NCBI GenBank assembly: GCA_029262275.1 | Contig: JAJCZS010000007.1 | Coordinates: 382,031 to 446,030 of the forward strand | Length of the DNA stretch: 64,000 nt | Reading direction: 5' to 3' | Source of the DNA: Deltaproteobacteria bacterium | Lineage (GTDB): Bacteria; Desulfobacterota_D; UBA1144; Nemesobacterales; UBA2774 | Shown here: one piece after another, positions 1 to 64,000 of the stretch | Numbering within the stretch: the stretch's first letter is position 1 | How the letters are laid out: each line of letters starts with the position of its first letter | Notes under the pieces: model-generated | Databases searched by the model: none | Told to the model about the DNA's origin: nothing | The model's input: only the letters and a program-made list of their open reading frames with translations | Made by a program: the position numbers and the translations under genes

Positions 1-1897
1 TGGCGACACAGTAGATTTTGGCGACACTTTAAATATCTCAAATGTAAATTCATTCCAAGATATAACTTCTCTTACCAAGTCAATGGAGAATGGAGAGGTT
101 GATATACTCTTTATTTATGATGTAAACCCAGTGTTTACTCTGCCAAAACAGCTAAATTTTAAAGACGCATTAGGCAATGTTAAATATGTAGTTAGTTTCT
201 CAAGCTTTATGGATGAGACAACTGAGATGGCAGATCTTATAATGCCAAACAATACTCCAATCGAGAGTTGGGGTGACTACTCATCTAGAGAAAGCGTAAA
301 TGGACTAATACAGCCAGTTATGTCCCCTGTATTTAATACAAAAGGGACCGGGGATGTGATCCTCTCGGTAAGCGGACAGGTAGAAAAACTAAACGGTAGA
401 TTCACACAAACCACATTTTATGATTACTTACAAAACTCATGGAAAGAAATCTGGGCAGGAGCTTCAAGCGGATCGGACTTCGACACATTCTGGAAAGATA
501 GCTTAGAGAAAGGTGGATACTATAAAGATGTATCTGCTAGACCAGTCTCCATATCTGGAGCAGTCTCATCTGTTAAATTTAATGAGCCTGAGTTTGTAGG
601 AGAAGGTGATTTTTACTTTATGGCTTATCCTTCCTACAGATACTATGATGGAAGAGGAGCTAACAAGCCTTGGCTACAGGAGCTGCCAGAAGCACTATCT
701 ACTGGTGTATGGAGCTCTTGGGTTCAAATTCATCCTGATACAGCTAAAAAATTAAATGTCTCACAAGGTGATTTCCTCTCAATAGAATCCTCAGAGGGAG
801 TAATTGAGACACAAGTATATGTTTATCAAGGAATAAGACCTGACACACTAGCCGTAATGATAGGTCAGGGACACACAAGCTACGGTAGATACGCAAAAGA
901 CAGGGGTGTGAACCCAATCGATATACTTCCTATGTCCACGGATGAGAGATCTGGTGGATTTGCTTGGTTGTCTGCAAAAGTTTCCGCAGTAAAAGTAAGT
1001 AAAAGTGAACAATTTGTACAAACTCAATATACAACACACCAACATGACAGAGAAATTGCTCAGGCAATCAGCCTAACAGAGCTAGAGAAAGGTATACATC
1101 ACGATGATCACCATTCTGATGCAGATTTTTATCCACCTAGGGAGTACCATAAATACCGCTGGGGAATGTCTATTGATCTTCAGAAATGCGTAGGTTGCGG
1201 TTCTTGTGTTACAGCATGCAATGCTGAGAACAATGTTGCCTTCGTTGGTAAACAACTTTGTGCTCAAAGACGTGATATGAACTGGATTAGGATTGAAAGG
1301 TATTTTGAAGAAGCCAACAACAGCGCAGGTTTCCAGACTAGGTACCTACCGATGCTGTGTCAGCAGTGCGGAAATGCTCCTTGCGAGCCTGTCTGTCCTG
1401 TGTTTGCAACCTACCATAACCCTGAGGGGCTAAACGGCATGGTTTATAACAGATGTGTGGGAACAAGATATTGCGCTAATAACTGCACTTATAAAGTTAG
1501 AAAATTCAACTGGTTTACGTACAAATGGCCTGAGCCTCTTAACTGGCAGCTAAATCCAGATGTTACGGTCAGAAGTAAGGGTGTAATGGAAAAATGTACA
1601 TTCTGCGTTCAAAGAATTAACCATGCAAAAGATCTTGCCAAAGATGAAGGCCAAGACGTTAGTGATGGCGCATTTAAAGTGGCGTGCGAGCAGGCCTGCC
1701 CGGCTGAAGCAATCGTATTTGGAAACTTAGAAGATAAAGAAAGTGAAGTTTACAAACAATCACACGATGACAGGGGCTATCAGGTTTTATCTTTTGTTAA
1801 TACTCAACCTGGTATTACATACCTCAGAAAAGTGACACAATATGAAGAATCAAAAGAATCTCATGGTACAAAGAATCATAAGGATCACACAGGATAA
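1..1897 (+). CDS. actB: Alternative complex III subunit ActB (molybdopterin-like domain C-terminal part plus 4Fe-4S domain). It is 5'-truncated because the frame is open back to the window start.
   Basis: There is no stop codon between position 2 and the first Met at 83, so the gene begins upstream of the window. The C-terminal half carries several ferredoxin-type Cys clusters (CVGCGSCVTACN, CQQCGNAPCEPVCP, CVGTRYCANNC, CTFCVQRINH). The gene is followed by NrfD-like and cytochrome c genes in the canonical act order. Confidence 0.75.
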   Translation, partial: GDTVDFGDTLNISNVNSFQDITSLTKSMENGEVDILFIYDVNPVFTLPKQLNFKDALGNVKYVVSFSSFMDETTEMADLIMPNNTPIESWGDYSSRESVNGLIQPVMSPVFNTKGTGDVILSVSGQVEKLNGRFTQTTFYDYLQNSWKEIWAGASSGSDFDTFWKDSLEKGGYYKDVSARPVSISGAVSSVKFNEPEFVGEGDFYFMAYPSYRYYDGRGANKPWLQELPEALSTGVWSSWVQIHPDTAKKLNVSQGDFLSIESSEGVIETQVYVYQGIRPDTLAVMIGQGHTSYGRYAKDRGVNPIDILPMSTDERSGGFAWLSAKVSAVKVSKSEQFVQTQYTTHQHDREIAQAISLTELEKGIHHDDHHSDADFYPPREYHKYRWGMSIDLQKCVGCGSCVTACNAENNVAFVGKQLCAQRRDMNWIRIERYFEEANNSAGFQTRYLPMLCQQCGNAPCEPVCPVFATYHNPEGLNGMVYNRCVGTRYCANNCTYKVRKFNWFTYKWPEPLNWQLNPDVTVRSKGVMEKCTFCVQRINHAKDLAKDEGQDVSDGAFKVACEQACPAEAIVFGNLEDKESEVYKQSHDDRGYQVLSFVNTQPGITYLRKVTQYEESKESHGTKNHKDHTG

Positions 1898-1903
1898 ACC
1901 ATA

Positions 1904-3235
1904 ATGAGTCAGCAAAACACACTAACTTACGCAAGAGTCAATGACGACGTTATAAGAATGCTGGATAAGCCCACATTTAAGTGGTGGGCACTATTTCTAC
2001 CTACTCTTTTGTTTGTCGGAATTGGCGCATTTTGCTTCATATATCAGGTTCAATATGGATTGGGTGTTGCAGGCTATAGGCATCCAGTATTTTGGGGTGT
2101 TTACATTACAGATTTTGTATTCTGGGTTGGTATTGCGCATTCAGGAACTTTGATTTCAGCAGTTTTATTTCTTTTCCGTGCGAATTTCCGAATGTCGATT
2201 TACCGAATAGCTGAGGGTATGACGGTATTTGCAGTTTTAACTGCAGGATTATTTCCTATTATTCACTTAGGTCGACCATGGAACTTTTACTGGTTATTTC
2301 CATACCCAAACCAAAGAGAGCTATGGGTTAACTTTAAATCACCGCTTCTTTGGGACGTTTTCGCTGTAAGCACTTACCTAACTGTAAGCTCTGTTTTCTT
2401 CTTTATTGGAATGATTCCAGACATCGCGGCTATTAGAGACAGGGTTACAGAAACACCACGTAAAATTATCTATTCCATACTCTCACTGGGCTGGAAAGGG
2501 TCCAACTGGGAATGGTTACACTACACAAGGGCATATTTGTTCTTTGCAGCTTTTGCTACTCCACTAGTTCTCTCGGTTCACAGTGTTGTATCCTGGGACT
2601 TTGCAATGTCAAACCTTCCTGGTTGGCATACGACTATTTTTGCTCCTTATTTTGTTGCAGGTGCTATTTTCTCAGGTCTAGGGATGGTTATCACGCTAAC
2701 TGTGCCGATTAGAAAGATATTCCACTTAGAAGACTATATCACCATGGACAATTATGATGGTATGGCAAAACTCATATTGGTAACTTCAGGAATTGTAGGC
2801 TATGCCTATGGTGTAGAATTCTTTATGGCATGGTACAGCGGTGTGCCTGCTGAATGGTATCAGTTCTATTACAGGGCAACCGGAGAGTATGCACTATTTT
2901 ACTGGATAATGATTGTATGTAACGTAATAATTCCGCTACCTCTTTGGTTTAAGAGTATGCGTAGTAACATAGTTGTTCTATTTATAATTTCTATCTTCAT
3001 TAATATCGGTATGTGGTTTGAGAGATTTAACATTATCGTGATTTCTCTATCGCGTGGGTTTGATCCTGCGGCTTGGGGAATCTATCAACCTACATGGGTT
3101 GAAATTGGTATTACGGTAGGAAGTTTCGCATGGTTCTTCATGTTCTTCCTAATTTTCTTAAAAACTCTTCCTTCTGTCTCTATTGCTGAGATGAAGGAGA
3201 TCTTGCCTGTACCTAAGAAGGAGGCAAAAACATAA
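1904..3235 (+). CDS. actC: ACIII membrane subunit ActC (NrfD/PsrC-like polytopic quinol-binding protein).
   Basis: 443-aa protein that is highly hydrophobic with multiple predicted TM helices. Its position directly after actB and its NrfD-family pattern support the call. Confidence 0.7.
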   Translation: MSQQNTLTYARVNDDVIRMLDKPTFKWWALFLPTLLFVGIGAFCFIYQVQYGLGVAGYRHPVFWGVYITDFVFWVGIAHSGTLISAVLFLFRANFRMSIYRIAEGMTVFAVLTAGLFPIIHLGRPWNFYWLFPYPNQRELWVNFKSPLLWDVFAVSTYLTVSSVFFFIGMIPDIAAIRDRVTETPRKIIYSILSLGWKGSNWEWLHYTRAYLFFAAFATPLVLSVHSVVSWDFAMSNLPGWHTTIFAPYFVAGAIFSGLGMVITLTVPIRKIFHLEDYITMDNYDGMAKLILVTSGIVGYAYGVEFFMAWYSGVPAEWYQFYYRATGEYALFYWIMIVCNVIIPLPLWFKSMRSNIVVLFIISIFINIGMWFERFNIIVISLSRGFDPAAWGIYQPTWVEIGITVGSFAWFFMFFLIFLKTLPSVSIAEMKEILPVPKKEAKT

Positions 3236-3747
3236 TGAGTGAAAAACAAGGTGTTTTAGGAATATTCTCATACGTTGATGTAACCATAGATACAGTTAAA
3301 AAGCTCAAAGAAGCAGGTTTTAATAATCTAAGAGTTTTCTCTCCGGTTCCTAACCATGAGATCGAAGAGGTTATGGATGTGCCAGAAAGCCCTGTTAGAT
3401 TCTTTACTCTATTTGGAGCTATGCTAGGGGCTGCCTGCGGAGTAGGTTTCACTGTGCTTATGTCTACAGATTGGCCTATATCAGTTAGTGCTAAGCCAAT
3501 TGTATCGTTGCCACCTTTTATGGTGATAATATTTGAGTTAACAATTTTGATGGGAGCTTTGTCCACACTACTTGGATTACTTATTAACTCCCGTATTAGA
3601 AATAACGCACCTAGAACCATGTACGACACAAGATTCTCCGTTGATAAGTTTGGCGTGATGATTACCTGCTCTAAAGATGGAGTAGAGGGTGCACAAGACA
3701 TACTGAATTCTCAGGGTGCTGAGGAAATAAAGGTTGACGGTATTTAG
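3235..3747 (+). CDS. actD: ACIII subunit ActD (small membrane-anchored subunit).
   Basis: 170-aa protein. Its ATG overlaps the actC stop (TAATG coupling). It has one central hydrophobic segment and sits in the canonical position between actC and the monoheme actE. Confidence 0.6.
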   Translation: MSEKQGVLGIFSYVDVTIDTVKKLKEAGFNNLRVFSPVPNHEIEEVMDVPESPVRFFTLFGAMLGAACGVGFTVLMSTDWPISVSAKPIVSLPPFMVIIFELTILMGALSTLLGLLINSRIRNNAPRTMYDTRFSVDKFGVMITCSKDGVEGAQDILNSQGAEEIKVDGI

Positions 3748-3777
3748 CGGTATAGACTATTAGGAGGTAAAAAGGGA

Positions 3778-4347
3778 TTGTTCTTCACAAATAAGAAATA
3801 TTATCTACTATTAGTGCCCGTATTAGTCTTTATGGGTTCATTGAAGGCACTTGCTTTCCCATGGTCTTTTGATATGTGGGTTCAGCCTTCATTGCTTCCA
3901 TATGAAGAACCAGTAATATATCCCGATCTCTCTGTGTCCACTACGGGTCTCAGGATAAAACCTCTACCAAGAGAAGATTTTGAAAATATGACCCAAAACC
4001 CTATAGCTACAAGCCCAGAATCGCTTGAGCAAGGTGAGAAATACTACAATAGATACTGCTATGTTTGCCACGGAATGGAAGGTATGGGCGATGGTCCTGT
4101 TATAAAAAGGGGATTCTACCCACTAAATCTAACTACACCGGGCGTAATAGCGAGAACAGATGGTTATATATATGCTTATATAAGATATGGTGGAAAAGTT
4201 ATGATGCCTAGCTATCGTGAAAGCATTACTTCCGATCAGGCTTGGGATATCGTGAATTATGTGAGAAAACTGCAAGGCAATCCAGTTAAAGAGACTGCAA
4301 CTGAACCCCCTGCAACTGAGGACACTGAACAGGAGAGCGCTGAGTAA
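3778..4347 (+). CDS. actE: ACIII monoheme cytochrome c subunit ActE.
   Basis: 189-aa protein with an N-terminal signal/anchor and a single CxxCH motif (CYVCHGMEG). A TTG start is preceded by a TAGGAGG ribosome-binding site. Confidence 0.65.
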   Translation: MFFTNKKYYLLLVPVLVFMGSLKALAFPWSFDMWVQPSLLPYEEPVIYPDLSVSTTGLRIKPLPREDFENMTQNPIATSPESLEQGEKYYNRYCYVCHGMEGMGDGPVIKRGFYPLNLTTPGVIARTDGYIYAYIRYGGKVMMPSYRESITSDQAWDIVNYVRKLQGNPVKETATEPPATEDTEQESAE

Positions 4348-4348
4348 G

Positions 4349-5599
4349 ATGGATGAGCATATAAGAGAAGAAATTTTAGCTAAAAGATCGCTGATTCCTA
4401 GTTGGTCTATTTATTTGTTCCTGATTATTGCCATAGTTGGTTTTGGAACTTTCGTATACAACATTATGGGATCAGAAGAGTCTGCTAAAGGCGCATGGGA
4501 AATATTCTTGATTAACTTCCTATACTGGACAGTGATAGCTCAGGCCGGAATTATCTTTTCCTGCATTCTGCGTATAACAAATGCAAGGTGGGCAAGGCCG
4601 CTTCTTCGTGTAAGCGAGGGGCTTGGTGCATTCCTTCCTATATCTTTTGTACTTCTTATTGTTGTGTTTTTAGGTCGAGACTATGTTTTGCCTTATGCAA
4701 CGGAGCACTACCATCATCCAAGAGATATATGGCTCAATATGACCTTTGTAATTACAAGAAACATAGGATTGTTCTCTGTTCTACTGATACTTAATGCTTT
4801 TTATCTTTATTACTCGCTCAGGCAGGATCTAGGGGGAGCTGCTGACAAGCTTAGTGGTCTACCAGCGTGGATTGCCTCCGGATGGTCAGGGGAAGATGAG
4901 AGAACCACCATGTGGAAGAGACTTGGCCAGTTTGCGCCTGCTGTAATTATTTTCTTTGCTTTGACCTTTAGTTTCTTTGCATGGGATTTAATAATGTCTC
5001 TTGATCCTCTATGGTTCAGCACACTTTTTGGTCCTTACTATTTTATGGGCGGTTTCTTAGGTGCTCTTGGAAGTACAATTATTTTATCCATTATGCTTAG
5101 AAGAAGGCTTGGTTTGGAAGAATATCTAGTAGATACTCATTACCATGATATGGGTAAACTGCTTCAAGGTTTCTCACTGTTTTGGGTCTATATGTTCTTC
5201 TCACAACTTCTACCTATCTGGTATGCAAATATGCCTGAAACAACTGCTTTTGTTATCAAAAGAGTTCAAGAAGAACCATTTAAAGCTTTTGCATGGGCGA
5301 CTTTAACTTGCGTGTTTATCTTCCCATTCCTAGCGCTTATGCCTAGAACTAATAAGATAGTTAAACCTATAGTAGTTTTTATTGCCGGAGTTTCTTTAAC
5401 AGGTCTGTGGATTGATAAATTTGTACTTGTAACTCCTTCATTATCAAATACAGTAAATATAGGTATTACACAAATACTTATCACACTTGGTTTCTTGGGT
5501 GCGTTTATAATGATGTTCCTATTATTTATAAGAACATTCCCATCAATACCATTTGGAGATAGGTTCTTTGGCGGCAAAGCAAAAGGAGGGCACCACTAA
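4349..5599 (+). CDS. actF: ACIII membrane subunit ActF (second NrfD-like subunit).
   Basis: 416-aa polytopic membrane protein paralogous in architecture to ActC. Its start lies 1 nt after the actE stop. Confidence 0.65.
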   Translation: MDEHIREEILAKRSLIPSWSIYLFLIIAIVGFGTFVYNIMGSEESAKGAWEIFLINFLYWTVIAQAGIIFSCILRITNARWARPLLRVSEGLGAFLPISFVLLIVVFLGRDYVLPYATEHYHHPRDIWLNMTFVITRNIGLFSVLLILNAFYLYYSLRQDLGGAADKLSGLPAWIASGWSGEDERTTMWKRLGQFAPAVIIFFALTFSFFAWDLIMSLDPLWFSTLFGPYYFMGGFLGALGSTIILSIMLRRRLGLEEYLVDTHYHDMGKLLQGFSLFWVYMFFSQLLPIWYANMPETTAFVIKRVQEEPFKAFAWATLTCVFIFPFLALMPRTNKIVKPIVVFIAGVSLTGLWIDKFVLVTPSLSNTVNIGITQILITLGFLGAFIMMFLLFIRTFPSIPFGDRFFGGKAKGGHH

Positions 5600-5742
5600 T
5601 GGATGATAAGCATCTTGATATGATAGCTCGGGGAGTCACTGTCGGCTTATGTCTTGGCGTTGCAGGATTCCTTACACTGCTTGCAACCATTGCATTTCTG
5701 GGTCCTCAGATTGCACCTCTTATGAATAAGCTTCCTTGGTAG
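5599..5742 (+). CDS. Unannotated 47-aa single-TM micro-protein, translationally coupled to actF. It may be an additional small ACIII subunit.
   Basis: I translated it by hand as MDDKHLDMIARGVTVGLCLGVAGFLTLLATIAFLGPQIAPLMNKLPW. Its ATG (5599-5601) overlaps the actF stop codon (5597-5599), and it ends at TAG 5740-5742. It falls below the ORF-track length cutoff. Confidence 0.4.
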   Translation: MDDKHLDMIARGVTVGLCLGVAGFLTLLATIAFLGPQIAPLMNKLPW

Positions 5743-5820
5743 ATTTGTTGCTGTAAGTCTCTAACATACTATTACTTCTTTGATTTCCTGCAGTTGTACT
5801 TAATTCCTTTAATAATACGT

Positions 5821-5849
5821 TTGACAGATAGTATCCTTATTGGGAGAAT
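5821..5849 (+). promoter_or_regulatory. Candidate sigma-70 promoter upstream of the crotonase gene.
   Basis: TTGACA at 5821-5826, then a 17-nt spacer, then GAGAAT. A TATATT is also present at 5864-5869. Confidence 0.3.
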
Positions 5850-5886
5850 TGTAAGGTCTTAATTATATTCCAAAAGGAGAGTGTAT

Positions 5887-6723
5887 ATGCCTACGACTAA
5901 AAAAACTACTAGGAAAAAAACTGTAAAAAAGAATCATGGTCTATCCTTAAAGAACGTTCTCTATGAAAAGAAGAGAAAGGTGGCCTATGTTACTATTAAT
6001 CGTCCTGAGACGCGTAATGCTCTAAACACTCAGACCAGAGAAGAGCTTGCGATTGCTATAGAAGACGCATGGCTTGATGACAAAATTGGAGTTATTGTCC
6101 TTACCGGGGCTGGTGGTAGAGCCTTTTCTGCAGGAGGAGATCTTTCCTGGATAGCTGATCCTAAGAAAAAAGTTGACGCCAAGTTTATGCTTGTTCATTA
6201 CCGATTGGCTACAGCGATGCGCTGTTGTGGAAAGCCTATCATTGCAAGAGTTGATGGATATTGTGTGGGCGGTGGAAATGAGCTCAATATGCTATGTGAT
6301 TTAACGATAGCATCAGATACGTCCATTTTTGCCCAGGCAGGTCCACTCGTGGGTAGTGCCCCTATATGGTATGGATTGCAAGGGCTTCAGCACTCAGTTG
6401 GGGACAAAAAAGCGAGAGAAATAGTTTATCTATGTGATCGCTACACAGCGGAGCAAGCCGCCGATATGGGGTGGGTAAATAAGGTAGTACCAAAGGATAA
6501 ACTAGATGAAGAAGTGGGTGCTTGGTGTAAGAGCCTGCTCGAAAAGAGCCCGCAGTCTTTGCGGATTGCAAAATTCCAGATCAATTTCGCGTCCGACATG
6601 GCTCATCCTCAAATCACACATGGGCTTGAGCTAGCTAGATTCTTTATGAAAGCGCCTGAGATGGTTGAGGGAGCAAATGCATTTTTAGAGAAACGCAAAC
6701 CAGATTTTTGGGGCGTCAAATAA
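5887..6723 (+). CDS. Enoyl-CoA hydratase/isomerase (crotonase-fold) family protein.
   Basis: Crotonase signature region (VIVLTGAGGRAFSAGGDLS). A GGAG ribosome-binding site precedes the ATG at 5887; the ORF-track start at 5881 is a GTG. Confidence 0.7.
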   Translation: MPTTKKTTRKKTVKKNHGLSLKNVLYEKKRKVAYVTINRPETRNALNTQTREELAIAIEDAWLDDKIGVIVLTGAGGRAFSAGGDLSWIADPKKKVDAKFMLVHYRLATAMRCCGKPIIARVDGYCVGGGNELNMLCDLTIASDTSIFAQAGPLVGSAPIWYGLQGLQHSVGDKKAREIVYLCDRYTAEQAADMGWVNKVVPKDKLDEEVGAWCKSLLEKSPQSLRIAKFQINFASDMAHPQITHGLELARFFMKAPEMVEGANAFLEKRKPDFWGVK

Positions 6724-6745
6724 TTAACTATAAGAGGAGCAAACG

Positions 6746-7084
6746 ATGTCTAAAGAAGCTGAGATAAATTTTGTAGTAAAACTAGATGAAGATAACTCAC
6801 CTGCTGAGATTTATTGGGGAGCAACAGAGGCTGATTTTGAAGGCTTGCAGCCCTGTGAGTCACTCATGATTTCAATGTGGGATAAGGTTCAAAAAAATAC
6901 TATGAGCATAGATCTCTGGACAAAAGGGATGGAAGTGGGAGAGATGAGTGCTCATTATTACTTTACTTTAATGAAGATGGCGGACACATATCAAAGAGCT
7001 ACTAACAATAGCGAATTATCAGAAATGATAAGGAACTTTGCTAAGGAGTTTGCTATGAAAGTTGAAGAGCTTGCTAACGATTAG
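6746..7084 (+). CDS. Small cytoplasmic hypothetical protein. It may resemble the gliding-associated GldC family, with low confidence.
   Basis: 112-aa protein with a strong ribosome-binding site (AGGAG) and no TM segment. Its size and conserved blocks (VKLDED..P..I.W.A...........M...WD......M.IDLWTK.M) are reminiscent of GldC. Confidence 0.35.
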   Translation: MSKEAEINFVVKLDEDNSPAEIYWGATEADFEGLQPCESLMISMWDKVQKNTMSIDLWTKGMEVGEMSAHYYFTLMKMADTYQRATNNSELSEMIRNFAKEFAMKVEELAND

Positions 7085-7090
7085 CCCATA

Positions 7091-8023
7091 CTACTTAAAA
7101 GCCGGTAAAACTTCTTTTGCAAATAATTTAAGGGTGTCATGGTTCATTATATCTGAGAAGAAAATGGTGTATTTTGTAATTCCTCGCTTTTCATTCTCTA
7201 ATATCTTCTCTATGCATTGATCTGGTGTGCCCACAATACCAAATTTTGAGATGTCGCCAAAGAATCCATATCTTCTTTGTCCTTTCTCAAGTTTTTCAGC
7301 AAGTTCTTCTTCGTTTTTTGCTATTACACAAACAGTTTGCTGAGAGATTCCTATATCATTTACATCTCTTCCAATATCATTGCAATGTCGTTTTAGCACC
7401 TCTAGTTTATGATCGTAAGAGTTTGCATGGTTAGCTGGGCAGTTCCACTCATCTGCGAGCTCTGCAACTGTTCTTAAAAGATACTCTTCACCCGCTCCTC
7501 CTACCATTATTGGTGGATGAGGTTTTTGAATGGGCTTTGGATTACAATAGGCTTCATTGATACTGTAGTGTTTTCCCTTAAAACTAGGTTTTTCTTCAGT
7601 CCACATAGCTCTTATGATTTTGATGGATTCAGAGAGCTGCTCAATTCTTGTTTTAGTATCGGGGAACTCGTATCCATAAGCTTTATATTCAGCCTCAAAC
7701 CATCCTGCGCCTATTGCGAACTCAAGTCTTCCATTACTAATTACATCAAGAGTTGAAGCCATCTTTGCAAGTAGCGCCGGCGGTCTAAAGGAATTGCATA
7801 GAACCATAGTGCCTATTCTTATTTTGTCTGTAACTGCTGCCAGTGCTGACATTGAGGTCCAGGCCTCATAAATATCCATCTCTATTGCACCCATACCAAG
7901 TATATGGTCATAGAACCAGACAGAATGGTAATCGAGCAGATCGCAGAGCTCTGTAGTCTCACGTATTTGAGAAAAGTCTATCTTTTGCTGGCGCAGCATT
8001 ACACCAAATTTAATTCTACTCAT
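7091..8023 (-). CDS. Luciferase-like monooxygenase (LLM) family oxidoreductase, of the flavin/F420-dependent class.
   Basis: 310-aa protein with LLM N-terminal signature (FGVML...VWFYDH) and TIM-barrel length. Confidence 0.65.
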   Translation of the reverse strand: MSRIKFGVMLRQQKIDFSQIRETTELCDLLDYHSVWFYDHILGMGAIEMDIYEAWTSMSALAAVTDKIRIGTMVLCNSFRPPALLAKMASTLDVISNGRLEFAIGAGWFEAEYKAYGYEFPDTKTRIEQLSESIKIIRAMWTEEKPSFKGKHYSINEAYCNPKPIQKPHPPIMVGGAGEEYLLRTVAELADEWNCPANHANSYDHKLEVLKRHCNDIGRDVNDIGISQQTVCVIAKNEEELAEKLEKGQRRYGFFGDISKFGIVGTPDQCIEKILENEKRGITKYTIFFSDIMNHDTLKLFAKEVLPAFK

Positions 8024-8169
8024 GTTCTCCCCTTGGTTTAATTGAAGTTAGAGAATCACTTTAACAGAGGGTCTGTGTAGAATCAAATATTCATTGTAAA
8101 CTGTTTGACACTGTTTGGGTAATACTATAGATTTAGATGCCTAGAGAAACAAAAAAGGAGGCCAAAATT

Positions 8170-8859
8170 ATGTATAAAAGTTCAATTAGATTTACTTTGA
8201 TAATGACTATTATTCTTTTTATCCCTGCAATATCTTTTCTTGCGGGCTGTAAGAATGAAGCACCACAGACTGAGACTGCAACAGAGACTCAAAGCTCTCA
8301 GGATACACAAGCGAGCACTGATGCTGACGGCAATGATGAGACATCAGGGGATGATAAAGCAGTAGAAAATAAAGGAGGAAATCCAGTGGTAATAATTAAA
8401 ACTTCAAAAGGTGATATTAAGCTTGAACTCGATAGAGAAAATGCTCCTATCAGTGTAGATAATTTTCTTGCTTATACTCAGGATGGCTACTATGATGGGA
8501 CTATCTTTCACAGAGTGATTAACAATTTTATGGTTCAAGGCGGGGGTTTTACAACCGATATGCAGCAAAAACCTACTAATGCACCTATAAAGAATGAGGC
8601 TGATAATGGTCTTAAAAATGAAAGAGGTACTATAGCTATGGCGCGCACTGGGGTTGTAGACAGTGCAACTTCTCAGTTCTTTATTAACCATGCCGATAAT
8701 GCATTCTTAGATAACGGCAAGAGAGATTTTGGTTACGCCGTATTTGGTAGAGTAGTGGATGGTATCGAAGTTGTAGATGCTATAGCAGCAGTTAAAACCG
8801 GCCCTGGGGATGTTCCCAACGAGCAGGTAGTTATAGAGTCCGTAACGATAGTAGAATAA
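8170..8859 (+). CDS. ppiB: Cyclophilin-type peptidyl-prolyl cis-trans isomerase, lipoprotein form.
   Basis: Cyclophilin core motifs ([22 protein letters not shown]). The ATG at 8170 is preceded by AAGGAGG, and the N-terminus has signal peptide plus lipobox (LAGC). The ORF track begins 33 nt upstream at 8137. Confidence 0.8.
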
Positions 8860-8879
8860 TAAAATACAAGCATTGTTTT

Positions 8880-9488
8880 CTAAAGAACGCCCCTGAAGGT
8901 CTTTCTGTGGATAGGGCAGGGGCCGTGTTCTCTAATAGCTTCATAGTGCTCTTTTGTGGGATAGCCTTTATGACCCTTAAAGTTGTACTCAGGATACATT
9001 AAATGGTACTCCTCCATTATTGAGTCCCTGGTAACTTTTGCCAGAATTGATGCTGCGGCGATAGAGCACGATTTGGAGTCACCCTTTACAATGGTTTCCT
9101 GCATTATGAGAAGTGAAGTTTTTTGATTTCCATCTATTAATAAGTAGTCAGGCTTGGTCTTAAGTTTCTTAACAGATATCTCCATTGCTAAAAGGGCGGC
9201 ACGCAGTATATTGATCCTGTCTATCTCCTCGGGCTCAACTATTCCTACGGCGTAGGACAGGGCCAGAGACTTTATTTCTTCAAATATTTTCTGTCTCTTT
9301 GTGGGTGATAGCTTTTTAGAATCATCAAGCCCTAGGATCTCGCAATCGTCAGGCAGCACTACGGCTGCTGCAACAACAGGTCCTGCAAGTGGACCCCTGC
9401 CAGCTTCATCAACCCCCGCAGGTATTTTCCCCTTTGCCCATATCTCCTTCTCATAGTCAAGATTGGGGGGACTCAATATACTCTCCAA
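8880..9488 (-). CDS. rnhB: Ribonuclease HII.
   Basis: Characteristic GVDEAGRGPLAGPVV N-terminal motif; 202 aa. Confidence 0.85.
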   Translation of the reverse strand: MESILSPPNLDYEKEIWAKGKIPAGVDEAGRGPLAGPVVAAAVVLPDDCEILGLDDSKKLSPTKRQKIFEEIKSLALSYAVGIVEPEEIDRINILRAALLAMEISVKKLKTKPDYLLIDGNQKTSLLIMQETIVKGDSKSCSIAAASILAKVTRDSIMEEYHLMYPEYNFKGHKGYPTKEHYEAIREHGPCPIHRKTFRGVL

Positions 9489-9518
9489 AAAAATACTTCA
9501 AATTTGTGGTTTGTACTA

Positions 9519-10397
9519 TTAGCTTATTAATCCATAATCCCTGAGCACACTTTCTAGCTCTTCATAGTGTGATTGGGCCATTTCAGATAAAGGAAGTCTG
9601 TATTCATATTTGATTTTGTTCATCATGCCAAGTGCTGCTTTAATAGGAATTGGGTTTGTTTCTATAAAGAGAGCCTCGTTTAATGGTAACAGTTTGTAAT
9701 GAAGATCCCTAGCTTGTCCATATTCACCGTTCACAAAGTGGTTATAAATATCGGACACATCCTTAGGTGCAATATTTGCAGTCACAGTAATAAAACCTTG
9801 AGCCCCGATTGAGAGAAGAGGGTAGTTAAGTGCGTCTTCTCCTGAGAGAACTAGGAAGTCTTCTCCACAAAGTTGGAAAATCTTGCTTGCCTGAGGTATA
9901 GATCCTGCAGCTTCTTTTACCCCGATAATATTCTTAAAATCGGAAGCCAATCTAGCTATAGTCTCAGGATCTAAATTCACAACTGATCTTCCGGGAATGT
10001 TATAGAGAATGATAGGAATATCTACTTGAGAAGCTATTTGCTTAAAGTGCAGATAAAGCCCCTCTTGAGTAGGTTTGTTATAATAAGGAACTACTACAAG
10101 AGCTGCATCAGCTCCTATTTCTTTTGCAAAACGCGTAAGCCTTATGGCCTCTTTTGTACTGTTAGAACCTGTTCCAGCTATAACGGGGACTCTTTTATTT
10201 ACAGCCTCTACTGTAAGCTCAATAACATATTCGTGCTCTTCATGTGAAAGTGTGGGAGATTCCCCCGTGGTACCACATGGGACTATTCCATGTGTGCCAT
10301 TTTCAATTTGGAATTCTATTAGTTTCCTAAGCGCGTCTTCGTCTATCTTGCCGTTCTTAAAAGGGGTTACTATTGCCACTATTGAGCCATGAATCAT
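9519..10397 (-). CDS. dapA: 4-hydroxy-tetrahydrodipicolinate synthase.
   Basis: 292-aa protein with the DapA/DHDPS family N-terminus (AIVTPF...GTTGE). Confidence 0.85.
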   Translation of the reverse strand: MIHGSIVAIVTPFKNGKIDEDALRKLIEFQIENGTHGIVPCGTTGESPTLSHEEHEYVIELTVEAVNKRVPVIAGTGSNSTKEAIRLTRFAKEIGADAALVVVPYYNKPTQEGLYLHFKQIASQVDIPIILYNIPGRSVVNLDPETIARLASDFKNIIGVKEAAGSIPQASKIFQLCGEDFLVLSGEDALNYPLLSIGAQGFITVTANIAPKDVSDIYNHFVNGEYGQARDLHYKLLPLNEALFIETNPIPIKAALGMMNKIKYEYRLPLSEMAQSHYEELESVLRDYGLIS

Positions 10398-10473
10398 AAT
10401 AAATCTCCTCTACTTTCATTATATTTAAGCTCGGGGGTAAATCAAGGATGTCTTTGTATATTGAAATCTATAG

Positions 10474-11022
10474 TTAAAAAGCGCCCAATCTAGAGCCGCA
10501 CTCTGAACAATATTTGCTTTGGCTGAGCACCTTGCTCCCGCACTTGGTACATAGAATAAATTCATCACTTAATGTTTTAATATTGCGTGCTTTTGCATTT
10601 TCTATAGCTGCATCTATTTTCTTGTCCAAATCCTCACAATGCACAGCACCCGCTTTCATGAATTCTATTATATCTTCTTTGCCCGGGGTTGTTATAGAGA
10701 TTTTTGGCTCAGTGTTGTCGAGTTCATAGAACATCTGTGTGATATCAGAGAGCGGAATATCTCTGAATCTTTTGAAATTAGAAGAGTTTCTGGCAATTAT
10801 GATCCTATCAGTTGTGAGTATGAACCAGGAACGAAAGAAAGTGTTGCTGTCTATGAACTTCGGTGCTCTGTAGATAGCTCTGTAGTCCATAAGTGTTAAG
10901 ATTATATCTTCATCTTCCTCTAAATATTTATCAAGCCCAACTTGTATTCTTTCTGGAAGCTCTGTGTAATTAGGTGTAGCCAGGCTACCTACAAAATCTT
11001 TAATCGCATTTACAATTGCCAT
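10474..11022 (-). CDS. Hypothetical protein with a bacterial PH-like (bPH/YdbS-like) domain and a C-terminal zinc-ribbon.
   Basis: 182 aa. It ends with CTKCGSKVLSQSKYCSECGSRL (CxxC-x9-CxxC). Its stop overlaps the asd start region, so it is the downstream member of the asd transcription unit. Confidence 0.5.
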   Translation of the reverse strand: MAIVNAIKDFVGSLATPNYTELPERIQVGLDKYLEEDEDIILTLMDYRAIYRAPKFIDSNTFFRSWFILTTDRIIIARNSSNFKRFRDIPLSDITQMFYELDNTEPKISITTPGKEDIIEFMKAGAVHCEDLDKKIDAAIENAKARNIKTLSDEFILCTKCGSKVLSQSKYCSECGSRLGAF

Positions 11023-12044
11023 TATATGTAGTCTCCAATTAATAGCTCAGCTATTTGAACAGCGTTTAAGGCAGCTCCTTTTCTAAGCTGATCCCCTACA
11101 ACCCAAAAGCTAAGACCATTTTCTACAGTATAGTCTTCCCTAATTCTTCCAACTATACAATCATCCTTCCCCGCTACATCTATAGGCATAGGATATTTTA
11201 ATTCTCCCGGATCATCAACTACACTTACCCCTGGAAAGCTATTTAGGGCTTCTTTTGCTTCATCAACTGTAATCTTCTTCTCGGTTTCTATATTCACGGA
11301 AACCGAATGGGCTCGGAATACAGGTACTCTTACAGTGGTTGCCGTAAGAGCCATTTCACTATTCTCAAGAATTTTTCTTGTTTCATTATGCAGCTTCATT
11401 TCTTCTTTTGTATAGCCGTTATCAACAAAGCTGTCTATTTGAGGAAGTAGATTAAAAGCAATCTGATAAGGAAAGGCCTCAGGTTTAATCTCCTCTGAAT
11501 TAGCCCATGCAAGCGTCTGGTTTTTAAGCTCCTCTATAGCCTGTGCCCCAGCACCAGAGACTGCCTGGTAGCTTGATGCTATAACCCTTTTTATATTGCC
11601 TAAATCATGAAGGGGTTTTAGAGCCATTACTGTAACTGCAGTCGTACAGTTGGGGTTGGCTACGATCCCTTTTTTGCTATAGCCAGCAATTGCTTTGGGG
11701 TTTATTTCAGGTATTACAAGTGGAACTTCTGTGTCCATCCTAAATGCTGAGCTGTTGTCCACGACAATGGCACCTGCTCTGGCTGCTATTGGTGCGAACT
11801 CTTTGCTCCTCGAGCCACCTGCTGAAAATAGGGCGATATCTATACCTTCAAAAGAATTTTCATCCAGTTCTTGGATCTTAATCTTCTTGCCATCAAACTC
11901 AAGTTCTTTCCCCGCTGATCTCTCCGATGCTAGAAGCCTAAGCTCGCCTATAGGAAAATTTCTCTCTTTCAATATTTCCATCATTTCCTGGCCAACAGCC
12001 CCGGTTGCCCCGGCAATGGCTATGTTGTAACTATCTTTCTTCAT
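11022..12044 (-). CDS. asd: Aspartate-semialdehyde dehydrogenase.
   Basis: N-terminal IAIAGATGAVGQ Rossmann motif; 340-aa protein of Asd length and architecture. Confidence 0.85.
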   Translation of the reverse strand: MKKDSYNIAIAGATGAVGQEMMEILKERNFPIGELRLLASERSAGKELEFDGKKIKIQELDENSFEGIDIALFSAGGSRSKEFAPIAARAGAIVVDNSSAFRMDTEVPLVIPEINPKAIAGYSKKGIVANPNCTTAVTVMALKPLHDLGNIKRVIASSYQAVSGAGAQAIEELKNQTLAWANSEEIKPEAFPYQIAFNLLPQIDSFVDNGYTKEEMKLHNETRKILENSEMALTATTVRVPVFRAHSVSVNIETEKKITVDEAKEALNSFPGVSVVDDPGELKYPMPIDVAGKDDCIVGRIREDYTVENGLSFWVVGDQLRKGAALNAVQIAELLIGDYI

Positions 12045-12063
12045 TTAAATCTCCAATTAGCAA

Positions 12064-12507
12064 TTATCTTGAATATTTTCTTTCAATTTCTTGCACTTTA
12101 TCAATGTTTATTTTCTCTTCTTCTTCCGGGCTCGACTTAAACCAAGCCTCCAGTATTTCCTTAGCTACAATTTGCGAAGTTGCCCTTAGGCTCATCGCAA
12201 GCACATTTGCGTCGTTCCATTTTCTGGCCCCCTCTGCGGTCTGTGCATCCGTGCATAGGGCAGCTCTTATACCTGGGACCTTATTTGCAGCAATGCTTAC
12301 TCCAGTGCCTGTCCAGCAAAAGAGTATACCCTGGTCACTTGAGCCTTCTTTAACTCTTTCTGAGACCTTGTGAGCAACGTCTGTCCACTGTATGTCTTCT
12401 CCCCTAAGTGGTCCATAAAGCTCAAGCTCATGCCCTTGGTTCTTCAATTCCTCAACCACAAAGTCGGTCAGATTAGTTCGCTCATCACTTCCAACTGCAA
12501 TCTTCAT
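12064..12507 (-). CDS. rpiB: Ribose-5-phosphate isomerase B (RpiB/LacAB family).
   Basis: 147-aa protein with an MKIAVGSDE N-terminus typical of RpiB. Confidence 0.8.
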   Translation of the reverse strand: MKIAVGSDERTNLTDFVVEELKNQGHELELYGPLRGEDIQWTDVAHKVSERVKEGSSDQGILFCWTGTGVSIAANKVPGIRAALCTDAQTAEGARKWNDANVLAMSLRATSQIVAKEILEAWFKSSPEEEEKINIDKVQEIERKYSR

Positions 12508-12649
12508 TCTAAATTCCTCATTAAATGTATGAAGGACTAGTTTAAATAAGTTATGTTAGCCCTTCAAGTTAGGGACTGAATTGCATATGTCTTTAGTTTC
12601 AAGTAGCAACTTAATTGTGCCCTTTAACTCTCCGTAAATACTGAACTAT

Positions 12650-13036
12650 TTACCTTGTGATGCTTAATAGGTATTTTGAAGCCAAATAACCAATAAATAC
12701 TAAACCTATTCCTCCAATATTGCTGATCAGTATATTTATAATTCCGTACTTTATCTGTCCTTCTTTAAAGAGATGGAAGCTCTCAATTCCAAAAGTAGAG
12801 AATGTTGTAAAAGCTCCAAGGATACCAATAAATATAAATGCCCTAGTATTAGGTGAGTGAGCAATGTTTTCAAATACATTCCACAAAACACCTATTGCAA
12901 AGCATCCGATCAGGTTTACTGCAAGCGTTCCCCAGGGAAGTGCCCCCTCAAAACTTTTATATGCATACCCCGAAATTGAATAGCGCAGTATTGCTCCCAC
13001 TGCCCCCCCAATTGCTATGTATATGATTGTAGACAT
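12650..13036 (-). CDS. crcB: Fluoride ion channel CrcB/Fluc.
   Basis: 128-aa protein with four TM segments and the CrcB family pattern (GGxxGAxxRY). Confidence 0.8.
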   Translation of the reverse strand: MSTIIYIAIGGAVGAILRYSISGYAYKSFEGALPWGTLAVNLIGCFAIGVLWNVFENIAHSPNTRAFIFIGILGAFTTFSTFGIESFHLFKEGQIKYGIINILISNIGGIGLVFIGYLASKYLLSITR

Positions 13037-13132
13037 TAGATTTCCTTATCTTAATATCCGGTACTCTGGATTGGAGGAAAATGATAACATATAATTTATC
13101 TTTTGTGATTTTAGACTATAAAGGAGATCATA

Positions 13133-13894
13133 GTGTCTTGGAATCCCGAGCTGTATCATAAATTTCAAAAAGAGCGTTTCGCACCTTTTCAGGATTTAAT
13201 GAATTTAATAGTGGTTAGAGAGGGGATAAATGTTCTGGACTTAGGATGCGGGACAGGTGAATTGACACAGATGGTGTCAGATAAGCTACCGCGTAGCAGA
13301 GTTTTGGGCTTAGATAGTTCAGACAATATGCTTGAGGAAGCATCTCAAAAGAGCAGGCCGGGTTTAACCTTTGAATTGTGCCCAATTGAGAAAGCAGAAG
13401 GTAAGTGGGATCTTGTTTTTTCAAACGCGGCTATACAATGGGTAGATAATCATAAGGAGTTAATTCCAAAACTCACAACTCTACTCAATCCCAACGGCCA
13501 AATAGCTATACAAATGCCAGCAAATCATAATCATCCGACTCAGACAATCATGGTAGAAATTGCAGGACAAGAGCCATATCGTAGTGCACTCGGAGGTTGG
13601 CAGAGGCAGTGGCCGGTTCTTTCAATAAAGGAATATGCTGAGCTTCTCTATGAATGTGGTGCTAAGGAGATTAATGTCTTTGAGAAGATTTATCCTCATG
13701 TCCTTCAAGATGTTGATGCTATAGTAGAGTGGCTTTCTGGCACAGCTTTGCTTCCTTATTTTGAGCGTCTGCCAAAGGAGCTTCATAATGATTTTGTAGC
13801 TGATTACAAAGAGCGCCTTTGTAATTTATACCCTGAAGTACCAGTGTTCTTTCCGTATCAACGTATATTCTTTAGTGCAAGATGGCCTGAGTAG
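13133..13894 (+). CDS. tam: Class I SAM-dependent methyltransferase, trans-aconitate 2-methyltransferase (Tam)-like.
   Basis: SAM-binding motif VLDLGCGTGE. Tam-like N-terminus (WNPELYHKF..ERFAPFQDL). GTG start with an AAGGAG ribosome-binding site. Confidence 0.65.
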   Translation: MSWNPELYHKFQKERFAPFQDLMNLIVVREGINVLDLGCGTGELTQMVSDKLPRSRVLGLDSSDNMLEEASQKSRPGLTFELCPIEKAEGKWDLVFSNAAIQWVDNHKELIPKLTTLLNPNGQIAIQMPANHNHPTQTIMVEIAGQEPYRSALGGWQRQWPVLSIKEYAELLYECGAKEINVFEKIYPHVLQDVDAIVEWLSGTALLPYFERLPKELHNDFVADYKERLCNLYPEVPVFFPYQRIFFSARWPE

Positions 13895-13962
13895 TATTGT
13901 TAAATTGAATTAAAAAAAGTAATATTCAAAAAGAAATCTAAACCCCGAAAAGGAGTACATAA

Positions 13963-14691
13963 GTGTCTGAGGCAACATTCTCTGAAAAAAAGTTTTCTAA
14001 AGAACAGGCGATAAAGTTTGGCTGGCAAAGAATGAAAGACAATCTTGGTTTTTTTATTGTCTATTTGGTCATTCTTTTTCTTATTGAATTTTTCTTTAGT
14101 TTTTTCATAAGTTTGTTTGGCGACAAAATTACTTCTCTCTCTTTAATTTTCAACTTAGGATCGTTTGTAGTGACAATAGTTTCGTCAATATTCGCTATTA
14201 AGATTGGACTTAAGCTATATGATAATGAAAGAATAGGCTCTTATGACTTTTTGTCTTTCACAAGATCCACATTCTTTAAGTTTTTACTGGCCTACATCCT
14301 ATATACAATCATGATCCTAATTGGTTTTATATTGTTAATTGTGCCTGGAATATATCTGGCAATTAAATACCAGTATTTTGGATACTTAATAGTTGATAAG
14401 GATATGGATGTGATTGAAGCATTTAAAGAGAGCGGGAGAATGACCAAGGGACATAAGTGGAATTTATTTTCCCTTTTTATATTGCTTATATTAATAGTGA
14501 TGGCTGGAGCTCTTGTTTTTCTTGTAGGTCTTTTTGTCGCAATTCCTATAGTAATGGTTGCATGGGCTTATGTTTATAAGAAGTTGTCATCTGACACCTC
14601 ATCTGACGTAGCACATGCCTCTCCTCCACCAATTCCAAATCAAAGCGATATAGTGCAATCAGATAATTCGTTTCAGGCTCCTGGTAGTTAG
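13963..14691 (+). CDS. Polytopic membrane protein of unknown function (DUF975/GP-PDE membrane-domain-like) with a Pro-rich C-terminal tail.
   Basis: 242-aa protein with about 5 TM helices. GTG start with an AAGGAG ribosome-binding site. The tail is PPPIPNQSD. Confidence 0.45.
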   Translation: MSEATFSEKKFSKEQAIKFGWQRMKDNLGFFIVYLVILFLIEFFFSFFISLFGDKITSLSLIFNLGSFVVTIVSSIFAIKIGLKLYDNERIGSYDFLSFTRSTFFKFLLAYILYTIMILIGFILLIVPGIYLAIKYQYFGYLIVDKDMDVIEAFKESGRMTKGHKWNLFSLFILLILIVMAGALVFLVGLFVAIPIVMVAWAYVYKKLSSDTSSDVAHASPPPIPNQSDIVQSDNSFQAPGS

Positions 14692-14722
14692 TAGTTAATA
14701 TTGCTTAAGGTGAGTAAAGCCA

Positions 14723-15298
14723 ATGAGTGAACATTTTAGGCTTATAGTTGATGATCAGAGTGAGCTTGAGCTGCTTAATCAGGACCATGCAGAAGAGCTA
14801 TTCGAGTTAATCGAGGCGAACAGAGAGTTTCTCAAACAGTGGCTTCCCTGGCTTGATAACAACCGTTATCTCCAAAACACAATTGATTTTATCAAAATAA
14901 CTCAGATGCAATATGAAAGAAATGAGACAGTACAATTTGCTCTTGTTCATAAGGGGAAAATTGCGGGAATAGTCGGATTTCATAGAATAGATTGGTTAAA
15001 CCGTGCAACAGCCATCGGTTACTGGATAGGAGAGCAGTATCAAGGAAAAGGACTGGTTACTAAGTCCTGCTCTAAAGTTCTAGATTATTCGTTTGGCAGG
15101 ATGGGGCTTAATAGAATAGAGATAAGATGTGCTAGTGATAATATAAGAAGCAGGGCAATACCAGAGAGGTTGGGGTTTAAAGAGGAAGGGCTTATCAGGG
15201 AAGCGGAATGGTTATACGATCATTACTTGGACCATGTTATATACGGAATGCTGGAATCGCAGTGGCTCAGCAATGAGAAATTAGTTCTCAGTAGATAG
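14723..15298 (+). CDS. GNAT family N-acetyltransferase (RimJ/RimL-like).
   Basis: 191-aa protein with a GNAT acetyl-CoA binding region (QGKGLVTKSCSKVLDYSF). Confidence 0.7.
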   Translation: MSEHFRLIVDDQSELELLNQDHAEELFELIEANREFLKQWLPWLDNNRYLQNTIDFIKITQMQYERNETVQFALVHKGKIAGIVGFHRIDWLNRATAIGYWIGEQYQGKGLVTKSCSKVLDYSFGRMGLNRIEIRCASDNIRSRAIPERLGFKEEGLIREAEWLYDHYLDHVIYGMLESQWLSNEKLVLSR

Positions 15299-15327
15299 AT
15301 TCTGCCGCTGCATTTAGTGAGATAAAA

Positions 15328-16044
15328 ATGTTTGAGAAAATATTTGCCCAAATTCAGGAAGAGCTGGATTTAAATGCGGACCAGAAATATAGAGAGAAGA
15401 TTCGTGATCATTTCAAGATGGATGTTTCTAACTTTCTTGGAGTAAGAATTCCTCTTGTCAGAAAAATTGCTGATAAGTATTTCAGAGAATTAAAAGGGCT
15501 GGAAATAGATGAAATTCTAAAGCTCTGCAACCAACTACTAGAAACTAAAATTTATGAGCATAAGGTAATTGCCTTTCAGTGGAGTTTTAAACACAAAAAC
15601 AAATATCAAAAAAAACATTTTAAGGTCTTTGAAGGGTGGCTAAAGACATATGTTGATGATTGGAGTGATTGTGATGACCTTTGTACTCATACACTAGGAT
15701 CTTTTATAGATCGTTTCCCAGAATTTATTCCCAATGTAAAAACTTGGACCGAATCAAAAAGCAGATGGCTTAGAAGAGCTTCTGCAGTCACTTTTATATT
15801 TATGGCAAGAAAAGGAGAGCACTTGGATACCGTATTCGAAATAGCATCTACATTGCTCTTAGATGAAGATGATCTGGTTCAGAAGGGTTATGGCTGGATG
15901 CTTAAAGAGTCCAGTAAAGCTTATCCTGACGAAGTCTTTGAATTCGTTATGAAGAATAAAGAAGTGATGCCCAGAACAGCTCTTAGATATGCAATTGAAA
16001 AGTTGCCTGCTGAATATAAGAAGGCTGCAATGAAAAAGGCTTAA
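15328..16044 (+). CDS. DNA alkylation repair enzyme (AlkD/AlkC-like HEAT-repeat DNA glycosylase).
   Basis: 238-aa all-helical protein whose N-terminal pattern matches the DNA_alkylation family. Confidence 0.55.
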   Translation: MFEKIFAQIQEELDLNADQKYREKIRDHFKMDVSNFLGVRIPLVRKIADKYFRELKGLEIDEILKLCNQLLETKIYEHKVIAFQWSFKHKNKYQKKHFKVFEGWLKTYVDDWSDCDDLCTHTLGSFIDRFPEFIPNVKTWTESKSRWLRRASAVTFIFMARKGEHLDTVFEIASTLLLDEDDLVQKGYGWMLKESSKAYPDEVFEFVMKNKEVMPRTALRYAIEKLPAEYKKAAMKKA

Positions 16045-16151
16045 TAGTTTAAGTTAAAAAAACGCCCTCCCATGCTGAAAAACAGACATAAGAGGGCTTA
16101 AGAGAAGCAAAAGGCAAGATTTAGTCAAATACCAAAACAATTCAGAGGAAA

Positions 16152-16179
16152 CTATGCATGTTTATTCTTGAATGCATAG
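16152..16179. promoter_or_regulatory. Perfect 8-bp inverted repeat with a 12-nt spacer, lying between convergent genes.
   Basis: CTATGCAT-gtttattcttga-ATGCATAG, read directly from the sequence. Confidence 0.35.
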
Positions 16180-16306
16180 TCCACATCTCTCTACAATCAT
16201 ATTAGACTATTTTAACATGTTCTAGCAAGGTTTAATTTGGTTGGTCAAAAAAGACTGGTGTAAGCTTGTTCTATAATACTAAAGTATTGCGTTGTTGGTA
16301 GCTAAT

Positions 16307-17068
16307 TTACTTGGCGCTCAAACCACCGTCTACAGAGAGCATCGTCCCAGTCATGAAGCTAACATTATCATCACAAAGGAATAAAACCGCGGGTGCTATT
16401 TCTTCAGGTACTGCAAGACGGCCAATTGGATGTACAGAGATATAGCGCTCAATCGCGGCTTCTTTATCACCCCACTGCTCAAACATTTCTTCTGCTAAAG
16501 GTGTATGTACTGTTCCCAAACATATGGCATTTACACGTATACCTTTATCTGCGTACTCAAGTGCCATGCTTCTTGTAAGCTGGTTTACAGCACCCTTTGA
16601 TGAGTTGTATGCAGCAAACCCGGGAGAGGCCTTAAGACCCAAGATTGAAGAGTTATTAACTATTATTCCGTAGCCTTGCTCTAACATATTGGGGATTGCA
16701 TATTTAGACATAAGATACATACCCCTTACGTTCACATTGAATGTATTGCACCACTGCTCTGTAGTTGTTTCATGGGTTATTTCCTTATATAGAACTCCGG
16801 CGTTGTTAAAGAGTATGTCTATACGCCCGAATTTGTTCATGGCATAGTCAACTGCAGCTTTACAGTCTTCTTCTTTTGATACATCGCTTACGAGATGTTC
16901 AATATCAGAATTTTGTTTCTTAGCTTCATTGGCTGCTTCCTGTAGAACTTGTTCCCTGCGCCCAGTGATAATTACTTTTGCTCCTTCCTTAGCAAATAGT
17001 AATGCTGTAGCTTTGCCTACCCCAGTTCCGCCCCCAGTAATTAAAGCAACTTTTTCTTTTAGTTTCAT
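16307..17068 (-). CDS. Short-chain dehydrogenase/reductase (SDR), FabG-like.
   Basis: TGGGTGVG cofactor motif, NNAG motif, and the YxxxK catalytic pair (YNSSK). Confidence 0.8.
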   Translation of the reverse strand: MKLKEKVALITGGGTGVGKATALLFAKEGAKVIITGRREQVLQEAANEAKKQNSDIEHLVSDVSKEEDCKAAVDYAMNKFGRIDILFNNAGVLYKEITHETTTEQWCNTFNVNVRGMYLMSKYAIPNMLEQGYGIIVNNSSILGLKASPGFAAYNSSKGAVNQLTRSMALEYADKGIRVNAICLGTVHTPLAEEMFEQWGDKEAAIERYISVHPIGRLAVPEEIAPAVLFLCDDNVSFMTGTMLSVDGGLSAK

Positions 17069-17182
17069 AGGAGAAATATTATGTACGTCTATTAATACTT
17101 AATCAATATTACTTTTAACAGAATTTCTATTAAAATATGGATATAATATCTACCCATTAATACAATTCTAAAAGATTTGTAA

Positions 17183-18070
17183 TTGACTATCTCTATGAGC
17201 AGAAGAAATCTAAAATTCTATAAAGGTCCTGATAGAACTGCTGTCACTCTTTTAATAGTTATAGCAGTAATTATGGGCTCGTTATTAATAATAAATATTC
17301 TCAAAGGCAAGGGGTCAGACATATCCGGTTCTCCATCTCTTGAGTTTTTAATTTCCGGAGAAGTTATTAAAGATATGGATTTGGGGGAACTAAAAGAAAA
17401 TCTAGATACTCAGAAGATCTCATTCTACGACCCTAATTACAAGAAAGAAAAACGGTATCAAGGATTTGCTTTAGTAGATGTATTGGAGCTAGGTTTTGGA
17501 GAGCAGTGGAAAAGTTATAACTATACGGACGTCACTTTTGAAGCACTCGATGGTTATACCGCAGTCTCTTCAACATCCAAACTAACAGAGCCCGGGGGAT
17601 ATATAGTTTTTGAAGATCTAGATTTTAAGGATTGGGAGCCAGTCAGTATTAAGCAAGCCGATCCGGGCCCGTACTACCTAGTTTGGACTGGTAAAGATCA
17701 AACAGCAGCTAATGGATATCCCTGGCCCTGGGAGCTTTCATCTATGAATCTAGTTAAGTTTGAAGACCAGTACTCTGCTGTTTTCCCCTCGGGAGTCTCG
17801 GTGGGTTCATCTGTTTATAAGGGATATCAAATTTTTAAAGGAAGATGTATTAGATGCCATGCTATGAATGGGGAGGGAGGTAAGATAGCACCTGACTTAA
17901 ATGCTCCTCAAAGTATAGTTTCTTACCGGAACACGTATATGATTAAGGAGTTCATAAAAAATCCTTCCAAATACCGCTACACGCAAATGCCCGATCATCC
18001 AGATTTATCGGAGCAGAATTTAGATAACCTTATCTCTTACTTTAAATATATGGATGAGATAAGAAACTAG
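17183..18070 (+). CDS. Membrane-anchored protein with a C-terminal monoheme cytochrome c domain.
   Basis: N-terminal TM helix, then CIRCHAMNGEGG (CxxCH) near the C-terminus. The ORF-track start is TTG at 17183; an in-frame ATG lies at 17195. Confidence 0.5.
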   Translation: MTISMSRRNLKFYKGPDRTAVTLLIVIAVIMGSLLIINILKGKGSDISGSPSLEFLISGEVIKDMDLGELKENLDTQKISFYDPNYKKEKRYQGFALVDVLELGFGEQWKSYNYTDVTFEALDGYTAVSSTSKLTEPGGYIVFEDLDFKDWEPVSIKQADPGPYYLVWTGKDQTAANGYPWPWELSSMNLVKFEDQYSAVFPSGVSVGSSVYKGYQIFKGRCIRCHAMNGEGGKIAPDLNAPQSIVSYRNTYMIKEFIKNPSKYRYTQMPDHPDLSEQNLDNLISYFKYMDEIRN

Positions 18071-19434
18071 CGTCTCTCTAAAATCATCTTCATCCCGTAT
18101 TTAGGACGGATTGTAATTAATGGTTCAGGCACTACACTCTGATGTGGTACAAGCCTCATCTTCCATTTAGATGCAATAGCCGCAATTATAATGATCCCCT
18201 CCATCCATGCGAAAGGCTCTCCAATACACCTTCTTGTACCCCCACCGAAGGGGAAGTAGGCAAATCTGGGAAGGTCTTTGGTTTCCTCACTCTCCCATCT
18301 CTCAGGAATAAATCTATCGGGTTCCCTATATAATCTTGGGTCACGGTGGACAACATACTGACTTATAAAAATATCGGCCCCAGCAGGGATGGTATATCCC
18401 CTAACTTCATAATCTTCTTTAACCTGCCTAGCTAGCGCCCATGCTGGGGGATAAAGCCTGAGTGCTTCCTTAAAAACGTTCTGCGTATAAGATAGTTTCC
18501 CCAGATCATCCAAGGTGGGAAGTCTATCTTGTAGGGCAGACTCAATTTCATCATGTACTTTCTTCTCAACTTGTGGATGCTGTGATATTAAATACCAAGT
18601 CCATACAAGTGAGTTGGCAGTGCTTTCCTGACCAGCAAGGAAAAGCGTCATAGCTTCGTCTCTAACTTGTAGATCACTCATTTTCTGACCGTTACCTTCT
18701 TCATCCTGTGCTTCAAGAAGCATAGAAAGAAGGTCCATCTTCTCTCCAGGATTAGCTCTTCTTTCCTCAATCATTTTATATATTATGGAGTCGAGCTTGC
18801 TTTTAGCGTTAAAAAATCTTTTGTTTGCCGGAAGAGGCAAATTATCTAAATATTCAGAGTATGGGAAAATCATTTGTGGAAACAAAGTGACCAAATCGGT
18901 AAGTGATTTCCCAATTTCATCAGACTCAGATTCCATATCCGAGTCAAAAATAGTTTTACTCACAATAGACAAAGTAAGCTTCATCATTTCTTTGTGTATA
19001 TTCACGACAGAGCCGTTTTGCCAATTCTCCCCAATCCGTGAGGAGTACTCTGCCATTACATCGCCGTAAGACTTTATTCTCTGATGATGAAATACCGGCT
19101 GTATAGTTCTTCTCTGCTTTAGATGAGGCTCTCCTTCGTTTGTTAGGAGTCCCTCACCAAGAACTATCTTAGTGCGTTTTAGAGCTCTACTTTTCTCAAA
19201 GTTTCTGTTATTTGTAACAAGTACATCTTTGATATCCTCAGGATTGTTAAGAAGGTACATCTTGCGTGATCCAAGCTTGTAATAAACTATGTCTCCATAG
19301 TCTGCGGATACTCTTGTCAAAAATCCCAGGATATCCCTGAAATAATCAAATAAAGAACCCACAACGGGTAGTCCTTTGGGGCCTGGTGGTAAGAAAGGAG
19401 CTTTCATTCTATGGTTTGTTTTAGTTATTTCCAT
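18067..19434 (-). CDS. Cytochrome P450.
   Basis: Heme-thiolate loop FGGGTRRCIGEPFA, an ExxR motif (EALR), and an N-terminal PPGPKGLPVVGS proline hinge; 455 aa. Confidence 0.85.
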   Translation of the reverse strand: MEITKTNHRMKAPFLPPGPKGLPVVGSLFDYFRDILGFLTRVSADYGDIVYYKLGSRKMYLLNNPEDIKDVLVTNNRNFEKSRALKRTKIVLGEGLLTNEGEPHLKQRRTIQPVFHHQRIKSYGDVMAEYSSRIGENWQNGSVVNIHKEMMKLTLSIVSKTIFDSDMESESDEIGKSLTDLVTLFPQMIFPYSEYLDNLPLPANKRFFNAKSKLDSIIYKMIEERRANPGEKMDLLSMLLEAQDEEGNGQKMSDLQVRDEAMTLFLAGQESTANSLVWTWYLISQHPQVEKKVHDEIESALQDRLPTLDDLGKLSYTQNVFKEALRLYPPAWALARQVKEDYEVRGYTIPAGADIFISQYVVHRDPRLYREPDRFIPERWESEETKDLPRFAYFPFGGGTRRCIGEPFAWMEGIIIIAAIASKWKMRLVPHQSVVPEPLITIRPKYGMKMILERR

Positions 19435-19526
19435 ACTTGGAATTTAGAATATGGAATCGTCCACACAGTGTCAACAAGGGTTTGTAGTATCTTAACAAAC
19501 TCATGTAAATTGTATAGGACAATATC

Positions 19527-19979
19527 ATGCAATCTACAGACACAATTAAACGCATTTTAAAGGAATATAAGACTATAGCTGTTGTTGGACTTTCGGGTAA
19601 CTGGAACCGTCCAAGCCACTTTGCAGCAAAGTATATGAAAGCGCATGGGTATAAAATTATTCCAGTGAACCCTGGTTACGAAGAGATACTCGGGGAGAAA
19701 TGCTACCCGAGCCTGCTTGAAATTCCCGAACCTGTTGATATAGTAGATATTTTTAGACGCTCTCGGGATGTTCCGCCCATAGTAGATGATGCTATTGAGA
19801 TTGGAGCTAAGGTTGTCTGGATGCAGCTTACTGTTGAGCATGAAGAAGCGGCACAAAAGGCTAGAGAGGCGGGGCTTGAGGTTGTAATGGACCGTTGTGT
19901 TAAGATTGAGCATGGAAGATTTTTTGGGGGGATTAATTTTTTAGGGGTAAACAGAGGCGTGATAACGTCTAAAAAATAA
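19527..19979 (+). CDS. CoA-binding domain protein (YccU-like).
   Basis: 150-aa protein with a KTIAVVGLS...YKIIPVNP CoA-binding fold. Confidence 0.7.
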   Translation: MQSTDTIKRILKEYKTIAVVGLSGNWNRPSHFAAKYMKAHGYKIIPVNPGYEEILGEKCYPSLLEIPEPVDIVDIFRRSRDVPPIVDDAIEIGAKVVWMQLTVEHEEAAQKAREAGLEVVMDRCVKIEHGRFFGGINFLGVNRGVITSKK

Positions 19980-20007
19980 CAACTACTATATTTTTAGGAG
20001 GGATACT

Positions 20008-21303
20008 ATGTCAGATAGAAAATTTGGTTTTGATACTCAGTGTATTCATGCAGGGCAGTCTCCGGATCCTAATACGGGTTCACGTGCAGTCCCAATACAT
20101 CAGACGACGGCATATGTTTTTGATAGTGCTGATCATGCTGCCAGCCTTTTTAACTTAGAGGCGTTTGGGAATATATATACCCGAATCATGAATCCTACTA
20201 GCGGTGTGTTTGAGGAGAGAATGGCTGCACTTGAGGGCGGCACAGCAGCGCTTGCTCTGGGCTCCGGTATGGCAGCGCAAATGACCTCTATTCTTACTAT
20301 AATGCAGACAGGGCACGAACTTGTGTCTTCAAGCACTCTTTACGGAGGAACCTACACACAGTTTGACGTTAACCTAAGAGAGATGGGTATTAATGTTACT
20401 TTTGTTGACCCTAACGATCCTGAGAACTTTAGAAAAGCGATTACGGATAAAACAAGAGCTCTCTACGCTGAGACTGTCAGTAACCCGCTTGGCAATGTGC
20501 TTGATATAGAAGCGGTTGCAAAAGTTGCTCAAGAAGCCGGTATTCCTCTTATTATTGATAATACATTTGCAACTCCATATCTCTGCAGACCAATAGAGCA
20601 TGGGGCAAATATAGTAGTAAACTCTGCGACTAAATTTATATGCGGCCACGGAACCTCTATAGGTGGTGTTTTGGTAGATGGTGGAAACTTCCCATGGGAT
20701 AACGGCAAATTCCCTTGTATGACTGAGCCTTCAAAGGGGTATCATGGAATCAAATTCTATGAGACATTCGGTAATTTCGGTTATGCAATAAGAGCAAGGG
20801 TTGAAATACTTAGAACCCATGGTCAAGCGCTTAGTCCTTTTAACTCTTTCTTGTTCACGCAGGGTTTGGAGACACTTAATTTGAGGATGGATAGGCACTG
20901 CTCAAGTGCTTTAGAGATTGCTAAGTTTCTAAATGATCACCCGGCCGTAGAATGGGTAAATTTTGCGGGTTTGCCTGACAGCCCATATCATGAATTATCT
21001 AAAAAATATATGCCAAAAGGGGCGGGATCTATCTTCACTTTTGGTGTAAAGGGTGGAATAGAAGCTGGAAGAACATTAATCAACAGTGTTGAGCTTTTCA
21101 GTCACCTAGTAAATGTAGGCGATGCTAAATCATTAATAGCTCATCCTGCTTCAACAACGCACCGTCAGCTAAATGAGGAAGAGCAGATGTCTGCAGGTGT
21201 GACTCCTGAGACAGTCCGTATTTCAGTAGGTCTAGAGACTTTAGAAGACCTTATCTGGGATTTAGACCAAGCTCTTGCAAAGTCTCAAAAGGCTAAGGCA
21301 TGA
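20008..21303 (+). CDS. metY: O-acetylhomoserine aminocarboxypropyltransferase (O-acetylhomoserine sulfhydrylase), PLP-dependent.
   Basis: 431-aa protein of the Cys/Met-metabolism PLP family. It is followed by metX and overlaps it by 4 nt. Confidence 0.85.
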   Translation: MSDRKFGFDTQCIHAGQSPDPNTGSRAVPIHQTTAYVFDSADHAASLFNLEAFGNIYTRIMNPTSGVFEERMAALEGGTAALALGSGMAAQMTSILTIMQTGHELVSSSTLYGGTYTQFDVNLREMGINVTFVDPNDPENFRKAITDKTRALYAETVSNPLGNVLDIEAVAKVAQEAGIPLIIDNTFATPYLCRPIEHGANIVVNSATKFICGHGTSIGGVLVDGGNFPWDNGKFPCMTEPSKGYHGIKFYETFGNFGYAIRARVEILRTHGQALSPFNSFLFTQGLETLNLRMDRHCSSALEIAKFLNDHPAVEWVNFAGLPDSPYHELSKKYMPKGAGSIFTFGVKGGIEAGRTLINSVELFSHLVNVGDAKSLIAHPASTTHRQLNEEEQMSAGVTPETVRISVGLETLEDLIWDLDQALAKSQKAKA

Positions 21304-22466
21304 GAACAAGGGAGTTAGGTGAGTCTCCAGTTGTAATTGTTGAGGAAGGCTCTATAGGGTTAGTAGAAACCAAATATTACACTTTTGCTGATTCTCCAAA
21401 TAAGTTTGTTATGGACAATGATCTCGAGCTTGGTCCTATAACAGTGGCTTATGAAACTTATGGGGAATTAAATGAAGCGCGTGACAATGTAATTCTTGTA
21501 GAGCACGCGCTTACTGCAAGTGCCCATGCTGCTGGAAAGCACTCTGAAGATGATCAGTATCCCGGCTGGTGGGATGTTATGGTAGGTCCGGGCAGAGCAT
21601 ATGATACTGATAAGTACTTTGTTATATGTTCAAATATTCTAGGCAGCTGCTATGGAACCACAGGCCCCTCTTCTGTAAACCCTGAAACTGATAAACCATA
21701 TGGAATGACTTTTCCGCTTGTAACCATCAGAGATATGGTCCGTGTACAAAAAAAATTAATAGATCATTTGGGAATTAATAGTATAAAGTCGGTAATCGGT
21801 GGCTCGATGGGAGGGATGCAGGCAATAGAGTGGGCATTGCTCTACCCAGATATGGTGGAGTCAATTGTTCTGGTTGCCTCTGGAGCTGTTTCTAATCCGC
21901 AGTCCATCGCGATTCATAAAGTTGGAACAAGGGCAATTCTTGATGATCCAAACTGGCAGGATGGAGATTATTATGAAGGAGAGATTCCAGCCAAAGGCCT
22001 TGCCATTGCTAGGATGATAGGACATATAACGTATCTTCATCACAACTGGCTCTGGGAGAAGTTTGGTAGAGCACATTCAGATCCTGAAAATATGAAGTTG
22101 AAGCTTGGGAGCAAATTTGATATCGAGAATTACCTAGAATATCAGGGCACTAAGTTTGTAGAGCGTTTCGATGCAAATAGCTACATCTATATAATGCGTG
22201 CTATCGATCTCTATGATGCAGCTGAAGGCTACGAGACTTTAAAGAAATCCTTTGAGAGAATTAAATGTAAGAAAGTTTTAGTTACCTCATTTACTTCTGA
22301 TTGGCTCTTCCCATCCTATCAATCAGAGGAGATTGTGAAGGCGTTGAAATTCAATAATGTAGATGTCGAATATCAAGAGATTGAATCTCCCTATGGTCAT
22401 GATTCGTTCCTCTTAGAATATAAAGAACTCACCCAACATATAAAACAATTTTTTACCACACTTTAG
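21300..22466 (+). CDS. metX: Homoserine O-acetyltransferase.
   Basis: 388-aa alpha/beta hydrolase with the MetX pattern and nucleophile elbow GGSMGG. Confidence 0.85.
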   Translation: MRTRELGESPVVIVEEGSIGLVETKYYTFADSPNKFVMDNDLELGPITVAYETYGELNEARDNVILVEHALTASAHAAGKHSEDDQYPGWWDVMVGPGRAYDTDKYFVICSNILGSCYGTTGPSSVNPETDKPYGMTFPLVTIRDMVRVQKKLIDHLGINSIKSVIGGSMGGMQAIEWALLYPDMVESIVLVASGAVSNPQSIAIHKVGTRAILDDPNWQDGDYYEGEIPAKGLAIARMIGHITYLHHNWLWEKFGRAHSDPENMKLKLGSKFDIENYLEYQGTKFVERFDANSYIYIMRAIDLYDAAEGYETLKKSFERIKCKKVLVTSFTSDWLFPSYQSEEIVKALKFNNVDVEYQEIESPYGHDSFLLEYKELTQHIKQFFTTL

Positions 22467-22507
22467 TTTGCTTGCTTTCTTACCCCCTCATTAATTAGTA
22501 TATAGAT

Positions 22508-23299
22508 ATGAAATTAGGTCTTGCACTAGGCGGAGGAGGAGCCAAGGGGTTTGCGCATCTGGGAATACTGCAGGTTCTCTCTGAGGCGGGAATTGAATTT
22601 GATGTTGTAGCTGGAACCAGCATAGGAGCCTTAATTGGGGCTGTCTATGTATCTGGCAATCTGGATAGTCTTGAAAAATTTGCTACAAAAATAGGCATGA
22701 CCGATTTACCTTTTATGCTTAGGCCAACCTGGCCTAGGGGAGGGCTTCTTAGTGCTACTTATATTGAAGAACTCGTAGATAAGTTTGTAAATGTTCAGAA
22801 CATAGAGGACCTTCAAAAGCCTTTCGCTGCAGTTTGTGTAGATTTGAATAAAGCTCAGGTTGTGACTTTTTCTAAAGGCGATCTAAAGAGGGCGATAAGA
22901 GCGAGCACTTCAATTCCGGGTGTTTTTAAACCTGTATTTTATGAGGATAAAATACTAGTTGATGGGGGCATTCTGGAATCAGTACCACTAGATGCTGTTC
23001 GTTCCCTAGGGGCCGATTTTATAGTAGCTGTAGATCTCTTAAGCGACCTCTCGGGTAATCAGAACTTTAATGAAGGCAAACCTTCTATTGTTGAGATAGT
23101 GCAGAGAAGCTCTATAGTGGCACAGAGGAAAATTACAGAGTACAAATTTAAGGAAAATCCCCCTGATGTTGTTATAAGCCCACCGTTGTCTGAGGTTGGA
23201 GTTATGGATTTTCACAATGGCAAGCCTATCTTTGAATTAGGTAGAGAAGCTGCTCAAAAAGTTTTGCCAGAGCTGCTTGAAAAGCTTAAGAAGAACTAG
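22508..23299 (+). CDS. Patatin-like phospholipase.
   Basis: GGGxxG oxyanion motif (LGGGGAKG), GTSIG nucleophile elbow, and a DGG catalytic Asp motif. Confidence 0.8.
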   Translation: MKLGLALGGGGAKGFAHLGILQVLSEAGIEFDVVAGTSIGALIGAVYVSGNLDSLEKFATKIGMTDLPFMLRPTWPRGGLLSATYIEELVDKFVNVQNIEDLQKPFAAVCVDLNKAQVVTFSKGDLKRAIRASTSIPGVFKPVFYEDKILVDGGILESVPLDAVRSLGADFIVAVDLLSDLSGNQNFNEGKPSIVEIVQRSSIVAQRKITEYKFKENPPDVVISPPLSEVGVMDFHNGKPIFELGREAAQKVLPELLEKLKKN

Positions 23300-24716
23300 C
23301 TTTTAGAGTTGCTCCCTTTCTCCATTCCCAGATCAAAAATAGCCAAACAGGAACAAATTCAATCCATATAATTATATTGGTGAATATTTCTAGTTGACCT
23401 CTGGGCTCAAAATAATATCTCAGGTAATAAAGCGGTAAAAGAGCAGTTAATAAGAGCAGAGAAAACCTAGGCTTGATAGCCAACAGTGGTATAAGCCATG
23501 TGTAGTACCATGGGAATTGTGTGGGGCTAACTAAAAATGCAAAAGCGATTATATACAAACTCTTGCTAAATAGATCTGCATTCCTAAATGCTTTTCCAAA
23601 AGCTACATATAGAATCCAGATTGCAATAAGAGCAATTACGATGAACCTTGCAACCGTGTATTTATGAAATGTCTCATAGCCAAATAAGTTTAAGCCGAGC
23701 TCAGAGATGTAGACCAGTATCCTAAAAGCTGAGTCATTGTTCTGCCAGCTTTGTCCGTATGCTATAAAGCCTGAGCTTGCATCTAGGCCTGAGAGGTATA
23801 TAGGCAAAAATAAAGCTCCTATGGAAATAGCTGCTATAACAAGTACAAATAAGAGTTGCTTAGGTTTAGATATTATGGGTCTAATAATTATAGGCAATAA
23901 AAAGGCCGGCCAGAGTTTTATACCAAGCCCAATAATCAGCGTGAGTGAGGAGCGGATATATCTGTTTTGTGTAGCCGCAATTAAGGCACTAAGGACAAAA
24001 GGAAAGACTAGTACATCAAGGTGTCCTGAATTGAATATCTCTTTTAAAAGAAGGGGATTCCACCAATAGATTATAAGATAGGAGGTCGGGAGCTTTAATA
24101 TTCCTAAGGCACTAAAAATTAATGACAGAGTAGCAAGGTCCATAATTATCAGAATTATTTTCCACGTTGTCAGATTCCACGAGTCGAGTGCATAGGAGAC
24201 TGCAAAAAATGCCTGAGCCACAGGGGGATATATTGTTCTAATCTGGGGATGGTTAATACGGTGAATTATATCTCCCGATTCTTCTGCAAGCGCTACAAGC
24301 TCCTCGGGAACACCTTCTTTGTTTAATACTTCCTCAGGGGAATACTCGTAGGGATTTATAAGGTTTGCAGTTACAGCCCCGTCCCAAAGATATCTAAAAT
24401 AATCATCCTCAAGAATTGGGGCGGTGAAGAGCATCAATAATCTCAAAACAATCCCTATTCCAATCACCCATAGGATCTGTTTTTTGACTAAATCTACTTT
24501 CGGTAATTTGAAAATTGTGAATAAAAAGATGAGCCCTGCAAAAATAAGAATTCCCACGAGTGCGAGAACTGGTCTATCAATTAGAGAAATAGAATCTGCA
24601 AATTCCGGTGAAATGTATGTTATTAGACTAAAACAAATTAAAAGAAGTATTCCGGATATGATAAGTATAGAGGTTGATACTTTTCCGGAATTACCTGTTG
24701 TGGAATTATTCATCAT
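23286..24716 (-). CDS. Large polytopic membrane protein, possibly a GT-C fold glycosyl/mannosyltransferase-like (DUF2029-like) protein.
   Basis: 476-aa protein with more than 10 TM helices. Its 3' end overlaps the patatin gene end by 14 nt in convergent orientation. Confidence 0.4.
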   Translation of the reverse strand: MMNNSTTGNSGKVSTSILIISGILLLICFSLITYISPEFADSISLIDRPVLALVGILIFAGLIFLFTIFKLPKVDLVKKQILWVIGIGIVLRLLMLFTAPILEDDYFRYLWDGAVTANLINPYEYSPEEVLNKEGVPEELVALAEESGDIIHRINHPQIRTIYPPVAQAFFAVSYALDSWNLTTWKIILIIMDLATLSLIFSALGILKLPTSYLIIYWWNPLLLKEIFNSGHLDVLVFPFVLSALIAATQNRYIRSSLTLIIGLGIKLWPAFLLPIIIRPIISKPKQLLFVLVIAAISIGALFLPIYLSGLDASSGFIAYGQSWQNNDSAFRILVYISELGLNLFGYETFHKYTVARFIVIALIAIWILYVAFGKAFRNADLFSKSLYIIAFAFLVSPTQFPWYYTWLIPLLAIKPRFSLLLLTALLPLYYLRYYFEPRGQLEIFTNIIIWIEFVPVWLFLIWEWRKGATLKASSS

Positions 24717-24740
24717 ATAAATTACTATATGATTATTATT

Positions 24741-25694
24741 TTATTCGCCTTGTTCTTCTAAAAACTTCTCCGCATCTATTGCAGACATGCAACCGCTTCC
24801 TGCAGCTGTAATTGCCTGGCGGTATATGTTGTCTTGCACATCACCCGCTGCAAATACGCCTGGAATATTTGTTTCAGTGGAGCCGCTTTTGGTGATCAAA
24901 TATCCGACTTCGTCCATCTCAAGCTGTCCTTTAAATAATCCAGTGTTAGGGTTATGTCCGATAGCCACAAAAACACCCTGAGCTTCTTTTTCGGTTACTT
25001 CTCCAGTTTTAGTATTCTTTAGTCTGGCCCCTGTTACACCGTCTTCTTTACTTCCAAGAATTTCCTCTACTTCTGAATCCCAGATGAATTCCATCTTTTC
25101 ATTTTTAAATGCTCTGTCTTGCACAATCTTGGATGCCCTTAGCTGATCCCTTCTGTGAACAATGCTTACTTTGCTAGCAAATTTTGTGAGGAATGTAGCT
25201 TCTTCAACTGCGCTGTCTCCCCCCCCTATTACTAAAAGCTCTTTATCCTTAAAGAAGAAACCATCACATGTGGCACAAGTGGACACTCCGTATCCCAATA
25301 GTGCTTTCTCAGACTCGAGTCCCAACATCTTAGCCGATGCACCGGAGGAAATAATAAACGTGTCTGCTTCAAGTACTGTATCTCCAGCCGTGATTTTAAA
25401 TGGTCTTGTTGAGAAATCTACAGCAGTGATTTCAGCCATAACAGATATGGCACCAAATCTCTGTGCTTGCTGTCTCATCGCATTCATCAAATCAGGTCCC
25501 ATAACACCATCTGGAAAGCCTGGATAGTTTTCAACGTCAGTTGTTAGTGTTAGCTGGCCGCCTGCCTCTAAACCCTCAAATACTACAGGTTCTAGATTTG
25601 CTCTTGCAGTATATAGGGCTGCAGTAAGCCCAGCTGGGCCTGAGCCCATTATCACTACTTTATGTTTTCCTTTTAGTTCTGATATATCAGTCAT
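24741..25694 (-). CDS. trxB: Thioredoxin-disulfide reductase.
   Basis: GSGPAG FAD motif, redox-active CATCDG, and a second GGGDSA NADPH motif; 317 aa. Confidence 0.9.
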   Translation of the reverse strand: MTDISELKGKHKVVIMGSGPAGLTAALYTARANLEPVVFEGLEAGGQLTLTTDVENYPGFPDGVMGPDLMNAMRQQAQRFGAISVMAEITAVDFSTRPFKITAGDTVLEADTFIISSGASAKMLGLESEKALLGYGVSTCATCDGFFFKDKELLVIGGGDSAVEEATFLTKFASKVSIVHRRDQLRASKIVQDRAFKNEKMEFIWDSEVEEILGSKEDGVTGARLKNTKTGEVTEKEAQGVFVAIGHNPNTGLFKGQLEMDEVGYLITKSGSTETNIPGVFAAGDVQDNIYRQAITAAGSGCMSAIDAEKFLEEQGE

Positions 25695-26050
25695 AGTATG
25701 TCCTTTTAGAATTAATTGCGATTTATACTACATATCAGCTACAGTTTTTCAAGGCTACCGATCTTCAATAGCCTGGTACATTGACTTTTAGATAGCAAAA
25801 TAACCGATAAAGATTCAACCCCCATTTCTCACTACGCAAATATAGTTAGGGTTATACCGCTTCCCATTAGGAAGGAATTTCAGATACATAGAGAATGATA
25901 AAAACAACAATTCACATAATATGGCTGCTTGACTATAGAAGTCTCAGATTAAATAAATTCAGCATTAAAGAAATCTTATGTACTTTTCTTTTAATGCGTA
26001 GTAAAGTAATCGGAAATTAAAAGTGTCAATTTTAAAGGAGGATGTAAGAT

Positions 26051-27397
26051 ATGGAAGCCATATTTTCAGGAGCTAAGAGGGTAGTTCTTTATACAAGCTC
26101 AAAGCTGATTTTAACATTGAGTGTAGCAATTTTTCTATGTTCATCAGTTTTTGTGTTTAATCAGGACGCATATTCACAGGATTCAGTATGTTTAAATAGA
26201 ATAATTGAACAGATAACAGCTGATGTACTTGAAGAGAGTTTTGATCCTTCAATAAACTCAGACGGCACCTGGATTGCATTTGCATCTACCTCAGACATAA
26301 ACGGCGGGAACCCTGAGGCGAATGATGAGATATATCTCTTTAATACCGCAACCGGCGTCTTTACACAGATAACAGCTGAGACGGCTGGAGATAGTGCTCT
26401 TCCCTCGATAAACTCAGACGGCACCCGAATTGCATTTGAATCTACCTCAAACATAAACGGCGGGAACCCTGAAGGGAATGCAGAGATATACCTCTTTGAT
26501 ACTACAACCGGTGTCTTTACACAGATAACAGCTGAGACGGTTGGAGATAGTCAAGAACCCTCAATAAACTCAGACGGCACCCGAATTACATTTCGATCTA
26601 GAGCAGACATAAACGGCGGGAATCCTGGGATAGAAGATGAGATATACCTCTTTGATACTACAGCCGGTGTCATTACACAGATAACAGATGATCCAGTTGA
26701 ACCAAGTTCTAGCCCCTCAATAAACTCAGACGGCACCCGAATTGCATTTCAAACTAGAGCAGACATAAACGGTGGGAACCCTGATGGGAATAGAGAGATA
26801 TACCTCTTTGATACTACAAACGGCATCTTTACACAGATAACAGATGACCCCTCTGGCGATAGTAGCTTCGGTCCTTCAATAAACTCAGACGGCACCCGAA
26901 TTGCATTTATAACTAACGCAAACATAAACGGCGGGAACCCTGATGGGAGTTTTGAGATATACCTCTTTGATACTACGAGCGGCGTCTTTACACAGATAAC
27001 AGATGAGACGTCTGGAAGTAGTTCTGATCCCTCAATAAACTCAGACGGCAGCCTAATTGCATTTGAATCTGACTCAGATATAAACGGCGGGAACCCTGAT
27101 GGGAATGAAGAGATATACCTCTTTGATACTACAAACGGCACCACTACACAGATAACAGATGAGACGGCTGTATTTAGTTCTGATCCCTCAATAAACTCAG
27201 ACGGCACCCGAATTGCATTTGTGTCTAACGGAGGCATGAACGGCGGAAACCCTGATGAGAATGCGGAGGTTTTTCTGTCAACATGCCTGCAACCTAAAAA
27301 CGTCCCAACCCTATCTGAATGGGGATTAATAGCTATGGCAGGACTTCTTGGAATCGTAGGTTTTATGGTTGTTAGAAGAAGACAAGTTGCAGCTTAA
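26051..27397 (+). CDS. Secreted or surface beta-propeller-like repeat protein (PD40/TolB-type blades) with an IPTL-CTERM-like C-terminal sorting signal.
   Basis: N-terminal signal/anchor. Seven tandem ~52-aa repeats (PSINSDGTRIAF...INGGNP.GN.EIYLFDTT.G.FTQITD). The C-terminus NVPTLSEWGLIAMAGLLGIVGFMVVRRRQ combines a motif, a TM helix and a basic cluster. Confidence 0.7.
   Translation: MEAIFSGAKRVVLYTSSKLILTLSVAIFLCSSVFVFNQDAYSQDSVCLNRIIEQITADVLEESFDPSINSDGTWIAFASTSDINGGNPEANDEIYLFNTATGVFTQITAETAGDSALPSINSDGTRIAFESTSNINGGNPEGNAEIYLFDTTTGVFTQITAETVGDSQEPSINSDGTRITFRSRADINGGNPGIEDEIYLFDTTAGVITQITDDPVEPSSSPSINSDGTRIAFQTRADINGGNPDGNREIYLFDTTNGIFTQITDDPSGDSSFGPSINSDGTRIAFITNANINGGNPDGSFEIYLFDTTSGVFTQITDETSGSSSDPSINSDGSLIAFESDSDINGGNPDGNEEIYLFDTTNGTTTQITDETAVFSSDPSINSDGTRIAFVSNGGMNGGNPDENAEVFLSTCLQPKNVPTLSEWGLIAMAGLLGIVGFMVVRRRQVAA
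26246..27262 (+). repeat. Seven near-identical tandem coding repeats of 156 nt (one of 159 nt) inside the propeller gene.
   Basis: Repeat starts, read directly from the sequence, are 26246, 26402, 26558, 26714, 26873, 27029 and 27185. The core is nearly identical at nucleotide level, and differences are concentrated at a few codon positions. Confidence 0.85.
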
Positions 27398-27430
27398 AAC
27401 AAACTAAGACAATTCAATTTAAAACTTAAA

Positions 27431-27468
27431 GGGGGTTTGGCACAAGTAGTGCGAGACCCCCTTTTTTT
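27431..27468 (+). terminator. Rho-independent terminator downstream of the repeat-protein gene.
   Basis: GGGGGTTTGGCAC-aagta-GTGCGAGACCCCC hairpin followed by a T7 run. Confidence 0.7.
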
Positions 27469-27578
27469 ATTTAGAATTGATATTAACATTCAAACTTAAC
27501 CTGCTTTTGACAAAGGGGAGCAGTGCAGTGTTCTCATTAATAGTTATAATCTATCCATAAATCAAGGGAGCATAATAA

Positions 27579-28697
27579 GTGAAAAAATTACCGCTACATG
27601 AAGTTCATAAATCTCTGCACGCTAACCTAGGTGATTCATCAGGATGGTTGGTACCGCTTAACTATGGGGATGAGTTGTCCGAATACAAATCTGTCAGAGA
27701 GGGTGTGGGAATAATAGACTTATCAAGTAGAGGGAAATTGAGATTGAGCGGCAAGGATCATATCAAGTTTCTCCAAGGCATGTTATCTAATGATGTGGTG
27801 AAATTAGAAGAAAAAAAAGGTATGTATGCCACAATTCTAAATGTAAAAGGCAGATTGATCTCTGATATGAGAGTGTACCGGGAGAGTGAATCTGTTTTAA
27901 TTGATCTCGAGCCCGTACTGAACCAAAAAGTCCTCGAGCTTCTGACAAAATTCAGACTCTCCTATAAAGCCAACATCGATGATATCTCTCAAAATACAGG
28001 TTTAATTTCCATTCAAGGGCCACAAGCAATCAAACTACTGGAATTGCTTATTGAAGAAAAGCCACCGCAAATGGAACAATACGAGTTTATACAAAAAGAA
28101 GCCCTCGGCCATTTGCTCACAATAGTGAGTGTGAACCGCACTGGCGAGGAGGGGTTTGATCTTTATGTGAGTAACGATGGATTAAAAGACTTATGGGATG
28201 CTCTCTTGATGGAACGTGAAGGTCTGAATGTCAGTCCCATAGGCTACAATGCTTTAAATATGCTTAGGATTGAAGCAGGTATACCCATCTACGGAGTGGA
28301 TATGGATGAGAGTAATATTCCTATTGAGGCTGGCCTTTGGGATGCTCTTGATTTTGAGAAGGGATGCTATGTTGGTCAAGAAGTTGTTGCTAGGATTAAA
28401 TGGAGAGGACATGTGAACTGGCACCTAGTAGGTTTTGAGAGCGAAGGTGAGGTTGCTCCAAAGGTTGGAGATGAAATTTTCTTGGATGAGCGCAAAATCG
28501 GCCGAATCACAAGTAGTACGCTCTCACCTACATTCAATAAACCACTTTCCCTTGGATATATAAGGAGAGAGCACAAAGATCCTGGTACTAAAGTATTGCT
28601 AAACACTGATGCTGGTTCTGGAATAAGGACCGAAGTTAAAGAACTTCCCTTTTACAAAGGCGCATTTAAAATGGCAAAAAATGATGCTAGTAGCTGA
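27579..28697 (+). CDS. Aminomethyltransferase, GcvT/YgfZ family (folate-dependent).
   Basis: 372-aa protein with a GcvT-like N-terminus (GW.VPL.YG...E...VREGVGIIDLS). No gcvH or gcvP is adjacent, so it may be a paralog. GTG start. Confidence 0.65.
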   Translation: MKKLPLHEVHKSLHANLGDSSGWLVPLNYGDELSEYKSVREGVGIIDLSSRGKLRLSGKDHIKFLQGMLSNDVVKLEEKKGMYATILNVKGRLISDMRVYRESESVLIDLEPVLNQKVLELLTKFRLSYKANIDDISQNTGLISIQGPQAIKLLELLIEEKPPQMEQYEFIQKEALGHLLTIVSVNRTGEEGFDLYVSNDGLKDLWDALLMEREGLNVSPIGYNALNMLRIEAGIPIYGVDMDESNIPIEAGLWDALDFEKGCYVGQEVVARIKWRGHVNWHLVGFESEGEVAPKVGDEIFLDERKIGRITSSTLSPTFNKPLSLGYIRREHKDPGTKVLLNTDAGSGIRTEVKELPFYKGAFKMAKNDASS

Positions 28698-28875
28698 AAA
28701 GACTAGAAAAATGCTTGATTTTATTTTCTCCTAGATTATATTATCTAGTCTGGGTATTTGTATTTATTGGGTATGTTATAAAAATTGGTTGGGAATCAAA
28801 AAAATTTGGATTATTATAATATCTACGCCAACATACGCCCATTTGGGCTTATTAGTTGGGTAGGAGGGTGTTGAA

Positions 28876-29910
28876 ATGATATTGGATGCAATACTAGGAT
28901 GGTTTTCAAATGATCTTGCTGTTGATTTGGGAACCGCTAATACTCTTGTTTATGTCAGAGGCAAAGGCATTGTTGCTAATGAGCCATCTGTTGTAGCTGT
29001 TCAGGAGGATATGAGAGGTACAAAGAAGATACTTGCTGTAGGAACTGAGGCCAAAAATATGGTAGGTAGGACACCAGGTTCTATTAAGGCTATCAGACCT
29101 CTTAGAGACGGAGTTATCGCAGATTTTGATGTTGCCCAAAAGATGTTGGAATACTTTATCCGTAAGACACATAATAATAGAAAAAGTTTTGTAAGACCAA
29201 GAATTATTGTATCCGTTCCAATTGGCATTACAGAGGTGGAAAAAAGAGCAGTAAAAGAATCTGCTGAAGCTGCGGGCGCAAGGGAAGTTTATCTAATTGA
29301 AGAGACAATGTCTGCTGCGATTGGTGCCGGGATGCCTGTTACAGAACCTGCTGGAAACATGGTTGTTGATATTGGCGGTGGAACAACTGGAGTTGCTGTG
29401 ATATCACTTGCTGGGATTGTTGTGAGTAAGTCTATTAAAGTAGGCGGGGATAAGCTCGACGAATCCATACTTCAGTATGTAAAGAGAAACTACAATATGC
29501 TAATTGGTGAGAGAACCGCTGAGGATGTAAAGAAAAAACTTGGAAAGGTGCTTGGTAATGGCGATATGGGATCAATGAATGTTAAAGGTAGAGACCTTAG
29601 GGCTGGAATACCAAGGACCATTGAAATAACTTCTGAAGAGGTAAGAGAAGCACTTACAGAGCCAGTGAGCTTAATAATAGAGGCCATCAAACAGACTCTA
29701 GAGAGAACCCCACCTGAGCTTGCTGCTGATATTGTGGATAACGGTATAGTGCTTACCGGCGGCGGAGCGCTTTTAGGAAACCTGGATGAGCTAATCATGG
29801 AAGAAACGGGCCTACCTGTTGCAAAAGCAGAGGATCCGCTAACTTGCGTTGTTTTAGGTTCTGGAAAAGCTCTTGATGAGTTGGATCTGCTACGAGAAGT
29901 GAGTATGTAG
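28876..29910 (+). CDS. mreB: Rod shape-determining actin homolog MreB.
   Basis: [18 protein letters not shown] phosphate-1 motif; 344 aa. Confidence 0.9.
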
Positions 29911-29967
29911 TTGTTCCAAGAGTGTGTTCTCAAATCAGCATACTGTCAGCACTTATAAAATACGTCT

Positions 29968-30795
29968 ATGAAGTTTCTAAAGAATAGAGCAGTTTTAATA
30001 ACCATCGTTCTCTTTTTTATATCTTTACAGCTCTATTCTCTTAATCTCAGAGAGAGGAAAAGTCAGAACTTTATCTCTGGTCTTGTTCTAACCGTTACCT
30101 ATTATCCCCAAAAACTTATATATGTGATTTCAGACAAAGTAATAAACACCTGGCAGGACTATATGGATCTTGTAAATGTCAGGCAAGAGAATATTGAGTT
30201 AAAAGAGGATATTAAAAAGCTTAGGGTTGAAAAGTTCGAATTAGCTGAGGCTAAGATACAAAATCAGCGGCTTAAGAAGCTTTTGAATTTTAAAGAAATA
30301 CCGTCCTATCCTATAGTGCCAGCTAATGTAATAGGAGGCAGTCCCTCACTACTGCGCAGCGAAGTTATAGTGGTAGACCGAGGTAGTAGTGATGGAATAT
30401 CCCAGGGAATGCCTGTAGCTTCCTCAGAGGGCATAGTGGGCAAAGTGCTTACTGTTGGTGATAAGAGCTCTGAAATACTTCTAATAACTGATCCCTTAAG
30501 TGCTATAGACGCCTTTGTTCACAGGACCAGAGTCAGGGGCATTGTAAAGGGAGCTGAAGGAGGGTGTACAATGGAGTACATAGAGCAGAACTCTGATATT
30601 AGTGTTGGAGATAAGATTATCTCATCAGGGAAGGAAGGTTTTTTCCCAAAAGGCGTGATCATAGGCACTGTTGTAGACATTGAAACGAAAGGAAGTTTCT
30701 TGAGCGCCCAGGTATCTCCATTTGTAGATTTAGAATCTTTAGAAGAAGTTGTTATAATTCTTAAAACTAATAATAATATTGTCTTAAATGAATAA
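29968..30795 (+). CDS. mreC: Rod shape-determining protein MreC.
   Basis: N-terminal TM, then coiled coil, then a beta-rich C-terminus; positioned between mreB and mreD. Confidence 0.8.
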   Translation: MKFLKNRAVLITIVLFFISLQLYSLNLRERKSQNFISGLVLTVTYYPQKLIYVISDKVINTWQDYMDLVNVRQENIELKEDIKKLRVEKFELAEAKIQNQRLKKLLNFKEIPSYPIVPANVIGGSPSLLRSEVIVVDRGSSDGISQGMPVASSEGIVGKVLTVGDKSSEILLITDPLSAIDAFVHRTRVRGIVKGAEGGCTMEYIEQNSDISVGDKIISSGKEGFFPKGVIIGTVVDIETKGSFLSAQVSPFVDLESLEEVVIILKTNNNIVLNE

Positions 30796-31279
30796 GTACC
30801 TGTCCATAATATTCTTAGTATTGGTTTCGGTAATCTTTATTACCATACAGTCCACGCTCCTTTCTCCGCATAATCTTGGCGATTACTATCCTGATCTAAA
30901 TCTAATTCTAATTGTTTTTCTAGCCATTTTTTCAGAAATAAGGGGGGGCTTCTTCTTGGCCCTTGGCAATGGATACATGATGGATGTGCTTTCAGGCAAC
31001 TTGCCCGGCACATTCACTATATCAAGATTGAGTGCTTATTTGTTAGTGCGAAGCGGGTCAAACCATGTTTATTTAAAAAAGTCTCTCATTCAGGGGCTTG
31101 TTATTTTCTTTGCTACAATTTTTACATGGATTTTTATTCTAACTATCATTACAATAAAGAAAGATGATAGTTTTGATATAACGGCAAAGTCTATACTGAT
31201 TCAAGGTATAGTTAATGCTATAGTCGGCGTTCCAATTTTTTGGATGATACACAGGGTAAATGCAAGATTTCAGAAATAG
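30788..31279 (+). CDS. mreD: Rod shape-determining protein MreD.
   Basis: 163-aa polytopic membrane protein that overlaps the mreC end. Confidence 0.7.
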   Translation: MNKYLSIIFLVLVSVIFITIQSTLLSPHNLGDYYPDLNLILIVFLAIFSEIRGGFFLALGNGYMMDVLSGNLPGTFTISRLSAYLLVRSGSNHVYLKKSLIQGLVIFFATIFTWIFILTIITIKKDDSFDITAKSILIQGIVNAIVGVPIFWMIHRVNARFQK

Positions 31280-33071
31280 ATTACTTATGGTAACCGTGAT
31301 ACTAGGGCTAGCTTTTTTGGTCCTGGGATCCAGACTGTGGTACTTACAAGTGCTAAAGGGAGAAGAATTTGAAAAGTTCTCTTTAGAAAACCATATTAGG
31401 GTTGAGAGAGTGCCCGCACCTAGAGGAAGAATCCTTGACAGATATGGAAAAGAATTAGTTGTCAACAGGACCTCTTTTGATATATACGCCATACCCAAAG
31501 ACATCAAAGATATTCCCTATTTAATTCAATCACTTTCACCAATATTAAATCTTGATGCAAATCAAACCCAGAAGAACATAGATTCCGCTTTAAAAAAGAA
31601 AAGTTTTAAACCTGTACTACTTGCTAAAGATATAAACAGGGATCAGCTTGCATATATAGAGGCAAGAAGAAGCTCGCTGCCTGGTGTGATAATTGAAATC
31701 AATAATTTAAGACAATATCCACATGGTGATTTGGGAGCTTCTTTCCTAGGTTATATTGGCAAAGTAAGCGAGGCCGAACTAAATAAAAATCCCAAGATTA
31801 ACAATAACGATTTAGTTGGGAAAACAGGCATAGAGAAAGGTTGGGAGAGTTCTTTGAGGGGAGATGATGGTTATACCCAAAAAGTAACGGATGCTCTAGG
31901 AAGAGAAGTGAAGTCAAATTTGTTCTTAGAGGACCTTCAGAACAAAAAGAGTATGCCTGGCAGTGACGTTCGGTTAACAGTAGACATTGAGCTTCAAAAG
32001 GCAGCTGAAGAAGCACTAGGTGAGGAGTCAGGAGCCATAGTTGTAGTGGATGTAAATACAGGAGAAGTCCTTGCACTAGCCAGCAGACCCTCCTTTAATC
32101 CTGCTGATTTCATAAAGGGTATAGATGCAAAAACCTGGTCTAATCTTGTAAATGATAAATCCTCTCCCCTGTTAAATCGCGCCACACAAGGTCTTTATGC
32201 TCCAGGGTCTGTATTTAAAATGGTCCCAAGTGTAGCCGCTCTAAATGAAGGTTTTATAAACGAGGAAGAATATGTTTATTGTCCTGGATATTATAAATCC
32301 GGTAACAGCAAGTTTAGATGCTGGAAGAGGGGAGGGCATGGACAGGTAAATCTAAGGAGCGCAATCGTTAAGTCTTGCGATGTTTATTTCTATAAAATCG
32401 CAGAAATGATGGGTATCAATAATCTAAGCAAATACATGAGAGCTTTTGGATACGGATCTATAACGGATTTAGGTATTGAAGAGAGAGCAGGGATATCTCC
32501 AAGCAGAGAATGGAAACAAAAGAGATTTAATAAACCCTGGTATAGAGGTGAGACGATTGTCTCTGCAATTGGGCAGGGTTATGTAAGCGTAACCCCACTG
32601 CAGGTTTCAATGATGACGGCAGCCGTTGCAAACAATGGAAAATTACTCAAACCTACAATTGTGCTTGAGATAAGCTCTTATGACGGAGAAGAAAAGTTCA
32701 AACATAGCCCTGTTGTTACAAGTCAAATCCCAGTGCAACAAGAGATGCTCGATTTAGTTAAAGACGCTATGGTGGGTGTTGTGAATGATCCGGGCGGCAC
32801 AGGACGAGCAGCAAGGTTAAAAGATCTGACTGTTGCTGGAAAAACAGGTACTGCACAAGTAGTATCGCTCGATTCGCAAAGTGAGGATAGAAAACATAGA
32901 GATCATGCCTGGTTTACTTCTTATGCCCCAGCTGAGGCTCCAAAGATTGCTGTAACCGTTCTTATAGAACACGGAGGTAAGGGAGGGGCGGTGGCTGCTC
33001 CAATTGCTGGAAATCTTATAGAAATTTATAAAAAACTTATGGAAGAGAGAAAAGCAGATGATAATGTTTGA
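31260..33071 (+). CDS. mrdA: Penicillin-binding protein 2 (elongasome transpeptidase).
   Basis: SxxK motif (GSVFK) and KTG motif (AGKTGTA); 603 aa. Confidence 0.85.
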   Translation: MQDFRNRLLMVTVILGLAFLVLGSRLWYLQVLKGEEFEKFSLENHIRVERVPAPRGRILDRYGKELVVNRTSFDIYAIPKDIKDIPYLIQSLSPILNLDANQTQKNIDSALKKKSFKPVLLAKDINRDQLAYIEARRSSLPGVIIEINNLRQYPHGDLGASFLGYIGKVSEAELNKNPKINNNDLVGKTGIEKGWESSLRGDDGYTQKVTDALGREVKSNLFLEDLQNKKSMPGSDVRLTVDIELQKAAEEALGEESGAIVVVDVNTGEVLALASRPSFNPADFIKGIDAKTWSNLVNDKSSPLLNRATQGLYAPGSVFKMVPSVAALNEGFINEEEYVYCPGYYKSGNSKFRCWKRGGHGQVNLRSAIVKSCDVYFYKIAEMMGINNLSKYMRAFGYGSITDLGIEERAGISPSREWKQKRFNKPWYRGETIVSAIGQGYVSVTPLQVSMMTAAVANNGKLLKPTIVLEISSYDGEEKFKHSPVVTSQIPVQQEMLDLVKDAMVGVVNDPGGTGRAARLKDLTVAGKTGTAQVVSLDSQSEDRKHRDHAWFTSYAPAEAPKIAVTVLIEHGGKGGAVAAPIAGNLIEIYKKLMEERKADDNV

Positions 33072-34182
33072 TAGAAGACTGCTTAAAAACTTTGGGTGGT
33101 TTCTTTTCTTATTAACTCTAGCGTTTTCTGCTATATCACTTCTAAATTTATATAGCGCTTCTTATGAGACCGGACTTACATCCTTCAAAAAGCAGTTTTT
33201 CTGGATAGGGGTTGGTCTTGTTGCCCTTATCTTCATATCTTTTATAAATTATAGGCTTATTAGACAATACACTTTTTACATCTACAGCTTCACAATATTA
33301 CTTTTAGTGTTTGTTCTCTTTTTTGGAAAAGAAGTTGCAGGCTCTAAAAGCTGGATTGATATAGCTTCACTGGCAACTGTTCAACCCTCTGAGCTTGTGA
33401 AGATTTCTGTCATTTTAATATTGGCAAAGTTTTATGACAATGACTACCAAGCTACACCTTATGGTTTCCTTGATCTGATAAAACCCATAATATTTATCGC
33501 CGTACCAGTCGTCTTAGTCCTTATGCAACCTGATCTAGGTACTGCTATGACAATACTCTTGATTTCAGGAAGTATGGTTCTTTTTATGGGCGTAAAGAAA
33601 TGGTCTGTTGCCTTTATTCTAATTGTAGTTCTAGGAGTTTCTTTCTATTCCTGGCACTACACTCTTAAACCTTATCAGAAAGACAGGATTAAAACATTTA
33701 TCAACCCTGCGAGTGATCCACTCAATGCAGGATACAATTCTATACAGTCTCAGATAGCTATAGGCTCGGGTGGGCTAGCGGGCAAGGGGCTTAGATCCGG
33801 CTCACAAACACAGCTTAGGTTTATACCTGCTCAGCAAACTGATTTCGCCTTTTCAGTCTTAGCTGAAGAATGGGGGTTTTTAGGAAGCATCTGTGTCTTA
33901 CTTCTTTACTTCATGATAATTCTTTGGATGCTTGATACGTCAAGTCGAGCGAGAGACAAATTCTCTATGCTTGTCTGCTTTGGTGTTGCGGCAATGTTCT
34001 TCTGGCACGTACTGGTTAATGTTGGAATGGTAATAGGGATACTCCCGGTTACAGGGGTTCCGCTATTGATATTTAGCTACGGTGGTTCCTCAACGCTTAC
34101 TGCAATGATTGGGATAGGTCTAGTGTTAGGGATTAGAATGAGAAAGTTCTCAATGTCAGGTGAAGCTATTGATTTGGGCTAG
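33058..34182 (+). CDS. rodA: Peptidoglycan glycosyltransferase RodA (SEDS family).
   Basis: 374-aa polytopic SEDS protein located immediately after mrdA. Confidence 0.85.
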   Translation: MIMFDRRLLKNFGWFLFLLTLAFSAISLLNLYSASYETGLTSFKKQFFWIGVGLVALIFISFINYRLIRQYTFYIYSFTILLLVFVLFFGKEVAGSKSWIDIASLATVQPSELVKISVILILAKFYDNDYQATPYGFLDLIKPIIFIAVPVVLVLMQPDLGTAMTILLISGSMVLFMGVKKWSVAFILIVVLGVSFYSWHYTLKPYQKDRIKTFINPASDPLNAGYNSIQSQIAIGSGGLAGKGLRSGSQTQLRFIPAQQTDFAFSVLAEEWGFLGSICVLLLYFMIILWMLDTSSRARDKFSMLVCFGVAAMFFWHVLVNVGMVIGILPVTGVPLLIFSYGGSSTLTAMIGIGLVLGIRMRKFSMSGEAIDLG

Positions 34183-35147
34183 TCTTTGTTAAGATCTCTA
34201 GAGCATGGGATACCATCTAAGCTTGTAGATTGCTCCACCGCTCTGATGATAGCTTTTTGAGTTAGCTCAGCAGCTATTACTCCTACTAGGTTCACATCGT
34301 CTTTTTTGTCTCCCAATGAGACTGATATGACCATATCTCCATCTTGGACTGTGTGTACGGGAGAGATAACCTTTGCAAGCCCCGTTTGTGCAATATTAGA
34401 AATTCTTAACAGCTCGGACTTTGAAAAGTTGGCATCAGTAACAACAACTGCAAGCGTTGTATTTTGATAGCTGTCCGCTCTTCTTATTATTCCCTGTTTA
34501 AATAAATTCACAGTTCCAGGGAATTTATGTCCTTCTTCAGAATCCCTAACACCTGCTATAACTTCTCCCCTCTCTGGTGATACAACGTCTCCAAATGCAT
34601 TAACTACAACGAATACTCCAATGGTTGCTCCACTGTTTAATCTATAACTTAGGGTTCCAATACCACCTTTAGTCGCTTGTTTTAAACCCATCAGTTTTCC
34701 TATTGTGGCCCCAGTTCCTACACCGACCGAACCTTCTTTAATTTCTGATGATTTAGCATTGATACATGCCTCGTATCCCATTTGGGCGTTTGGTCTGATT
34801 CTCCCGTCCCCAATTCCTAAATCGAAAATCACTGCTGTGGGAACCGAAGGTACAACTAGTCCCCTGCCAACCTCAAGCCCTATGTTTCTTTCTTCCAAGT
34901 ATTTTAAGACCCCGCTTGATGCATCAAGACCGTATCCGCTTCCACCAGTTAGTAAGACCGCATGGATTTTCCCAAATGTATTGTGGGAGAGAAGAGAGTC
35001 TATTTGCCTGGTGCTTGTTCCGCCTCCCCTTAGATCAATAGCGGCTGTTGCAGGATTTTCAAATAAAATCACACTACATCCGGTAATGGCTTCAAAATCT
35101 GAAGCATGGCCAACTTTTACACCTTCAATGTCAATAATTGATCCCAT
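34179..35147 (-). CDS. P1/S58 family peptidase (DmpA-like L-aminopeptidase/D-Ala-esterase).
   Basis: DmpA/ArgJ-fold pattern (DLRGGGTSTR). The likely start is the internal Met at 35147 (MGSIIDIEGVKVGH); the ORF-track ORF extends to 35246. Confidence 0.6.
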   Translation of the reverse strand: MGSIIDIEGVKVGHASDFEAITGCSVILFENPATAAIDLRGGGTSTRQIDSLLSHNTFGKIHAVLLTGGSGYGLDASSGVLKYLEERNIGLEVGRGLVVPSVPTAVIFDLGIGDGRIRPNAQMGYEACINAKSSEIKEGSVGVGTGATIGKLMGLKQATKGGIGTLSYRLNSGATIGVFVVVNAFGDVVSPERGEVIAGVRDSEEGHKFPGTVNLFKQGIIRRADSYQNTTLAVVVTDANFSKSELLRISNIAQTGLAKVISPVHTVQDGDMVISVSLGDKKDDVNLVGVIAAELTQKAIIRAVEQSTSLDGIPCSRDLNKD

Positions 35148-35414
35148 TTTGTAGTATTCTAAATTTAATATAGACAATTTCCAAATTAGCTCTGATTTAG
35201 CCAAGTTAGTGATACTTGACAGGATACAGGAATCAGCTAGAATCATCCACGTTTTGAGGTTGTCGGAGGTTATAAGTGCGAGTGTTTAAAACCCAATAAT
35301 ATTTAAGTATTATTGCCTTTGCCCTCCAAAAATATGAACATATATTTGAATTGACAATCTGTAGCGAATAAGTGTTTTATCTAGAAAGTATCTAAGCTGT
35401 TCTAAATAATCGCA

Positions 35415-36224
35415 ATGTATAAAACAAAATTAATATTTTCTGTTCTTTTGTTGTTTATATTTCTTTCAGTAGAATCAGTATTTGCACTTACTGATTCTAG
35501 AGATGTAAAAGATATTGGTATTGATGAAAGATTAGGGGAATTTATACCGGGCGAAATTACACTTACTGATGAAAATAATGAGCCTGTTGTTTTTGAAGAC
35601 CTGTTATCTAAAGATACCCCCACTGTTTTGAATCTTGTTTATTATAGTTGCCCTAAGCTTTGCAATTTTGCTGCAGACGGATTATTAAAAGTTGTGAATG
35701 AGACAGAGTCTCTTGAATTAGGTAAGGATTTTAAATTGCTGACAGTCAGCTTTGATCCAAAAGATTCACCTGAGTTGGCTGCTAAAAAAGCACTTAAATA
35801 TCGAAACGCTACAAAGAGGGTCTTGACAAGCAAACAAGACTGGCCTTTCTTTGTGGGGGATGAAGAAAACATAGAAAAGTTGACTGAGTCTGTAGGTTTC
35901 AGGTACAAATTAGATGGTGAGGAATTCGCACATGCCTCAGCTTTGATTGTAATTACACCTGAGGGAAGAATTTCCAGATATCTCTACGGGATTCAGCATG
36001 TGCCATCTGATTTTAGGCTTTCCTTGCTTGAAGCATCAAAAGGGGAGATAGGATCTTCAAAGTTATTAAATAGCGTGTTACTGTTTTGCTATGGGTTTGA
36101 TCCTGTTGGAAAAAAATACGCGCTTAAAGCTCTCAATATTGTTAAAGCTGGTGGCGTGGTTACATTGTTAACCCTGAGTGTTGGTTTAACATACTTTTGG
36201 AGAAGAGAAAATAGAACCGGATGA
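35415..36224 (+). CDS. sco: SCO1/SenC family copper chaperone (thioredoxin fold) for CuA assembly.
   Basis: CPKLC redox/copper motif and conserved His, with a C-terminal TM helix. It lies directly upstream of coxB. Confidence 0.75.
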   Translation: MYKTKLIFSVLLLFIFLSVESVFALTDSRDVKDIGIDERLGEFIPGEITLTDENNEPVVFEDLLSKDTPTVLNLVYYSCPKLCNFAADGLLKVVNETESLELGKDFKLLTVSFDPKDSPELAAKKALKYRNATKRVLTSKQDWPFFVGDEENIEKLTESVGFRYKLDGEEFAHASALIVITPEGRISRYLYGIQHVPSDFRLSLLEASKGEIGSSKLLNSVLLFCYGFDPVGKKYALKALNIVKAGGVVTLLTLSVGLTYFWRRENRTG

Positions 36225-36252
36225 ATAGAGATGGAGGTTTAAAAGATAACAG

Positions 36253-37191
36253 ATGACTTGGATTCCAGAGGCAGCATCAAATCTCGCAGGCAAAGTAGAT
36301 GGAGTACTATTAGTAATTACTCTTATCTCTATATTCTTCTTTGTTCTGATATCTGCAGTTTTGATTTACTTTGCAGTGAAGTACAGAAGAAGAAGAGAAG
36401 ATGAAGAAACCCCCTATATAACCGGTAATGAGACTTTCGAAATTATATGGACTGTAATACCATCCATCTTACTAATACTTCTATTTGTTTACGGATATGT
36501 AGTATACAAAGACATGAGAACTCCTCCCAAAGATGCTGTTGATATTACTGTTACAGGTAAACAGTGGCTTTGGACATTTGATTATTACAATGGCAAAAAA
36601 ACATTAAACGAATTATATGTGAAGCAAAACGTGCCTGTCAGAATGATAATGAGGGCTGATGATGTTCTTCACAGTTTCTTTATTCCGCAATTCAGAGTTA
36701 AGCAAGATATTCTTCCAGGTAGGTATACACAACTCTGGTTTATTCCTACTAAGGTTGGAACTTTTGATATATTTTGCGCGGAGTATTGCGGCACAGGCCA
36801 TTCAGCCATGTTAGGAAAAGTAATAGTGCTTAGCCCTGAAGCTTATGATATATGGGAGAAGGGTATAGGTATGGACGACGGCGCAGCTGTGTCCTCGCTA
36901 CCTCCAGCTGAGCTTGGAGAAAAGATTTATAAACAAAAGGGCTGTAACGCATGTCACAGTCTTGACGGTAGTGTTGTTATTGGTCCGTCATTTAAAGGGC
37001 TTTTTGGTAGAACAGGTGTATTGGAAAATGGTAAAAGTTACACAGCTGACGAAAATTATTTAATAGCTTCGATTTATGAACCGCAGGAAGAAATAGTAGA
37101 AGGATTTCAACCTGTGATGCCTTCATTTAAAGGTATACTAAGCGAGAATGAAGTAGATGCTGTTATAGCATTTATAAAGACTTTAAAATAA
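36253..37191 (+). CDS. coxB: Cytochrome c oxidase subunit II with a fused C-terminal cytochrome c domain (caa3-type).
   Basis: CuA site (H...CAEYCGTGHSAM) and a C-terminal CNACH heme c motif. Confidence 0.9.
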   Translation: MTWIPEAASNLAGKVDGVLLVITLISIFFFVLISAVLIYFAVKYRRRREDEETPYITGNETFEIIWTVIPSILLILLFVYGYVVYKDMRTPPKDAVDITVTGKQWLWTFDYYNGKKTLNELYVKQNVPVRMIMRADDVLHSFFIPQFRVKQDILPGRYTQLWFIPTKVGTFDIFCAEYCGTGHSAMLGKVIVLSPEAYDIWEKGIGMDDGAAVSSLPPAELGEKIYKQKGCNACHSLDGSVVIGPSFKGLFGRTGVLENGKSYTADENYLIASIYEPQEEIVEGFQPVMPSFKGILSENEVDAVIAFIKTLK

Positions 37192-37219
37192 GGGTTTAAT
37201 AATTTAGGAGGAAATTTAA

Positions 37220-38833
37220 ATGGCAAATCATACAGTTGCCACAAATGTATATGTTCCGTTTTTAGAGCAAAAGGGCTTTTTGTCCTGGTTTCTAACAACT
37301 GATCATAAACGAATCGGAATTCTATACTTGATTTCTATCTCTTTATTCTTTTTAATAGCCGGCGTTTTAGCGCTGCTTATGAGATTTGAGCTCATGACTC
37401 CAATGTCCGATTTTGTAAGTCCACATACCTACAATGTGCTATTCACATTGCACGGCTCTTTGATGGTCTTTTTCTTCATCGTTCCTGGGCTTGCTGCAAG
37501 TTTTGGTAATTTCCTTATACCCCTTATGATTGGTGCTCCAGATGTTGCCTTCCCAAAGCTTAATTTAGCTAGTTATTGGATATATATAGTGGGAGCTATC
37601 ATTACTCTAATTGCGCTACTATCACCAGCTGATACTGGCTGGACATTCTATACCCCTTACAGTGCGACTACGGATACAGATGTTGTAATGATTACCTTTG
37701 GAGTTTTTGTTCTGGGTTTCTCCTCGATTCTTACTGGAATGAACTTTATTGTTACAATTCATAAAATGAGAGCCCCCGGAATGACGTGGCATCGTTTGCC
37801 GCTATTTATATGGGCTTCCTATGCAACAGCAGTTCTTCAGCTTCTTGCAACTCCAGTTGTTGGTATAACACTTCTTATGCTTATTGCTGAGAGAAGTCTT
37901 GGAGTAGGTTTCTTTGATCCTGCTAAAGGTGGAGATCCTGTACTTTTTCAGAACTTCTTCTGGTTTTACTCACACCCTGCTGTGTACATCATGATCATTC
38001 CAGCTATGGGAGTTATATCAGAAATAATTCCGGTATTTGCTCGTAAACCTATATTTGGCTATAAGGCTATTGCCTATTCAAGTCTTGGTATTGCTTTTAT
38101 AAGCTTTTTGGTTTGGGCTCACCATATGTTTACTAGTGGTATCTCTGAGGTTGCAGCCACGATCTTCTCATTCTTAACTTTCTTAGTTGCTATTCCAACA
38201 GCGATCAAGGTTTTTAACTGGACCGCTACACTATATAAAGGTTCAATTGAGCTCCATTCAGCTATGTTATACGCGCTTGGATTCATCTTCCTATTTACAA
38301 TAGGGGGACTAACAGGAGTTTTCTTAGGAGCGCTTGCTGTAGATATTCATCTTCACGACACCTATTTTGTTGTGGCTCATATGCACTATGTAATGATTGG
38401 TGGAACAGTTATGGGGTTCTTTGGAGCACTTCATTTCTGGTACCCAAAATGGTTTGGCAAGATGTTTAACGAATCAGTTGCCAAACTTGCATGGTTCCTA
38501 GTTTTCGTTGGTTTCAATATTACGTTCTTCCCTCAATTTTTCTTAGGAATCCAGGGTATGCCTAGAAGATATGCTACGTATCCAGAGGAGTTTGAATCCC
38601 TTATGGCTCTATCTACATACGGGTCATGGATATTGGGTCTAGGTGTTCTAATAATGACAGTGAATCTTATAAAAGGACTTTTCAGTGATGAAAAAGCGCC
38701 TCAGAATCCATACGGATCTCTTTCTCTTGAATGGCAGGTGCCTTCACCACCGCCAACCCTAAATTTTGATAAAATTCCTATAGTAACAGATTGGACTTAT
38801 GGTTACGGTAAAAAGAAAGAGGTGGATGCTTAA
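37220..38833 (+). CDS. coxA: Cytochrome c oxidase subunit I.
   Basis: 537-aa protein with 12 TM helices and conserved His ligands ([19 protein letters not shown]). Confidence 0.9.
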
Positions 38834-38834
38834 A

Positions 38835-39446
38835 ATGGAACAAGCTAATATGGATCACGCTGAAGGCCACGACCTTCATTTGACACCAGAGCAAGAATAC
38901 GGCATTTCTAAGCTTGGCATGTGGCTATTTCTGGGAACAGAAATTATGCTTTTCGGAGGTCTCTTTGCTGCTTATGCAATATTTAGAGCTAAGTACCCTG
39001 AAATGTTTTTAGAGTCCCATCAAGAACTTAACCGTGAAATGGGAGCCGTAAACACCTGCATATTAATCTTCAGCAGTTTAACAATGGCCATTGGGGTTAC
39101 CGCGATACAAAGAGGTAAACAGATGCTTGCCGGTATTATGATTCTGGTTACCATAATATGCGGTCTGGGATTTGGAGTTGTTAAATATTTTGAGTACGGT
39201 GCAAAATTTGCACACCACATTTATCCTGACACAAATATATTCTTCTCACTTTACTTCATGATGACCGGTCTTCATATGTTACATGTCTTTATAGGTCTTG
39301 CTGTCCTTGGAGTAATAATGGTATTAACCTTTAAGGGTAAATTTAATGAAAAATATAGCACTCCCGTAGAGATGGGTGGGTTGTACTGGCATTTAGTGGA
39401 TTTAGTATGGATTTATCTTTTCCCATTACTTTATTTAGTAGGATAG
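38835..39446 (+). CDS. coxC: Cytochrome c oxidase subunit III.
   Basis: Polytopic membrane protein located after coxA. The ATG at 38835 lies 1 nt after the coxA stop; the ORF-track start at 38799 would overlap coxA. Confidence 0.8.
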   Translation: MEQANMDHAEGHDLHLTPEQEYGISKLGMWLFLGTEIMLFGGLFAAYAIFRAKYPEMFLESHQELNREMGAVNTCILIFSSLTMAIGVTAIQRGKQMLAGIMILVTIICGLGFGVVKYFEYGAKFAHHIYPDTNIFFSLYFMMTGLHMLHVFIGLAVLGVIMVLTFKGKFNEKYSTPVEMGGLYWHLVDLVWIYLFPLLYLVG

Positions 39447-39462
39447 ATGGAGGCAAAAATAA

Positions 39463-39771
39463 ATGAGCGAACACACACATAGTCAAGAAAAGCATATAAC
39501 AAGTTATAAAACATATTTCATAGTTTGGGTAGCCCTTATGGTGCTCACATTTGTTACGGTCTATATTTCGTATCTAGATTTTGGCCAATTAAATATTGTA
39601 ATTGCGATGGTTGTAGCATCAATCAAAGCAGGTGCAGTTGCGCTGTTCTTTATGCATCTTAAATTCGAGGATTCAATTACTTGGCTATTTGCTCTATTTC
39701 CAATAGCACTTCTCTTTTTGTTAATAGGAATGACCATACTCGATACATTCACAAGAATTTTTCCTATATAG
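39463..39771 (+). CDS. coxD: Cytochrome c oxidase subunit IV (prokaryotic caa3 small subunit).
   Basis: 102-aa protein with three TM helices, located directly after coxC. Confidence 0.6.
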   Translation: MSEHTHSQEKHITSYKTYFIVWVALMVLTFVTVYISYLDFGQLNIVIAMVVASIKAGAVALFFMHLKFEDSITWLFALFPIALLFLLIGMTILDTFTRIFPI

Positions 39772-39785
39772 ATGGTTAATTATTT

Positions 39786-40640
39786 ATGATAGGCAAAATT
39801 TCCCTTTTTCTACTCTTTATTCTCTTTATATGGGGAAACCTAGTTGCAGGACTCCACGCTGGGCTTGGATGTCCAGACTGGCCACTGTGTTATGGTGAAG
39901 TGGTTCCTCCTTATAGATGGGATACTTATATGGAGTTTATGCACCGAGTGATTGGCGCTATAACTTCAATATTCTTAGCAATATTCTGTTATCAAAGATT
40001 TCGTTCTTACAATGGATTCGCTAAGTTTATACCCATTCTTATAATTCTGCTTCTTATTTTTCAGATCATTCTTGGTGGAATTGTAGTAATAATGGAGCTC
40101 CCTGTTGATCTTACAACTTTCCATTTTGCAAATGCCATGGTGATTTTTGCCCTGGTCCTTTATATGCTCTACTTTGATGGTATCTATAGAAAACCTCAAT
40201 TTAGTCTTTCAGGATACGGAGGGATCTTTTTCTTTCTGAGTATTGTCATTTTTATTCAACTGGTGTTGGGAGCATATGTTAGGCACTCAAGCTCTGGGCT
40301 TGCATGTCCAGATTTTCCTACCTGTCTTGGATATTTGATACCACCAGAGCTCTCGGGGTTAATACTCAATCACTTTGCACATAGAACGCTAGCCTATTTA
40401 ATAACAATAATTGTAGCAGTAATGCTGATTGCTTCGTATACATCTAAAGCACTTAAAAAGTACCAATTTGAGCTTTTATTACTAATTGGGTTTATAGTAC
40501 TTCAGATTCTCTTAGGTGCGGGTGTTGTGCTGACAAAACTACAGTTTGCAGTGACAGCCTTACACTTAACTGTTGCGCTTCTAATATTCTATACTGCACT
40601 ATATGCTTGGTTTCGGGGTATGCAGGAAAGTAGTGTATAA
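39786..40640 (+). CDS. ctaA: Heme A synthase CtaA.
   Basis: Polytopic protein with paired Cys loops (GCPDWPLC, ACPDFPTC) and conserved His residues. Confidence 0.8.
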   Translation: MIGKISLFLLFILFIWGNLVAGLHAGLGCPDWPLCYGEVVPPYRWDTYMEFMHRVIGAITSIFLAIFCYQRFRSYNGFAKFIPILIILLLIFQIILGGIVVIMELPVDLTTFHFANAMVIFALVLYMLYFDGIYRKPQFSLSGYGGIFFFLSIVIFIQLVLGAYVRHSSSGLACPDFPTCLGYLIPPELSGLILNHFAHRTLAYLITIIVAVMLIASYTSKALKKYQFELLLLIGFIVLQILLGAGVVLTKLQFAVTALHLTVALLIFYTALYAWFRGMQESSV

Positions 40641-40681
40641 TTTTTTCAAAATCTGATTTTTTTATAGAGACTTCATAAAAG

Positions 40682-41590
40682 ATGGAACAGGTAGAGAAAG
40701 CACCCTCAAATATCGTAGTATCAACTATCCTATTATCAAAGCCGGGGATTATTGTAAGTGTTGCTTTTACAGGTTTTGCGGGGATGGTTTTAGCATCAAG
40801 AGCACTTCCAGACTTAACTACTATAGTTATAACTATGTTAGCACTACTACTTAGTGCGGCCGGGTCGGCCATACTCAATAACGTATTGGATAAACAAATA
40901 GATCTCCTTATGAACAGGCTAAGCAAAAGGGCTCAGGCGCTTGAATCAGTGGGAGAGAAAACAGCAATATTTATTGCAAGTCTATTTATCATAATCTCAC
41001 TATTTCTCTCTTTCTATTATTTAAATTATATAACAGCACTCTTAATTATTGCAGCTATATTGAGCTATACGCTGCTCTATACTTTGTATCTAAAGAGAAG
41101 CTCACCATATGGAACAATCTTAGGTGGCCTTCCAGGCGCGCTTCCTGTTCTTATTGGATATGCAGCGATACAGCCTCATATAGGACTTGATGGATATATA
41201 CTTTTTGCTTTTATGATGCTTTGGCAGCCGCCTCATTTCTGGGCTCTGGCACAGAAATACAAGTTAGACTATAAAAAAGCAGGAGTTCCTGTTATGCCCG
41301 TTGCAATGGGAGCTAAGTTTACGAATATAATGATATTAATTTATTCAATCTCTCTCTTGCCACTGTCGCTTTCTTTCTGGTTTCTAGGGTATACATCTGC
41401 CTATTTTGCAATATTGGCACTTATATTTGGGGGATATTTCGAATACACCATAATAAGAAGTACTATGACCAATTCCGGTTATGGAAAAGCCTTTGCTATA
41501 TCCATTATTTATATGTTAGCTATAATGGCAGCCTTGATACTGGATCTGTCATTTGGATCGACGGCTAGTGCAGTGACTACTCTTTATTAA
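40682..41590 (+). CDS. ctaB: Protoheme IX farnesyltransferase (heme O synthase).
   Basis: UbiA-family prenyltransferase located immediately after ctaA; 302 aa. Confidence 0.8.
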   Translation: MEQVEKAPSNIVVSTILLSKPGIIVSVAFTGFAGMVLASRALPDLTTIVITMLALLLSAAGSAILNNVLDKQIDLLMNRLSKRAQALESVGEKTAIFIASLFIIISLFLSFYYLNYITALLIIAAILSYTLLYTLYLKRSSPYGTILGGLPGALPVLIGYAAIQPHIGLDGYILFAFMMLWQPPHFWALAQKYKLDYKKAGVPVMPVAMGAKFTNIMILIYSISLLPLSLSFWFLGYTSAYFAILALIFGGYFEYTIIRSTMTNSGYGKAFAISIIYMLAIMAALILDLSFGSTASAVTTLY

Positions 41591-41613
41591 ATTGATTGTC
41601 CTCAAATTTAACT

Positions 41614-43416
41614 CTACTTATTCTCCAGCAAAGCTTTTAGTTTCTCTATAGGCTCATTCAGAGTGTGGATTGATTCAATCCAGAACTCTGGAGATTCAAG
41701 ATCGTGTCCAATGCTTCTCTTAGCTACGTTCTCGGCTGTATCAGATCCGGATAGTCGTAAGAATTCCTCATACTTAGGCAGAAAATCTCTTCCTTCTTTC
41801 TTGAACATTGCGAATAGTCCTCGGCTCAATAGGTAGCCAAAAGTATATGGGAAGTTGTAGAAGGTTATTCCTGTTATATAGAAATGAAGTTTGGAGGCCC
41901 AAAAATAAGGGTCTTCTCCGCCGTCTTCTAGAACGTCTCCAAAAACTTTCTTTTGAGTTTCAATCATAAGCTCTTTTAGTCTGCTTACAGGGACTTCTCC
42001 ATTTTGTCTCTCTTCGTAAAATGCTTTTTCAAATTCAAACCGCACGGGTATGTCCATCATATATATTGCCCCATGATTTATTTCTGTATCCAGCATAAGT
42101 ATTTTCTCATCGTTATTTATAGAAGGGTCTTCCAAAATACCTTCTGTAAGAATCATCTCCCCAAATGTAGATGCCGACTCTGCTAAAGTCATAGGGTAGG
42201 AATGAGCATAGGGCCGTATTTCTCTCATCACATAGCTGTGGAATGCGTGTCCCGCCTCATGGGCTAGTGTGAGTACATCACCTATCGTTTCGTTATAAGT
42301 CATAAAAATTCTGGATTCCTTTGTAAGAAGTGAGCCTGTACAGAATCCTCCTGGGCGTTTTCCTTCTCTAGGCTCCCAGTCGACCCACTTTTTTTCAAAT
42401 GCGTTATCTACAAATGAGCCAAGCTCTGGATAAGACGATGAAAAAGAGTTTTTCACCAGATTTTGTGCCTCATTCCAGTCAAGCTTCTTCTTAAATTCCA
42501 GATCCATAGGAGCCCCAAGGTCGTACCAAGCGATCTTATCTCTATTCATCGTGCTTGCCTTTAACCTAAGAATATCTTTTGGCACCTCTATTTCCGAGTA
42601 TATAGCTTCCAACATGGCATCTAGGGTCTTTCTGCTAATAGCGGACTGAAAAAGTGCTACATCCAAGAAGTGGTCTATCCCTCGATGTTTGTTTAGTGTG
42701 AGCCTTGTTCCAGCTATAGCATTTAAGGCTGAAGCCGTTACATCTTCAATCTTCTCCCAGGCGGCATTTCCCCCTTCAAAAGCGGCTTTCCTAATTTCTC
42801 TGTCCGGTTTTTCCATTAGAGATCGTCTCTGTGACATTGGAAGACACATTTTCTCTCCACTAGGGTATTCCATATCAAATTCAAGCTTGCTAGATACTGT
42901 GTCATAAAGTCTTCCCCAGGCTCCAATGCCGTCTACTCCGAGATCTGCCGCAAGGATTTCGTTTTCCTGATCCATTCTTCTTTGAGATTCCTCACGCATT
43001 CTATCTAAATAATAAGAAGCACTAGAAAGAGAGGACTTTTGGGTGAAGGAGTTATATATTTCATCTTCTGCATTTTTAAGTGAGTTTAAAAGCTCGGAGG
43101 AAAGTTTTGAGAATTCAGCTCCCAAAACTGACATATCTGCCTCCTCTTTTAAATGCTCTTCATTCATGCTGTCTGCTGAGGCAACACAGCCGATATACGA
43201 TCTAAGGTGAGAGTATCTTGTTGCGAGATCCTCAGTGTCTAGAAATATCTTTTCCCATTCATTTTGATTGGTAGAATCTAGTGAAGAGAGTAAAGAGGCT
43301 TTATCTCTAATGGATTTTATATCTTCTTTTAGCTTTTTTTTAAATTCCTTCATCTCGGGACCATTAAATTCTGGGAAATAACTGGTAAGATCCCAATTCA
43401 TGTTATCAGTAGACAT
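41614..43416 (-). CDS. pepF: Oligoendopeptidase F (M3 family metallopeptidase).
   Basis: 600-aa protein with the HEAGHAFH zinc-binding motif. Confidence 0.85.
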   Translation of the reverse strand: MSTDNMNWDLTSYFPEFNGPEMKEFKKKLKEDIKSIRDKASLLSSLDSTNQNEWEKIFLDTEDLATRYSHLRSYIGCVASADSMNEEHLKEEADMSVLGAEFSKLSSELLNSLKNAEDEIYNSFTQKSSLSSASYYLDRMREESQRRMDQENEILAADLGVDGIGAWGRLYDTVSSKLEFDMEYPSGEKMCLPMSQRRSLMEKPDREIRKAAFEGGNAAWEKIEDVTASALNAIAGTRLTLNKHRGIDHFLDVALFQSAISRKTLDAMLEAIYSEIEVPKDILRLKASTMNRDKIAWYDLGAPMDLEFKKKLDWNEAQNLVKNSFSSSYPELGSFVDNAFEKKWVDWEPREGKRPGGFCTGSLLTKESRIFMTYNETIGDVLTLAHEAGHAFHSYVMREIRPYAHSYPMTLAESASTFGEMILTEGILEDPSINNDEKILMLDTEINHGAIYMMDIPVRFEFEKAFYEERQNGEVPVSRLKELMIETQKKVFGDVLEDGGEDPYFWASKLHFYITGITFYNFPYTFGYLLSRGLFAMFKKEGRDFLPKYEEFLRLSGSDTAENVAKRSIGHDLESPEFWIESIHTLNEPIEKLKALLENK

Positions 43417-43521
43417 TTTTCCTCCGGCTAATATTAATTTGAATTATAAAAGTAACATATGTTCTAGTTTTGTTTAGTTTATCTTGCCATTTAGGGCTAT
43501 TTATATATTTTAGATATAATT

Positions 43522-43758
43522 ATGGGAAAAAGATTCAGCTTATTTTTAAAGAATTTGTTTAGACGGGAAACAATAGTAAGGGCACTAAAAGTGGCATTGG
43601 TTGTGGGGCCGATTCTTATAATAATCAACCACCACGACAGTATTTTGAATTCTGAGTTAAGCAATAATCTGTATTTTAAATTTGCCCTGACTTTTTTGGT
43701 TCCATTTTGTGTGTCGGCATATTCTTCAGCCCAAGCTTATTGTGCCGATGAACTGTAG
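43522..43758 (+). CDS. Small membrane protein resembling the NrtS (putative nitrate/nitrite transporter) family.
   Basis: 78-aa protein with the pattern ALKVALVVGPILIIINHHD....LTFLVPFCVSAYSS, typical of NrtS-like proteins. Confidence 0.4.
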   Translation: MGKRFSLFLKNLFRRETIVRALKVALVVGPILIIINHHDSILNSELSNNLYFKFALTFLVPFCVSAYSSAQAYCADEL

Positions 43759-43792
43759 GCTATTGAAGTCAGAGAGTGCTTACCTAGTTGAT

Positions 43793-44716
43793 TTAGGAAG
43801 AAGGGGACTCTGTTGTGCTCTCCTGTTCATTAAGATGCCAATCGTATTTAAGGTAGCCAATCTTGAGCTTGTTGCTCATTAAATACTCTTTTGTTTCTTC
43901 TGATTCCAAATAGTCCAAGGTGAAATTGAGTGCTGCATTTTCCTTAAGACTATAGTTATTAAATAGCTTCTGATTCCCATAATTTGGAATAAAATCCTCT
44001 CCAAACCACTTGAAAATTTTTGAGAATTTCACCTTCCTATTACTCTTGTTCACATATATACCTTTGTCCGGGTTATTTATAAAACCTCTTGCGGCACTAG
44101 CTAGTTGTGCCTCAATCCGCTCTGGAATGTATGCTTCACTACTCAAATCTGGGCAGGAATCGGATGCGCAAACAATAGCCATATGAATCCTTGGTTCATT
44201 AAATTCCTTTCTAAGTATCTGATGCTCTATCTCGTCAAGCGTAACCATTCTTCCAACTGCTCTGAACTGAAGCTTGGTCCAGACTCCCTTTATTTGAAGA
44301 ATACTGTCGGAGGGTGCGTAGAAGATACCAACCAGTGAAAAACTTCTTTTAATTGGATAATGATCAATTATGGCCTTAATGGTGAAGGCGTTATATGCAT
44401 TTATCCAGAACGTAAGTTTCTGCTCTTCAGACCATGATTCAAAATCAGACTCATTTACATCTCCAAGAGCTTTTAGAAAGATTTCAAACTCTGCTTTAGA
44501 GTCGATAAACCCCTCATAATTTACTCTGGCATCTTTCACGTACCGTTTTAGAAGATCGTTATATGTAGCATACGAGTGGTCAAAGTCATTTTGTCTCACT
44601 TGTTCTATTCCATAAGAGATAATTGTTAAAGAGTTTTGGTATGGGTGAATCAATACTGATACTAATAAGATAGCTAAGATTCCTAGAAGTCCGGCCTTAT
44701 TTACATGTTGCTTCAT
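43793..44716 (-). CDS. DUF547 domain protein with signal peptide.
   Basis: FWINAYNAFTIKAIIDHYP hallmark of DUF547, plus an N-terminal signal sequence. Confidence 0.65.
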   Translation of the reverse strand: MKQHVNKAGLLGILAILLVSVLIHPYQNSLTIISYGIEQVRQNDFDHSYATYNDLLKRYVKDARVNYEGFIDSKAEFEIFLKALGDVNESDFESWSEEQKLTFWINAYNAFTIKAIIDHYPIKRSFSLVGIFYAPSDSILQIKGVWTKLQFRAVGRMVTLDEIEHQILRKEFNEPRIHMAIVCASDSCPDLSSEAYIPERIEAQLASAARGFINNPDKGIYVNKSNRKVKFSKIFKWFGEDFIPNYGNQKLFNNYSLKENAALNFTLDYLESEETKEYLMSNKLKIGYLKYDWHLNEQESTTESPSS

Positions 44717-44788
44717 TTTTTGCCTCTTGTTCTAAATATACGTATTTTATGATGATCTGGTTTCTTAAAAGATTCTGGCTGTTAATAA

Positions 44789-45592
44789 TTACGAGAAGGC
44801 GTCATTTAGACGAAGTATATGCTCATCAGATAGGCGCCAGTCTGATGAGCCACAGTTCTCCACAGTTCGCTCAAGACTATTTGATTTGGGTATGGCGATT
44901 ACATGTTTATTTGAAGTGCACCAATTAAGCGCAACCTGGCCCATAGTCTTAGAGCACTCATCTGCTATCTCGCTTAGCACCTTCATCTTATTACTTTTAA
45001 ATAGGCGTTCTTGTTTGGTTAGGTTTCCGTCATCAAGCGGTGTGTAGGCCATAATTGTAATACCTTTTTCTTCACAGTAAGGTATTAAATCCATCTCAAT
45101 ACTCCTGTCATTTAAGTTGTAGCGTACTTGGTTAGAGACTATTGGATAATTATTCAAAAAAGACTGAGCTTCCTCAATCTCGTCAATATCGAAATTGCTA
45201 ACTCCTATAAATCTCACAAGCCCTCTATCAACGAGCTCTCCCATAGCCCGCATTGTCTCCCTTATGGGATAACTGTAGTTAGGCCAATGGATTTGGTATA
45301 GGTCTATGTAGTCGGTGCCCAGTTTATAAAGGCTTTCTTCTGCTGATTGTAGTACATCATCATATGCCAGATGCCTGCCTGAGACCTTTGTAGCAATGAA
45401 AACCTCATCTCGTATACCTTTAATAGCCTCTCCGACAACGTCTTCAGTGTAATAGCCCTCAGCGGTGTCTATAAGCGTTGCACCAAGCTCTATTCCAGCT
45501 CTCAGTGTTGCAGCTTCCCCCTTGTATCTCCAGGTACCAAGACCTATCTCTGCTACCATAACCCCAGTGTTGCCGAGTTCTTTTAGTTGCAT
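44789..45592 (-). CDS. Aldo/keto reductase.
   Basis: N-terminal LGLGTW motif and AKR TIM-barrel length (267 aa). Confidence 0.8.
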   Translation of the reverse strand: MQLKELGNTGVMVAEIGLGTWRYKGEAATLRAGIELGATLIDTAEGYYTEDVVGEAIKGIRDEVFIATKVSGRHLAYDDVLQSAEESLYKLGTDYIDLYQIHWPNYSYPIRETMRAMGELVDRGLVRFIGVSNFDIDEIEEAQSFLNNYPIVSNQVRYNLNDRSIEMDLIPYCEEKGITIMAYTPLDDGNLTKQERLFKSNKMKVLSEIADECSKTMGQVALNWCTSNKHVIAIPKSNSLERTVENCGSSDWRLSDEHILRLNDAFS

Positions 45593-45719
45593 TAGTTGTT
45601 CCTATAATTCTAATTATAGCAAAATGCTAGGCAATAGCACAAACATATATAAATTGTATTGCCTTATTAAGTGTTTTTCGATTATTATTACTAAACTGAA
45701 ACACACTTAGGAGGCAGGT

Positions 45720-46682
45720 ATGAGAATATTCATAATAATACTGTTTTTGGCTCTTTTTTTAACTCAAAATACTTATGCAGAGGATGTTTCTGGAAGCTCA
45801 GATCATCCAATGGTTTCCAGATATGAAGGATCATCTATTACAGATTATGATTTCAGAGAATTTGATGAGTATGAAATACTACTAGGCAAAGTTAAGCGCG
45901 ACCCAGAGAGTCCCTCGGACAAAATAGCAGAATCCAGTGAGGCCCTGGAAGGGAAAGTAACAAGAATATCTTATTATCTGCCAGAGGATCGTTCTACTCT
46001 AGAGGTTTTTAGAAATTATGAAGACGCTCTTAAAGCAGCCGGGTTTGAGATACTTTTTACTTGTACTAATAACGAGTGTGGCGGCAGGGACTTTAACCAC
46101 AAGGTTGTTGAGTATTCAGCTGGATTTGGTGATAACTATTCAGAGCAAAGATTTCTAGCAGCCAAGCTTGCGAGAGATGAAGGTGATGTCTATGTCTCCC
46201 TATATACAGTTAAGAACACTTCAGGTGGTGGACCTGACAGAAATCACATCTACACCCAAGTTGATGTGATCGAAGTTGCTCCTATGCAAGAGGCTATGGT
46301 CACTGTGGATGCAAAGGCCATGGCCGAGGAGATATTTGAAACTGGCAGCATCTCCATATACGGAATTCTTTTTGACTTTGATAAGGCCGATATTAAGCCT
46401 GAATCAGCAGCTACAATTAAAGAAATAGCTTCACTTCTAACCAACAATCCCAATCTCAAGTTATTTATTGTTGGGCATACCGATAATAAAGGGAGCTTAG
46501 ATTACAATACGAATCTATCTCAAAAAAGGGCAGAAGCTGTTGTAGGTGTTTTAGTTTCAGACCACGGGATTGCATCTTCAAGAGTAACTCCCAAGGGGCT
46601 TGGCTTTTTGGCCCCAGTAGCATCTAACAGCTCAGAAGACGGAAGAGCTAAGAACAGAAGAGTTGAGTTGGTAGAATACTAA
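45720..46682 (+). CDS. OmpA-family protein (C-terminal OmpA/MotB peptidoglycan-binding domain) with signal peptide.
   Basis: C-terminal FDFDKADIKPES...VGHTDNKGS..YN..LSQKRAEAV motif. Confidence 0.75.
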   Translation: MRIFIIILFLALFLTQNTYAEDVSGSSDHPMVSRYEGSSITDYDFREFDEYEILLGKVKRDPESPSDKIAESSEALEGKVTRISYYLPEDRSTLEVFRNYEDALKAAGFEILFTCTNNECGGRDFNHKVVEYSAGFGDNYSEQRFLAAKLARDEGDVYVSLYTVKNTSGGGPDRNHIYTQVDVIEVAPMQEAMVTVDAKAMAEEIFETGSISIYGILFDFDKADIKPESAATIKEIASLLTNNPNLKLFIVGHTDNKGSLDYNTNLSQKRAEAVVGVLVSDHGIASSRVTPKGLGFLAPVASNSSEDGRAKNRRVELVEY

Positions 46683-46771
46683 TTGCTATTTTTGACTATG
46701 AGCAGTTACAAACTGAGATAGTTTGTAGAGACTATAGGAAGTTGTTTGATAAAAATTCTAAGTATATAAAA

Positions 46772-46803
46772 TAAAAAAGGGGGCTCAAGGCCCCCTTTTT
46801 CGT
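46772..46803. terminator. Bidirectional rho-independent terminator between convergent genes.
   Basis: AAAAAA-GGGGGC-tcaag-GCCCCC-TTTTT. It is symmetric, with A/T runs on both sides. Confidence 0.75.
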
Positions 46804-46819
46804 TTGCAAACTTGTTTTC

Positions 46820-47080
46820 TTACTTAGCTGCGTCGTCTTCCATTTCGCCGCCAGGCATTTCGCCCATAGCATCTTTTCCAGCTGCTTCAGCGTCTTCCAT
46901 AGCGCCTTTAGCTGCATCTTCAGCATCATCTGCCATTTCGCCACCAGGTATTTCACCTGCAGGATCTGCTGCAGCTTCATGGTGCTCAGCGATTGCTGAC
47001 TGTGTACTAACTAATGTAGATCCCCCAAAGGACAAACCCATAACTAACATTAACGCAAAAACAAAAGTAACTACTCTCAT
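46820..47080 (-). CDS. Small secreted acidic Met/His-rich protein.
   Basis: The ATG at 47080 is preceded by a GGAGG ribosome-binding site. A signal peptide (MRVVTFVFALMLVMGLSFGGSTLVSTQSAIA) leads into a mature ~55-aa peptide (EHHEAA...GEIPGGEMADD...GEMPGGEMEDDAAK) that contains internal repeats. Confidence 0.55.
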   Translation of the reverse strand: MRVVTFVFALMLVMGLSFGGSTLVSTQSAIAEHHEAAADPAGEIPGGEMADDAEDAAKGAMEDAEAAGKDAMGEMPGGEMEDDAAK

Positions 47081-47310
47081 ATCTAAAACCTCCTTCTTGT
47101 GATTTGCTAACGGATTTTCTCCGGCTAGCTTACTATTATCAAACGTTATAATTTGCAATATTTATACCACTTTCCTGCCTATATAGAATAAGCAGTAATT
47201 ACCACCGCTTAGATATTCTATCACCTTTCTTCACCAATGAAAAGCCTATTTAATGTGTACAATTACACAGCTCAAACTGCGCAATTTCGCACATTCCTTA
47301 TTGTTTAATA

Positions 47311-48417
47311 TCAACAAAAATGTCTGAGCGCTTTCCTCATTTTAGAAACAGATAGTTTTCTAAGGGCCTTTTTCTCTATCTGCCTAATTCTTTCCCTTGT
47401 GAGCTTAAATTTCTTGCCTATATCATCGAGTGTAACTGTATCATCTCTGTCTATTCCAAAACGCATTCTAAGTACTTCTTCTTCTTTGGGCGTTAAAAGT
47501 GACAGGGAATGCCTAATGCTTTGTTTTAATTCCTTATCAACTATCAAAGAGTCTGGAGAAGCAGATTCTTCATTCTCTATAAAGTCATATAAAGTTCTTT
47601 TTTCTCCATCAATAGGTGAATCTAAGCTCACAGAATCATTGGTTATTTTTAGTATTCTCTTTACATATTTTACAGATACTCCAGAGTGATCTGATATCTC
47701 TTGGGTAGATGGATTCTTACCTGTTTTTTTAATTAATATAGCCCTGGTTCTATATACTCTGCTTGTAACTTCAAGCAAATACACAGGGACCCTGACTACT
47801 CCTTTATGGACTAGGATTGCTCTTGTTATTGACTGGTATATCCACCAGGAAGCATATGTAGAGAATCTGTAACCCTTAGTGTAATCAAAGCGGTCTATAG
47901 ATCTCATAAGTCCAATATTGCCTTCCTGTATTAGATCGAGAAAAGGAAGCCCATGGTTAACGTATCTCTTGGCTATACTAATAACTAATCTTAAATTCGC
48001 GTTGGCAAATCTCTTTTTTAATTCCTTAGCTTTTTCTGTGTAAGCTCTATGTGAGGCCTCTAGTCTCTGAATGTCATTTTGTCTATTTGATTCTTGAGAT
48101 ATTTCTCCCAGCAATGATTTAATCTGCGCGGCTTTTGATTCACACTTCTTAATCTGTGCAGGAATCTCTATTTCTTGCCTTATATCTAGAAGCGGCTCAC
48201 TTGCAATATCTTGGAAGTAATTATTGAGCAACCTATATTGATTGTCAGGTGATTGCTGGGTTTTATTATTATATTTCGAAATTTCTTCATTTGCTTCCTC
48301 TTCTGATTCTTGATGATTTAACTCAAAATCCATTTCCCCTTCTGCTTCAAATTGTTCTCCAGAATTCTTAGGTGTATCCGATAGGTCTTCAAACTGATTA
48401 ATTTCCACATTTTTCAT
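47311..48417 (-). CDS. rpoD: Primary-like sigma-70 family RNA polymerase sigma factor (RpoD/SigA-like, lacking region 1.1).
   Basis: Region 2 (DLIQEGNIGLMRSIDRFDYTKGYRFSTYASWWIYQSI) and a region 4 HTH are present. It has an acidic N-terminal extension; 368 aa. Confidence 0.75.
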   Translation of the reverse strand: MKNVEINQFEDLSDTPKNSGEQFEAEGEMDFELNHQESEEEANEEISKYNNKTQQSPDNQYRLLNNYFQDIASEPLLDIRQEIEIPAQIKKCESKAAQIKSLLGEISQESNRQNDIQRLEASHRAYTEKAKELKKRFANANLRLVISIAKRYVNHGLPFLDLIQEGNIGLMRSIDRFDYTKGYRFSTYASWWIYQSITRAILVHKGVVRVPVYLLEVTSRVYRTRAILIKKTGKNPSTQEISDHSGVSVKYVKRILKITNDSVSLDSPIDGEKRTLYDFIENEESASPDSLIVDKELKQSIRHSLSLLTPKEEEVLRMRFGIDRDDTVTLDDIGKKFKLTRERIRQIEKKALRKLSVSKMRKALRHFC

Positions 48418-48768
48418 TTTCTTCTCCTATTGAATATTTTGTCTAGTTTAATCTCGTACCTATAATTCATTGCGCCGGAGAAAACCGAAAAGATGATTTC
48501 GGACTCTAGCCTTTGCCTCTTTAAATACTTATATTTGCAATTGCCATGCCATATAACCCATATTTTGAATTATCTTATGATTACAGGCTATTATGATTAT
48601 TGTTGAAAATTGAGAATGACTAGAATGTACTAGGATGTGTTATAACGCACTATATTTCGTAGGGTCTTTTTACACATCGGCTCACTAATCTCAATGTTGT
48701 TCAGTTAAAAACTATCATCTATGCGTTAGGCTTGCATTAATTAGGAAAGACACTGTAAACTCATATTC

Positions 48769-51297
48769 ATGTCAGAGAAGCTGTTATCTATTTTAGATGC
48801 ACTTGAAAAACCGCTTAAGTTTTCCTCTAGAAAGGGTTATTCAAATTTAGATAAAATAACCGGATTAGATAAGCTTGTAGGGGATTTAACTCTAAAAGCC
48901 CTATCTTTACCTTTAGGTTCTGAAGAATTTGATAAGTTAGAGAAAATAAAACAGTTTTTTACCTCTTATGACTCGCTTGATACAGGACAAAAAAAGGAAA
49001 TCATTGAAAATTCTCTACAAATAATTGAGGGATTAAGAAATAGCCATAAATCTGCACCTAACTCAAAAGAAGATGAAACTGCAAAATTAAAAGAGGAGTC
49101 GCCAGATAAAGATGATATTTCGCTATCAGAAGATATAGATAAGAACTCCGAGCATTTTGAAAACCTCTCCCAAATACCCGTGCAATTTGTAAAAGGAGTT
49201 GGGCCGAGAATAGCTTCAATACTGAAGAAAAAGGGCCTCGAGAGTGTGGAGGACGCACTTAACTATTTTCCACGGGCTTATGAAGACCGAAGGACTGTAA
49301 AAAGCATATCCAAACTAACTCCCGGCCAGCGTGAGACTGTAATGGGGAAGATAATGCTAGCTGGTAAGATTAGAACAAAAACTAGAAGCCTTTATCAAAT
49401 TGTTCTCTCAGATGGCACGGGCACAGTTACATTGGTTTGGTTTCAATTTAATGAAAAATACTTAAGAGCTGCCTATAAAAAGGGGGCCTCTGTTATTCTG
49501 ACAAGCGAGGTTACAGTAGGATACCGAGGTGCTGTCCAGATCATTCATCCAAAGCCCGAAGACATAGAAGTAATTGATGAGGGTGAGGAGATAGATGAGG
49601 ACCATATCCATTTCAACCGCATTGTTCCTATCTACCCGCTTACAGAGGGACTCAAGCAAAGACGTATGAGAAGGATCATGAAATCATTGGTGGATACATT
49701 TGGAGACTCATTGCCGTCATTTATACCTCAAAGTATTAGTAATAAAAGAAATATTTTAGACTACGGTCAGGCACTTAAAAGAGTCCATTTTCCTGATGAT
49801 AAGGATATGGTTATTGATATCTCAGACGGTAGCTCTGTTTACGAGTCATCACCCCACAGGACTGTCTCTTATTCTGAATTCTTCTTAACGGAGATCGGGC
49901 TTGCCATAAAAAAAAGAGATGTTGCTAAGCTTGATGGGATAAAGTTTTCTCCTACTAACGAGCTTACGGAAGCTCTTTTAGGGAAACTGCCGTTTGCTCT
50001 TACATCAGCTCAGAGAAGGGTGATTTCAGAGATTGAACAGGACATGTGCTCTGAAAATCCTATGAACCGACTTCTCCAAGGAGATGTGGGAAGTGGTAAG
50101 ACTATAGTTGCTTTATTTTCAATCTTAAAAGCGGTTGAATCTGGTTATCAGGCAGTGCTTATGGCACCTACGGAGATACTCGCCGAGCAGCATCTAGCCT
50201 CAGTTCTGGAATATGTAAAAGGTTTAGGGCTCCGCGTGGTTTTTTTGAAGAGCGGATTGAGCAAGAGTGAAAAAAATACATATTATAAAGCAATCATGTC
50301 GGGAGAGGCCCAAATTGCAGTTGGAACACACGCGCTTATACAGGACAAGGTAGATTTTAAGAACCTAGGTCTTGTAGTTATTGATGAGCAACACCGTTTT
50401 GGAGTCATGCAGAGAGCGGAGCTTATGAGTAAGGGGAAAAACCCGGATGTTCTCGTAATGACTGCAACTCCTATTCCAAGAACCCTTGCACTAACAGTAT
50501 ATGGGGACTTAGATGTTTCAATACTGGATGAGCTCCCTCCAGGCAGAAAAGAAATAAAGACAAAAGTTTATTATGATCAGAAGGGCTCTAGAGAAAAAGC
50601 ATACAGCATAGTTCGTAAGGAGATAGAGAGTGGAAGGCAGGCGTACGTTGTCTATCCTATGATAGAGGAATCTGAAAACCCTGATTTTAAAGATTTAAAG
50701 TATGCAACACAGATGGCTGAGGAACTGCAAAACGAAATATTTCCAGATTTCAGAGTGGGCTTGCTACATGGCAGAATGAAGACTGATGAGAAAGAAGCGA
50801 TCATGAAAAGATTCAATTCTAACCATCTGGATATTCTTGTGGCTACTACTGTCATAGAGGTTGGAGTGGATGTGCCCAACGCAACAGTAATGGTTGTTGA
50901 GAATGCTGAGAGATTTGGTCTGACACAGCTACATCAACTACGAGGACGAATTGGTAGGGGAGGGCACGATTCTCACTGTGTCTTGATTTCAAGCTTTAGG
51001 AGATCCGAAGATGCAGAGAAAAGACTCACAATTATGGAAGGAACATCGGATGGGTTTAAGATAGCTGAGGCTGATCTTATGATAAGAGGACCGGGGGATT
51101 TTCTGGGCACGAAACAGTCAGGGCTTCCTCAATTTAGGTTTGCGAATCTAATTAGAGACAGCCGCACCCTGCTAGAAGCGAGAGAAGATGCTTTCAACTT
51201 AGTTAAGGAAGATCCGGAACTCAGTAAGCACCCAGAATTATTAGAACAAGTGATAAATAGATGGGGACAGTTATTAAAACTTGGGGGGATTTCTTAA
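48769..51297 (+). CDS. recG: ATP-dependent DNA helicase RecG.
   Basis: Wedge and helicase motifs (GDVGSGKT Walker A, DEQHRFG). The TRG motif was not located. 842-aa protein with a long N-terminal domain. Confidence 0.85.
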   Translation: MSEKLLSILDALEKPLKFSSRKGYSNLDKITGLDKLVGDLTLKALSLPLGSEEFDKLEKIKQFFTSYDSLDTGQKKEIIENSLQIIEGLRNSHKSAPNSKEDETAKLKEESPDKDDISLSEDIDKNSEHFENLSQIPVQFVKGVGPRIASILKKKGLESVEDALNYFPRAYEDRRTVKSISKLTPGQRETVMGKIMLAGKIRTKTRSLYQIVLSDGTGTVTLVWFQFNEKYLRAAYKKGASVILTSEVTVGYRGAVQIIHPKPEDIEVIDEGEEIDEDHIHFNRIVPIYPLTEGLKQRRMRRIMKSLVDTFGDSLPSFIPQSISNKRNILDYGQALKRVHFPDDKDMVIDISDGSSVYESSPHRTVSYSEFFLTEIGLAIKKRDVAKLDGIKFSPTNELTEALLGKLPFALTSAQRRVISEIEQDMCSENPMNRLLQGDVGSGKTIVALFSILKAVESGYQAVLMAPTEILAEQHLASVLEYVKGLGLRVVFLKSGLSKSEKNTYYKAIMSGEAQIAVGTHALIQDKVDFKNLGLVVIDEQHRFGVMQRAELMSKGKNPDVLVMTATPIPRTLALTVYGDLDVSILDELPPGRKEIKTKVYYDQKGSREKAYSIVRKEIESGRQAYVVYPMIEESENPDFKDLKYATQMAEELQNEIFPDFRVGLLHGRMKTDEKEAIMKRFNSNHLDILVATTVIEVGVDVPNATVMVVENAERFGLTQLHQLRGRIGRGGHDSHCVLISSFRRSEDAEKRLTIMEGTSDGFKIAEADLMIRGPGDFLGTKQSGLPQFRFANLIRDSRTLLEAREDAFNLVKEDPELSKHPELLEQVINRWGQLLKLGGIS

Positions 51298-51309
51298 TAG
51301 AGTTACTTT

Positions 51310-52020
51310 ATGGATCTAACTATAATCATACCAACCTTAAATGAGGCCAATTATTTAGGTTTTACGATTGAGCACCTGAGACAGAATTCGAGCTCTGAGA
51401 ATGAAATCATTGTTGCAGATTCAGGTTCTACTGACGGGACTTGTGAGATTGCCATTAAACTTGGTGTTAAGCTTATTCGCCCAAACAGTAATTCTATTGG
51501 TAAATCCTATATTCTTAACGAGGCTGCACAATTGGCATTGGGTGATGTGATCTTGTTCTTAGATGCGGATACTTTGGTACCACCAGAATTTGATAAATCT
51601 ATCAGCAGTTCTCTCAGAGATCCTGATATAGTAGGAGGGGCTTTTGAATTCTCTTTGGATGGGGAGGAGTTTGGACTAAGGGTTGTCGAGCTCATAAACC
51701 GGATACGGTATAGAGTGCGTCAAAGATATTACGGCGACCAGGGAGTGTTTGTTCGCACCGAGGTGTTCAAAAGAGTAGGGGGATATCCAGACGTAGGTTT
51801 ACTTGAGTCAGCATATCTTTGTAAAAATTTGCGGAAACTGGGCAAACTCAAACTGATAAAAAGCCATATTAGCACATCCGCAAGACGTTTTATTGACGGT
51901 GGTATTTATAGAGTTCTGGCAGGCGATATTAAAATATGGTTTTTAGACTTAATCGGAATACCGGTCCATAAATATGCCAATTCTTATTGGAAAGAAAACA
52001 AATTAAGGTCCAAAAATTAA
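51310..52020 (+). CDS. Family 2 glycosyltransferase.
   Basis: IIIPTLNEA N-terminus and a DAD (DxD) motif; 236 aa. Confidence 0.7.
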   Translation: MDLTIIIPTLNEANYLGFTIEHLRQNSSSENEIIVADSGSTDGTCEIAIKLGVKLIRPNSNSIGKSYILNEAAQLALGDVILFLDADTLVPPEFDKSISSSLRDPDIVGGAFEFSLDGEEFGLRVVELINRIRYRVRQRYYGDQGVFVRTEVFKRVGGYPDVGLLESAYLCKNLRKLGKLKLIKSHISTSARRFIDGGIYRVLAGDIKIWFLDLIGIPVHKYANSYWKENKLRSKN

Positions 52021-52031
52021 AGGATTTAGAG

Positions 52032-53285
52032 TTACCCTTCTAAGAGCAAGGATTCCGGATCTTGTATAAGTTCCTTAAGCCTTACCAAAAACTGTACAGC
52101 TTCTCTTCCATCTACAATCCTGTGGTCATAGCTAAGGGCTACATACATCATAGGTTTGATCTCAATCTCACCGTTTATTACTACAGCCCTGTCTTCAATT
52201 TTATGGAGACCCAATATCCCGACCTGAGGCGGGTTTAATATTGGCGTGCTCATGAGGGAGCCAAAAACACCACCATTTGTTATTGTGAAAGTGCCGCCCA
52301 TTATGTCTTCTAATGAAAGAGTATTTTCTTCTGACTTAAGAGCAAGATCTTTGATCTTTTTCTCTATTTCGGCAAATGACATGCCATCTGCATTCTTGAG
52401 TACAGGTACTACAAGTCCTTCGGAAGCCCCAATTGCAACTCCAATGTCATAGTAGTGTTTAACTATCATATCGTCGCCGTCTATTTCTGCATTTATAGCT
52501 GGAAATGCTTTAAGCGCTCCGATTGAAGCTTTAATAAAGAATGAATTTAATCCTAAATTTACTCCATGTTTCTCTCTAAAAGCTTCCTTACGTCTTTTCC
52601 TGAGCTCCATAACGGCGGTCATATCAATCTCGTTAAACGTAGTTAGCATCGCAGTTGTTTGTGATGCTTCCAACATTCTTCTGGCGATAGTGCGCCTTCT
52701 CCGAGACATCTTTATGCGCTCTTCTCTTACTTCTCTAGCTATGGGGAACCCGGGAGATTCCTGAATTTCTACAACCGCTGGGGTTTGAGGCGCAGGTTTA
52801 ACCTCTGGAGCCTCTATTTCAGACTCTTTAATCTCCATTTCCATATGTCTCTCTACATCTTCTTTTGTAATACGTCCACTTGGGCCGGTTGCCTCTACTT
52901 TACTTATATCAATATCAAATTCTTGAGCTAGATTTTTTGCGACAGGTGTTATTTTCTCATTTGTATCATCTTTTGGTTGTTCCACTTCTGTTGCTTCAGA
53001 GACTTCTTCGACAACAGCCTCTTTAGGGGCAGCATTTGATGCGGGGGCACCTTCTTCTAGTATTCCAAGTACTTCACCCACTTCGACGTCATCATCTGCA
53101 TTTTTTAGTATGCTTTTTATAACTCCCGGCTTCTCCGCAGCAACCTCAAAATTAGCTTTTTCTGTCTCTAATTCAAGCAGCGCTTCGCCGATCTTAACAG
53201 AGTCTCCTTCAGACTTAAACCATCTGATTACAGTTGCTTCAACTATGGATTCTCCTAATTCAGGAACAATTATATTTGTTGACAT
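52032..53285 (-). CDS. sucB: 2-oxoglutarate dehydrogenase E2 (dihydrolipoamide succinyltransferase).
   Basis: N-terminal lipoyl domain (ETEKA), a linker, and a catalytic domain with DHRxxDG. The likely start is the Met at 53285, which has a GGAGAG ribosome-binding site; the ORF track extends to 53300. Confidence 0.85.
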   Translation of the reverse strand: MSTNIIVPELGESIVEATVIRWFKSEGDSVKIGEALLELETEKANFEVAAEKPGVIKSILKNADDDVEVGEVLGILEEGAPASNAAPKEAVVEEVSEATEVEQPKDDTNEKITPVAKNLAQEFDIDISKVEATGPSGRITKEDVERHMEMEIKESEIEAPEVKPAPQTPAVVEIQESPGFPIAREVREERIKMSRRRRTIARRMLEASQTTAMLTTFNEIDMTAVMELRKRRKEAFREKHGVNLGLNSFFIKASIGALKAFPAINAEIDGDDMIVKHYYDIGVAIGASEGLVVPVLKNADGMSFAEIEKKIKDLALKSEENTLSLEDIMGGTFTITNGGVFGSLMSTPILNPPQVGILGLHKIEDRAVVINGEIEIKPMMYVALSYDHRIVDGREAVQFLVRLKELIQDPESLLLEG

Positions 53286-53303
53286 TGTATGTCTCTCCAA
53301 TAA

Positions 53304-56117
53304 CTATACGTTTTTCACCCAAGTGATTCCAAGTTCATCTAAGTTCGGTAGTTCTTTATCAATCATAAATGCTTGTTTAATTAATGCTTGCTGATTTACT
53401 TTGTGCATTGATGAAGATCCCTCAGCAGGGCTTGAATTACGTTTTCTGCCCATATAGTGAAGAGGGAATCTGCCGTCTATAAGTTTTCTGAAAAATGGAA
53501 ACATAAACATCCAGGCCCCCATGGTTTCAGGCTCTTCTTGTAACCATACCACTTCTTTAAGGTTTGGATATCTACTCATTACCTCTTGCAGCCTTACGGT
53601 AGGAATAGGATAGAGCTGTTCTACTCTTGCAATTGCTATGTCTTTCGCATTTTCTTTTCTATATTCACTAGTGTTGAGATCTATATAAACTTTTCCGCTG
53701 CATAATATTAGTCGTTTAACATTTTTTGCTTGCTTGTCGTCCATATCATCATCTATTACCGGTTGCCAAGATCCTTCAGAAAGCTCTCTTAATGAAGATT
53801 GGATTGAGGGGCTTCTGAGCAAGCTCTTTGGGGTTAGTACTATTAGTGGAAGAGGATCTTCTACAAGCACCCCAGCTTGACGTCTCAATAGATGAAAATA
53901 TTGTGCTGATGTTGTACAGTTTGCAATTCTCATATTTATTTCGGCAGCAGATCCTAAGAACCTAACTGGTCTTCCTGAAGAGTGATCAGGTCCCTGGCCT
54001 TCATAGCCATGAGGCAAAAGCAACACAAGTGAGGGTGTTTGGCCCCACTTTGCTCTAGCAGAGACAAGGAATTCATCGACAATTGTCTGAGCACCGTTAA
54101 TAAAATCTCCATATTGTGCTTCCCATATCACAAGGCGGTTTGGCTCTTGAATATTGTAGCCATATTCAAAACCTATACATGCGTTCTCTGTAAGAGGGCT
54201 GTTAAGAATTTCGAAAGCCGCTTTAGCTTGTGGAATATTATTAAGTGGAACGTATGGATCCCAATTTTTAGAATCATGAAGTACTGCGTGTCTATGGCTG
54301 AAAGTTCCTCTTTGAGTATCTTGTCCGGTAAGGCGGATAGCCGTCCCGTCTGCAAGTATAGAAGCAAATGCTAGGTCTTCAGCTGTTGCCCAGTCTATTG
54401 TTCTCTCATCCATTTTCTCAAATGATTGTGCTCTTCTTTCCATGCCTCGTCTAAGCTTGGAGTTAAGATTAAAATCGTCTGGAAGTTTAAGTAATTCCTC
54501 ATTTAATTCCCTAAGGGTTTTTGCAGATACTGCTGTTTTAACCCTCTGGGCCGCACCTGCTGGAGGACGTTTAGACTGAGATTCTTCAGGAATATCTTTA
54601 GGAGAAAGTGATTCAAAATCACTGTGAAGCTTCTCTGTATATTTGCCTACAATTTCCTCAGGCTCATTATCTCCTATAATACCTCTTTTCACTAAAGTAT
54701 TAGACCATATCTCTCTGACTGTAGGATGATTGTTAATTTTCTTGTACATTGCAGGCTGGGTGAAAGTGGGTTCGTCAGCTTCATTATGGCCATGGCGTCT
54801 ATATCCGATTAAATCGATTAAAATATCTTTTTGGAATTTTCTTAAGTATGCAAAAGCTATTCTGGCAGCCTCAATACACGCTTCAGGATCATCCGCATTT
54901 ACATGTAATATGGGAATTTCAAACCCTTTAGCTAAGTCACTTGCATATAAAGTGCTTCTGCTATCAGAAGGTAAAGCAGTATAACCCAGCTGATTATTGG
55001 TAATTATGTGTAAAGTGCCTCCTGTGTTGTATCCTGGAAGGCGCGATAAGTTAAGCGTTTCAGAAACCACACCCTGACCAGGGAATGCTGCATCCCCGTG
55101 AACTATCACGGGTAGCGATATGGCAGGGTTAAAATCTGGTGCTCCCGGTTTATCAACTTTGGTGCCGGCTGCTCTTGTCATTCCTTCGACCACAGGGTTT
55201 ACTGCCTCTAAGTGGCTAGGGTTGGGAGCAAGTGTTATTTCCATATCTATAGCTCTTCCGTTGGTTATCGCATGACGAGCTCCATCGTGATATTTAACGT
55301 CTCCCGTCCAACCCATATCATCTTTAAAGTCTCTTTCAAGCACAGGGTCTCTAAATTTGATTAAAGTTCCTTTGTAGCCTTTATTCATTACATGGTGCAT
55401 TACATTTAAGCGGCCTCTGTGGGCCATGCCAAGCATTATGTTATGAATATCTGACTCAGCAGCGAGACCTACTATTTCATTCAATATAGGTACCAACGTA
55501 TCCACGCCCTCTATTGAGAAACGGAATTTTCCTGGGAATATGCGGTGGAGAAATCTCTCAAACACTTCTACCTGTGTTAAACTTTCCAAGAGAAGTCGTT
55601 CATTTATAGGATCATTCGGAGGTCTAAAAGTTCCAGATTCTGCTGAATCCCTGAACCATTTTCTCTCATCAATGCAGTTTAGATGATAGAAATCATAGCC
55701 TATCTTTGATGAATAAACTGCGCGTAGTTTTCTTATTGCTTCAAAAGCATTTGATGTTTCCTCAGCAATAGGACCTCGAACTAAGCTTGAGGGTAGCTGA
55801 AAAAGATCCTCATCATTCAAGTTGTGTCCATCAAAGCTTAGACATGAATCTCCCGGTGGAGGGCTTCCAAGAGGATCAAGATCAGCTTCTAAGTGTCCAA
55901 AAGCTCTAATGGCCTGAGCCAAATTAGCTGTAGCCACGATCTTATCCATCTCTTGTGGGTGTGCATCAGTAGTAGAAGTCTCTGAGATCTCAGGATTCCA
56001 TTTCTCAAAAAGTGCCCTAATTTCAGGGTCCACAGAATCCGGATCTTGCAGATATCTCTCGTATAACTCAAGCACATAACCCGAGTTAGGTCCATGAAAC
56101 ATATGTGAAAGATTCAT
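53304..56117 (-). CDS. sucA: 2-oxoglutarate dehydrogenase E1 component.
   Basis: 937-aa protein with a typical SucA N-terminus (LSHMFHGPNSGYVLELYERY). It lies immediately upstream of sucB. Confidence 0.9.
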   Translation of the reverse strand: MNLSHMFHGPNSGYVLELYERYLQDPDSVDPEIRALFEKWNPEISETSTTDAHPQEMDKIVATANLAQAIRAFGHLEADLDPLGSPPPGDSCLSFDGHNLNDEDLFQLPSSLVRGPIAEETSNAFEAIRKLRAVYSSKIGYDFYHLNCIDERKWFRDSAESGTFRPPNDPINERLLLESLTQVEVFERFLHRIFPGKFRFSIEGVDTLVPILNEIVGLAAESDIHNIMLGMAHRGRLNVMHHVMNKGYKGTLIKFRDPVLERDFKDDMGWTGDVKYHDGARHAITNGRAIDMEITLAPNPSHLEAVNPVVEGMTRAAGTKVDKPGAPDFNPAISLPVIVHGDAAFPGQGVVSETLNLSRLPGYNTGGTLHIITNNQLGYTALPSDSRSTLYASDLAKGFEIPILHVNADDPEACIEAARIAFAYLRKFQKDILIDLIGYRRHGHNEADEPTFTQPAMYKKINNHPTVREIWSNTLVKRGIIGDNEPEEIVGKYTEKLHSDFESLSPKDIPEESQSKRPPAGAAQRVKTAVSAKTLRELNEELLKLPDDFNLNSKLRRGMERRAQSFEKMDERTIDWATAEDLAFASILADGTAIRLTGQDTQRGTFSHRHAVLHDSKNWDPYVPLNNIPQAKAAFEILNSPLTENACIGFEYGYNIQEPNRLVIWEAQYGDFINGAQTIVDEFLVSARAKWGQTPSLVLLLPHGYEGQGPDHSSGRPVRFLGSAAEINMRIANCTTSAQYFHLLRRQAGVLVEDPLPLIVLTPKSLLRSPSIQSSLRELSEGSWQPVIDDDMDDKQAKNVKRLILCSGKVYIDLNTSEYRKENAKDIAIARVEQLYPIPTVRLQEVMSRYPNLKEVVWLQEEPETMGAWMFMFPFFRKLIDGRFPLHYMGRKRNSSPAEGSSSMHKVNQQALIKQAFMIDKELPNLDELGITWVKNV

Positions 56118-56332
56118 AATTTATTCCTATTGAATTAAGTAGTTCTCTCTTTGGATGGTGTGTAATCTTAACATCTAATTTCGATAATAATAGTAGCACA
56201 AGAATATTTAGTTCGCAATTGCGTTTGAGGGCTTTCTACTATGAGATACGGCTAGAAATGTGAATATCAGACAGAACTAAAAGCTCAGCCCGTATTAAGT
56301 GTAACATGCCGGTATTCCTACAAAAAAGGAGC

Positions 56333-57211
56333 TTATCCTAAATGAGCTTTCATGAATTGATCGTAGTGTTTACGATGATCATCATGTCCTATTTCTTGTT
56401 GAGCAGGAAAAGTCTCTTCTTTATTAATAATTATGGACTCTAAAGAAGCATGTTCAGCTTTGAATATACGGCCTATTGGTATATGTCCTTCATCCTTGAG
56501 CTCTATAAGTTTCTGGAAAGAAGATGCTCTATTGGTAGGATCGTAATTCTTGTCCTCATCTACATTATAAACTCTAGCGCGCCATTCACGGTGAGTGTCG
56601 TAGTATGTTACGCAAGGTGATAAGACTTCTAGGAATGCAAAACCTTTTCCAGATTCAGTGTGCTCTATTGCTGCTTCCATGAGTTGCCCAAGCTGGTCGG
56701 GGTTACCGCTAAAACCTCTTGCTAAAAATGTTGTGGAGAGAAAACTTAATCCAAGAAGCATTGAGTCAAGTCCCATTTCAGCATTGTCATGATAACCAAT
56801 AGGGCTTGTAGGAGATGCTTGGCCTTTGGTTAGTCCATAGTTGCTATTGTTCATAACTATATAAATAATGCTTGGGTTACTTTTAAATGTATGTACAAGA
56901 TGACCTGCGCCGATAGCAAATCCATCACCATCACCACCAGCAGCAATTACTGTAAGATCTGGATTGGCAAGCTTAGCCCCAATAGTAGCAGGTAATACTC
57001 GTCCGTGAAGAGCATGATAGCCATAGCATTTTAGATTGTTCTGGATTGTTCCTGAGCAACCAATTCCTGCCAACAACATAAGCTTATGAGGAGGGATCCC
57101 CATTTTGCTCAATGATTTCTCAAGTACTCCTTGTACCGCGAAATCGCCACACCCTGCGCACCATATTGGTCTTGCCGGGGTAAAAGTTTTTGTGCTAGGC
57201 GGTGTTGTCAT
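56333..57211 (-). CDS. korB: 2-oxoacid:ferredoxin oxidoreductase beta subunit (TPP-binding).
   Basis: CAGCGD Cys motif and a GDG TPP-binding motif. It overlaps the korA end by 4 nt. Confidence 0.85.
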   Translation of the reverse strand: MTTPPSTKTFTPARPIWCAGCGDFAVQGVLEKSLSKMGIPPHKLMLLAGIGCSGTIQNNLKCYGYHALHGRVLPATIGAKLANPDLTVIAAGGDGDGFAIGAGHLVHTFKSNPSIIYIVMNNSNYGLTKGQASPTSPIGYHDNAEMGLDSMLLGLSFLSTTFLARGFSGNPDQLGQLMEAAIEHTESGKGFAFLEVLSPCVTYYDTHREWRARVYNVDEDKNYDPTNRASSFQKLIELKDEGHIPIGRIFKAEHASLESIIINKEETFPAQQEIGHDDHRKHYDQFMKAHLG

Positions 57212-58995
57212 TGGGCTTTAGCCTCCTGTTTTTCTTCTTGCTCTAATATTTGATTTACCAGATAGCCAGGTCTGTATGGAAGACCGTCATATCTGCATAT
57301 GCTAATAATTTTACTAGAGTTGGCTCCCTGGTGCATTAACAGGCGAGCTAATTGACCTTGCGCATTTAAATCGATTACGTAAACACGCTCACAGCTCTCT
57401 ATAAACTCAATTGTATCATCGAGCACAGGCCATATAGTTCTTGGCTGATGATATTGAGTTTTGATTCCCTGTTTTTCGAGCTCTTCTACAGCTTCTAGAA
57501 TAACTCCATACATCATGCCAATTCCAATAAATCCAATTGGCGCCTTAGGGTCTCCAAACTGACGTCCCTTTGGCAATTCTTTTTTTGCTTCCTCTATTTT
57601 ATGAAAACGTTTGTCCATCATTTTTACACGGTTCTTAGGATCTGTTGATACTAGTCCAAACTCATCGTGTTCATTACCTGTTACAAGCGACATTCCTCCT
57701 GGTGTGCCGGGAGGAGCAAATGCAGAAACACCGTCGTCTGAAAACTCATAGCGTTTATAGGTCTCTAATTTAGCTACTTGTTCTGCTGTAAGTCTTTTTC
57801 CTGGTTCAACTTTTACTTCATCAAGTTTAAATGGTTTTACGCTTGCAATATTTTGTGATAATGCCTGGTCCATAGCTATAACCACTGGGCATTGATATTT
57901 ATCGGCCAGGTTAGTTGCATCAAATGCTAGATAAAAACAGTCATCAGGATGCCCTGGTGCAAGTACTATTCTTGGAAAATCTCCATGTCCGCCAAATACC
58001 ATAATGTTTATATCGCTTTGTTCAGGTTTTGTAGGCATTCCGGTGCTTGGGCCTGAGCGCTGACAGTCCACTAGCACCATTGGAACTTCGCCTGAGCCGG
58101 CGTGTCCTATACCTTCTTGCATTAGTGAGAAGCCCGGGCCAGAAGTGGCTGTCATAGTCCTCACTCCTGTAAGAGCAGCTCCTATTGCCATATTGATTCC
58201 TGCAAGTTCATCTTCAGTTTGTCTTGCAACTCCTCCACAACGTGGAAGCCATTTCTGAAGAGTTTCTAATACCTCAGAAGAAGGTGTAATAGGATATCCA
58301 GTGAAGAACCTTCCTCCAGCAACCATAAATCCAAAAGCTACAGATTCATTGCCCATAAGAAGAAGATGCTCTTCAGGCTCTGTATGCTCAATTCTGTATA
58401 TTCCTTCACCGTGCTTAATTCCCATTTCATCAGCCAGGTGGAGTCCAAGGTCTAATGCCTCTAGGTTATAATCAAGGATTATTTGTCCTCGGCGTTGAAA
58501 ACGTTTTGTGAAAGTATCGCGCATAGCATCGTCTTCAAGACCTAAAAGACGACCTACTATTCCAAACGCAATACTGTTTTTATATAGTTCACGGCGCATT
58601 GTGCGCATAGCAATACGATTGAAGGGGGCAGCGTATAATCTTGTGCCCTCAGGTAATAATCCCTCAGGAAGCGGACCACTTGAATCATCAAACACTACGA
58701 TGCTCTCAGAATTAATCTGGTGTGCATTCTTTTCTACAGCTTCCTCATCCAGTGCTACAAGTAGGTCTATATGGCTTCCCACACAAAAGCGTTCTCCTGT
58801 GAATGCTCTCATTGTAGCTGCGGCATGACCGCCTCTTATTCTGGATAAAACATCTCTTTCTGTATAAACGTTAAGCCCTGCATTGCGAAACAGGTCTGCA
58901 AGCATGGTTATAACGGTAAGTGAACCATCTCCTCCCTGACCTGCTACAATAACGTTAACGTCTTCAAGTACTGGTTGGCTGTTGTTGGAAGTCAT
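57208..58995 (-). CDS. korA: 2-oxoacid:ferredoxin oxidoreductase alpha subunit with a fused gamma domain.
   Basis: 595-aa protein with an N-terminal gamma-like domain (VIVAGQGGDGS) followed by the alpha domain. Confidence 0.85.
   Translation of the reverse strand: MTSNNSQPVLEDVNVIVAGQGGDGSLTVITMLADLFRNAGLNVYTERDVLSRIRGGHAAATMRAFTGERFCVGSHIDLLVALDEEAVEKNAHQINSESIVVFDDSSGPLPEGLLPEGTRLYAAPFNRIAMRTMRRELYKNSIAFGIVGRLLGLEDDAMRDTFTKRFQRRGQIILDYNLEALDLGLHLADEMGIKHGEGIYRIEHTEPEEHLLLMGNESVAFGFMVAGGRFFTGYPITPSSEVLETLQKWLPRCGGVARQTEDELAGINMAIGAALTGVRTMTATSGPGFSLMQEGIGHAGSGEVPMVLVDCQRSGPSTGMPTKPEQSDINIMVFGGHGDFPRIVLAPGHPDDCFYLAFDATNLADKYQCPVVIAMDQALSQNIASVKPFKLDEVKVEPGKRLTAEQVAKLETYKRYEFSDDGVSAFAPPGTPGGMSLVTGNEHDEFGLVSTDPKNRVKMMDKRFHKIEEAKKELPKGRQFGDPKAPIGFIGIGMMYGVILEAVEELEKQGIKTQYHQPRTIWPVLDDTIEFIESCERVYVIDLNAQGQLARLLMHQGANSSKIISICRYDGLPYRPGYLVNQILEQEEKQEAKAQ

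Positions 58996-64000: not shown

What the first reader, a model, noticed from the sequence alone, without database searches (positions are those of the whole stretch)
5599..5742. Unannotated 47-aa single-TM ORF translationally coupled (TAATG) to actF: a possible extra small subunit of alternative complex III
The ORF is below the ORF-track cutoff, but its ATG overlaps the actF stop codon. It encodes a clean single TM helix (GVTVGLCLGVAGFLTLLATIAFLG). Known ACIII operons sometimes end with a small accessory subunit (ActG), but this ORF is much shorter than those. Respiratory complexes often carry such micro-subunits, which are easy to miss.
Basis: seen in the sequence. Interest (0 to 1): 0.55.

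Follow-up and report, generated by a model that had tools for sequence, protein, structure and literature searches.

The report
Conserved micro-protein gene after actF
A 47-residue single-helix membrane protein gene that overlaps the end of actF is a real, strongly conserved gene found only in the alternative complex III operons of Dadabacteria-type bacteria, where it sits in the place the unrelated ActG subunit holds elsewhere, so it is probably an undescribed small ACIII partner, though nobody has shown that it binds the complex.

Summary
ORF 5599-5742 (+) encodes 47 aa, its ATG overlaps the actF stop (TAATG), and a GGAGG lies 9 nt upstream. An ORF this short means nothing alone, but comparison shows a real gene. 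All 19 related ACIII loci with ActF at least 54% identical carry it directly after actF. Every homologue located independently also sits there. dN/dS is 0.04-0.18 while synonymous sites are saturated. GGAGG is present in 24/24 junctions and the 1-nt stop/start overlap in 21/24.

The family is narrow: about 175 clusters at 90% identity, or 12 at 50%, all 46-68 aa. All named sources are Dadabacteria or Thermodesulfobacteriota MAGs. It matches no Pfam, NCBIfam or PDB entry. It is not ActG, because it lacks the ActG C-terminal domain (hhalign probability 8%), and it is not ActH.

None of 72 more distant ACIII-type loci has it; many carry ActG or cox genes at that position. The most conserved part is the end of the helix plus the tail (A-x-x-G-P-x-x-A-P-L-M-N-K-L-P-W), with only a narrow variable stripe on the helix.

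Best reading: a lineage-specific micro-subunit or assembly partner made with ActF. Physical association is inferred, not shown. Interest is moderate. GenBank already lists close relatives as "hypothetical protein".

The parts
4349..5599 (+). actF, the second NrfD/PsrC-like membrane subunit of alternative complex III and the gene to which the micro-ORF is coupled. Its last codons (Gly-Gly-His-His-stop) contain the Shine-Dalgarno sequence of the micro-ORF.
   Evidence: It matches PDB ActF chains 6btm_F (7.7e-33), 6f0k_F (1.2e-28) and 8k9e_F (5.6e-27) end to end. The operon order ActB-C-D-E-F comes from Pfam.
5585..5589 (+). Shine-Dalgarno GGAGG, 9 nt before the ATG, lying inside the Gly-Gly codons of actF.
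   Evidence: Read directly from the sequence. GGAGG sits 6-10 nt upstream of the start in 24 of 24 complete junctions in relatives.
5597..5601 (+). TAATG stop/start overlap: actF stop TAA 5597-5599 and micro-ORF ATG 5599-5601.
   Evidence: The same 1-nt overlap (TAATG or TGATG) occurs in 21 of 24 loci, and the other three have gaps of 0, 2 and 3 nt. The frame relation to actF therefore varies, which excludes a frameshifted ActF extension.
5599..5742 (+). The micro-protein gene: 47 codons plus TAG.
   Evidence: There are 175 homologues of 46-61 aa. dN/dS is 0.04-0.18. hmmsearch recovers it as the only family member in the window at 6.5e-27.
5599..5631 (+). N-terminal acidic flank (residues 1-11, MDDKHLDMIAR) with conserved L6, D7 and I9.
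   Evidence: L6 87%, D7 87%, I9 79%. Mean net charge of this flank is -1.33 across 134 members.
5632..5703 (+). Transmembrane helix (residues 12-35). Small residues G20, G23, A29 and A32 are conserved and G35 is invariant. Variable positions 12, 16, 26 and 30 fall on one face.
   Evidence: Column statistics. AlphaFold2 gives a single helix over residues 3-42 with mean pLDDT 88.
5704..5739 (+). C-terminal tail (residues 36-47, PQIAPLMNKLPW), the most conserved part of the protein.
   Evidence: P36 96%, A39 86%, P40 94%, L41 94%, M42 91%, N43 86%, K44 82%, L45 97%, P46 98%, W47 90%. Mean net charge is +1.13.
5821..5849 (+). Promoter-like site (TTGACA, 17 nt spacer, TG-GAGAAT) in front of the next gene, an enoyl-CoA hydratase starting at 5881. 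It suggests the ACIII transcription unit ends with the micro-ORF.
   Evidence: 10 of 12 matches, extended -10 TG; no terminator-like site was found. TTTGACA-like motifs recur at the same place in L001 and L003. This is a consensus match only.

Best explanation
The ORF is a genuine protein-coding gene. It is the last cistron of the actABCDEF operon in Dadabacteria-type Thermodesulfobacteriota. It is translated by ribosomes that terminate at, or initiate next to, the actF stop codon, using a GGAGG embedded in the last actF codons, so it is made together with ActF.

The product is a single-pass membrane micro-protein. The charge distribution predicts the N-terminus outside and the C-terminus in the cytoplasm. 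I infer that its conserved helix face and its near-invariant G-P...A-P-L-M-N-K-L-P-W tail pack against the ACIII membrane module, most likely ActF. It would then act as a lineage-specific seventh small subunit or stabilising and assembly partner, in the operon position that the unrelated ActG holds in other lineages.

Shown: gene reality, strict linkage to actF, the coupling signals, the restricted distribution, and non-homology to ActG and ActH.

Inferred: physical binding to ACIII, topology, and a structural rather than catalytic role.
For: - Presence in relatives. All 11 genome loci with ActF 54-89% identical have the ORF directly after actF, while the DNA beyond it is not conserved. All 8 metagenome loci with ActF at least 57% identical have it too.
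- Reverse test. Homologues located by their own sequence all lie directly after actF: L012, L013, L014, L015 and L016, including a distant member with E 1.5e-6. L012 shows the whole actA-F operon.
- Selection. Pairwise dN/dS is 0.04-0.18 with dS of 0.5 to above saturation.
- Coupling. GGAGG is present in 24/24 junctions and the 1-nt overlap in 21/24.
- Conservation pattern. Variable residues form one narrow stripe (12, 16, 26, 30, 37). The rest of the helix and the tail are conserved, with G35 at 100% and A32, P36, L45 and P46 at 96% or more. This is as expected for a helix buried against a partner protein.
- Architecture. It is a single helix.
- Precedent. ACIII in other lineages has a single-helix protein, ActG, encoded at exactly this place. 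ActG is resolved in solved ACIII structures as chain 8k9e_G.
- No ActG homologue is found in this 64-kb window.
Against: - There is no direct evidence of translation or of co-purification with ACIII.
- No solved ACIII structure (6btm, 6f0k, 6lod, 8k9e) contains a homologous chain. Those organisms' ActF proteins lie outside this ActF clade, and the two act loci I could inspect (a Rhodothermus relative, L017, and a Flavobacterium, L018) lack the gene. So there is no structural precedent for where it would bind.
- Operon linkage is equally compatible with a transient assembly factor.
- The topology prediction rests only on flank charges.
- A caa3 oxidase is encoded 30 kb away, so a role at an ACIII-oxidase interface cannot be excluded.
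Confidence: 0.6

Rival explanations
1. It is a transient assembly or insertion factor for ActF or ACIII, comparable to small chaperone-like membrane peptides, and not a stoichiometric subunit of the mature complex.
For: The linkage and coupling evidence is the same as for the best explanation. Nothing in the data separates stable from transient association. Related ACIII complexes function without any homologue.
Against: Translational coupling through an overlapping stop/start is more typical of components made in fixed ratio. Nearly the whole 47 residues are conserved, including the full tail, which suggests an extensive permanent interface. This argument is weak.
Confidence: 0.2
2. It is a drastically shortened descendant of ActG that kept the N-terminal flank and membrane anchor and lost the C-terminal domain. 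This is a statement about origin and is compatible with the best explanation.
For: It has the same operon position, the same short acidic N-terminus followed by one helix, and ActG is absent from the window.
Against: Profile-profile comparison with a 13-sequence ActG alignment gives probability 8% over 10 transmembrane columns only, and 0.2% against a single ActG. The family's own conserved tail has no counterpart in ActG. The exhaustive profile search found no intermediate longer than 68 aa.
Confidence: 0.12
3. It belongs functionally to the caa3 cytochrome oxidase or to an ACIII-oxidase supercomplex interface rather than to ACIII itself.
For: The window encodes COX2, COX1 and COX3 at 36253-39446. 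ACIII-oxidase supercomplexes are documented in Flavobacterium johnsoniae and Rhodothermus marinus (PMC5928083).
Against: The gene is never next to cox genes. It is always fused to the end of actF, 30 kb away from the oxidase here.
Confidence: 0.05
4. It is a chance ORF or a non-coding feature, for example an overlap that serves only termination or mRNA stability.
For: Short ORFs are abundant in this A+T-rich window. No family annotation exists.
Against: dN/dS is 0.04-0.18 with saturated synonymous sites. The length is kept at 46-51 aa in nearly all members across ActF divergence down to 44%. The amino-acid motif is invariant while the codons differ.
Confidence: 0.02

Closest known systems
ActG, the seventh subunit of alternative complex III in Chloroflexus, Rhodothermus and many other lineages (PDB chain 8k9e_G; L017:7330-7731 in a Rhodothermus relative)
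   Same: It is encoded immediately downstream of actF as the last act gene. It has a short acidic N-terminus followed by one transmembrane helix. [quoted passage not shown]
   Different: ActG is 93-174 aa and is defined by a C-terminal domain with the motif Y-x-x-(I/L)-D-x-x-x-G-x-x-(R/H)-I-P-I-(D/E)-R-A-M-E-L. The micro-protein is 46-51 aa, has no such domain, and carries its own G-P-x-x-A-P-L-M-N-K-L-P-W tail. No sequence homology is detectable. ActG genes are usually separated from actF by 4-108 nt rather than overlapping it.
ActH (Rmar_1979) of Rhodothermus marinus ACIII
   Same: It is a lineage-restricted accessory ACIII subunit with no homologues outside close relatives, thought to enhance complex stability (PMC5928083).
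   Different: ActH is a peripheral periplasmic three-helix-bundle protein encoded outside the act cluster. The micro-protein is a single membrane helix encoded inside the operon. Neither the single sequence nor the family profile hit any chain of 6f0k.
Single-helix micro-subunits of other quinol-oxidising respiratory or photosynthetic complexes, such as CydX of cytochrome bd and PetG/L/M/N of cytochrome b6f (from general knowledge)
   Same: They are about 30-50 aa, have one transmembrane helix, are encoded in or next to the operon of the complex, play a structural or stabilising role, and are easily missed by annotation.
   Different: There is no sequence relationship: Pfam and NCBIfam scans gave only sub-threshold transmembrane noise. 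The partner complex is different. Association is experimentally proven for those proteins and not for this one.

Membership tests
ActG (ACIII subunit G) | Gene located directly downstream of actF in the act cluster | tested here: met
   The ORF starts at the actF stop codon. The same holds in 24 related loci.
ActG (ACIII subunit G) | One predicted transmembrane helix after a short N-terminal segment | tested here: met
   Hydrophobic run at residues 12-35. AlphaFold2 gives a single helix over residues 3-42, pLDDT 88.
ActG (ACIII subunit G) | C-terminal domain of about 60-70 aa with the conserved Y..D...G..(R/H)IPI(D/E)RAMEL motif | tested here: not met
   The protein ends 12 residues after the helix. 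The ActG alignment built from 13 loci shows the motif, and the micro-protein has nothing alignable to it.
ActG (ACIII subunit G) | Detectable sequence or profile homology to known ActG (Rhodothermus relative; PDB 8k9e_G) | tested here: not met
   hhalign probability is 0.2% against single ActG and 8% against the ActG alignment, over 10 transmembrane columns only. The profile search of PDB did not retrieve 8k9e_G at E up to 10.
ActG (ACIII subunit G) | Co-purifies with ACIII or is visible in its structure | not testable with these tools
   No biochemical or structural data exist for a Dadabacteria-type ACIII.
ActH (ACIII subunit H, Rmar_1979) | Soluble periplasmic three-helix bundle protein homologous to Rmar_1979 | tested here: not met
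   The description of ActH comes from PMC5928083. PDB searches with the sequence and with the profile found no 6f0k chain. The protein is a single hydrophobic helix.
The micro-protein family defined here (no name or Pfam entry) | 46-68 aa; conserved L-D-x-I near the N-terminus; one helix ending in A-x-x-G-P; tail A-P-L-M-N-K-L-P-W or the variant I-P-F-F-R-A-L-P-Y | tested here: met
   The window sequence scores 6.5e-27 against the family HMM and is 68-96% identical to the first 24 members.
The micro-protein family defined here (no name or Pfam entry) | Encoded immediately after actF of the Dadabacteria-type ACIII clade, with GGAGG and an overlapping or abutting start | tested here: met
   It is absent from 72 loci whose ActF-like protein is at most 41% identical.
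Known small subunits or assembly peptides of terminal oxidases (CydX, CcoQ, CcoS and similar) | Match to the corresponding Pfam or NCBIfam models | tested here: not met
   No family matched at E up to 0.01 in Pfam or E up to 1 in NCBIfam. Scanning 34 members gave only sub-threshold OppC_N transmembrane matches.

The most novel reading that the evidence does not exclude
Dadabacteria-type alternative complex III has a previously unrecognised seventh subunit. This 47-residue helix is unrelated to ActG and is co-translated with ActF. Its cytoplasmic G-P...A-P-L-M-N-K-L-P-W tail clamps the ActF/ActC cytoplasmic ends. If so, ACIII repeatedly recruited different single-helix partners at the same operon position, and perhaps the same structural position, in different lineages.
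Probability: 0.45. Interest if true: 0.45.

Novelty: new variant of a known kind. Interest (0 to 1): 0.38.

Why it matters
The subunit composition of ACIII is still being revised. ActH was only found through cryo-EM, and ActG was not resolved in the Rhodothermus marinus structure. A conserved, translationally coupled micro-protein in one ACIII clade would add a lineage-specific subunit.

It would also show that the position after actF is a recurring slot for single-helix accessory proteins. That bears on how the ActC/ActF membrane module is stabilised or assembled.

In practice it gives annotators a family of about 175 "hypothetical protein" clusters that can be labelled as ACIII-associated. 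It flags a peptide that shotgun proteomics will almost never see, because the only usable tryptic peptide is HLDMIAR.

It does not change the understanding of ACIII catalysis.

Tried and rejected
- PDB sequence searches with the peptide and with the family profile returned only designed coiled coils, a Rieske transmembrane segment, the CD28 transmembrane segment and YetJ. These are compositional matches and were rejected.
- Pfam and NCBIfam gave nothing. Scanning 34 members produced only sub-threshold OppC_N hits, which are generic transmembrane similarity.
- An exhaustive HMMER profile search of 1.84 billion representatives looked for longer relatives or ActF fusions. It found only 12 clusters, all 46-68 aa. 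Gene-fission and domain-remnant ideas therefore got no support. ActF itself aligns end to end with 8k9e_F, so the ORF is not a split-off piece of ActF.
- ActG homology was tested twice and rejected. ActH was rejected on its description and the PDB searches.
- I looked for the gene in ACIII operons of a Rhodothermus relative and a Flavobacterium. It is absent from both: ActG follows actF in the first and COX2 in the second.
- No intrinsic terminator was found after the ORF, and the folding z-score of the intergenic RNA is unremarkable.
- The Flavobacterium johnsoniae structure paper (Sun et al. 2018) could not be read, because it is not in the library. I therefore could not check whether that map contains unassigned helices.
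- Literature searches found no paper linking Dadabacteria to ACIII and no description of this peptide.

Full report
**1. The observation**

The window carries the distal part of an alternative complex III (ACIII) operon:
- ActB at 83-1897, which runs off the window start.
- ActC at 1904-3235 (NrfD).
- ActD at 3235-3747 (PF11821).
- ActE at 3778-4347 (monohaem cytochrome c).
- ActF at 4349-5599, which matches the PDB ActF chains 6btm_F, 6f0k_F and 8k9e_F.

It has 47 codons, and its ATG shares one base with the actF TAA (TAATG). Its product is MDDKHLDMIARGVTVGLCLGVAGFLTLLATIAFLGPQIAPLMNKLPW. A GGAGG at 5585-5589 lies 9 nt upstream, inside the Gly-Gly codons at the end of actF.

A 47-codon ORF is not remarkable by itself here, since 82 ORFs of at least 30 aa occur in the first 10 kb. 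The question had to be settled by comparison with relatives.

**2. It is a real gene**

A protein search found 24 homologues, all exactly 47 aa and 68-96% identical. A profile search raised this to 175 clusters of 46-61 aa.

Anchoring on ActF instead gave the same answer. Eleven genomes with ActF 54-89% identical all carry a small ORF directly after actF. The DNA beyond the ORF is unrelated between the more distant loci.

Pairwise Nei-Gojobori estimates among six 47-codon orthologues give dN/dS of 0.04-0.18. Synonymous divergence runs from 0.5 to beyond saturation. The reading frame relative to actF also differs between loci: a 1-nt overlap in most, and gaps of 0, 2 or 3 nt in three. It is therefore an independent cistron and not a frameshifted ActF tail.

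**3. Linkage and coupling**

I located homologues by their own sequence, without reference to actF. Every one lies directly after actF:
- L012 and L013, which show a complete actA-B-C-D-E-F operon followed by the ORF.
- L014.
- L015, a distant member with E 1.5e-6.
- L016.

Across 24 complete junctions, GGAGG is present 6-10 nt before the ATG in all 24. The TAATG or TGATG overlap is present in 21.

No terminator-like site follows the ORF. A promoter-like site at 5821-5849 precedes the next gene, an enoyl-CoA hydratase. The ORF is thus the last cistron of the act unit and is set up for coupled translation with ActF.

**4. Distribution**

An exhaustive HMMER profile search of 1.84 billion representatives (50% identity clusters) found only 12 clusters at E up to 1e-3. 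All are 46-68 aa, with no longer relatives and no fusions.

Named sources are Thermodesulfobacteriota, Candidatus Dadabacteria and Candidatus Mycalebacterium MAGs. Dadabacteria is a class of Thermodesulfobacteriota in the NCBI taxonomy.

A survey of 80 metagenome loci, chosen with a broad ActF alignment, gave a sharp split. All 8 loci with ActF at least 57% identical have the ORF. None of the 72 with at most 41% identity has it, using hmmsearch with filters off on all six-frame ORFs. ActF proteins that carry the ORF are at least 44% identical to one another. They are about 27% identical to Rhodothermus and Flavobacterium ActF.

**5. What occupies this position elsewhere**

In a Rhodothermus relative, actF is followed by a 133-aa single-helix protein and then the caa3 oxidase genes. 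This protein weakly matches PDB chain 8k9e_G, which is named ActG.

At least 12 of the surveyed loci have ActG-like genes of 93-174 aa after actF. Nine were detected by BLAST against the Rhodothermus protein and three were added on architecture. All share a C-terminal domain with the motif Y..D...G..(R/H)IPI(D/E)RAMEL.

Flavobacterium-type operons go straight from actF to COX2, with no small ORF between them.

The micro-protein is not ActG. It lacks the C-terminal domain. hhalign gives 0.2% probability against one ActG and 8% against the ActG alignment, over 10 transmembrane columns. The family profile does not retrieve 8k9e_G.

It is not ActH either. ActH is a periplasmic three-helix bundle encoded elsewhere in the genome (PMC5928083).

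The window contains no ActG homologue. It does encode a caa3 oxidase at 36253-39446.

**6. Anatomy**

AlphaFold2 with the family alignment predicts one helix over residues 3-42, with mean pLDDT 88.

Conservation across 134 sequences increases towards the C-terminus:

| Residue | Conservation |
|---|---|
| G35 | 100% |
| P46 | 98% |
| L45 | 97% |
| A32, P36 | 96% |
| P40, L41 | 94% |
| M42 | 91% |
| W47 | 90% |

Small residues G20, G23, A29 and A32 are conserved. The variable positions (12, 16, 26, 30, 37) fall on one helical face. This is the pattern expected when only a narrow stripe faces lipid and the rest contacts a partner protein.

The N-terminal flank has a mean net charge of -1.33 and the C-terminal flank +1.13. 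By the positive-inside rule this predicts the N-terminus outside and the C-terminus in the cytoplasm. That would put the conserved tail on the side where the ActC and ActF termini lie (PMC5928083). This step is inference.

**7. Interpretation**

Taken together, the evidence points to function with ACIII. It comprises strict operon linkage, coupled translation with ActF, purifying selection over nearly every residue, a one-sided variable stripe, and the ActG precedent at the same position.

My estimates are as follows:
- Gene reality: about 0.97.
- Association with ACIII function of any kind: about 0.8-0.85.
- A stable, stoichiometric subunit: about 0.55-0.6.

The main rival is a transient assembly factor, which the data cannot separate from a stable subunit. 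An origin as a truncated ActG cannot be excluded but has no sequence support. A role with the caa3 oxidase is unlikely given the gene's position. A chance ORF is refuted.

**8. Novelty and score**

No Pfam, NCBIfam or PDB entry and no paper in the searchable library describes this family. GenBank lists members only as "hypothetical protein".

Conceptually it is a familiar kind of thing: a single-helix micro-subunit of a respiratory complex, positionally analogous to ActG. I therefore rate it a new variant of a known kind. It has moderate interest for ACIII specialists and for small-protein annotation, and it is not a surprise at the level of mechanism.

Noticed in passing
window 6746-7084 (+); also L012:9215-9559, L007:5466-5792, L023:3980-4306, L025:3912-4241: A 112-aa GldC-like protein gene (PF19937) lies on the same strand downstream of the micro-ORF in 15 related loci. 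In several it follows the micro-ORF directly. In the window's own subclade an enoyl-CoA hydratase gene sits between them. It may be a further conserved neighbour of this ACIII clade; its function is unknown.
   Followed up: partly
window 36253-39446 (+): A caa3-type cytochrome oxidase cluster (COX2, COX1 and COX3; COX1 is 61% identical to that of a Rhodothermus relative) lies 30 kb from the ACIII operon. In Rhodothermus and Flavobacterium the oxidase genes directly follow the act genes. No ActG homologue was found anywhere in the window.
   Followed up: partly
window 5585-5596; the same place in 24 related loci: The ActF C-terminus Gly-Gly-His(-His) is encoded by GGAGG plus CAY codons, so the same bases serve as ActF codons and as the Shine-Dalgarno sequence of the micro-ORF. 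A G-H-H C-terminus also occurs in the ActF of PDB 8k9e, which belongs to an ActG-type complex. The residues may therefore be constrained at the protein level as well.
   Followed up: partly
L027:3801-4340, L035:3641-4165, L041:2013-2561, L045:3655-4284: In the nearest outgroup loci (ActF-like protein 34-40% identical), the gene after the ActF-like gene is a 175-210-aa membrane-anchored multihaem cytochrome c (cytochrome c7/c3 families), resembling ActA. This indicates a different gene order or a related but distinct NrfD-type complex.
   Followed up: partly
L006 (labelled Spirochaetia MAG), L009 (labelled Ignavibacteriales MAG), L008 (Dadabacteria MAG): These three MAGs carry different phylum labels. 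Yet their ActF proteins are 89-90% identical and they share the same micro-protein variant with the tail I-P-F-F-R-A-L-P-Y-P-L. Mis-binning or misclassification of L006 and L009 is likely.
   Followed up: no
window 7091-8023 (-) and 8137-8859 (+); L015:2974-3918 and 5132-5734: A luciferase-like monooxygenase gene and a cyclophilin-type prolyl isomerase gene lie just downstream of the ACIII operon. This holds both in the window and in the distant locus L015 (ActF 53% identical), so local synteny extends beyond the act genes.
   Followed up: no
window 5526-5690 (-): A 54-aa antisense ORF overlaps the actF end and the micro-ORF start. Synonymous sites of the plus-strand frame are saturated in relatives, which gives no hint that this antisense ORF is coding.
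   Followed up: no

What the first reader, a model, noticed from the sequence alone, without database searches (positions are those of the whole stretch)
26051..27397. Surface protein built from seven near-identical 156-nt tandem repeats (PD40-like blades) ending in an IPTL-CTERM-like sorting signal
The repeats are almost identical at the DNA level in their core (PSINSDGTRIAF / INGGNP / EIYLFDTT / FTQIT). They differ at a few clustered codon positions: the three residues after AF, the residues around GN.E, and the inter-blade linker. This looks like a conserved scaffold with localised hypervariable positions, which fits concerted evolution with diversification of a ligand-facing surface. The C-terminus (VPTLSEWG, then a TM helix, then RRRQ) matches the IPTL-CTERM class of putative sorting signals. 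The processing enzyme for that class is unknown. The large near-perfect repeats are also a likely assembly-collapse or recombination hotspot.
Basis: partly seen in the sequence, partly recalled or inferred. Interest (0 to 1): 0.7.

Follow-up and report, generated by a model that had tools for sequence, protein, structure and literature searches.

The report
Seven-blade propeller protein with IPTL-CTERM tail
This gene encodes an exported seven-bladed beta-propeller protein with an IPTL-CTERM sorting tail, an ordinary member of a large, already named family; its blades share a near-identical scaffold and differ mainly at four positions on one face.

Summary
ORF 26051-27397 (+) encodes 448 aa: a signal peptide, six full 52-aa repeats plus one truncated repeat (156-nt period), and a C-terminal VPTLSEWG / TM helix / RRRQ tail. 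PD40 (84 bits) and IPTL-CTERM (PF18203 38 bits, TIGR04174 40 bits) both pass their curated cut-offs.

AlphaFold gives a confident seven-blade propeller (pLDDT 87). It is closed by an N-terminal "velcro" strand, and the invariant C47 and C412 probably form a disulfide clasp.

"Near-identical" is overstated: repeats 1-6 are 77-86% identical in DNA. Scaffold codons are nearly frozen, though.

Variation is concentrated at columns 13, 15, 27 and 49. All four lie on the B-C/D-A loop ("top") face, and the same four columns are hot in ten other repetitive homologues. Repeats show concerted evolution or re-amplification against every homologue except one 86% orthologue.

The family is large (more than 1688 hits, about 85% with seven blades), lives mainly in Ca. 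Dadabacteria/Thermodesulfobacteriota MAGs, and NCBI already names it. Assembly collapse is unlikely here, because the longest exact internal repeat is 36 nt.

No sorting enzyme was found in the window or in about 1 Mb of related flanks. Exosortase H is the nominal partner. Verdict: a new member of a known kind, of modest interest.

The parts
26036..26041 (+). Shine-Dalgarno sequence AGGAGG, 9 nt upstream of the ATG at 26051
   Evidence: Read directly from the sequence. It supports the annotated start, and orthologue P0002 starts at the equivalent position.
26051..27397 (+). Complete gene: 448-aa exported PD40-type seven-blade beta-propeller with an IPTL-CTERM sorting domain
   Evidence: ORF; Pfam and NCBIfam matches; identical protein P0001 in NCBI on a 467,986-bp contig.
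26051..26176 (+). N-terminal signal peptide region (residues 1-42): K9/R10, a hydrophobic stretch, then A-Y-S before Q43
   Evidence: Sequence inspection. AlphaFold models a single low-confidence helix at residues 2-36. Homologues have AEA|QQ at the same place. The cleavage site is inferred, not predicted by a dedicated tool.
26186..26212 (+). N-terminal 'velcro' strand (residues 46-54, VCLNRIIEQ). It supplies the missing fourth strand of blade 7. Invariant Cys47 is at 26189-26191.
   Evidence: DSSP strand E46-54 in the model. The sequence RIIEQITAD mimics the repeat's xFTQITDE strand. C47 is invariant in 32 of 32 aligned homologues.
26246..27184 (+). Six full tandem repeats of 156 nt (159 nt for repeat 4): 26246-26401, 26402-26557, 26558-26713, 26714-26872, 26873-27028, 27029-27184
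   Evidence: In the model each repeat contributes four strands.
27185..27286 (+). Truncated seventh repeat (residues 379-412, strands A-C only), ending in invariant Cys412 (27284-27286)
   Evidence: the HMM match ends at column 31; strand E406-413 lies next to E46-54; the register i+j of about 459-460 places C47 opposite C412.
27302..27385 (+). IPTL-CTERM sorting domain: motif VPTLSEWG (27302-27325), TM helix LIAMAGLLGIVGFMVV (27326-27373), basic cluster RRRQ (27374-27385)
   Evidence: TIGR04174 40.4 bits and PF18203 38.3 bits, both above their cut-offs. P419, T420, L421, S422, W424 and G425 are at least 90% conserved in homologues.
27428..27471 (+). Intrinsic terminator: a 15-bp interrupted GC-rich hairpin followed by a T7 run
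   Evidence: RNA fold gives -26.1 kcal/mol with z = -6.4 against shuffles. The sequence was read. The consensus scan missed it.

Best explanation
The gene is a stand-alone transcription unit for an exported cell-envelope protein. The chain of events below marks which steps are shown and which are inferred.

1. An N-terminal Sec signal peptide takes the protein across the inner membrane (inferred from the sequence).
2. Residues 46-413 fold into a closed seven-blade PD40-type beta-propeller (predicted with high confidence). Each 52-aa repeat gives strands A-D. Blade 7 lacks strand D, which the N-terminal strand 46-54 supplies ('velcro' closure). A Cys47-Cys412 disulfide probably locks this closure (inferred from invariance and strand register).
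3. The C-terminal VPTLSEWG / TM helix / RRRQ module is an IPTL-CTERM sorting signal (shown by HMMs).
4. By analogy with PEP-CTERM/exosortase and PGF-CTERM/archaeosortase, the tail holds the protein in the inner membrane until an exosortase-family enzyme cleaves it and passes the propeller to the outer envelope (inferred). Exosortase H is the nominal enzyme.
5. The propeller itself has no catalytic partner domain. It most likely acts as a binding module. Its binding surface would be the 'top' face, formed by the long B-C loops (D-I-N-G-G-N-P-x-G-N) and the D-A linkers. Four positions per blade there (columns 13, 15, 27, 49, about 28 residues per protein) are free to vary or are selected to vary.
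6. The array evolves as other highly repetitive propellers do, by blade amplification or gene conversion. This keeps the scaffold, including synonymous sites, nearly uniform while the top-face positions stay diverse.
For: Architecture:
- HMM matches pass curated cut-offs.
- The AlphaFold model has pLDDT 86.9 and pTM 0.80, with 28 strands in seven blades plus the N-terminal strand.
- C47 and C412 are invariant in 32 homologues.

Fold relatives:
- By sequence and Foldseek: TolB and S9-peptidase propellers.

Family:
- More than 1688 homologues exist. Of the 120 listed, 102 have seven blades, most about 430-455 aa with the same N- and C-termini.
- NCBI names the 86% orthologue 'IPTL-CTERM sorting domain-containing protein'.
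- The same propeller occurs with other sorting tails, such as MYXO-CTERM and DUF11. This fits a displayed cargo module.

Surface fate: the only experimentally studied IPTL-CTERM protein found in the literature search is the S-layer protein of Methylomirabilis lanthanidiphila (PMC8671808).

Evolution of the array:
- Positional and non-positional repeat identity are equal against every homologue except P0002 (for example 0.74 vs 0.75 for P0004). Within-protein identity there is higher, at 0.81-0.90.
- All repeats of this gene and of P0002 read SINSDG; most close relatives read SINADG.
- Scaffold codons are frozen despite not being preferred codons.
- Hot columns 13, 15, 27 and 49 recur in ten other repetitive homologues.
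- pN at the hot columns is 0.46-0.70, against pS of 0.13-0.23 elsewhere, in four genes.
- Between orthologues, dN/dS is 1.13 in the top-face variable columns and 0.25 in the rest.

Transcription unit: own Shine-Dalgarno sequence and terminator.
Against: - No ligand, localisation or processing data exist for this protein or for any close homologue.
- No exosortase, rhombosortase or CPBP-type protease was found among the multi-TM ORFs of the window. None was found among about 30 multi-TM ORFs sampled from about 1 Mb flanking IPTL-CTERM genes in related genomes. None lies within 20 kb of an IPTL-CTERM gene on a Diaphorobacter plasmid.
- The XrtH link rests on a sub-threshold match to NF033207 (31.6 bits against 45) and on remembered NCBI nomenclature.
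- A dN/dS of about 1.1 between orthologues fits relaxed constraint as well as positive selection. The hot columns were also chosen after seeing the data.
- I could not read model coordinates. The face assignment and the disulfide rest on strand topology, not on measured distances.
Confidence: 0.72

Rival explanations
1. Same protein and same sorting, but the variable columns are simply unconstrained loop positions. The propeller would have a fixed structural role in the envelope, for example as an S-layer or matrix component. The uniform scaffold would reflect only recent blade amplification, not selection for diversity.
For: - Orthologue dN/dS at the variable columns is about 1.1, which is neutral.
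- The same columns have the highest entropy across all 612 repeats of the family and accept almost any residue type.
- The one characterised IPTL-CTERM protein is an S-layer protein.
- Highly repetitive propellers arise continuously by amplification without any need for diversifying selection (PMC9218822).
Against: - pN at the four hot columns is 3-4 times the synonymous divergence of the rest of the repeat in four genes. Neutrality alone does not give that unless the scaffold is being homogenised.
- The four columns sit together on the face that beta-propellers normally use for binding.
Confidence: 0.35
2. The C-terminal helix is a permanent inner-membrane anchor that is never cleaved. The propeller would then work in the periplasm, like TolB, as a scaffold for envelope proteins.
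For: - The best sequence matches among solved structures are TolB propellers.
- No processing enzyme was found.
- Cleavage of IPTL-CTERM has never been shown biochemically in the literature I could search.
Against: - The TolB equivalog model scores 87.8 bits against a cut-off of 343.
- The protein has seven blades rather than six, and it lacks the TolB N-terminal domain.
- The tail has a sequence-specific conserved motif (P419, T420, L421, S422, W424 and G425 at least 90% conserved). A plain anchor would not need one.
- Homologous propellers carry other sorting tails.
- A Methylomirabilis IPTL-CTERM protein reaches the cell surface.
Confidence: 0.12
3. The propeller is an enzyme, for example a lyase or alkyl-transferase like its structural neighbours CylK and oligogalacturonate lyase, displayed on the surface.
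Against: - The CylK active site lies at the interface with an N-terminal Ca2+-binding domain and needs Arg105 from that domain (PMC8916777). This protein has no second domain.
- Identity to all these enzymes is 14-20%.
- Seven near-equivalent blades with hypervariable top-face residues argue against a single fixed active site.
Confidence: 0.06
4. The repeat number or the gene itself is an assembly artefact of a metagenome-assembled genome.
For: - The source is evidently a MAG.
- Some close relatives have 5 or 6 blades with intact ends (P0003, P0017, P0024, P0037).
Against: - The longest exact internal repeat is 36 nt.
- The reading frame is intact through all repeats.
- Seven blades with a truncated seventh is the form in 102 of the 120 listed homologues.
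- The 86% orthologue has the same seven blades in two independent assemblies.
- The model closes as a seven-blade ring.
Confidence: 0.03

Closest known systems
IPTL-CTERM sorting domain-containing proteins (TIGR04174 / PF18203), including the Methylomirabilis lanthanidiphila S-layer protein mela_00855
   Same: C-terminal tripartite signal (IPTLxxWG-type motif, TM helix, Arg cluster) plus an N-terminal signal peptide. The HMMs pass their cut-offs. Related genomes carry many such genes, often in islands.
   Different: The cargo domain differs: a PD40 propeller here, and an unrelated roughly 280-aa S-layer domain in mela_00855. In this window the gene is a singleton between trxB and a GcvT-like gene followed by mreBCD, not in an island.
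TolB C-terminal beta-propeller (PD40 repeats, PF07676)
   Same: Closest solved relatives by sequence (E 1e-9 to 1e-7). They share the blade motif P-S-x-S-P-D-G-x-x-I-A-F ... Y ... D ... G ... Q-L-T.
   Different: This protein has seven blades rather than six and no TolB N-terminal domain. It has a 7-residue insertion (INGGNP...) in every B-C loop. The TolB equivalog model fails (87.8 bits against 343). Its blades are highly similar to one another, and it carries a sorting tail.
CylK C-terminal beta-propeller (PDB 7RON)
   Different: Only 14% identity, and not detectable by sequence. CylK has an N-terminal Ca2+-binding beta-roll that forms its active site, and a Ca2+ site at each blade junction. 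Ca2+ binding here is only a possibility, suggested by the conserved D-x-N-G-G-N-P-D-G-N loop and by the NF047539 hit of 39.5 bits against a cut-off of 35.
[quoted passage not shown]
   Same: Median blade identity is 71%, above their 60% criterion. The DPPIV/S9 lineage, which matches this protein above the Pfam gathering cut-off (PF00930, 26.9 bits), is among those listed as having such members. Relatives show a continuum of blade similarity from 0.40 to 0.90.
   Different: I did not check whether this particular IPTL-CTERM / Dadabacteria family is in their data set.
WD40 arrays of Podospora anserina HNWD/NLR genes (het-d, het-e)
   Same: Concerted evolution of a propeller repeat array, with four variable residues per repeat grouped on the interaction face (PMC1805685; here). 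Repeat-number variants occur among close relatives.
   Different: A different propeller superfamily (PD40, not WD40). This is a bacterial exported protein, not a cytoplasmic NLR. Positive selection is not formally demonstrated here, and exchange between paralogous loci was not tested.

Membership tests
IPTL-CTERM sorting-domain proteins (TIGR04174 / PF18203) | HMM score above the curated cut-off | tested here: met
   TIGR04174 scores 40.4 bits against 20.5. PF18203 scores 38.3 bits against 20.8. Both cover residues 418-444.
IPTL-CTERM sorting-domain proteins (TIGR04174 / PF18203) | Tripartite layout at the extreme C-terminus: signature motif, TM helix, basic cluster | tested here: met
   VPTLSEWG (418-425), LIAMAGLLGIVGFMVV (426-441), RRRQ (442-445), then 3 residues to the stop. 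Helix 423-447 in the model.
IPTL-CTERM sorting-domain proteins (TIGR04174 / PF18203) | N-terminal signal peptide | tested here: met
   K9/R10, a hydrophobic stretch at residues 18-36, and AYS|Q, with AEA|QQ in homologues. Judged by inspection only; no dedicated predictor was available.
IPTL-CTERM sorting-domain proteins (TIGR04174 / PF18203) | Several such proteins per genome | tested here: inconclusive
   Only one motif in the 64-kb window. Related Dadabacteria/Thermodesulfobacteriota MAGs have at least 8-10 loci each, and islands of up to 9 genes. The rest of the source genome was not available.
IPTL-CTERM sorting-domain proteins (TIGR04174 / PF18203) | Cognate exosortase (XrtH) encoded in the same genome | not testable with these tools
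   Not in the window and not in the sampled flanks of related loci. The whole genome could not be fetched. The link to XrtH comes from the NF033207 'midcut-by-XrtH' match (31.6 bits, below its cut-off of 45) and from my own knowledge of NCBI naming.
IPTL-CTERM sorting-domain proteins (TIGR04174 / PF18203) | Cleavage of the tail and delivery to the cell surface | not testable with these tools
   This needs experiment. The only precedent found is the surface location of the Methylomirabilis S-layer protein.
PD40 / TolB-like beta-propeller repeat (PF07676) | Repeat HMM above the gathering score, in several copies | tested here: met
   84.3 bits against 20.9, with 7 stretches.
PD40 / TolB-like beta-propeller repeat (PF07676) | Four-stranded blades forming a closed propeller | tested here: met
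TolB (Tol-Pal system, TIGR02800) | Equivalog HMM cut-off, N-terminal TolB domain and a six-blade propeller | tested here: not met
   87.8 bits against 343.15. There is no N-terminal domain, and the propeller has seven blades. This is not TolB.
[quoted passage not shown] | Median pairwise blade identity above 60% | tested here: met
   Median 71% for blades 1-6. Mean 0.71, rank 15 of 102 homologues. The criterion was read.
HNWD-type diversifying repeat arrays (analogy only) | Concerted evolution of the repeats | tested here: met
   Positional and non-positional repeat identity are equal against every homologue but P0002. Within-protein identity exceeds between-protein identity in P0004-P0007. 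The lineage-wide SINSDG versus SINADG difference points the same way.
HNWD-type diversifying repeat arrays (analogy only) | Positive diversifying selection at a few positions on the interaction face | tested here: inconclusive
   Hot columns 13, 15, 27 and 49 recur. pN(hot) is 3-4 times pS(rest). Orthologue dN/dS is only 1.13, and no site-model test was possible.
HNWD-type diversifying repeat arrays (analogy only) | NLR architecture (NACHT/NB-ARC + WD40) | tested here: not met
   No such domain is present. The blades are PD40, not WD40. This is an analogy of evolutionary mode only.
CylK/BrtB-type alkylating enzymes | N-terminal Ca2+-binding beta-roll domain packed on the propeller top face to form the active site | tested here: not met
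   Only a signal peptide precedes the propeller. There is no RTX or other domain hit. The feature is described in PMC8916777.

The most novel reading that the evidence does not exclude
This family is a bacterial surface-receptor repertoire that diversifies the way fungal HNWD NLRs do. Gene conversion or blade re-amplification keeps a PD40 scaffold uniform, down to synonymous sites. Selection keeps four top-face residues per blade (about 28 per propeller) different. This would give uncultivated Dadabacteria a rapidly retunable binding surface for prey, phage, polysaccharide or partner recognition, delivered by the still uncharacterised IPTL-CTERM/exosortase H pathway.
Probability: 0.25. Interest if true: 0.6.

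Novelty: new member of a known kind. Interest (0 to 1): 0.33.

Why it matters
The gene itself is something NCBI's annotation pipeline already labels, so the existence of the protein is not news. Two things give it some value.

1. IPTL-CTERM sorting has essentially no experimental literature: one paper in 8 million mentions it. A small, well-folding, single-domain cargo such as this propeller would be a convenient substrate for testing whether exosortase H really cleaves IPTLxxWG tails, and what it attaches them to.

2. The family shows frozen scaffold codons together with four recurrent hypervariable positions on the propeller's binding face, seen independently in many members. If the positive selection is real, it would extend to bacterial surface proteins a diversification mode described in fungal innate-immunity receptors. 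It would also point to the ligand-contact residues of an abundant protein family in an uncultivated phylum.

Tried and rejected
**Sorting enzyme.**
- I screened all multi-TM ORFs of the window against NCBIfam.
- I then screened about 30 multi-TM ORFs taken from 77 related loci, about 1 Mb in total, against NCBIfam and Pfam. Only transporters, respiratory and cell-wall proteins turned up.
- I looked for 'midcut' proteins with an internal IPTL motif, which might sit next to XrtH. None were found among 150 motif-bearing ORFs.
- I looked beside an annotated IPTL-CTERM gene on a Diaphorobacter plasmid. Nothing relevant was there.
- Literature searches for XrtH, exosortase H or IPTLxxWG found nothing relevant. 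The 2012 archaeosortase/exosortase paper is not held.

**Source genome and synteny.**
- An exact look-up of the protein's contig failed.
- None of the fetched loci shares the window's neighbours.

**Other checks.**
- Rfam found no RNA families in the window.
- The consensus promoter/terminator scan found nothing useful. A direct fold did find the terminator.
- The AFDB Foldseek library was unavailable.
- Model coordinates could not be read in the sandbox, so distances and faces were inferred from topology.

**Ideas rejected.**
- A diversity-generating retroelement: the variable codons show no adenine-specific pattern, and this reading did not rest on any search for a reverse transcriptase gene.
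- TolB identity: the equivalog model fails.
- A lipoprotein signal: the residues before Cys30 are I-F-L, which is not a lipobox, and the Cys is absent in homologues.
Full report
**1. The observation**

The window holds an ORF at 26051-27397 on the + strand, encoding 448 aa. Tandem Repeats Finder reports a 156-nt period with 6.6 copies and 82% matches over 26233-27263. Anchoring on PSINSDG gives seven repeats, starting at residues 66, 118, 170, 222, 275, 327 and 379. Repeat 4 carries one extra codon. Repeat 7 breaks off after about 33 residues and runs into the C-terminal tail.

Repeats 1-6 are 77-86% identical in DNA and 62-81% identical in protein. 'Near-identical' is therefore an overstatement for the whole unit. 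It is accurate for the core. At the 19 columns where the amino acid never changes, codon choice is almost fixed. ATA, AAC, TCA, GAC, ATT, TTT and CCT each occur in 14 of 14 repeat copies of this gene plus its orthologue. Several of these are minority codons in the window (GAC 28%, TCA 25%, AAC 40%). No other copy of the unit or of the tail exists in the 64 kb.

The gene has a canonical AGGAGG 9 nt before the ATG. It also has a strong intrinsic terminator at 27428-27471 (-26.1 kcal/mol, z -6.4). It is therefore its own transcription unit.

**2. What the protein is**

- Domain matches. Pfam PD40 scores 84.3 bits (cut-off 20.9) in seven stretches. IPTL-CTERM scores 38.3 bits (cut-off 20.8) in Pfam and 40.4 bits (cut-off 20.5) as TIGR04174. 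The TolB equivalog models fail by a wide margin (87.8 against 343).
- The tail. It reads VPTLSEWG (418-425), a 16-residue hydrophobic helix, then RRRQ.
- The N-terminus. It has K/R, a hydrophobic stretch and AYS|Q. Homologues have AEA|QQ at the same place.
- The model. An AlphaFold model built on 32 homologues is confident (pLDDT 86.9, pTM 0.80). It has 28 strands in seven four-stranded blades.
- Blade layout. Within each repeat the strands are columns 50-3 (A), 9-14 (B), 28-33 (C) and 38-41 (D).
- Ring closure. Blade 7 has only A-C. The N-terminal strand 46-54 (RIIEQIT, mimicking xFTQIT) supplies D, which is a 'velcro' closure.
- Probable disulfide. C47 and C412 are the only cysteines invariant across the 32 aligned sequences. 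They lie at cross-strand positions of the two neighbouring antiparallel strands (register i+j of about 459-460). A disulfide clasp is likely but inferred, because I could not read coordinates.

**3. Relatives**

The protein search returned more than 1688 homologues. They include an identical NCBI protein on a 467,986-bp contig and an 86% orthologue that NCBI names 'IPTL-CTERM sorting domain-containing protein' from a Thermodesulfobacteriota MAG. Of the 120 best hits, 102 have seven blades with the seventh truncated at the same column. Many share the whole layout: about 445 aa, the same N-terminal Cys strand and the same tail. Others carry the propeller with different C-terminal modules, such as MYXO-CTERM or DUF11.

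A scan of species-representative genomes placed the family mainly in Ca. Dadabacteria/Thermodesulfobacteriota MAGs, which have many IPTL-CTERM loci each. Delftia is an outlier host. In the orthologue's genome the gene sits in a row of nine IPTL-CTERM genes. In the window it is a singleton between trxB and a GcvT-like gene followed by mreBCD. None of the 77 fetched loci shares that neighbourhood.

**4. How the array evolves**

Against every homologue except the 86% orthologue, repeat i of the window protein is no closer to repeat i than to repeat j of the other protein. For P0004 the figures are 0.74 and 0.75. Within-protein identity in those proteins is higher, at 0.81-0.90. All repeats of the window gene and its orthologue read SINSDG, whereas most close relatives (P0003-P0009) read SINADG in all repeats. 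This is the signature of concerted evolution or of independent re-amplification.

Since the split from the orthologue, positional identity has been kept (0.86 against 0.70). With a median blade identity of 71%, the protein meets the over-60% criterion for 'highly repetitive, recently amplified' propellers. That class includes the DPPIV/S9 lineage (PMC9218822). It ranks 15th of 102 relatives for blade similarity, which ranges from about 0.40 to 0.90.

**5. The variable positions**

Within the window protein the variable columns are 13-17, 24-27, 36, 38-39 and 44-52. They correlate with family-wide column entropy (rho 0.58) and with the differences from the orthologue (rho 0.60).

In ten other repetitive homologues, within-protein variation collapses onto four columns: 13, 15, 27 and 49. 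Their mean entropies are 1.7, 1.4, 1.4 and 1.3, and every other column is at or below 0.7. These four columns flank the B-C loop and end the D-A loop. By the alternation of loops in a beta-meander they lie on one face, the conventional 'top' or binding face. Variable columns make up 13 of 21 in those loops against 1 of 9 in the opposite loops (p=0.017).

At the four hot columns pN is 0.46-0.70, while pS in the rest of the repeat is 0.13-0.23, in four genes. Between orthologues dN/dS is 1.13 in the top-face variable columns and 0.25 elsewhere. This fits diversity being maintained on a homogenised scaffold. It does not prove positive selection, because neutral drift at unconstrained loop positions remains possible and the columns were chosen after seeing the data.

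The pattern parallels the Podospora HNWD WD40 arrays, which show concerted evolution and four selected residues per repeat on the interaction surface (PMC1805685).

**6. Sorting**

The tail is a textbook IPTL-CTERM. NCBIfam's 'midcut-by-XrtH protein' model aligns to it (31.6 bits, below its cut-off of 45) and to the tails of neighbouring IPTL-CTERM proteins in L001. From my own knowledge, NCBI names XrtH 'exosortase H, IPTLxxWG-CTERM-specific', so the class is not strictly orphan.

I could not find any exosortase-like gene:
- not in the window;
- not among about 30 multi-TM ORFs from the flanks of related IPTL-CTERM genes;
- not beside a plasmid-borne IPTL-CTERM gene.

This is expected for many-to-one sorting systems, but it leaves the pairing untested here. 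The only experimental data point found is that the S-layer protein of Methylomirabilis lanthanidiphila carries this domain and reaches the surface (PMC8671808).

**7. Assembly**

The longest exact internal repeat is 36 nt and the frame is intact. The seven-blade form is canonical. The orthologue shows the same structure in two independent assemblies. Collapse is therefore unlikely for this gene.

Relatives with more similar blades include complete 5- and 6-blade forms: P0003, P0017, P0024 and P0037. P0003 has a 55-nt exact internal repeat. Those could be collapsed assemblies or real unequal-recombination products.

**8. Unexplained**

Synonymous divergence from the orthologue is much lower in the array (0.14) than in the signal-peptide region (0.48) or the tail (1.1). 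The window's tail DNA is at least as close to the tails of unrelated IPTL-CTERM genes (84-86%) as to its orthologue's tail (81%). Tails may be exchanged among paralogues, or the array may be held uniform by conversion. I could not separate the two.

**9. Verdict**

The protein is an ordinary member of a large family that is already labelled automatically. The most interesting aspect is the recurrent set of four hypervariable top-face positions on a codon-frozen scaffold. The mechanism is known in kind from other propeller families, and selection is not yet demonstrated. Interest is modest.

Noticed in passing
window 27428-27471: A strong Rho-independent terminator (15-bp interrupted hairpin plus T7, -26.1 kcal/mol, z -6.4). 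The consensus terminator scan missed it.
   Followed up: yes
window 23286-24716 (-): A 476-aa protein with about 10 TM helices, two genes upstream of the target. It has no Pfam hit and only a faint match to a GT-C mannosyltransferase (TIGR03459, 22 bits). It could be an envelope glycosyltransferase. A PMT_2-type GT-C gene also lies near the orthologue's IPTL-CTERM island (L001 12935-14431), but the two are not detectably similar at E 1e-10.
   Followed up: partly
L001 3299-9346 and L002 197-5708: The 86% orthologue sits in a row of nine consecutive IPTL-CTERM genes. Most are small (112-302 aa). One is a 53-aa ORF that is little more than the sorting signal itself.
   Followed up: partly
window 26051-26245 and 27287-27397 compared with L001 4549-5898: Synonymous divergence from the orthologue is 3-8 times higher in the signal-peptide and IPTL-tail regions than in the repeat array. 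The tail DNA is as similar to tails of unrelated IPTL-CTERM genes as to its own orthologue's tail. This hints at tail exchange among paralogues.
   Followed up: partly
P0003 (L006 9619-10809), P0017, P0024, P0037: Close relatives with intact signal peptide and IPTL tail have only 5 or 6 blades. P0003 and P0017 look like orthologues that differ by one blade. These are either real copy-number variants or collapsed MAG assemblies.
   Followed up: partly
L079 242-1287: An IS3-type transposase pair (HTH_Tnp_1, rve) lies immediately upstream of the highly repetitive homologue P0005.
   Followed up: no
window 37220-41590 and 1904-3235: The window carries an aa3-type cytochrome oxidase subunit III gene, heme A synthase and heme O synthase genes. 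It also carries a DsrP-like membrane protein. This suggests aerobic respiration genes in a lineage filed under Thermodesulfobacteriota/Dadabacteria.
   Followed up: no
window 26051-27397 (protein residues 291-334 and two other stretches): The NCBIfam 'XAC2610-related protein' domain model NF047539 matches above its cut-off (39.5 bits against 35) in three stretches of the repeats. The meaning is unclear. It may reflect a shared Ca2+-binding-type loop.
   Followed up: partly

What the first reader, a model, noticed from the sequence alone, without database searches (positions are those of the whole stretch)
46820..47080. Small secreted acidic peptide with His-His and repeated GE[IM]PGGEM motifs: a candidate periplasmic metal (Cu/Zn) binding peptide
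After a classical signal peptide, the mature ~55-aa product is very acidic (Asp/Glu/Ala-rich). It begins with EHHE and carries two copies of a Met-containing motif (GEIPGGEMADD and GEMPGGEMEDD). Met- and His-rich acidic periplasmic peptides are typical metal buffers or chaperones. The gene has its own strong ribosome-binding site and a bidirectional terminator downstream.
Basis: partly seen in the sequence, partly recalled or inferred. Interest (0 to 1): 0.5.

Follow-up and report, generated by a model that had tools for sequence, protein, structure and literature searches.

The report
Small secreted acidic peptide, Dadabacteria-specific
This is a real, conserved gene for a tiny, very acidic, probably unstructured exported peptide found only in Dadabacteria-type bacteria; its predicted mature end (Glu-His-His-Glu) looks like a classic copper/nickel-binding tip, but that tip is missing in most relatives, so metal binding is plausible and unproven.

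Summary
An 86-codon ORF on the minus strand (47080 to 46820) has an AAGGAGG ribosome-binding site, a hairpin terminator shared with a convergent gene, an N-terminal signal-like segment and a 55-residue acidic tail carrying two GE[IM]PGGEM-DDA motifs.

It is a true gene. About 90 distinct homologs exist, all in Dadabacteria/Thermodesulfobacteriota MAGs. dN/dS is about 0.2 and length changes stay in frame. It matches nothing in Pfam, NCBIfam, PDB or the literature.

The metal reading is only partly supported.
- **Histidine:** it occurs only at predicted mature positions 2 and 3, which makes an ATCUN-type NH2-X-X-His plus a His-His pair. 55 of 83 parsable members have no His at all.
- **Methionine:** only one Met per motif is conserved, and one member keeps a single Met.
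- **Context:** no cop/cus/czc or msrPQ genes lie in the 64 kb. A caa3 oxidase operon with SCO1 lies 5 kb away.

The family-wide features are the signal segment, a universal [AVS]-x-A cleavage site, 1–3 motif copies and extreme acidity.

The gene has its own conserved control region: two CRP-like TGTG-N8-CACA palindromes 24 bp apart, an extended −10 and a structured ~130-nt leader.

Verdict: an uncharacterised, lineage-specific exported disordered peptide. Cation binding (Cu/Ni in this sub-lineage) is the best guess, not a finding.

The parts
46820..47080 (-). Coding sequence of the 86-aa precursor (stop codon 46820-46822 included)
   Evidence: About 90 distinct homologs. dN/dS 0.17-0.22.
46988..47080 (-). 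Codons 1-31: signal-like segment MRVVTFVFALMLVMGLSFGGSTLVSTQSAIA (n-region Arg2, hydrophobic core, [AVS]-x-A site)
   Evidence: This is the most conserved part of the family. AlphaFold2 gives a helix at 2-19 with pLDDT 76-88. The [AVS]-x-A site is present in 83/83 parsable members.
46823..46987 (-). Codons 32-86: predicted mature 55-aa polyanionic peptide
   Evidence: Composition. Block-mean pLDDT is 44-65 over this part, consistent with disorder.
46976..46987 (-). Codons 32-35, E-H-H-E: predicted mature N-terminus, an ATCUN-type X-X-His plus adjacent His-His
   Evidence: In homologs His occurs only at mature positions 2 and 3 (His3 in 28 of 83, His2 in 21 of 83, none elsewhere). The His3 codon varies synonymously, CAT/CAC.
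46922..46957 (-). Motif copy 1, GEIPGGEMADDA (residues 42-53)
46829..46864 (-). Motif copy 2, GEMPGGEMEDDA (residues 73-84), followed by the C-terminal AK
   Evidence: Nearly invariant C-terminus GE.PGGEM.DDAAK. Also.
47089..47095 (-). Ribosome-binding site AAGGAGG, 8 nt before the ATG
   Evidence: AGGAGG is conserved in all aligned loci.
46773..46801 (.). G+C-rich hairpin terminator between the peptide gene and the convergent OmpA-like gene
   Evidence: 12 pairs, 6 GC, T-run on the minus strand. A hairpin is conserved at the same place in other loci, with a changed stem sequence in L007-L009.
47106..47129 (-). Leader hairpin P2 (GCTAGCCGGA-GAAAA-TCCGTTAGC), just upstream of the invariant AAATCA and the RBS
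   Evidence: Predicted by RNAalifold. 95% of cells paired, 5 of 8 pairs with changes on both sides. For the two hairpins together, 0 of 500 shuffles reach the observed covariation score, and slid controls collapse.
47189..47211 (-). Leader hairpin P1 (TAAGCGGT-GGTAATT-ACTGCTTA), at the predicted 5' end of the mRNA
   Evidence: One search lists it as terminator-like. 82.5% paired across 25 loci, with 11 G-U cells at one pair and 3 pairs changed on both sides. Support is weaker than for P2.
47215..47243 (-). Promoter-like site: TTTTCA, 17 nt, TAGAAT, with TG extension (TGATAGAAT)
   Evidence: TGATA[GAC]AAT is conserved at -142 to -147 from the ATG in most loci. The transcription start is inferred, not mapped.
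47254..47269 (.). Operator-like palindrome 2, TGTGTAATTGTACACA (TGTG-N8-CACA, CRP-type spacing)
   Evidence: It is the only perfect match in the 64-kb window. It lies at -171 to -193 from the ATG (-189 in the window) in 31 of 37 distinct upstream regions, plus a one-mismatch copy in L047, and also in the distant homolog locus L048, which has a different upstream gene.
47278..47293 (.). Operator-like palindrome 1, TGTGCGAAATTGCGCA (one mismatch to TGTG-N8-CACA), exactly 24 bp upstream of palindrome 2
   Evidence: The 24-bp spacing is constant across 27 of the 37 distinct upstream regions; L038 has 23 bp and L047 22 bp.

Best explanation
The gene encodes a Sec-exported pre-peptide. Signal peptidase I cuts it after the invariant Ala31. 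This releases a roughly 55-residue, intrinsically disordered, strongly polyanionic peptide into the periplasm or the medium. There it acts as a low-complexity cation binder or buffer.

**Family-wide working parts.** The carboxylate-rich chain carries 1-3 copies of a flexible G-E-x-P-G-G-E-M-x-D-D-A unit.

**In the window's sub-lineage.** The new N-terminus E-H-H-E adds an ATCUN-type Cu(II)/Ni(II) site (free amine plus His3) and an adjacent His-His pair. Together with the motif methionines, this resembles the copper-capturing N-terminus of Ctr1.

**Expression.** The gene is autonomous and regulated. It has an extended -10 promoter preceded by two CRP/FNR-type palindromes, a structured leader of about 130 nt, a strong RBS and its own terminator.

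**Shown:** the gene is real and under purifying selection; the conservation pattern; the composition; the likely disorder; the conserved control region.

**Inferred:** export, the cleavage position, any metal binding, and which metal.
For: - **Real gene.** 58 homologs by sequence search. 9 genome loci and 34 metagenome loci. dN/dS 0.17 in the signal part and 0.22 in the C-terminal motif. Length variants are always in frame.
- **Export and cleavage.** Arg2, a hydrophobic helix at 2-19 and [AVS]-x-A followed by D/E/Q/G/A in 83 of 83 parsable members. The distant members P0060, P0061, P0063, P0064 and P0070 also keep it, while the alternative G-G-A/S site becomes G-N-x in several of them.
- **Disorder and acidity.** Block-mean pLDDT 44-65 beyond residue 20. 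Net charge about -15, no aromatic residues or Cys. Asp+Glu 33% versus 12% background.
- **ATCUN logic.** His occurs only at mature positions 2 and 3 and never elsewhere in any homolog. Position 2 varies (H/N/S/E) while His3 stays. The definition NH2-X-X-His is taken from PMC12509749. The combination of ATCUN, His-His and a Met motif in Ctr1(1-14) is from the abstract of PMC9117721.
- **Methionine.** Enriched four-fold. The Met in GGEM is conserved in at least 90% of aligned members.
- **Autonomous regulated unit.**. The same palindrome is seen, and a similar leader element by eye, in L048, which has a different upstream gene.
Against: - No metal binding was or could be measured.
- 55 of 83 members have no His, so the ATCUN site cannot be the family's common function.
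- Methionine count in the mature part falls to 1-2 in several members. The first hydrophobic motif position is freely M/I/L/T/V/A. This argues against a Met-only Cu(I) site.
- No cop, cus, czc, pco, msrPQ or metal-sensor gene lies in the 64-kb window.
- The leader matches no known metal riboswitch.
- The signal segment is more conserved than the mature part and contains G15-xxx-G19. This could mean it stays in the membrane.
- The cleavage site was not predicted by a trained tool.
Confidence: 0.4

Rival explanations
1. The repeated G-E-x-P-G-G-E-M-x-D-D-A units are short linear docking motifs. The exported disordered peptide works by binding a protein partner, for example a periplasmic sensor, an enzyme or an envelope protein. 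It would act as regulator, adaptor or signal, and metals would play no essential part.
For: - The conserved unit is a discrete 12-residue motif with Gly-Gly and one fixed hydrophobic residue, set in otherwise freely varying acidic sequence.
- Copy number varies from 1 to 3, as is usual for linear motifs.
- The C-terminal copy and the D-D-A-A-K end are the most conserved mature part.
- Expression appears to be regulated by a transcription-factor operator pair.
Against: - No partner is identifiable.
- Downstream neighbours are not conserved.
- The only conserved neighbour is a cytoplasmic sigma factor, and it is absent in some loci.
- This reading does not explain the restriction of His to mature positions 2 and 3.
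Confidence: 0.2
2. The hydrophobic N-terminus is not cleaved. The product would then be a small single-pass membrane protein (N-in, C-out) that displays an acidic tail at the outer face of the inner membrane. It might associate through its GxxxG-like face with a membrane complex.
For: - The N-terminal 20 residues are nearly invariant and more conserved than the tail. They contain G15-L-S-F-G19-G20.
- Hydrophobic character runs with interruptions to residue 25.
- AlphaFold2 is confident only for this helix.
Against: - A [AVS]-x-A site followed by an acidic residue is kept in every member, at a fixed distance, with a variable bulky residue at -2. This is the classic signal peptidase I pattern.
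- The helix is broken by Gly-Gly at 19-20.
- Disordered low-complexity tails normally evolve faster than any hydrophobic segment, so the conservation contrast is weak evidence.
Confidence: 0.15
3. It is a functional analogue of MrpX: a periplasmic peptide whose methionines are sacrificially oxidised by reactive chlorine or oxygen species and then re-reduced by a periplasmic methionine sulfoxide reductase.
For: - MrpX is likewise a small, signal-peptide-bearing protein made almost entirely of Met and charged residues (PMC4436054).
- Here the mature peptide is 42% charged and its Met is enriched four-fold.
Against: - Met is 9% here and 6.5% on average over the 42 aligned members, against 20% in MrpX.
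- Some members keep 1-2 Met.
- No yedYZ/msrPQ and no ECF SigF/NrsF pair lies in the 64-kb window. mrpX sits in a yedYZ-mrpX operon.
Confidence: 0.08
4. The ORF is a chance open frame in an intergenic region and no peptide is made.
For: It is short, low-complexity and unannotated. Overlapping frames on both strands are also open.
Against: - It is conserved as an intact ORF in more than 40 loci, with in-frame length changes.
- dN/dS is about 0.2 with saturated synonymous sites between distant pairs.
- The RBS and terminator are conserved.
Confidence: 0.01

Closest known systems
N-terminal ectodomain of the copper importer Ctr1 (ATCUN + His-His + Met motif)
   Same: Both are short, disordered and extracytoplasmic. 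Both have NH2-X-X-His at the free N-terminus next to a His-His pair and Met-containing motifs. In Ctr1 these bind Cu(II)/Ni(II), Cu(I)/Ag(I) or both (PMC9117721 abstract).
   Different: There is no homology. Here the peptide is free rather than part of a transporter. The Met motif is GE-x-PGGEM rather than MxMxxM. The peptide is far more acidic. The His part is missing in most family members.
Disordered His/Met-rich periplasmic copper-handling segments and proteins (PcoB N-terminal domain; PcoE/SilE-type 'metal sponges', the latter from my own knowledge)
   Same: Exported, intrinsically disordered, poorly conserved in sequence, and proposed to bind Cu through His and Met (PMC12509749).
   Different: Those are His-rich (17 His in the Caulobacter PcoB N-terminal domain) and are encoded in pco/sil resistance operons. 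This peptide has 0-2 His, is dominated by Asp/Glu/Ala and sits among housekeeping genes. It has no Pfam match.
MrpX, the periplasmic methionine-rich hypochlorite scavenger of Azospira suillum
   Same: A small signal-peptide-bearing peptide composed of Met plus charged residues.
   Different: Met is 20% in MrpX versus 9% here. mrpX lies in a yedYZ-mrpX operon under ECF SigF, and none of these is present here.
Lpp/OprI alanine-zipper lipoproteins (NF040598)
   Same: A small exported protein with an Ala-rich, helix-prone central stretch. The profile hit is weak (E=0.1, 13 bits).
   Different: The score is far below the 43-bit cutoff. There is no lipobox Cys anywhere in the family. The match is compositional.

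Membership tests
Sec-type signal peptide cleaved by signal peptidase I | Positively charged n-region, hydrophobic h-region, c-region with small uncharged residues at -1 and -3; no lipobox Cys; no twin-arginine | tested here: met
   Rule-based reading only. Arg2, a 16-residue hydrophobic core and A-I-A before Glu32. [AVS]-x-A in 83/83 members. No Cys, a single Arg. The helix ends at the Gly-Gly.
Sec-type signal peptide cleaved by signal peptidase I | Prediction by a trained predictor (SignalP/DeepTMHMM) or experimental processing | not testable with these tools
   No such predictor is available, and the long c-region (12 residues after the Gly-Gly) leaves the site formally uncertain.
ATCUN (amino-terminal Cu(II)/Ni(II)) motif | His at position 3 of the chain, residue 2 not Pro | tested here: met
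   Relative to the predicted cleavage site the window peptide starts E-H-H-E. The same holds in 28 of 83 parsable members plus P0002, P0005 and P0023. It does not hold in the other 55.
ATCUN (amino-terminal Cu(II)/Ni(II)) motif | Free alpha-amino group two residues before the His (i.e. cleavage exactly after Ala31) | not testable with these tools
   This depends on the real processing site. It is supported only indirectly, by the positional restriction of His.
Known periplasmic copper proteins (CusF, CopC/PcoC, PCuAC, CopK, PcoE/SilE, CopM) | Sequence match to the family profile | tested here: not met
   No Pfam family at E<=0.1. The only NCBIfam hit is compositional. The PDB profile search gives nothing below E=0.66.
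MrpX-type methionine-rich scavenger | About 20% Met; encoded with yedYZ (msrPQ); ECF SigF/NrsF control | tested here: not met
   Met is 9.1% here and 6.5% on average over the 42 aligned members. No YedY/YedZ or ECF pair lies in 64 kb. The criteria come from PMC4436054.
Lpp/OprI alanine-zipper lipoprotein | Lipobox with Cys at +1; profile score above cutoff | tested here: not met
   13.2 bits versus a cutoff of 43. No Cys in any member.
CRP/FNR-type operator (for the upstream palindromes) | Inverted repeat TGTGA-N6-TCACA (= TGTG-N8-CACA) upstream of a promoter | tested here: met
   Sequence pattern only. Two sites lie 24 bp apart in 27 of 37 distinct upstream regions. The site is unique in the window. 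The binding protein is unknown, and no Crp/Fnr-family gene lies in the window.
Known riboswitch or leader families (Rfam) | Covariance-model match at the gathering score | tested here: not met
   0 hits in the window at gathering threshold. In the permissive scan only chance-level hits appear, almost all on the terminator hairpin.

The most novel reading that the evidence does not exclude
The peptide is an unmodified, ribosomally made, secreted copper ligand. In the His-bearing sub-lineage the ATCUN/His-His tip captures Cu(II). The Met/carboxylate repeats then hold or hand over Cu(I), either for delivery to the nearby SCO1/caa3 oxidase assembly line or as an extracellular copper-complexing agent. 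The His-less relatives would be the ancestral, generic cation-buffering form. On this reading the family records the recent gain of a specific metal site on a disordered polyanionic scaffold, switched on by a CRP/FNR-type regulator.
Probability: 0.12. Interest if true: 0.7.

Novelty: new variant of a known kind. Interest (0 to 1): 0.4.

Why it matters
Small secreted disordered peptides are almost never annotated, and their functions are rarely known. This one is kept with a roughly 260-nt dedicated control region in a densely coded genome (about 92% coding in this window). That suggests it does something useful for a widespread, uncultured marine and sediment lineage.

If the ATCUN reading holds, the family would be a natural experiment. 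The same scaffold exists with and without a high-affinity Cu(II)/Ni(II) tip, and the two forms can be compared directly with synthetic peptides. It could also bear on how these bacteria supply copper to their caa3 oxidase.

If it does not hold, the finding is still a clean new family of exported small proteins with a defined motif and a candidate regulon marker, the paired TGTG-N8-CACA sites.

Tried and rejected
- **Known protein families.** Pfam and NCBIfam scans of the peptide gave nothing usable. The PDB profile search gave nothing.
- **Distant relatives.** A profile search of 1.84 billion representative proteins found only 15 clusters. All were family members, fragments, or one long protein matching only the hydrophobic segment. 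There are no domain fusions and no distant relatives in other phyla.
- **Literature.** Text searches for the motif and signal sequences gave 0 papers.
- **Known RNA families.** Rfam at the gathering score gave 0 hits. The permissive scan gave only chance hits, almost all on the terminator.
- **Structure.** AlphaFold2 confidence is too low beyond the signal helix for a fold search to mean anything, so none was run.
- **Functional link to the upstream sigma factor (e.g. anti-sigma).** Rejected. The sigma is an RpoD-like group 1/2 factor, and the peptide has its own promoter. It also occurs without the sigma in L017-L020, L027 and L048-L050.
- **Double-glycine bacteriocin leader, lipoprotein, Tat signal.** Rejected on sequence: the core is continuously hydrophobic, there is no Cys and no RR.
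- **RTX or EF-hand calcium motifs.** GGEMEDDAA resembles GGxGxDxUx at only 3 of 4 key positions, and the copies are isolated. No profile hit.
- **Fur-box reading of the AT-rich leader elements.** Rejected by eye (8 of 18 matches).
- **Alternative contexts.** Neighbours in L017-L027 are secreted beta-propeller/GSDH-like proteins, a Cys-rich repeat protein and a transposase. They gave no functional clue.

Full report
**1. The observation**

On the minus strand an ATG at 47080 opens an 86-codon frame that ends with TAA at 46822-46820. AAGGAGG lies 8 nt upstream of the ATG.

Downstream, a 12-pair hairpin with 6 G-C pairs (46801..46773) is followed by a T-run. It is flanked symmetrically by an A-run. 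The convergent OmpA-like gene (DUF4892 + OmpA, 45720-46682) ends about 90 nt away. 'Bidirectional terminator' is therefore a fair description, although the scan flagged only the minus-strand orientation.

The product is MRVVTFVFALMLVMGLSFGGSTLVSTQSAIA / EHHEAAADPAGEIPGGEMADDAEDAAKGAMEDAEAAGKDAMGEMPGGEMEDDAAK. The part after Ala31 has 18 Asp+Glu, 15 Ala, 8 Gly, 5 Met, 2 His and 3 Lys. It has no Cys or aromatic residues, and its net charge is about -15.

Against the 58 other proteins of the window:
- Asp+Glu is enriched 2.7-fold (p=5e-5).
- Ala is enriched 3.9-fold.
- Met is enriched 4-fold (p=0.009).
- His is not enriched (p=0.26).

The DNA pattern for P-G-G-E-M occurs twice in 64 kb, both times here, against 0.01 expected.

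**2. It is a real gene, confined to one lineage**

A search of 5.8 billion proteins returned 58 homologs of 53-124 aa. None is named, apart from 'hypothetical protein' from Thermodesulfobacteriota MAGs. Scans of genome and metagenome contigs added 9 and 34 loci. The named ones are Thermodesulfobacteriota, Candidatus Dadabacteria or 'Deltaproteobacteria' MAGs.

A full HMM search of 1.84 billion representative proteins found only 15 clusters at E<1e-3. The family is therefore narrow.

Across 36 distinct coding sequences, dN/dS is 0.17 for codons 1-31 and 0.22 for the last 14 codons. Synonymous sites are saturated between distant pairs. All length differences are in frame. A chance ORF is excluded.

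There is no match in Pfam, NCBIfam or PDB sequences, and no trace in the held literature.

**3. What is conserved and what is not**

The alignment and the tabulation of 83 parsable distinct sequences show five things.

(a) *The N-terminal segment.* MR[VL]x[TS][FY]xFALMLVMG[LV]SFGG is nearly invariant.

(b) *The cleavage site.* A site [AVS]-x-A followed by D/E/Q/G/A is present in 83 of 83. It has a variable bulky residue at -2, which is the textbook signal peptidase I pattern. The only other candidate site, G-G-A/S, becomes G-N-x in distant members such as P0060, P0061 and P0064. Ala31|Glu32 is thus the only universally compatible site.

(c) *Histidine.* His is absent from 55 of 83 members. Where it is present it occupies only predicted mature positions 2 and 3 and never any other position. 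His3 is present in all 28 His-bearing members and His2 in 21. Position 2 varies (EHHE, DHHE, ENHE, DNHE, ESHE, EEHE), and the His3 codon varies synonymously.

(d) *The motif.* It is G-E-[MILTVA]-[PQAE]-G-[GSD]-[ED]-M-x-[DN]-[DEG]-A. Only the second hydrophobic residue (Met) is conserved in at least 90% of aligned members. Copy number is 2 in most members, 3 in several (P0003, P0007, P0023, P0060, P0061, P0064) and 1 in some (L035, P0053, L033). Met count in the mature part ranges from 1 to 8 in full-length members.

(e) *The C-terminus.* GE.PGGEM.DDAAK is the best-conserved mature segment.

AlphaFold2, using the family alignment, is confident only for a helix at residues 2-19 (block-mean pLDDT 88 and 76). 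Block-mean pLDDT from residue 21 on is 44-65, with a tentative Ala-rich helix at 53-70. This fits a signal peptide followed by a disordered chain.

**4. Surroundings**

Upstream on the same strand lies an RpoD-like sigma-70 gene (47311-48417). RecG lies beyond it on the opposite strand.

The sigma-then-peptide order, with a gap of 250-270 nt, is kept in all nine species-level genome loci and in the distant three-repeat member P0061. What lies downstream of the peptide varies.

The peptide gene also occurs with no sigma nearby:
- In L017-L020 and L027 it has a different upstream module. It sits among secreted beta-propeller/GSDH-like proteins, a Cys-rich repeat protein and a transposase.
- In L048-L050 it follows an unrelated 288-aa protein.

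The sigma adjacency is therefore mostly clade synteny, not an operon.

The rest of the window is housekeeping and aerobic respiration:
- alternative complex III (83-5599);
- a caa3-type oxidase operon with SCO1/SenC, CtaA and CtaB (35415-41590, about 5 kb from the peptide);
- 2-oxoglutarate dehydrogenase and MreBC/PBP2/RodA.

There is no cop/cus/czc/pco, no msrPQ, no ECF sigma/anti-sigma pair and no Crp/Fnr-family regulator in the 64 kb.

**5.

Alignment of the upstream DNA from 35-37 distinct loci shows the following.
- Two TGTG-N8-CACA palindromes lie exactly 24 bp apart, at -213 and -189 from the ATG in the window (47278-47293 and 47254-47269). This is the CRP-type half-site and spacing.
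- The second palindrome is the only perfect match in the window. It reappears upstream of the distant homolog in L048, which has a different upstream gene.
- An extended -10 (TGATAGAAT, 47215-47223) follows. It implies a leader of about 130 nt.
- Hairpin P2 (47106-47129) is predicted by RNAalifold. It is 95% paired across 25 loci, with changes on both sides at 5 of 8 pairs.
- For P1 and P2 together, no shuffle out of 500 reaches the observed covariation, and slid controls collapse to 17-51% paired.
- Hairpin P1 (47189-47211) is supported more weakly, at 82.5% paired with many G-U pairs.
- Invariant single-stranded blocks (TGGTA..ATTGC and GCAAATCA) flank P2.
- No Rfam family matches.

The transcription start, the regulator and the role of the leader are all inferred.

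**6. Mechanism**

The best-supported reading is a Sec-exported pre-peptide cut after Ala31. This releases a disordered polyanion with 1-3 flexible acidic motifs. Its most economical activity is cation binding or buffering outside the cytoplasm.

In the window's sub-lineage the new N-terminus E-H-H-E fits the ATCUN definition NH2-X-X-His (PMC12509749) and carries an adjacent His-His pair. Together with Met-bearing motifs this parallels the Cu-capturing N-terminus of Ctr1, where ATCUN, HH and a Met motif bind Cu(II)/Ni(II) and Cu(I)/Ag(I) (PMC9117721 abstract).

His occurs only at positions 2 and 3 of the predicted mature chain, with His3 as the constant one. This is the strongest single argument both for the cleavage site and for a Cu(II)/Ni(II) site.

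The site is a derived feature, however. The most distant members and most close ones lack it, and at least one lineage has DNQE where its relatives have DNHE. The family's common function must therefore rest on the acidic chain and the GE.PGGEM.DDA units. For these, hard-cation binding and protein docking are about equally defensible.

I put 0.4 on the cation-binder model, including Cu/Ni for this sub-lineage. The rivals are:
- a docking-motif ligand, 0.2;
- an uncleaved signal-anchored membrane protein, 0.15;
- an MrpX-like methionine scavenger, 0.08. MrpX has 20% Met and sits in a yedYZ operon under an ECF sigma (PMC4436054), and none of this is seen here.

**7. Comparison and novelty**

The peptide is not a member of any described family; every profile test failed. 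It works, at best, like the known disordered His/Met copper-handling segments (PcoB N-terminal domain, PcoE/SilE, Ctr1 N-terminus). It differs from them in three ways: it is overwhelmingly acidic, it is poor in His, and it is encoded among housekeeping genes under what looks like CRP/FNR-type control. I class it as a new variant of a known kind, namely small exported disordered ion-binding peptides, with function unproven.

**8. Verdict**

Interest is moderate (0.4). The object is clean, conserved and uncharacterised, and it makes a sharply testable prediction with synthetic peptides. The host is uncultured, though, and nothing here yet contradicts expectations for a lineage-specific secreted small protein.

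Noticed in passing
window 47254-47293 (both strands): Two CRP-type palindromes (TGTG-N8-CACA) lie exactly 24 bp apart upstream of the peptide promoter, and are conserved across 27 of the 37 distinct upstream regions. One copy also stands before the distant homolog in L048, which has a different upstream gene. The perfect copy is unique in the 64-kb window, and no Crp/Fnr-family gene lies in the window.
   Followed up: partly
window 47081-47211, minus strand: A conserved leader of about 130 nt. It has a covarying hairpin (47106-47129), a weaker 5' hairpin (47189-47211) and invariant single-stranded blocks (TGGTA..ATTGC, GCAAATCA). It has no Rfam match and is a candidate new cis-regulatory leader.
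   Followed up: partly
L017, L018, L019, L020, L027 (metagenome contigs PVMK01/SMUX01/SMUY01): Nearly identical copies of the peptide gene sit in at least three unrelated contexts, next to secreted beta-propeller/GSDH-like proteins, a 157-161-aa secreted protein of unknown family, TPR-like proteins or an IS3-type transposase. They share a different conserved upstream module with a TATAAT box. This suggests duplication or mobility of the gene in that lineage.
   Followed up: partly
window 46802-46819, minus strand; same place in L001-L005: A perfect 10-bp palindrome GTTTGCAAAC lies between the stop codon and the terminator and is conserved in the closer relatives. Its role is unknown.
   Followed up: no
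window 35415-41590: A caa3-type cytochrome c oxidase operon: SCO1/SenC copper chaperone, COX2 with a fused cytochrome c domain, COX1, COX3, COX4, CtaA and CtaB. It is the only copper-dependent system in the window and lies 5 kb from the peptide gene.
   Followed up: partly
window 83-5599: An alternative complex III gene set: molybdopterin/4Fe-4S subunit, NrfD-like ActC, ActD, a cytochrome c subunit, and a 416-aa protein with no Pfam hit. The organism is thus an aerobic respirer using ACIII plus caa3.
   Followed up: no
window 26051-27397: A PD40/WD40-like beta-propeller protein ending in an IPTL-CTERM sorting motif.
   Followed up: no
window 23286-24716 (minus), 4349-5599 (plus) and 30788-31279 (plus): Proteins of 476 aa, 416 aa and 163 aa with no Pfam family at E<=1e-5. 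The 163-aa one follows mreC and may be MreD.
   Followed up: no
L035 (1001-1153) and L033/L034: Natural short forms of the peptide. L035 has a single motif copy, as if the two repeats had recombined. L033/L034 have a degenerate first copy. They could serve as natural deletion variants.
   Followed up: no
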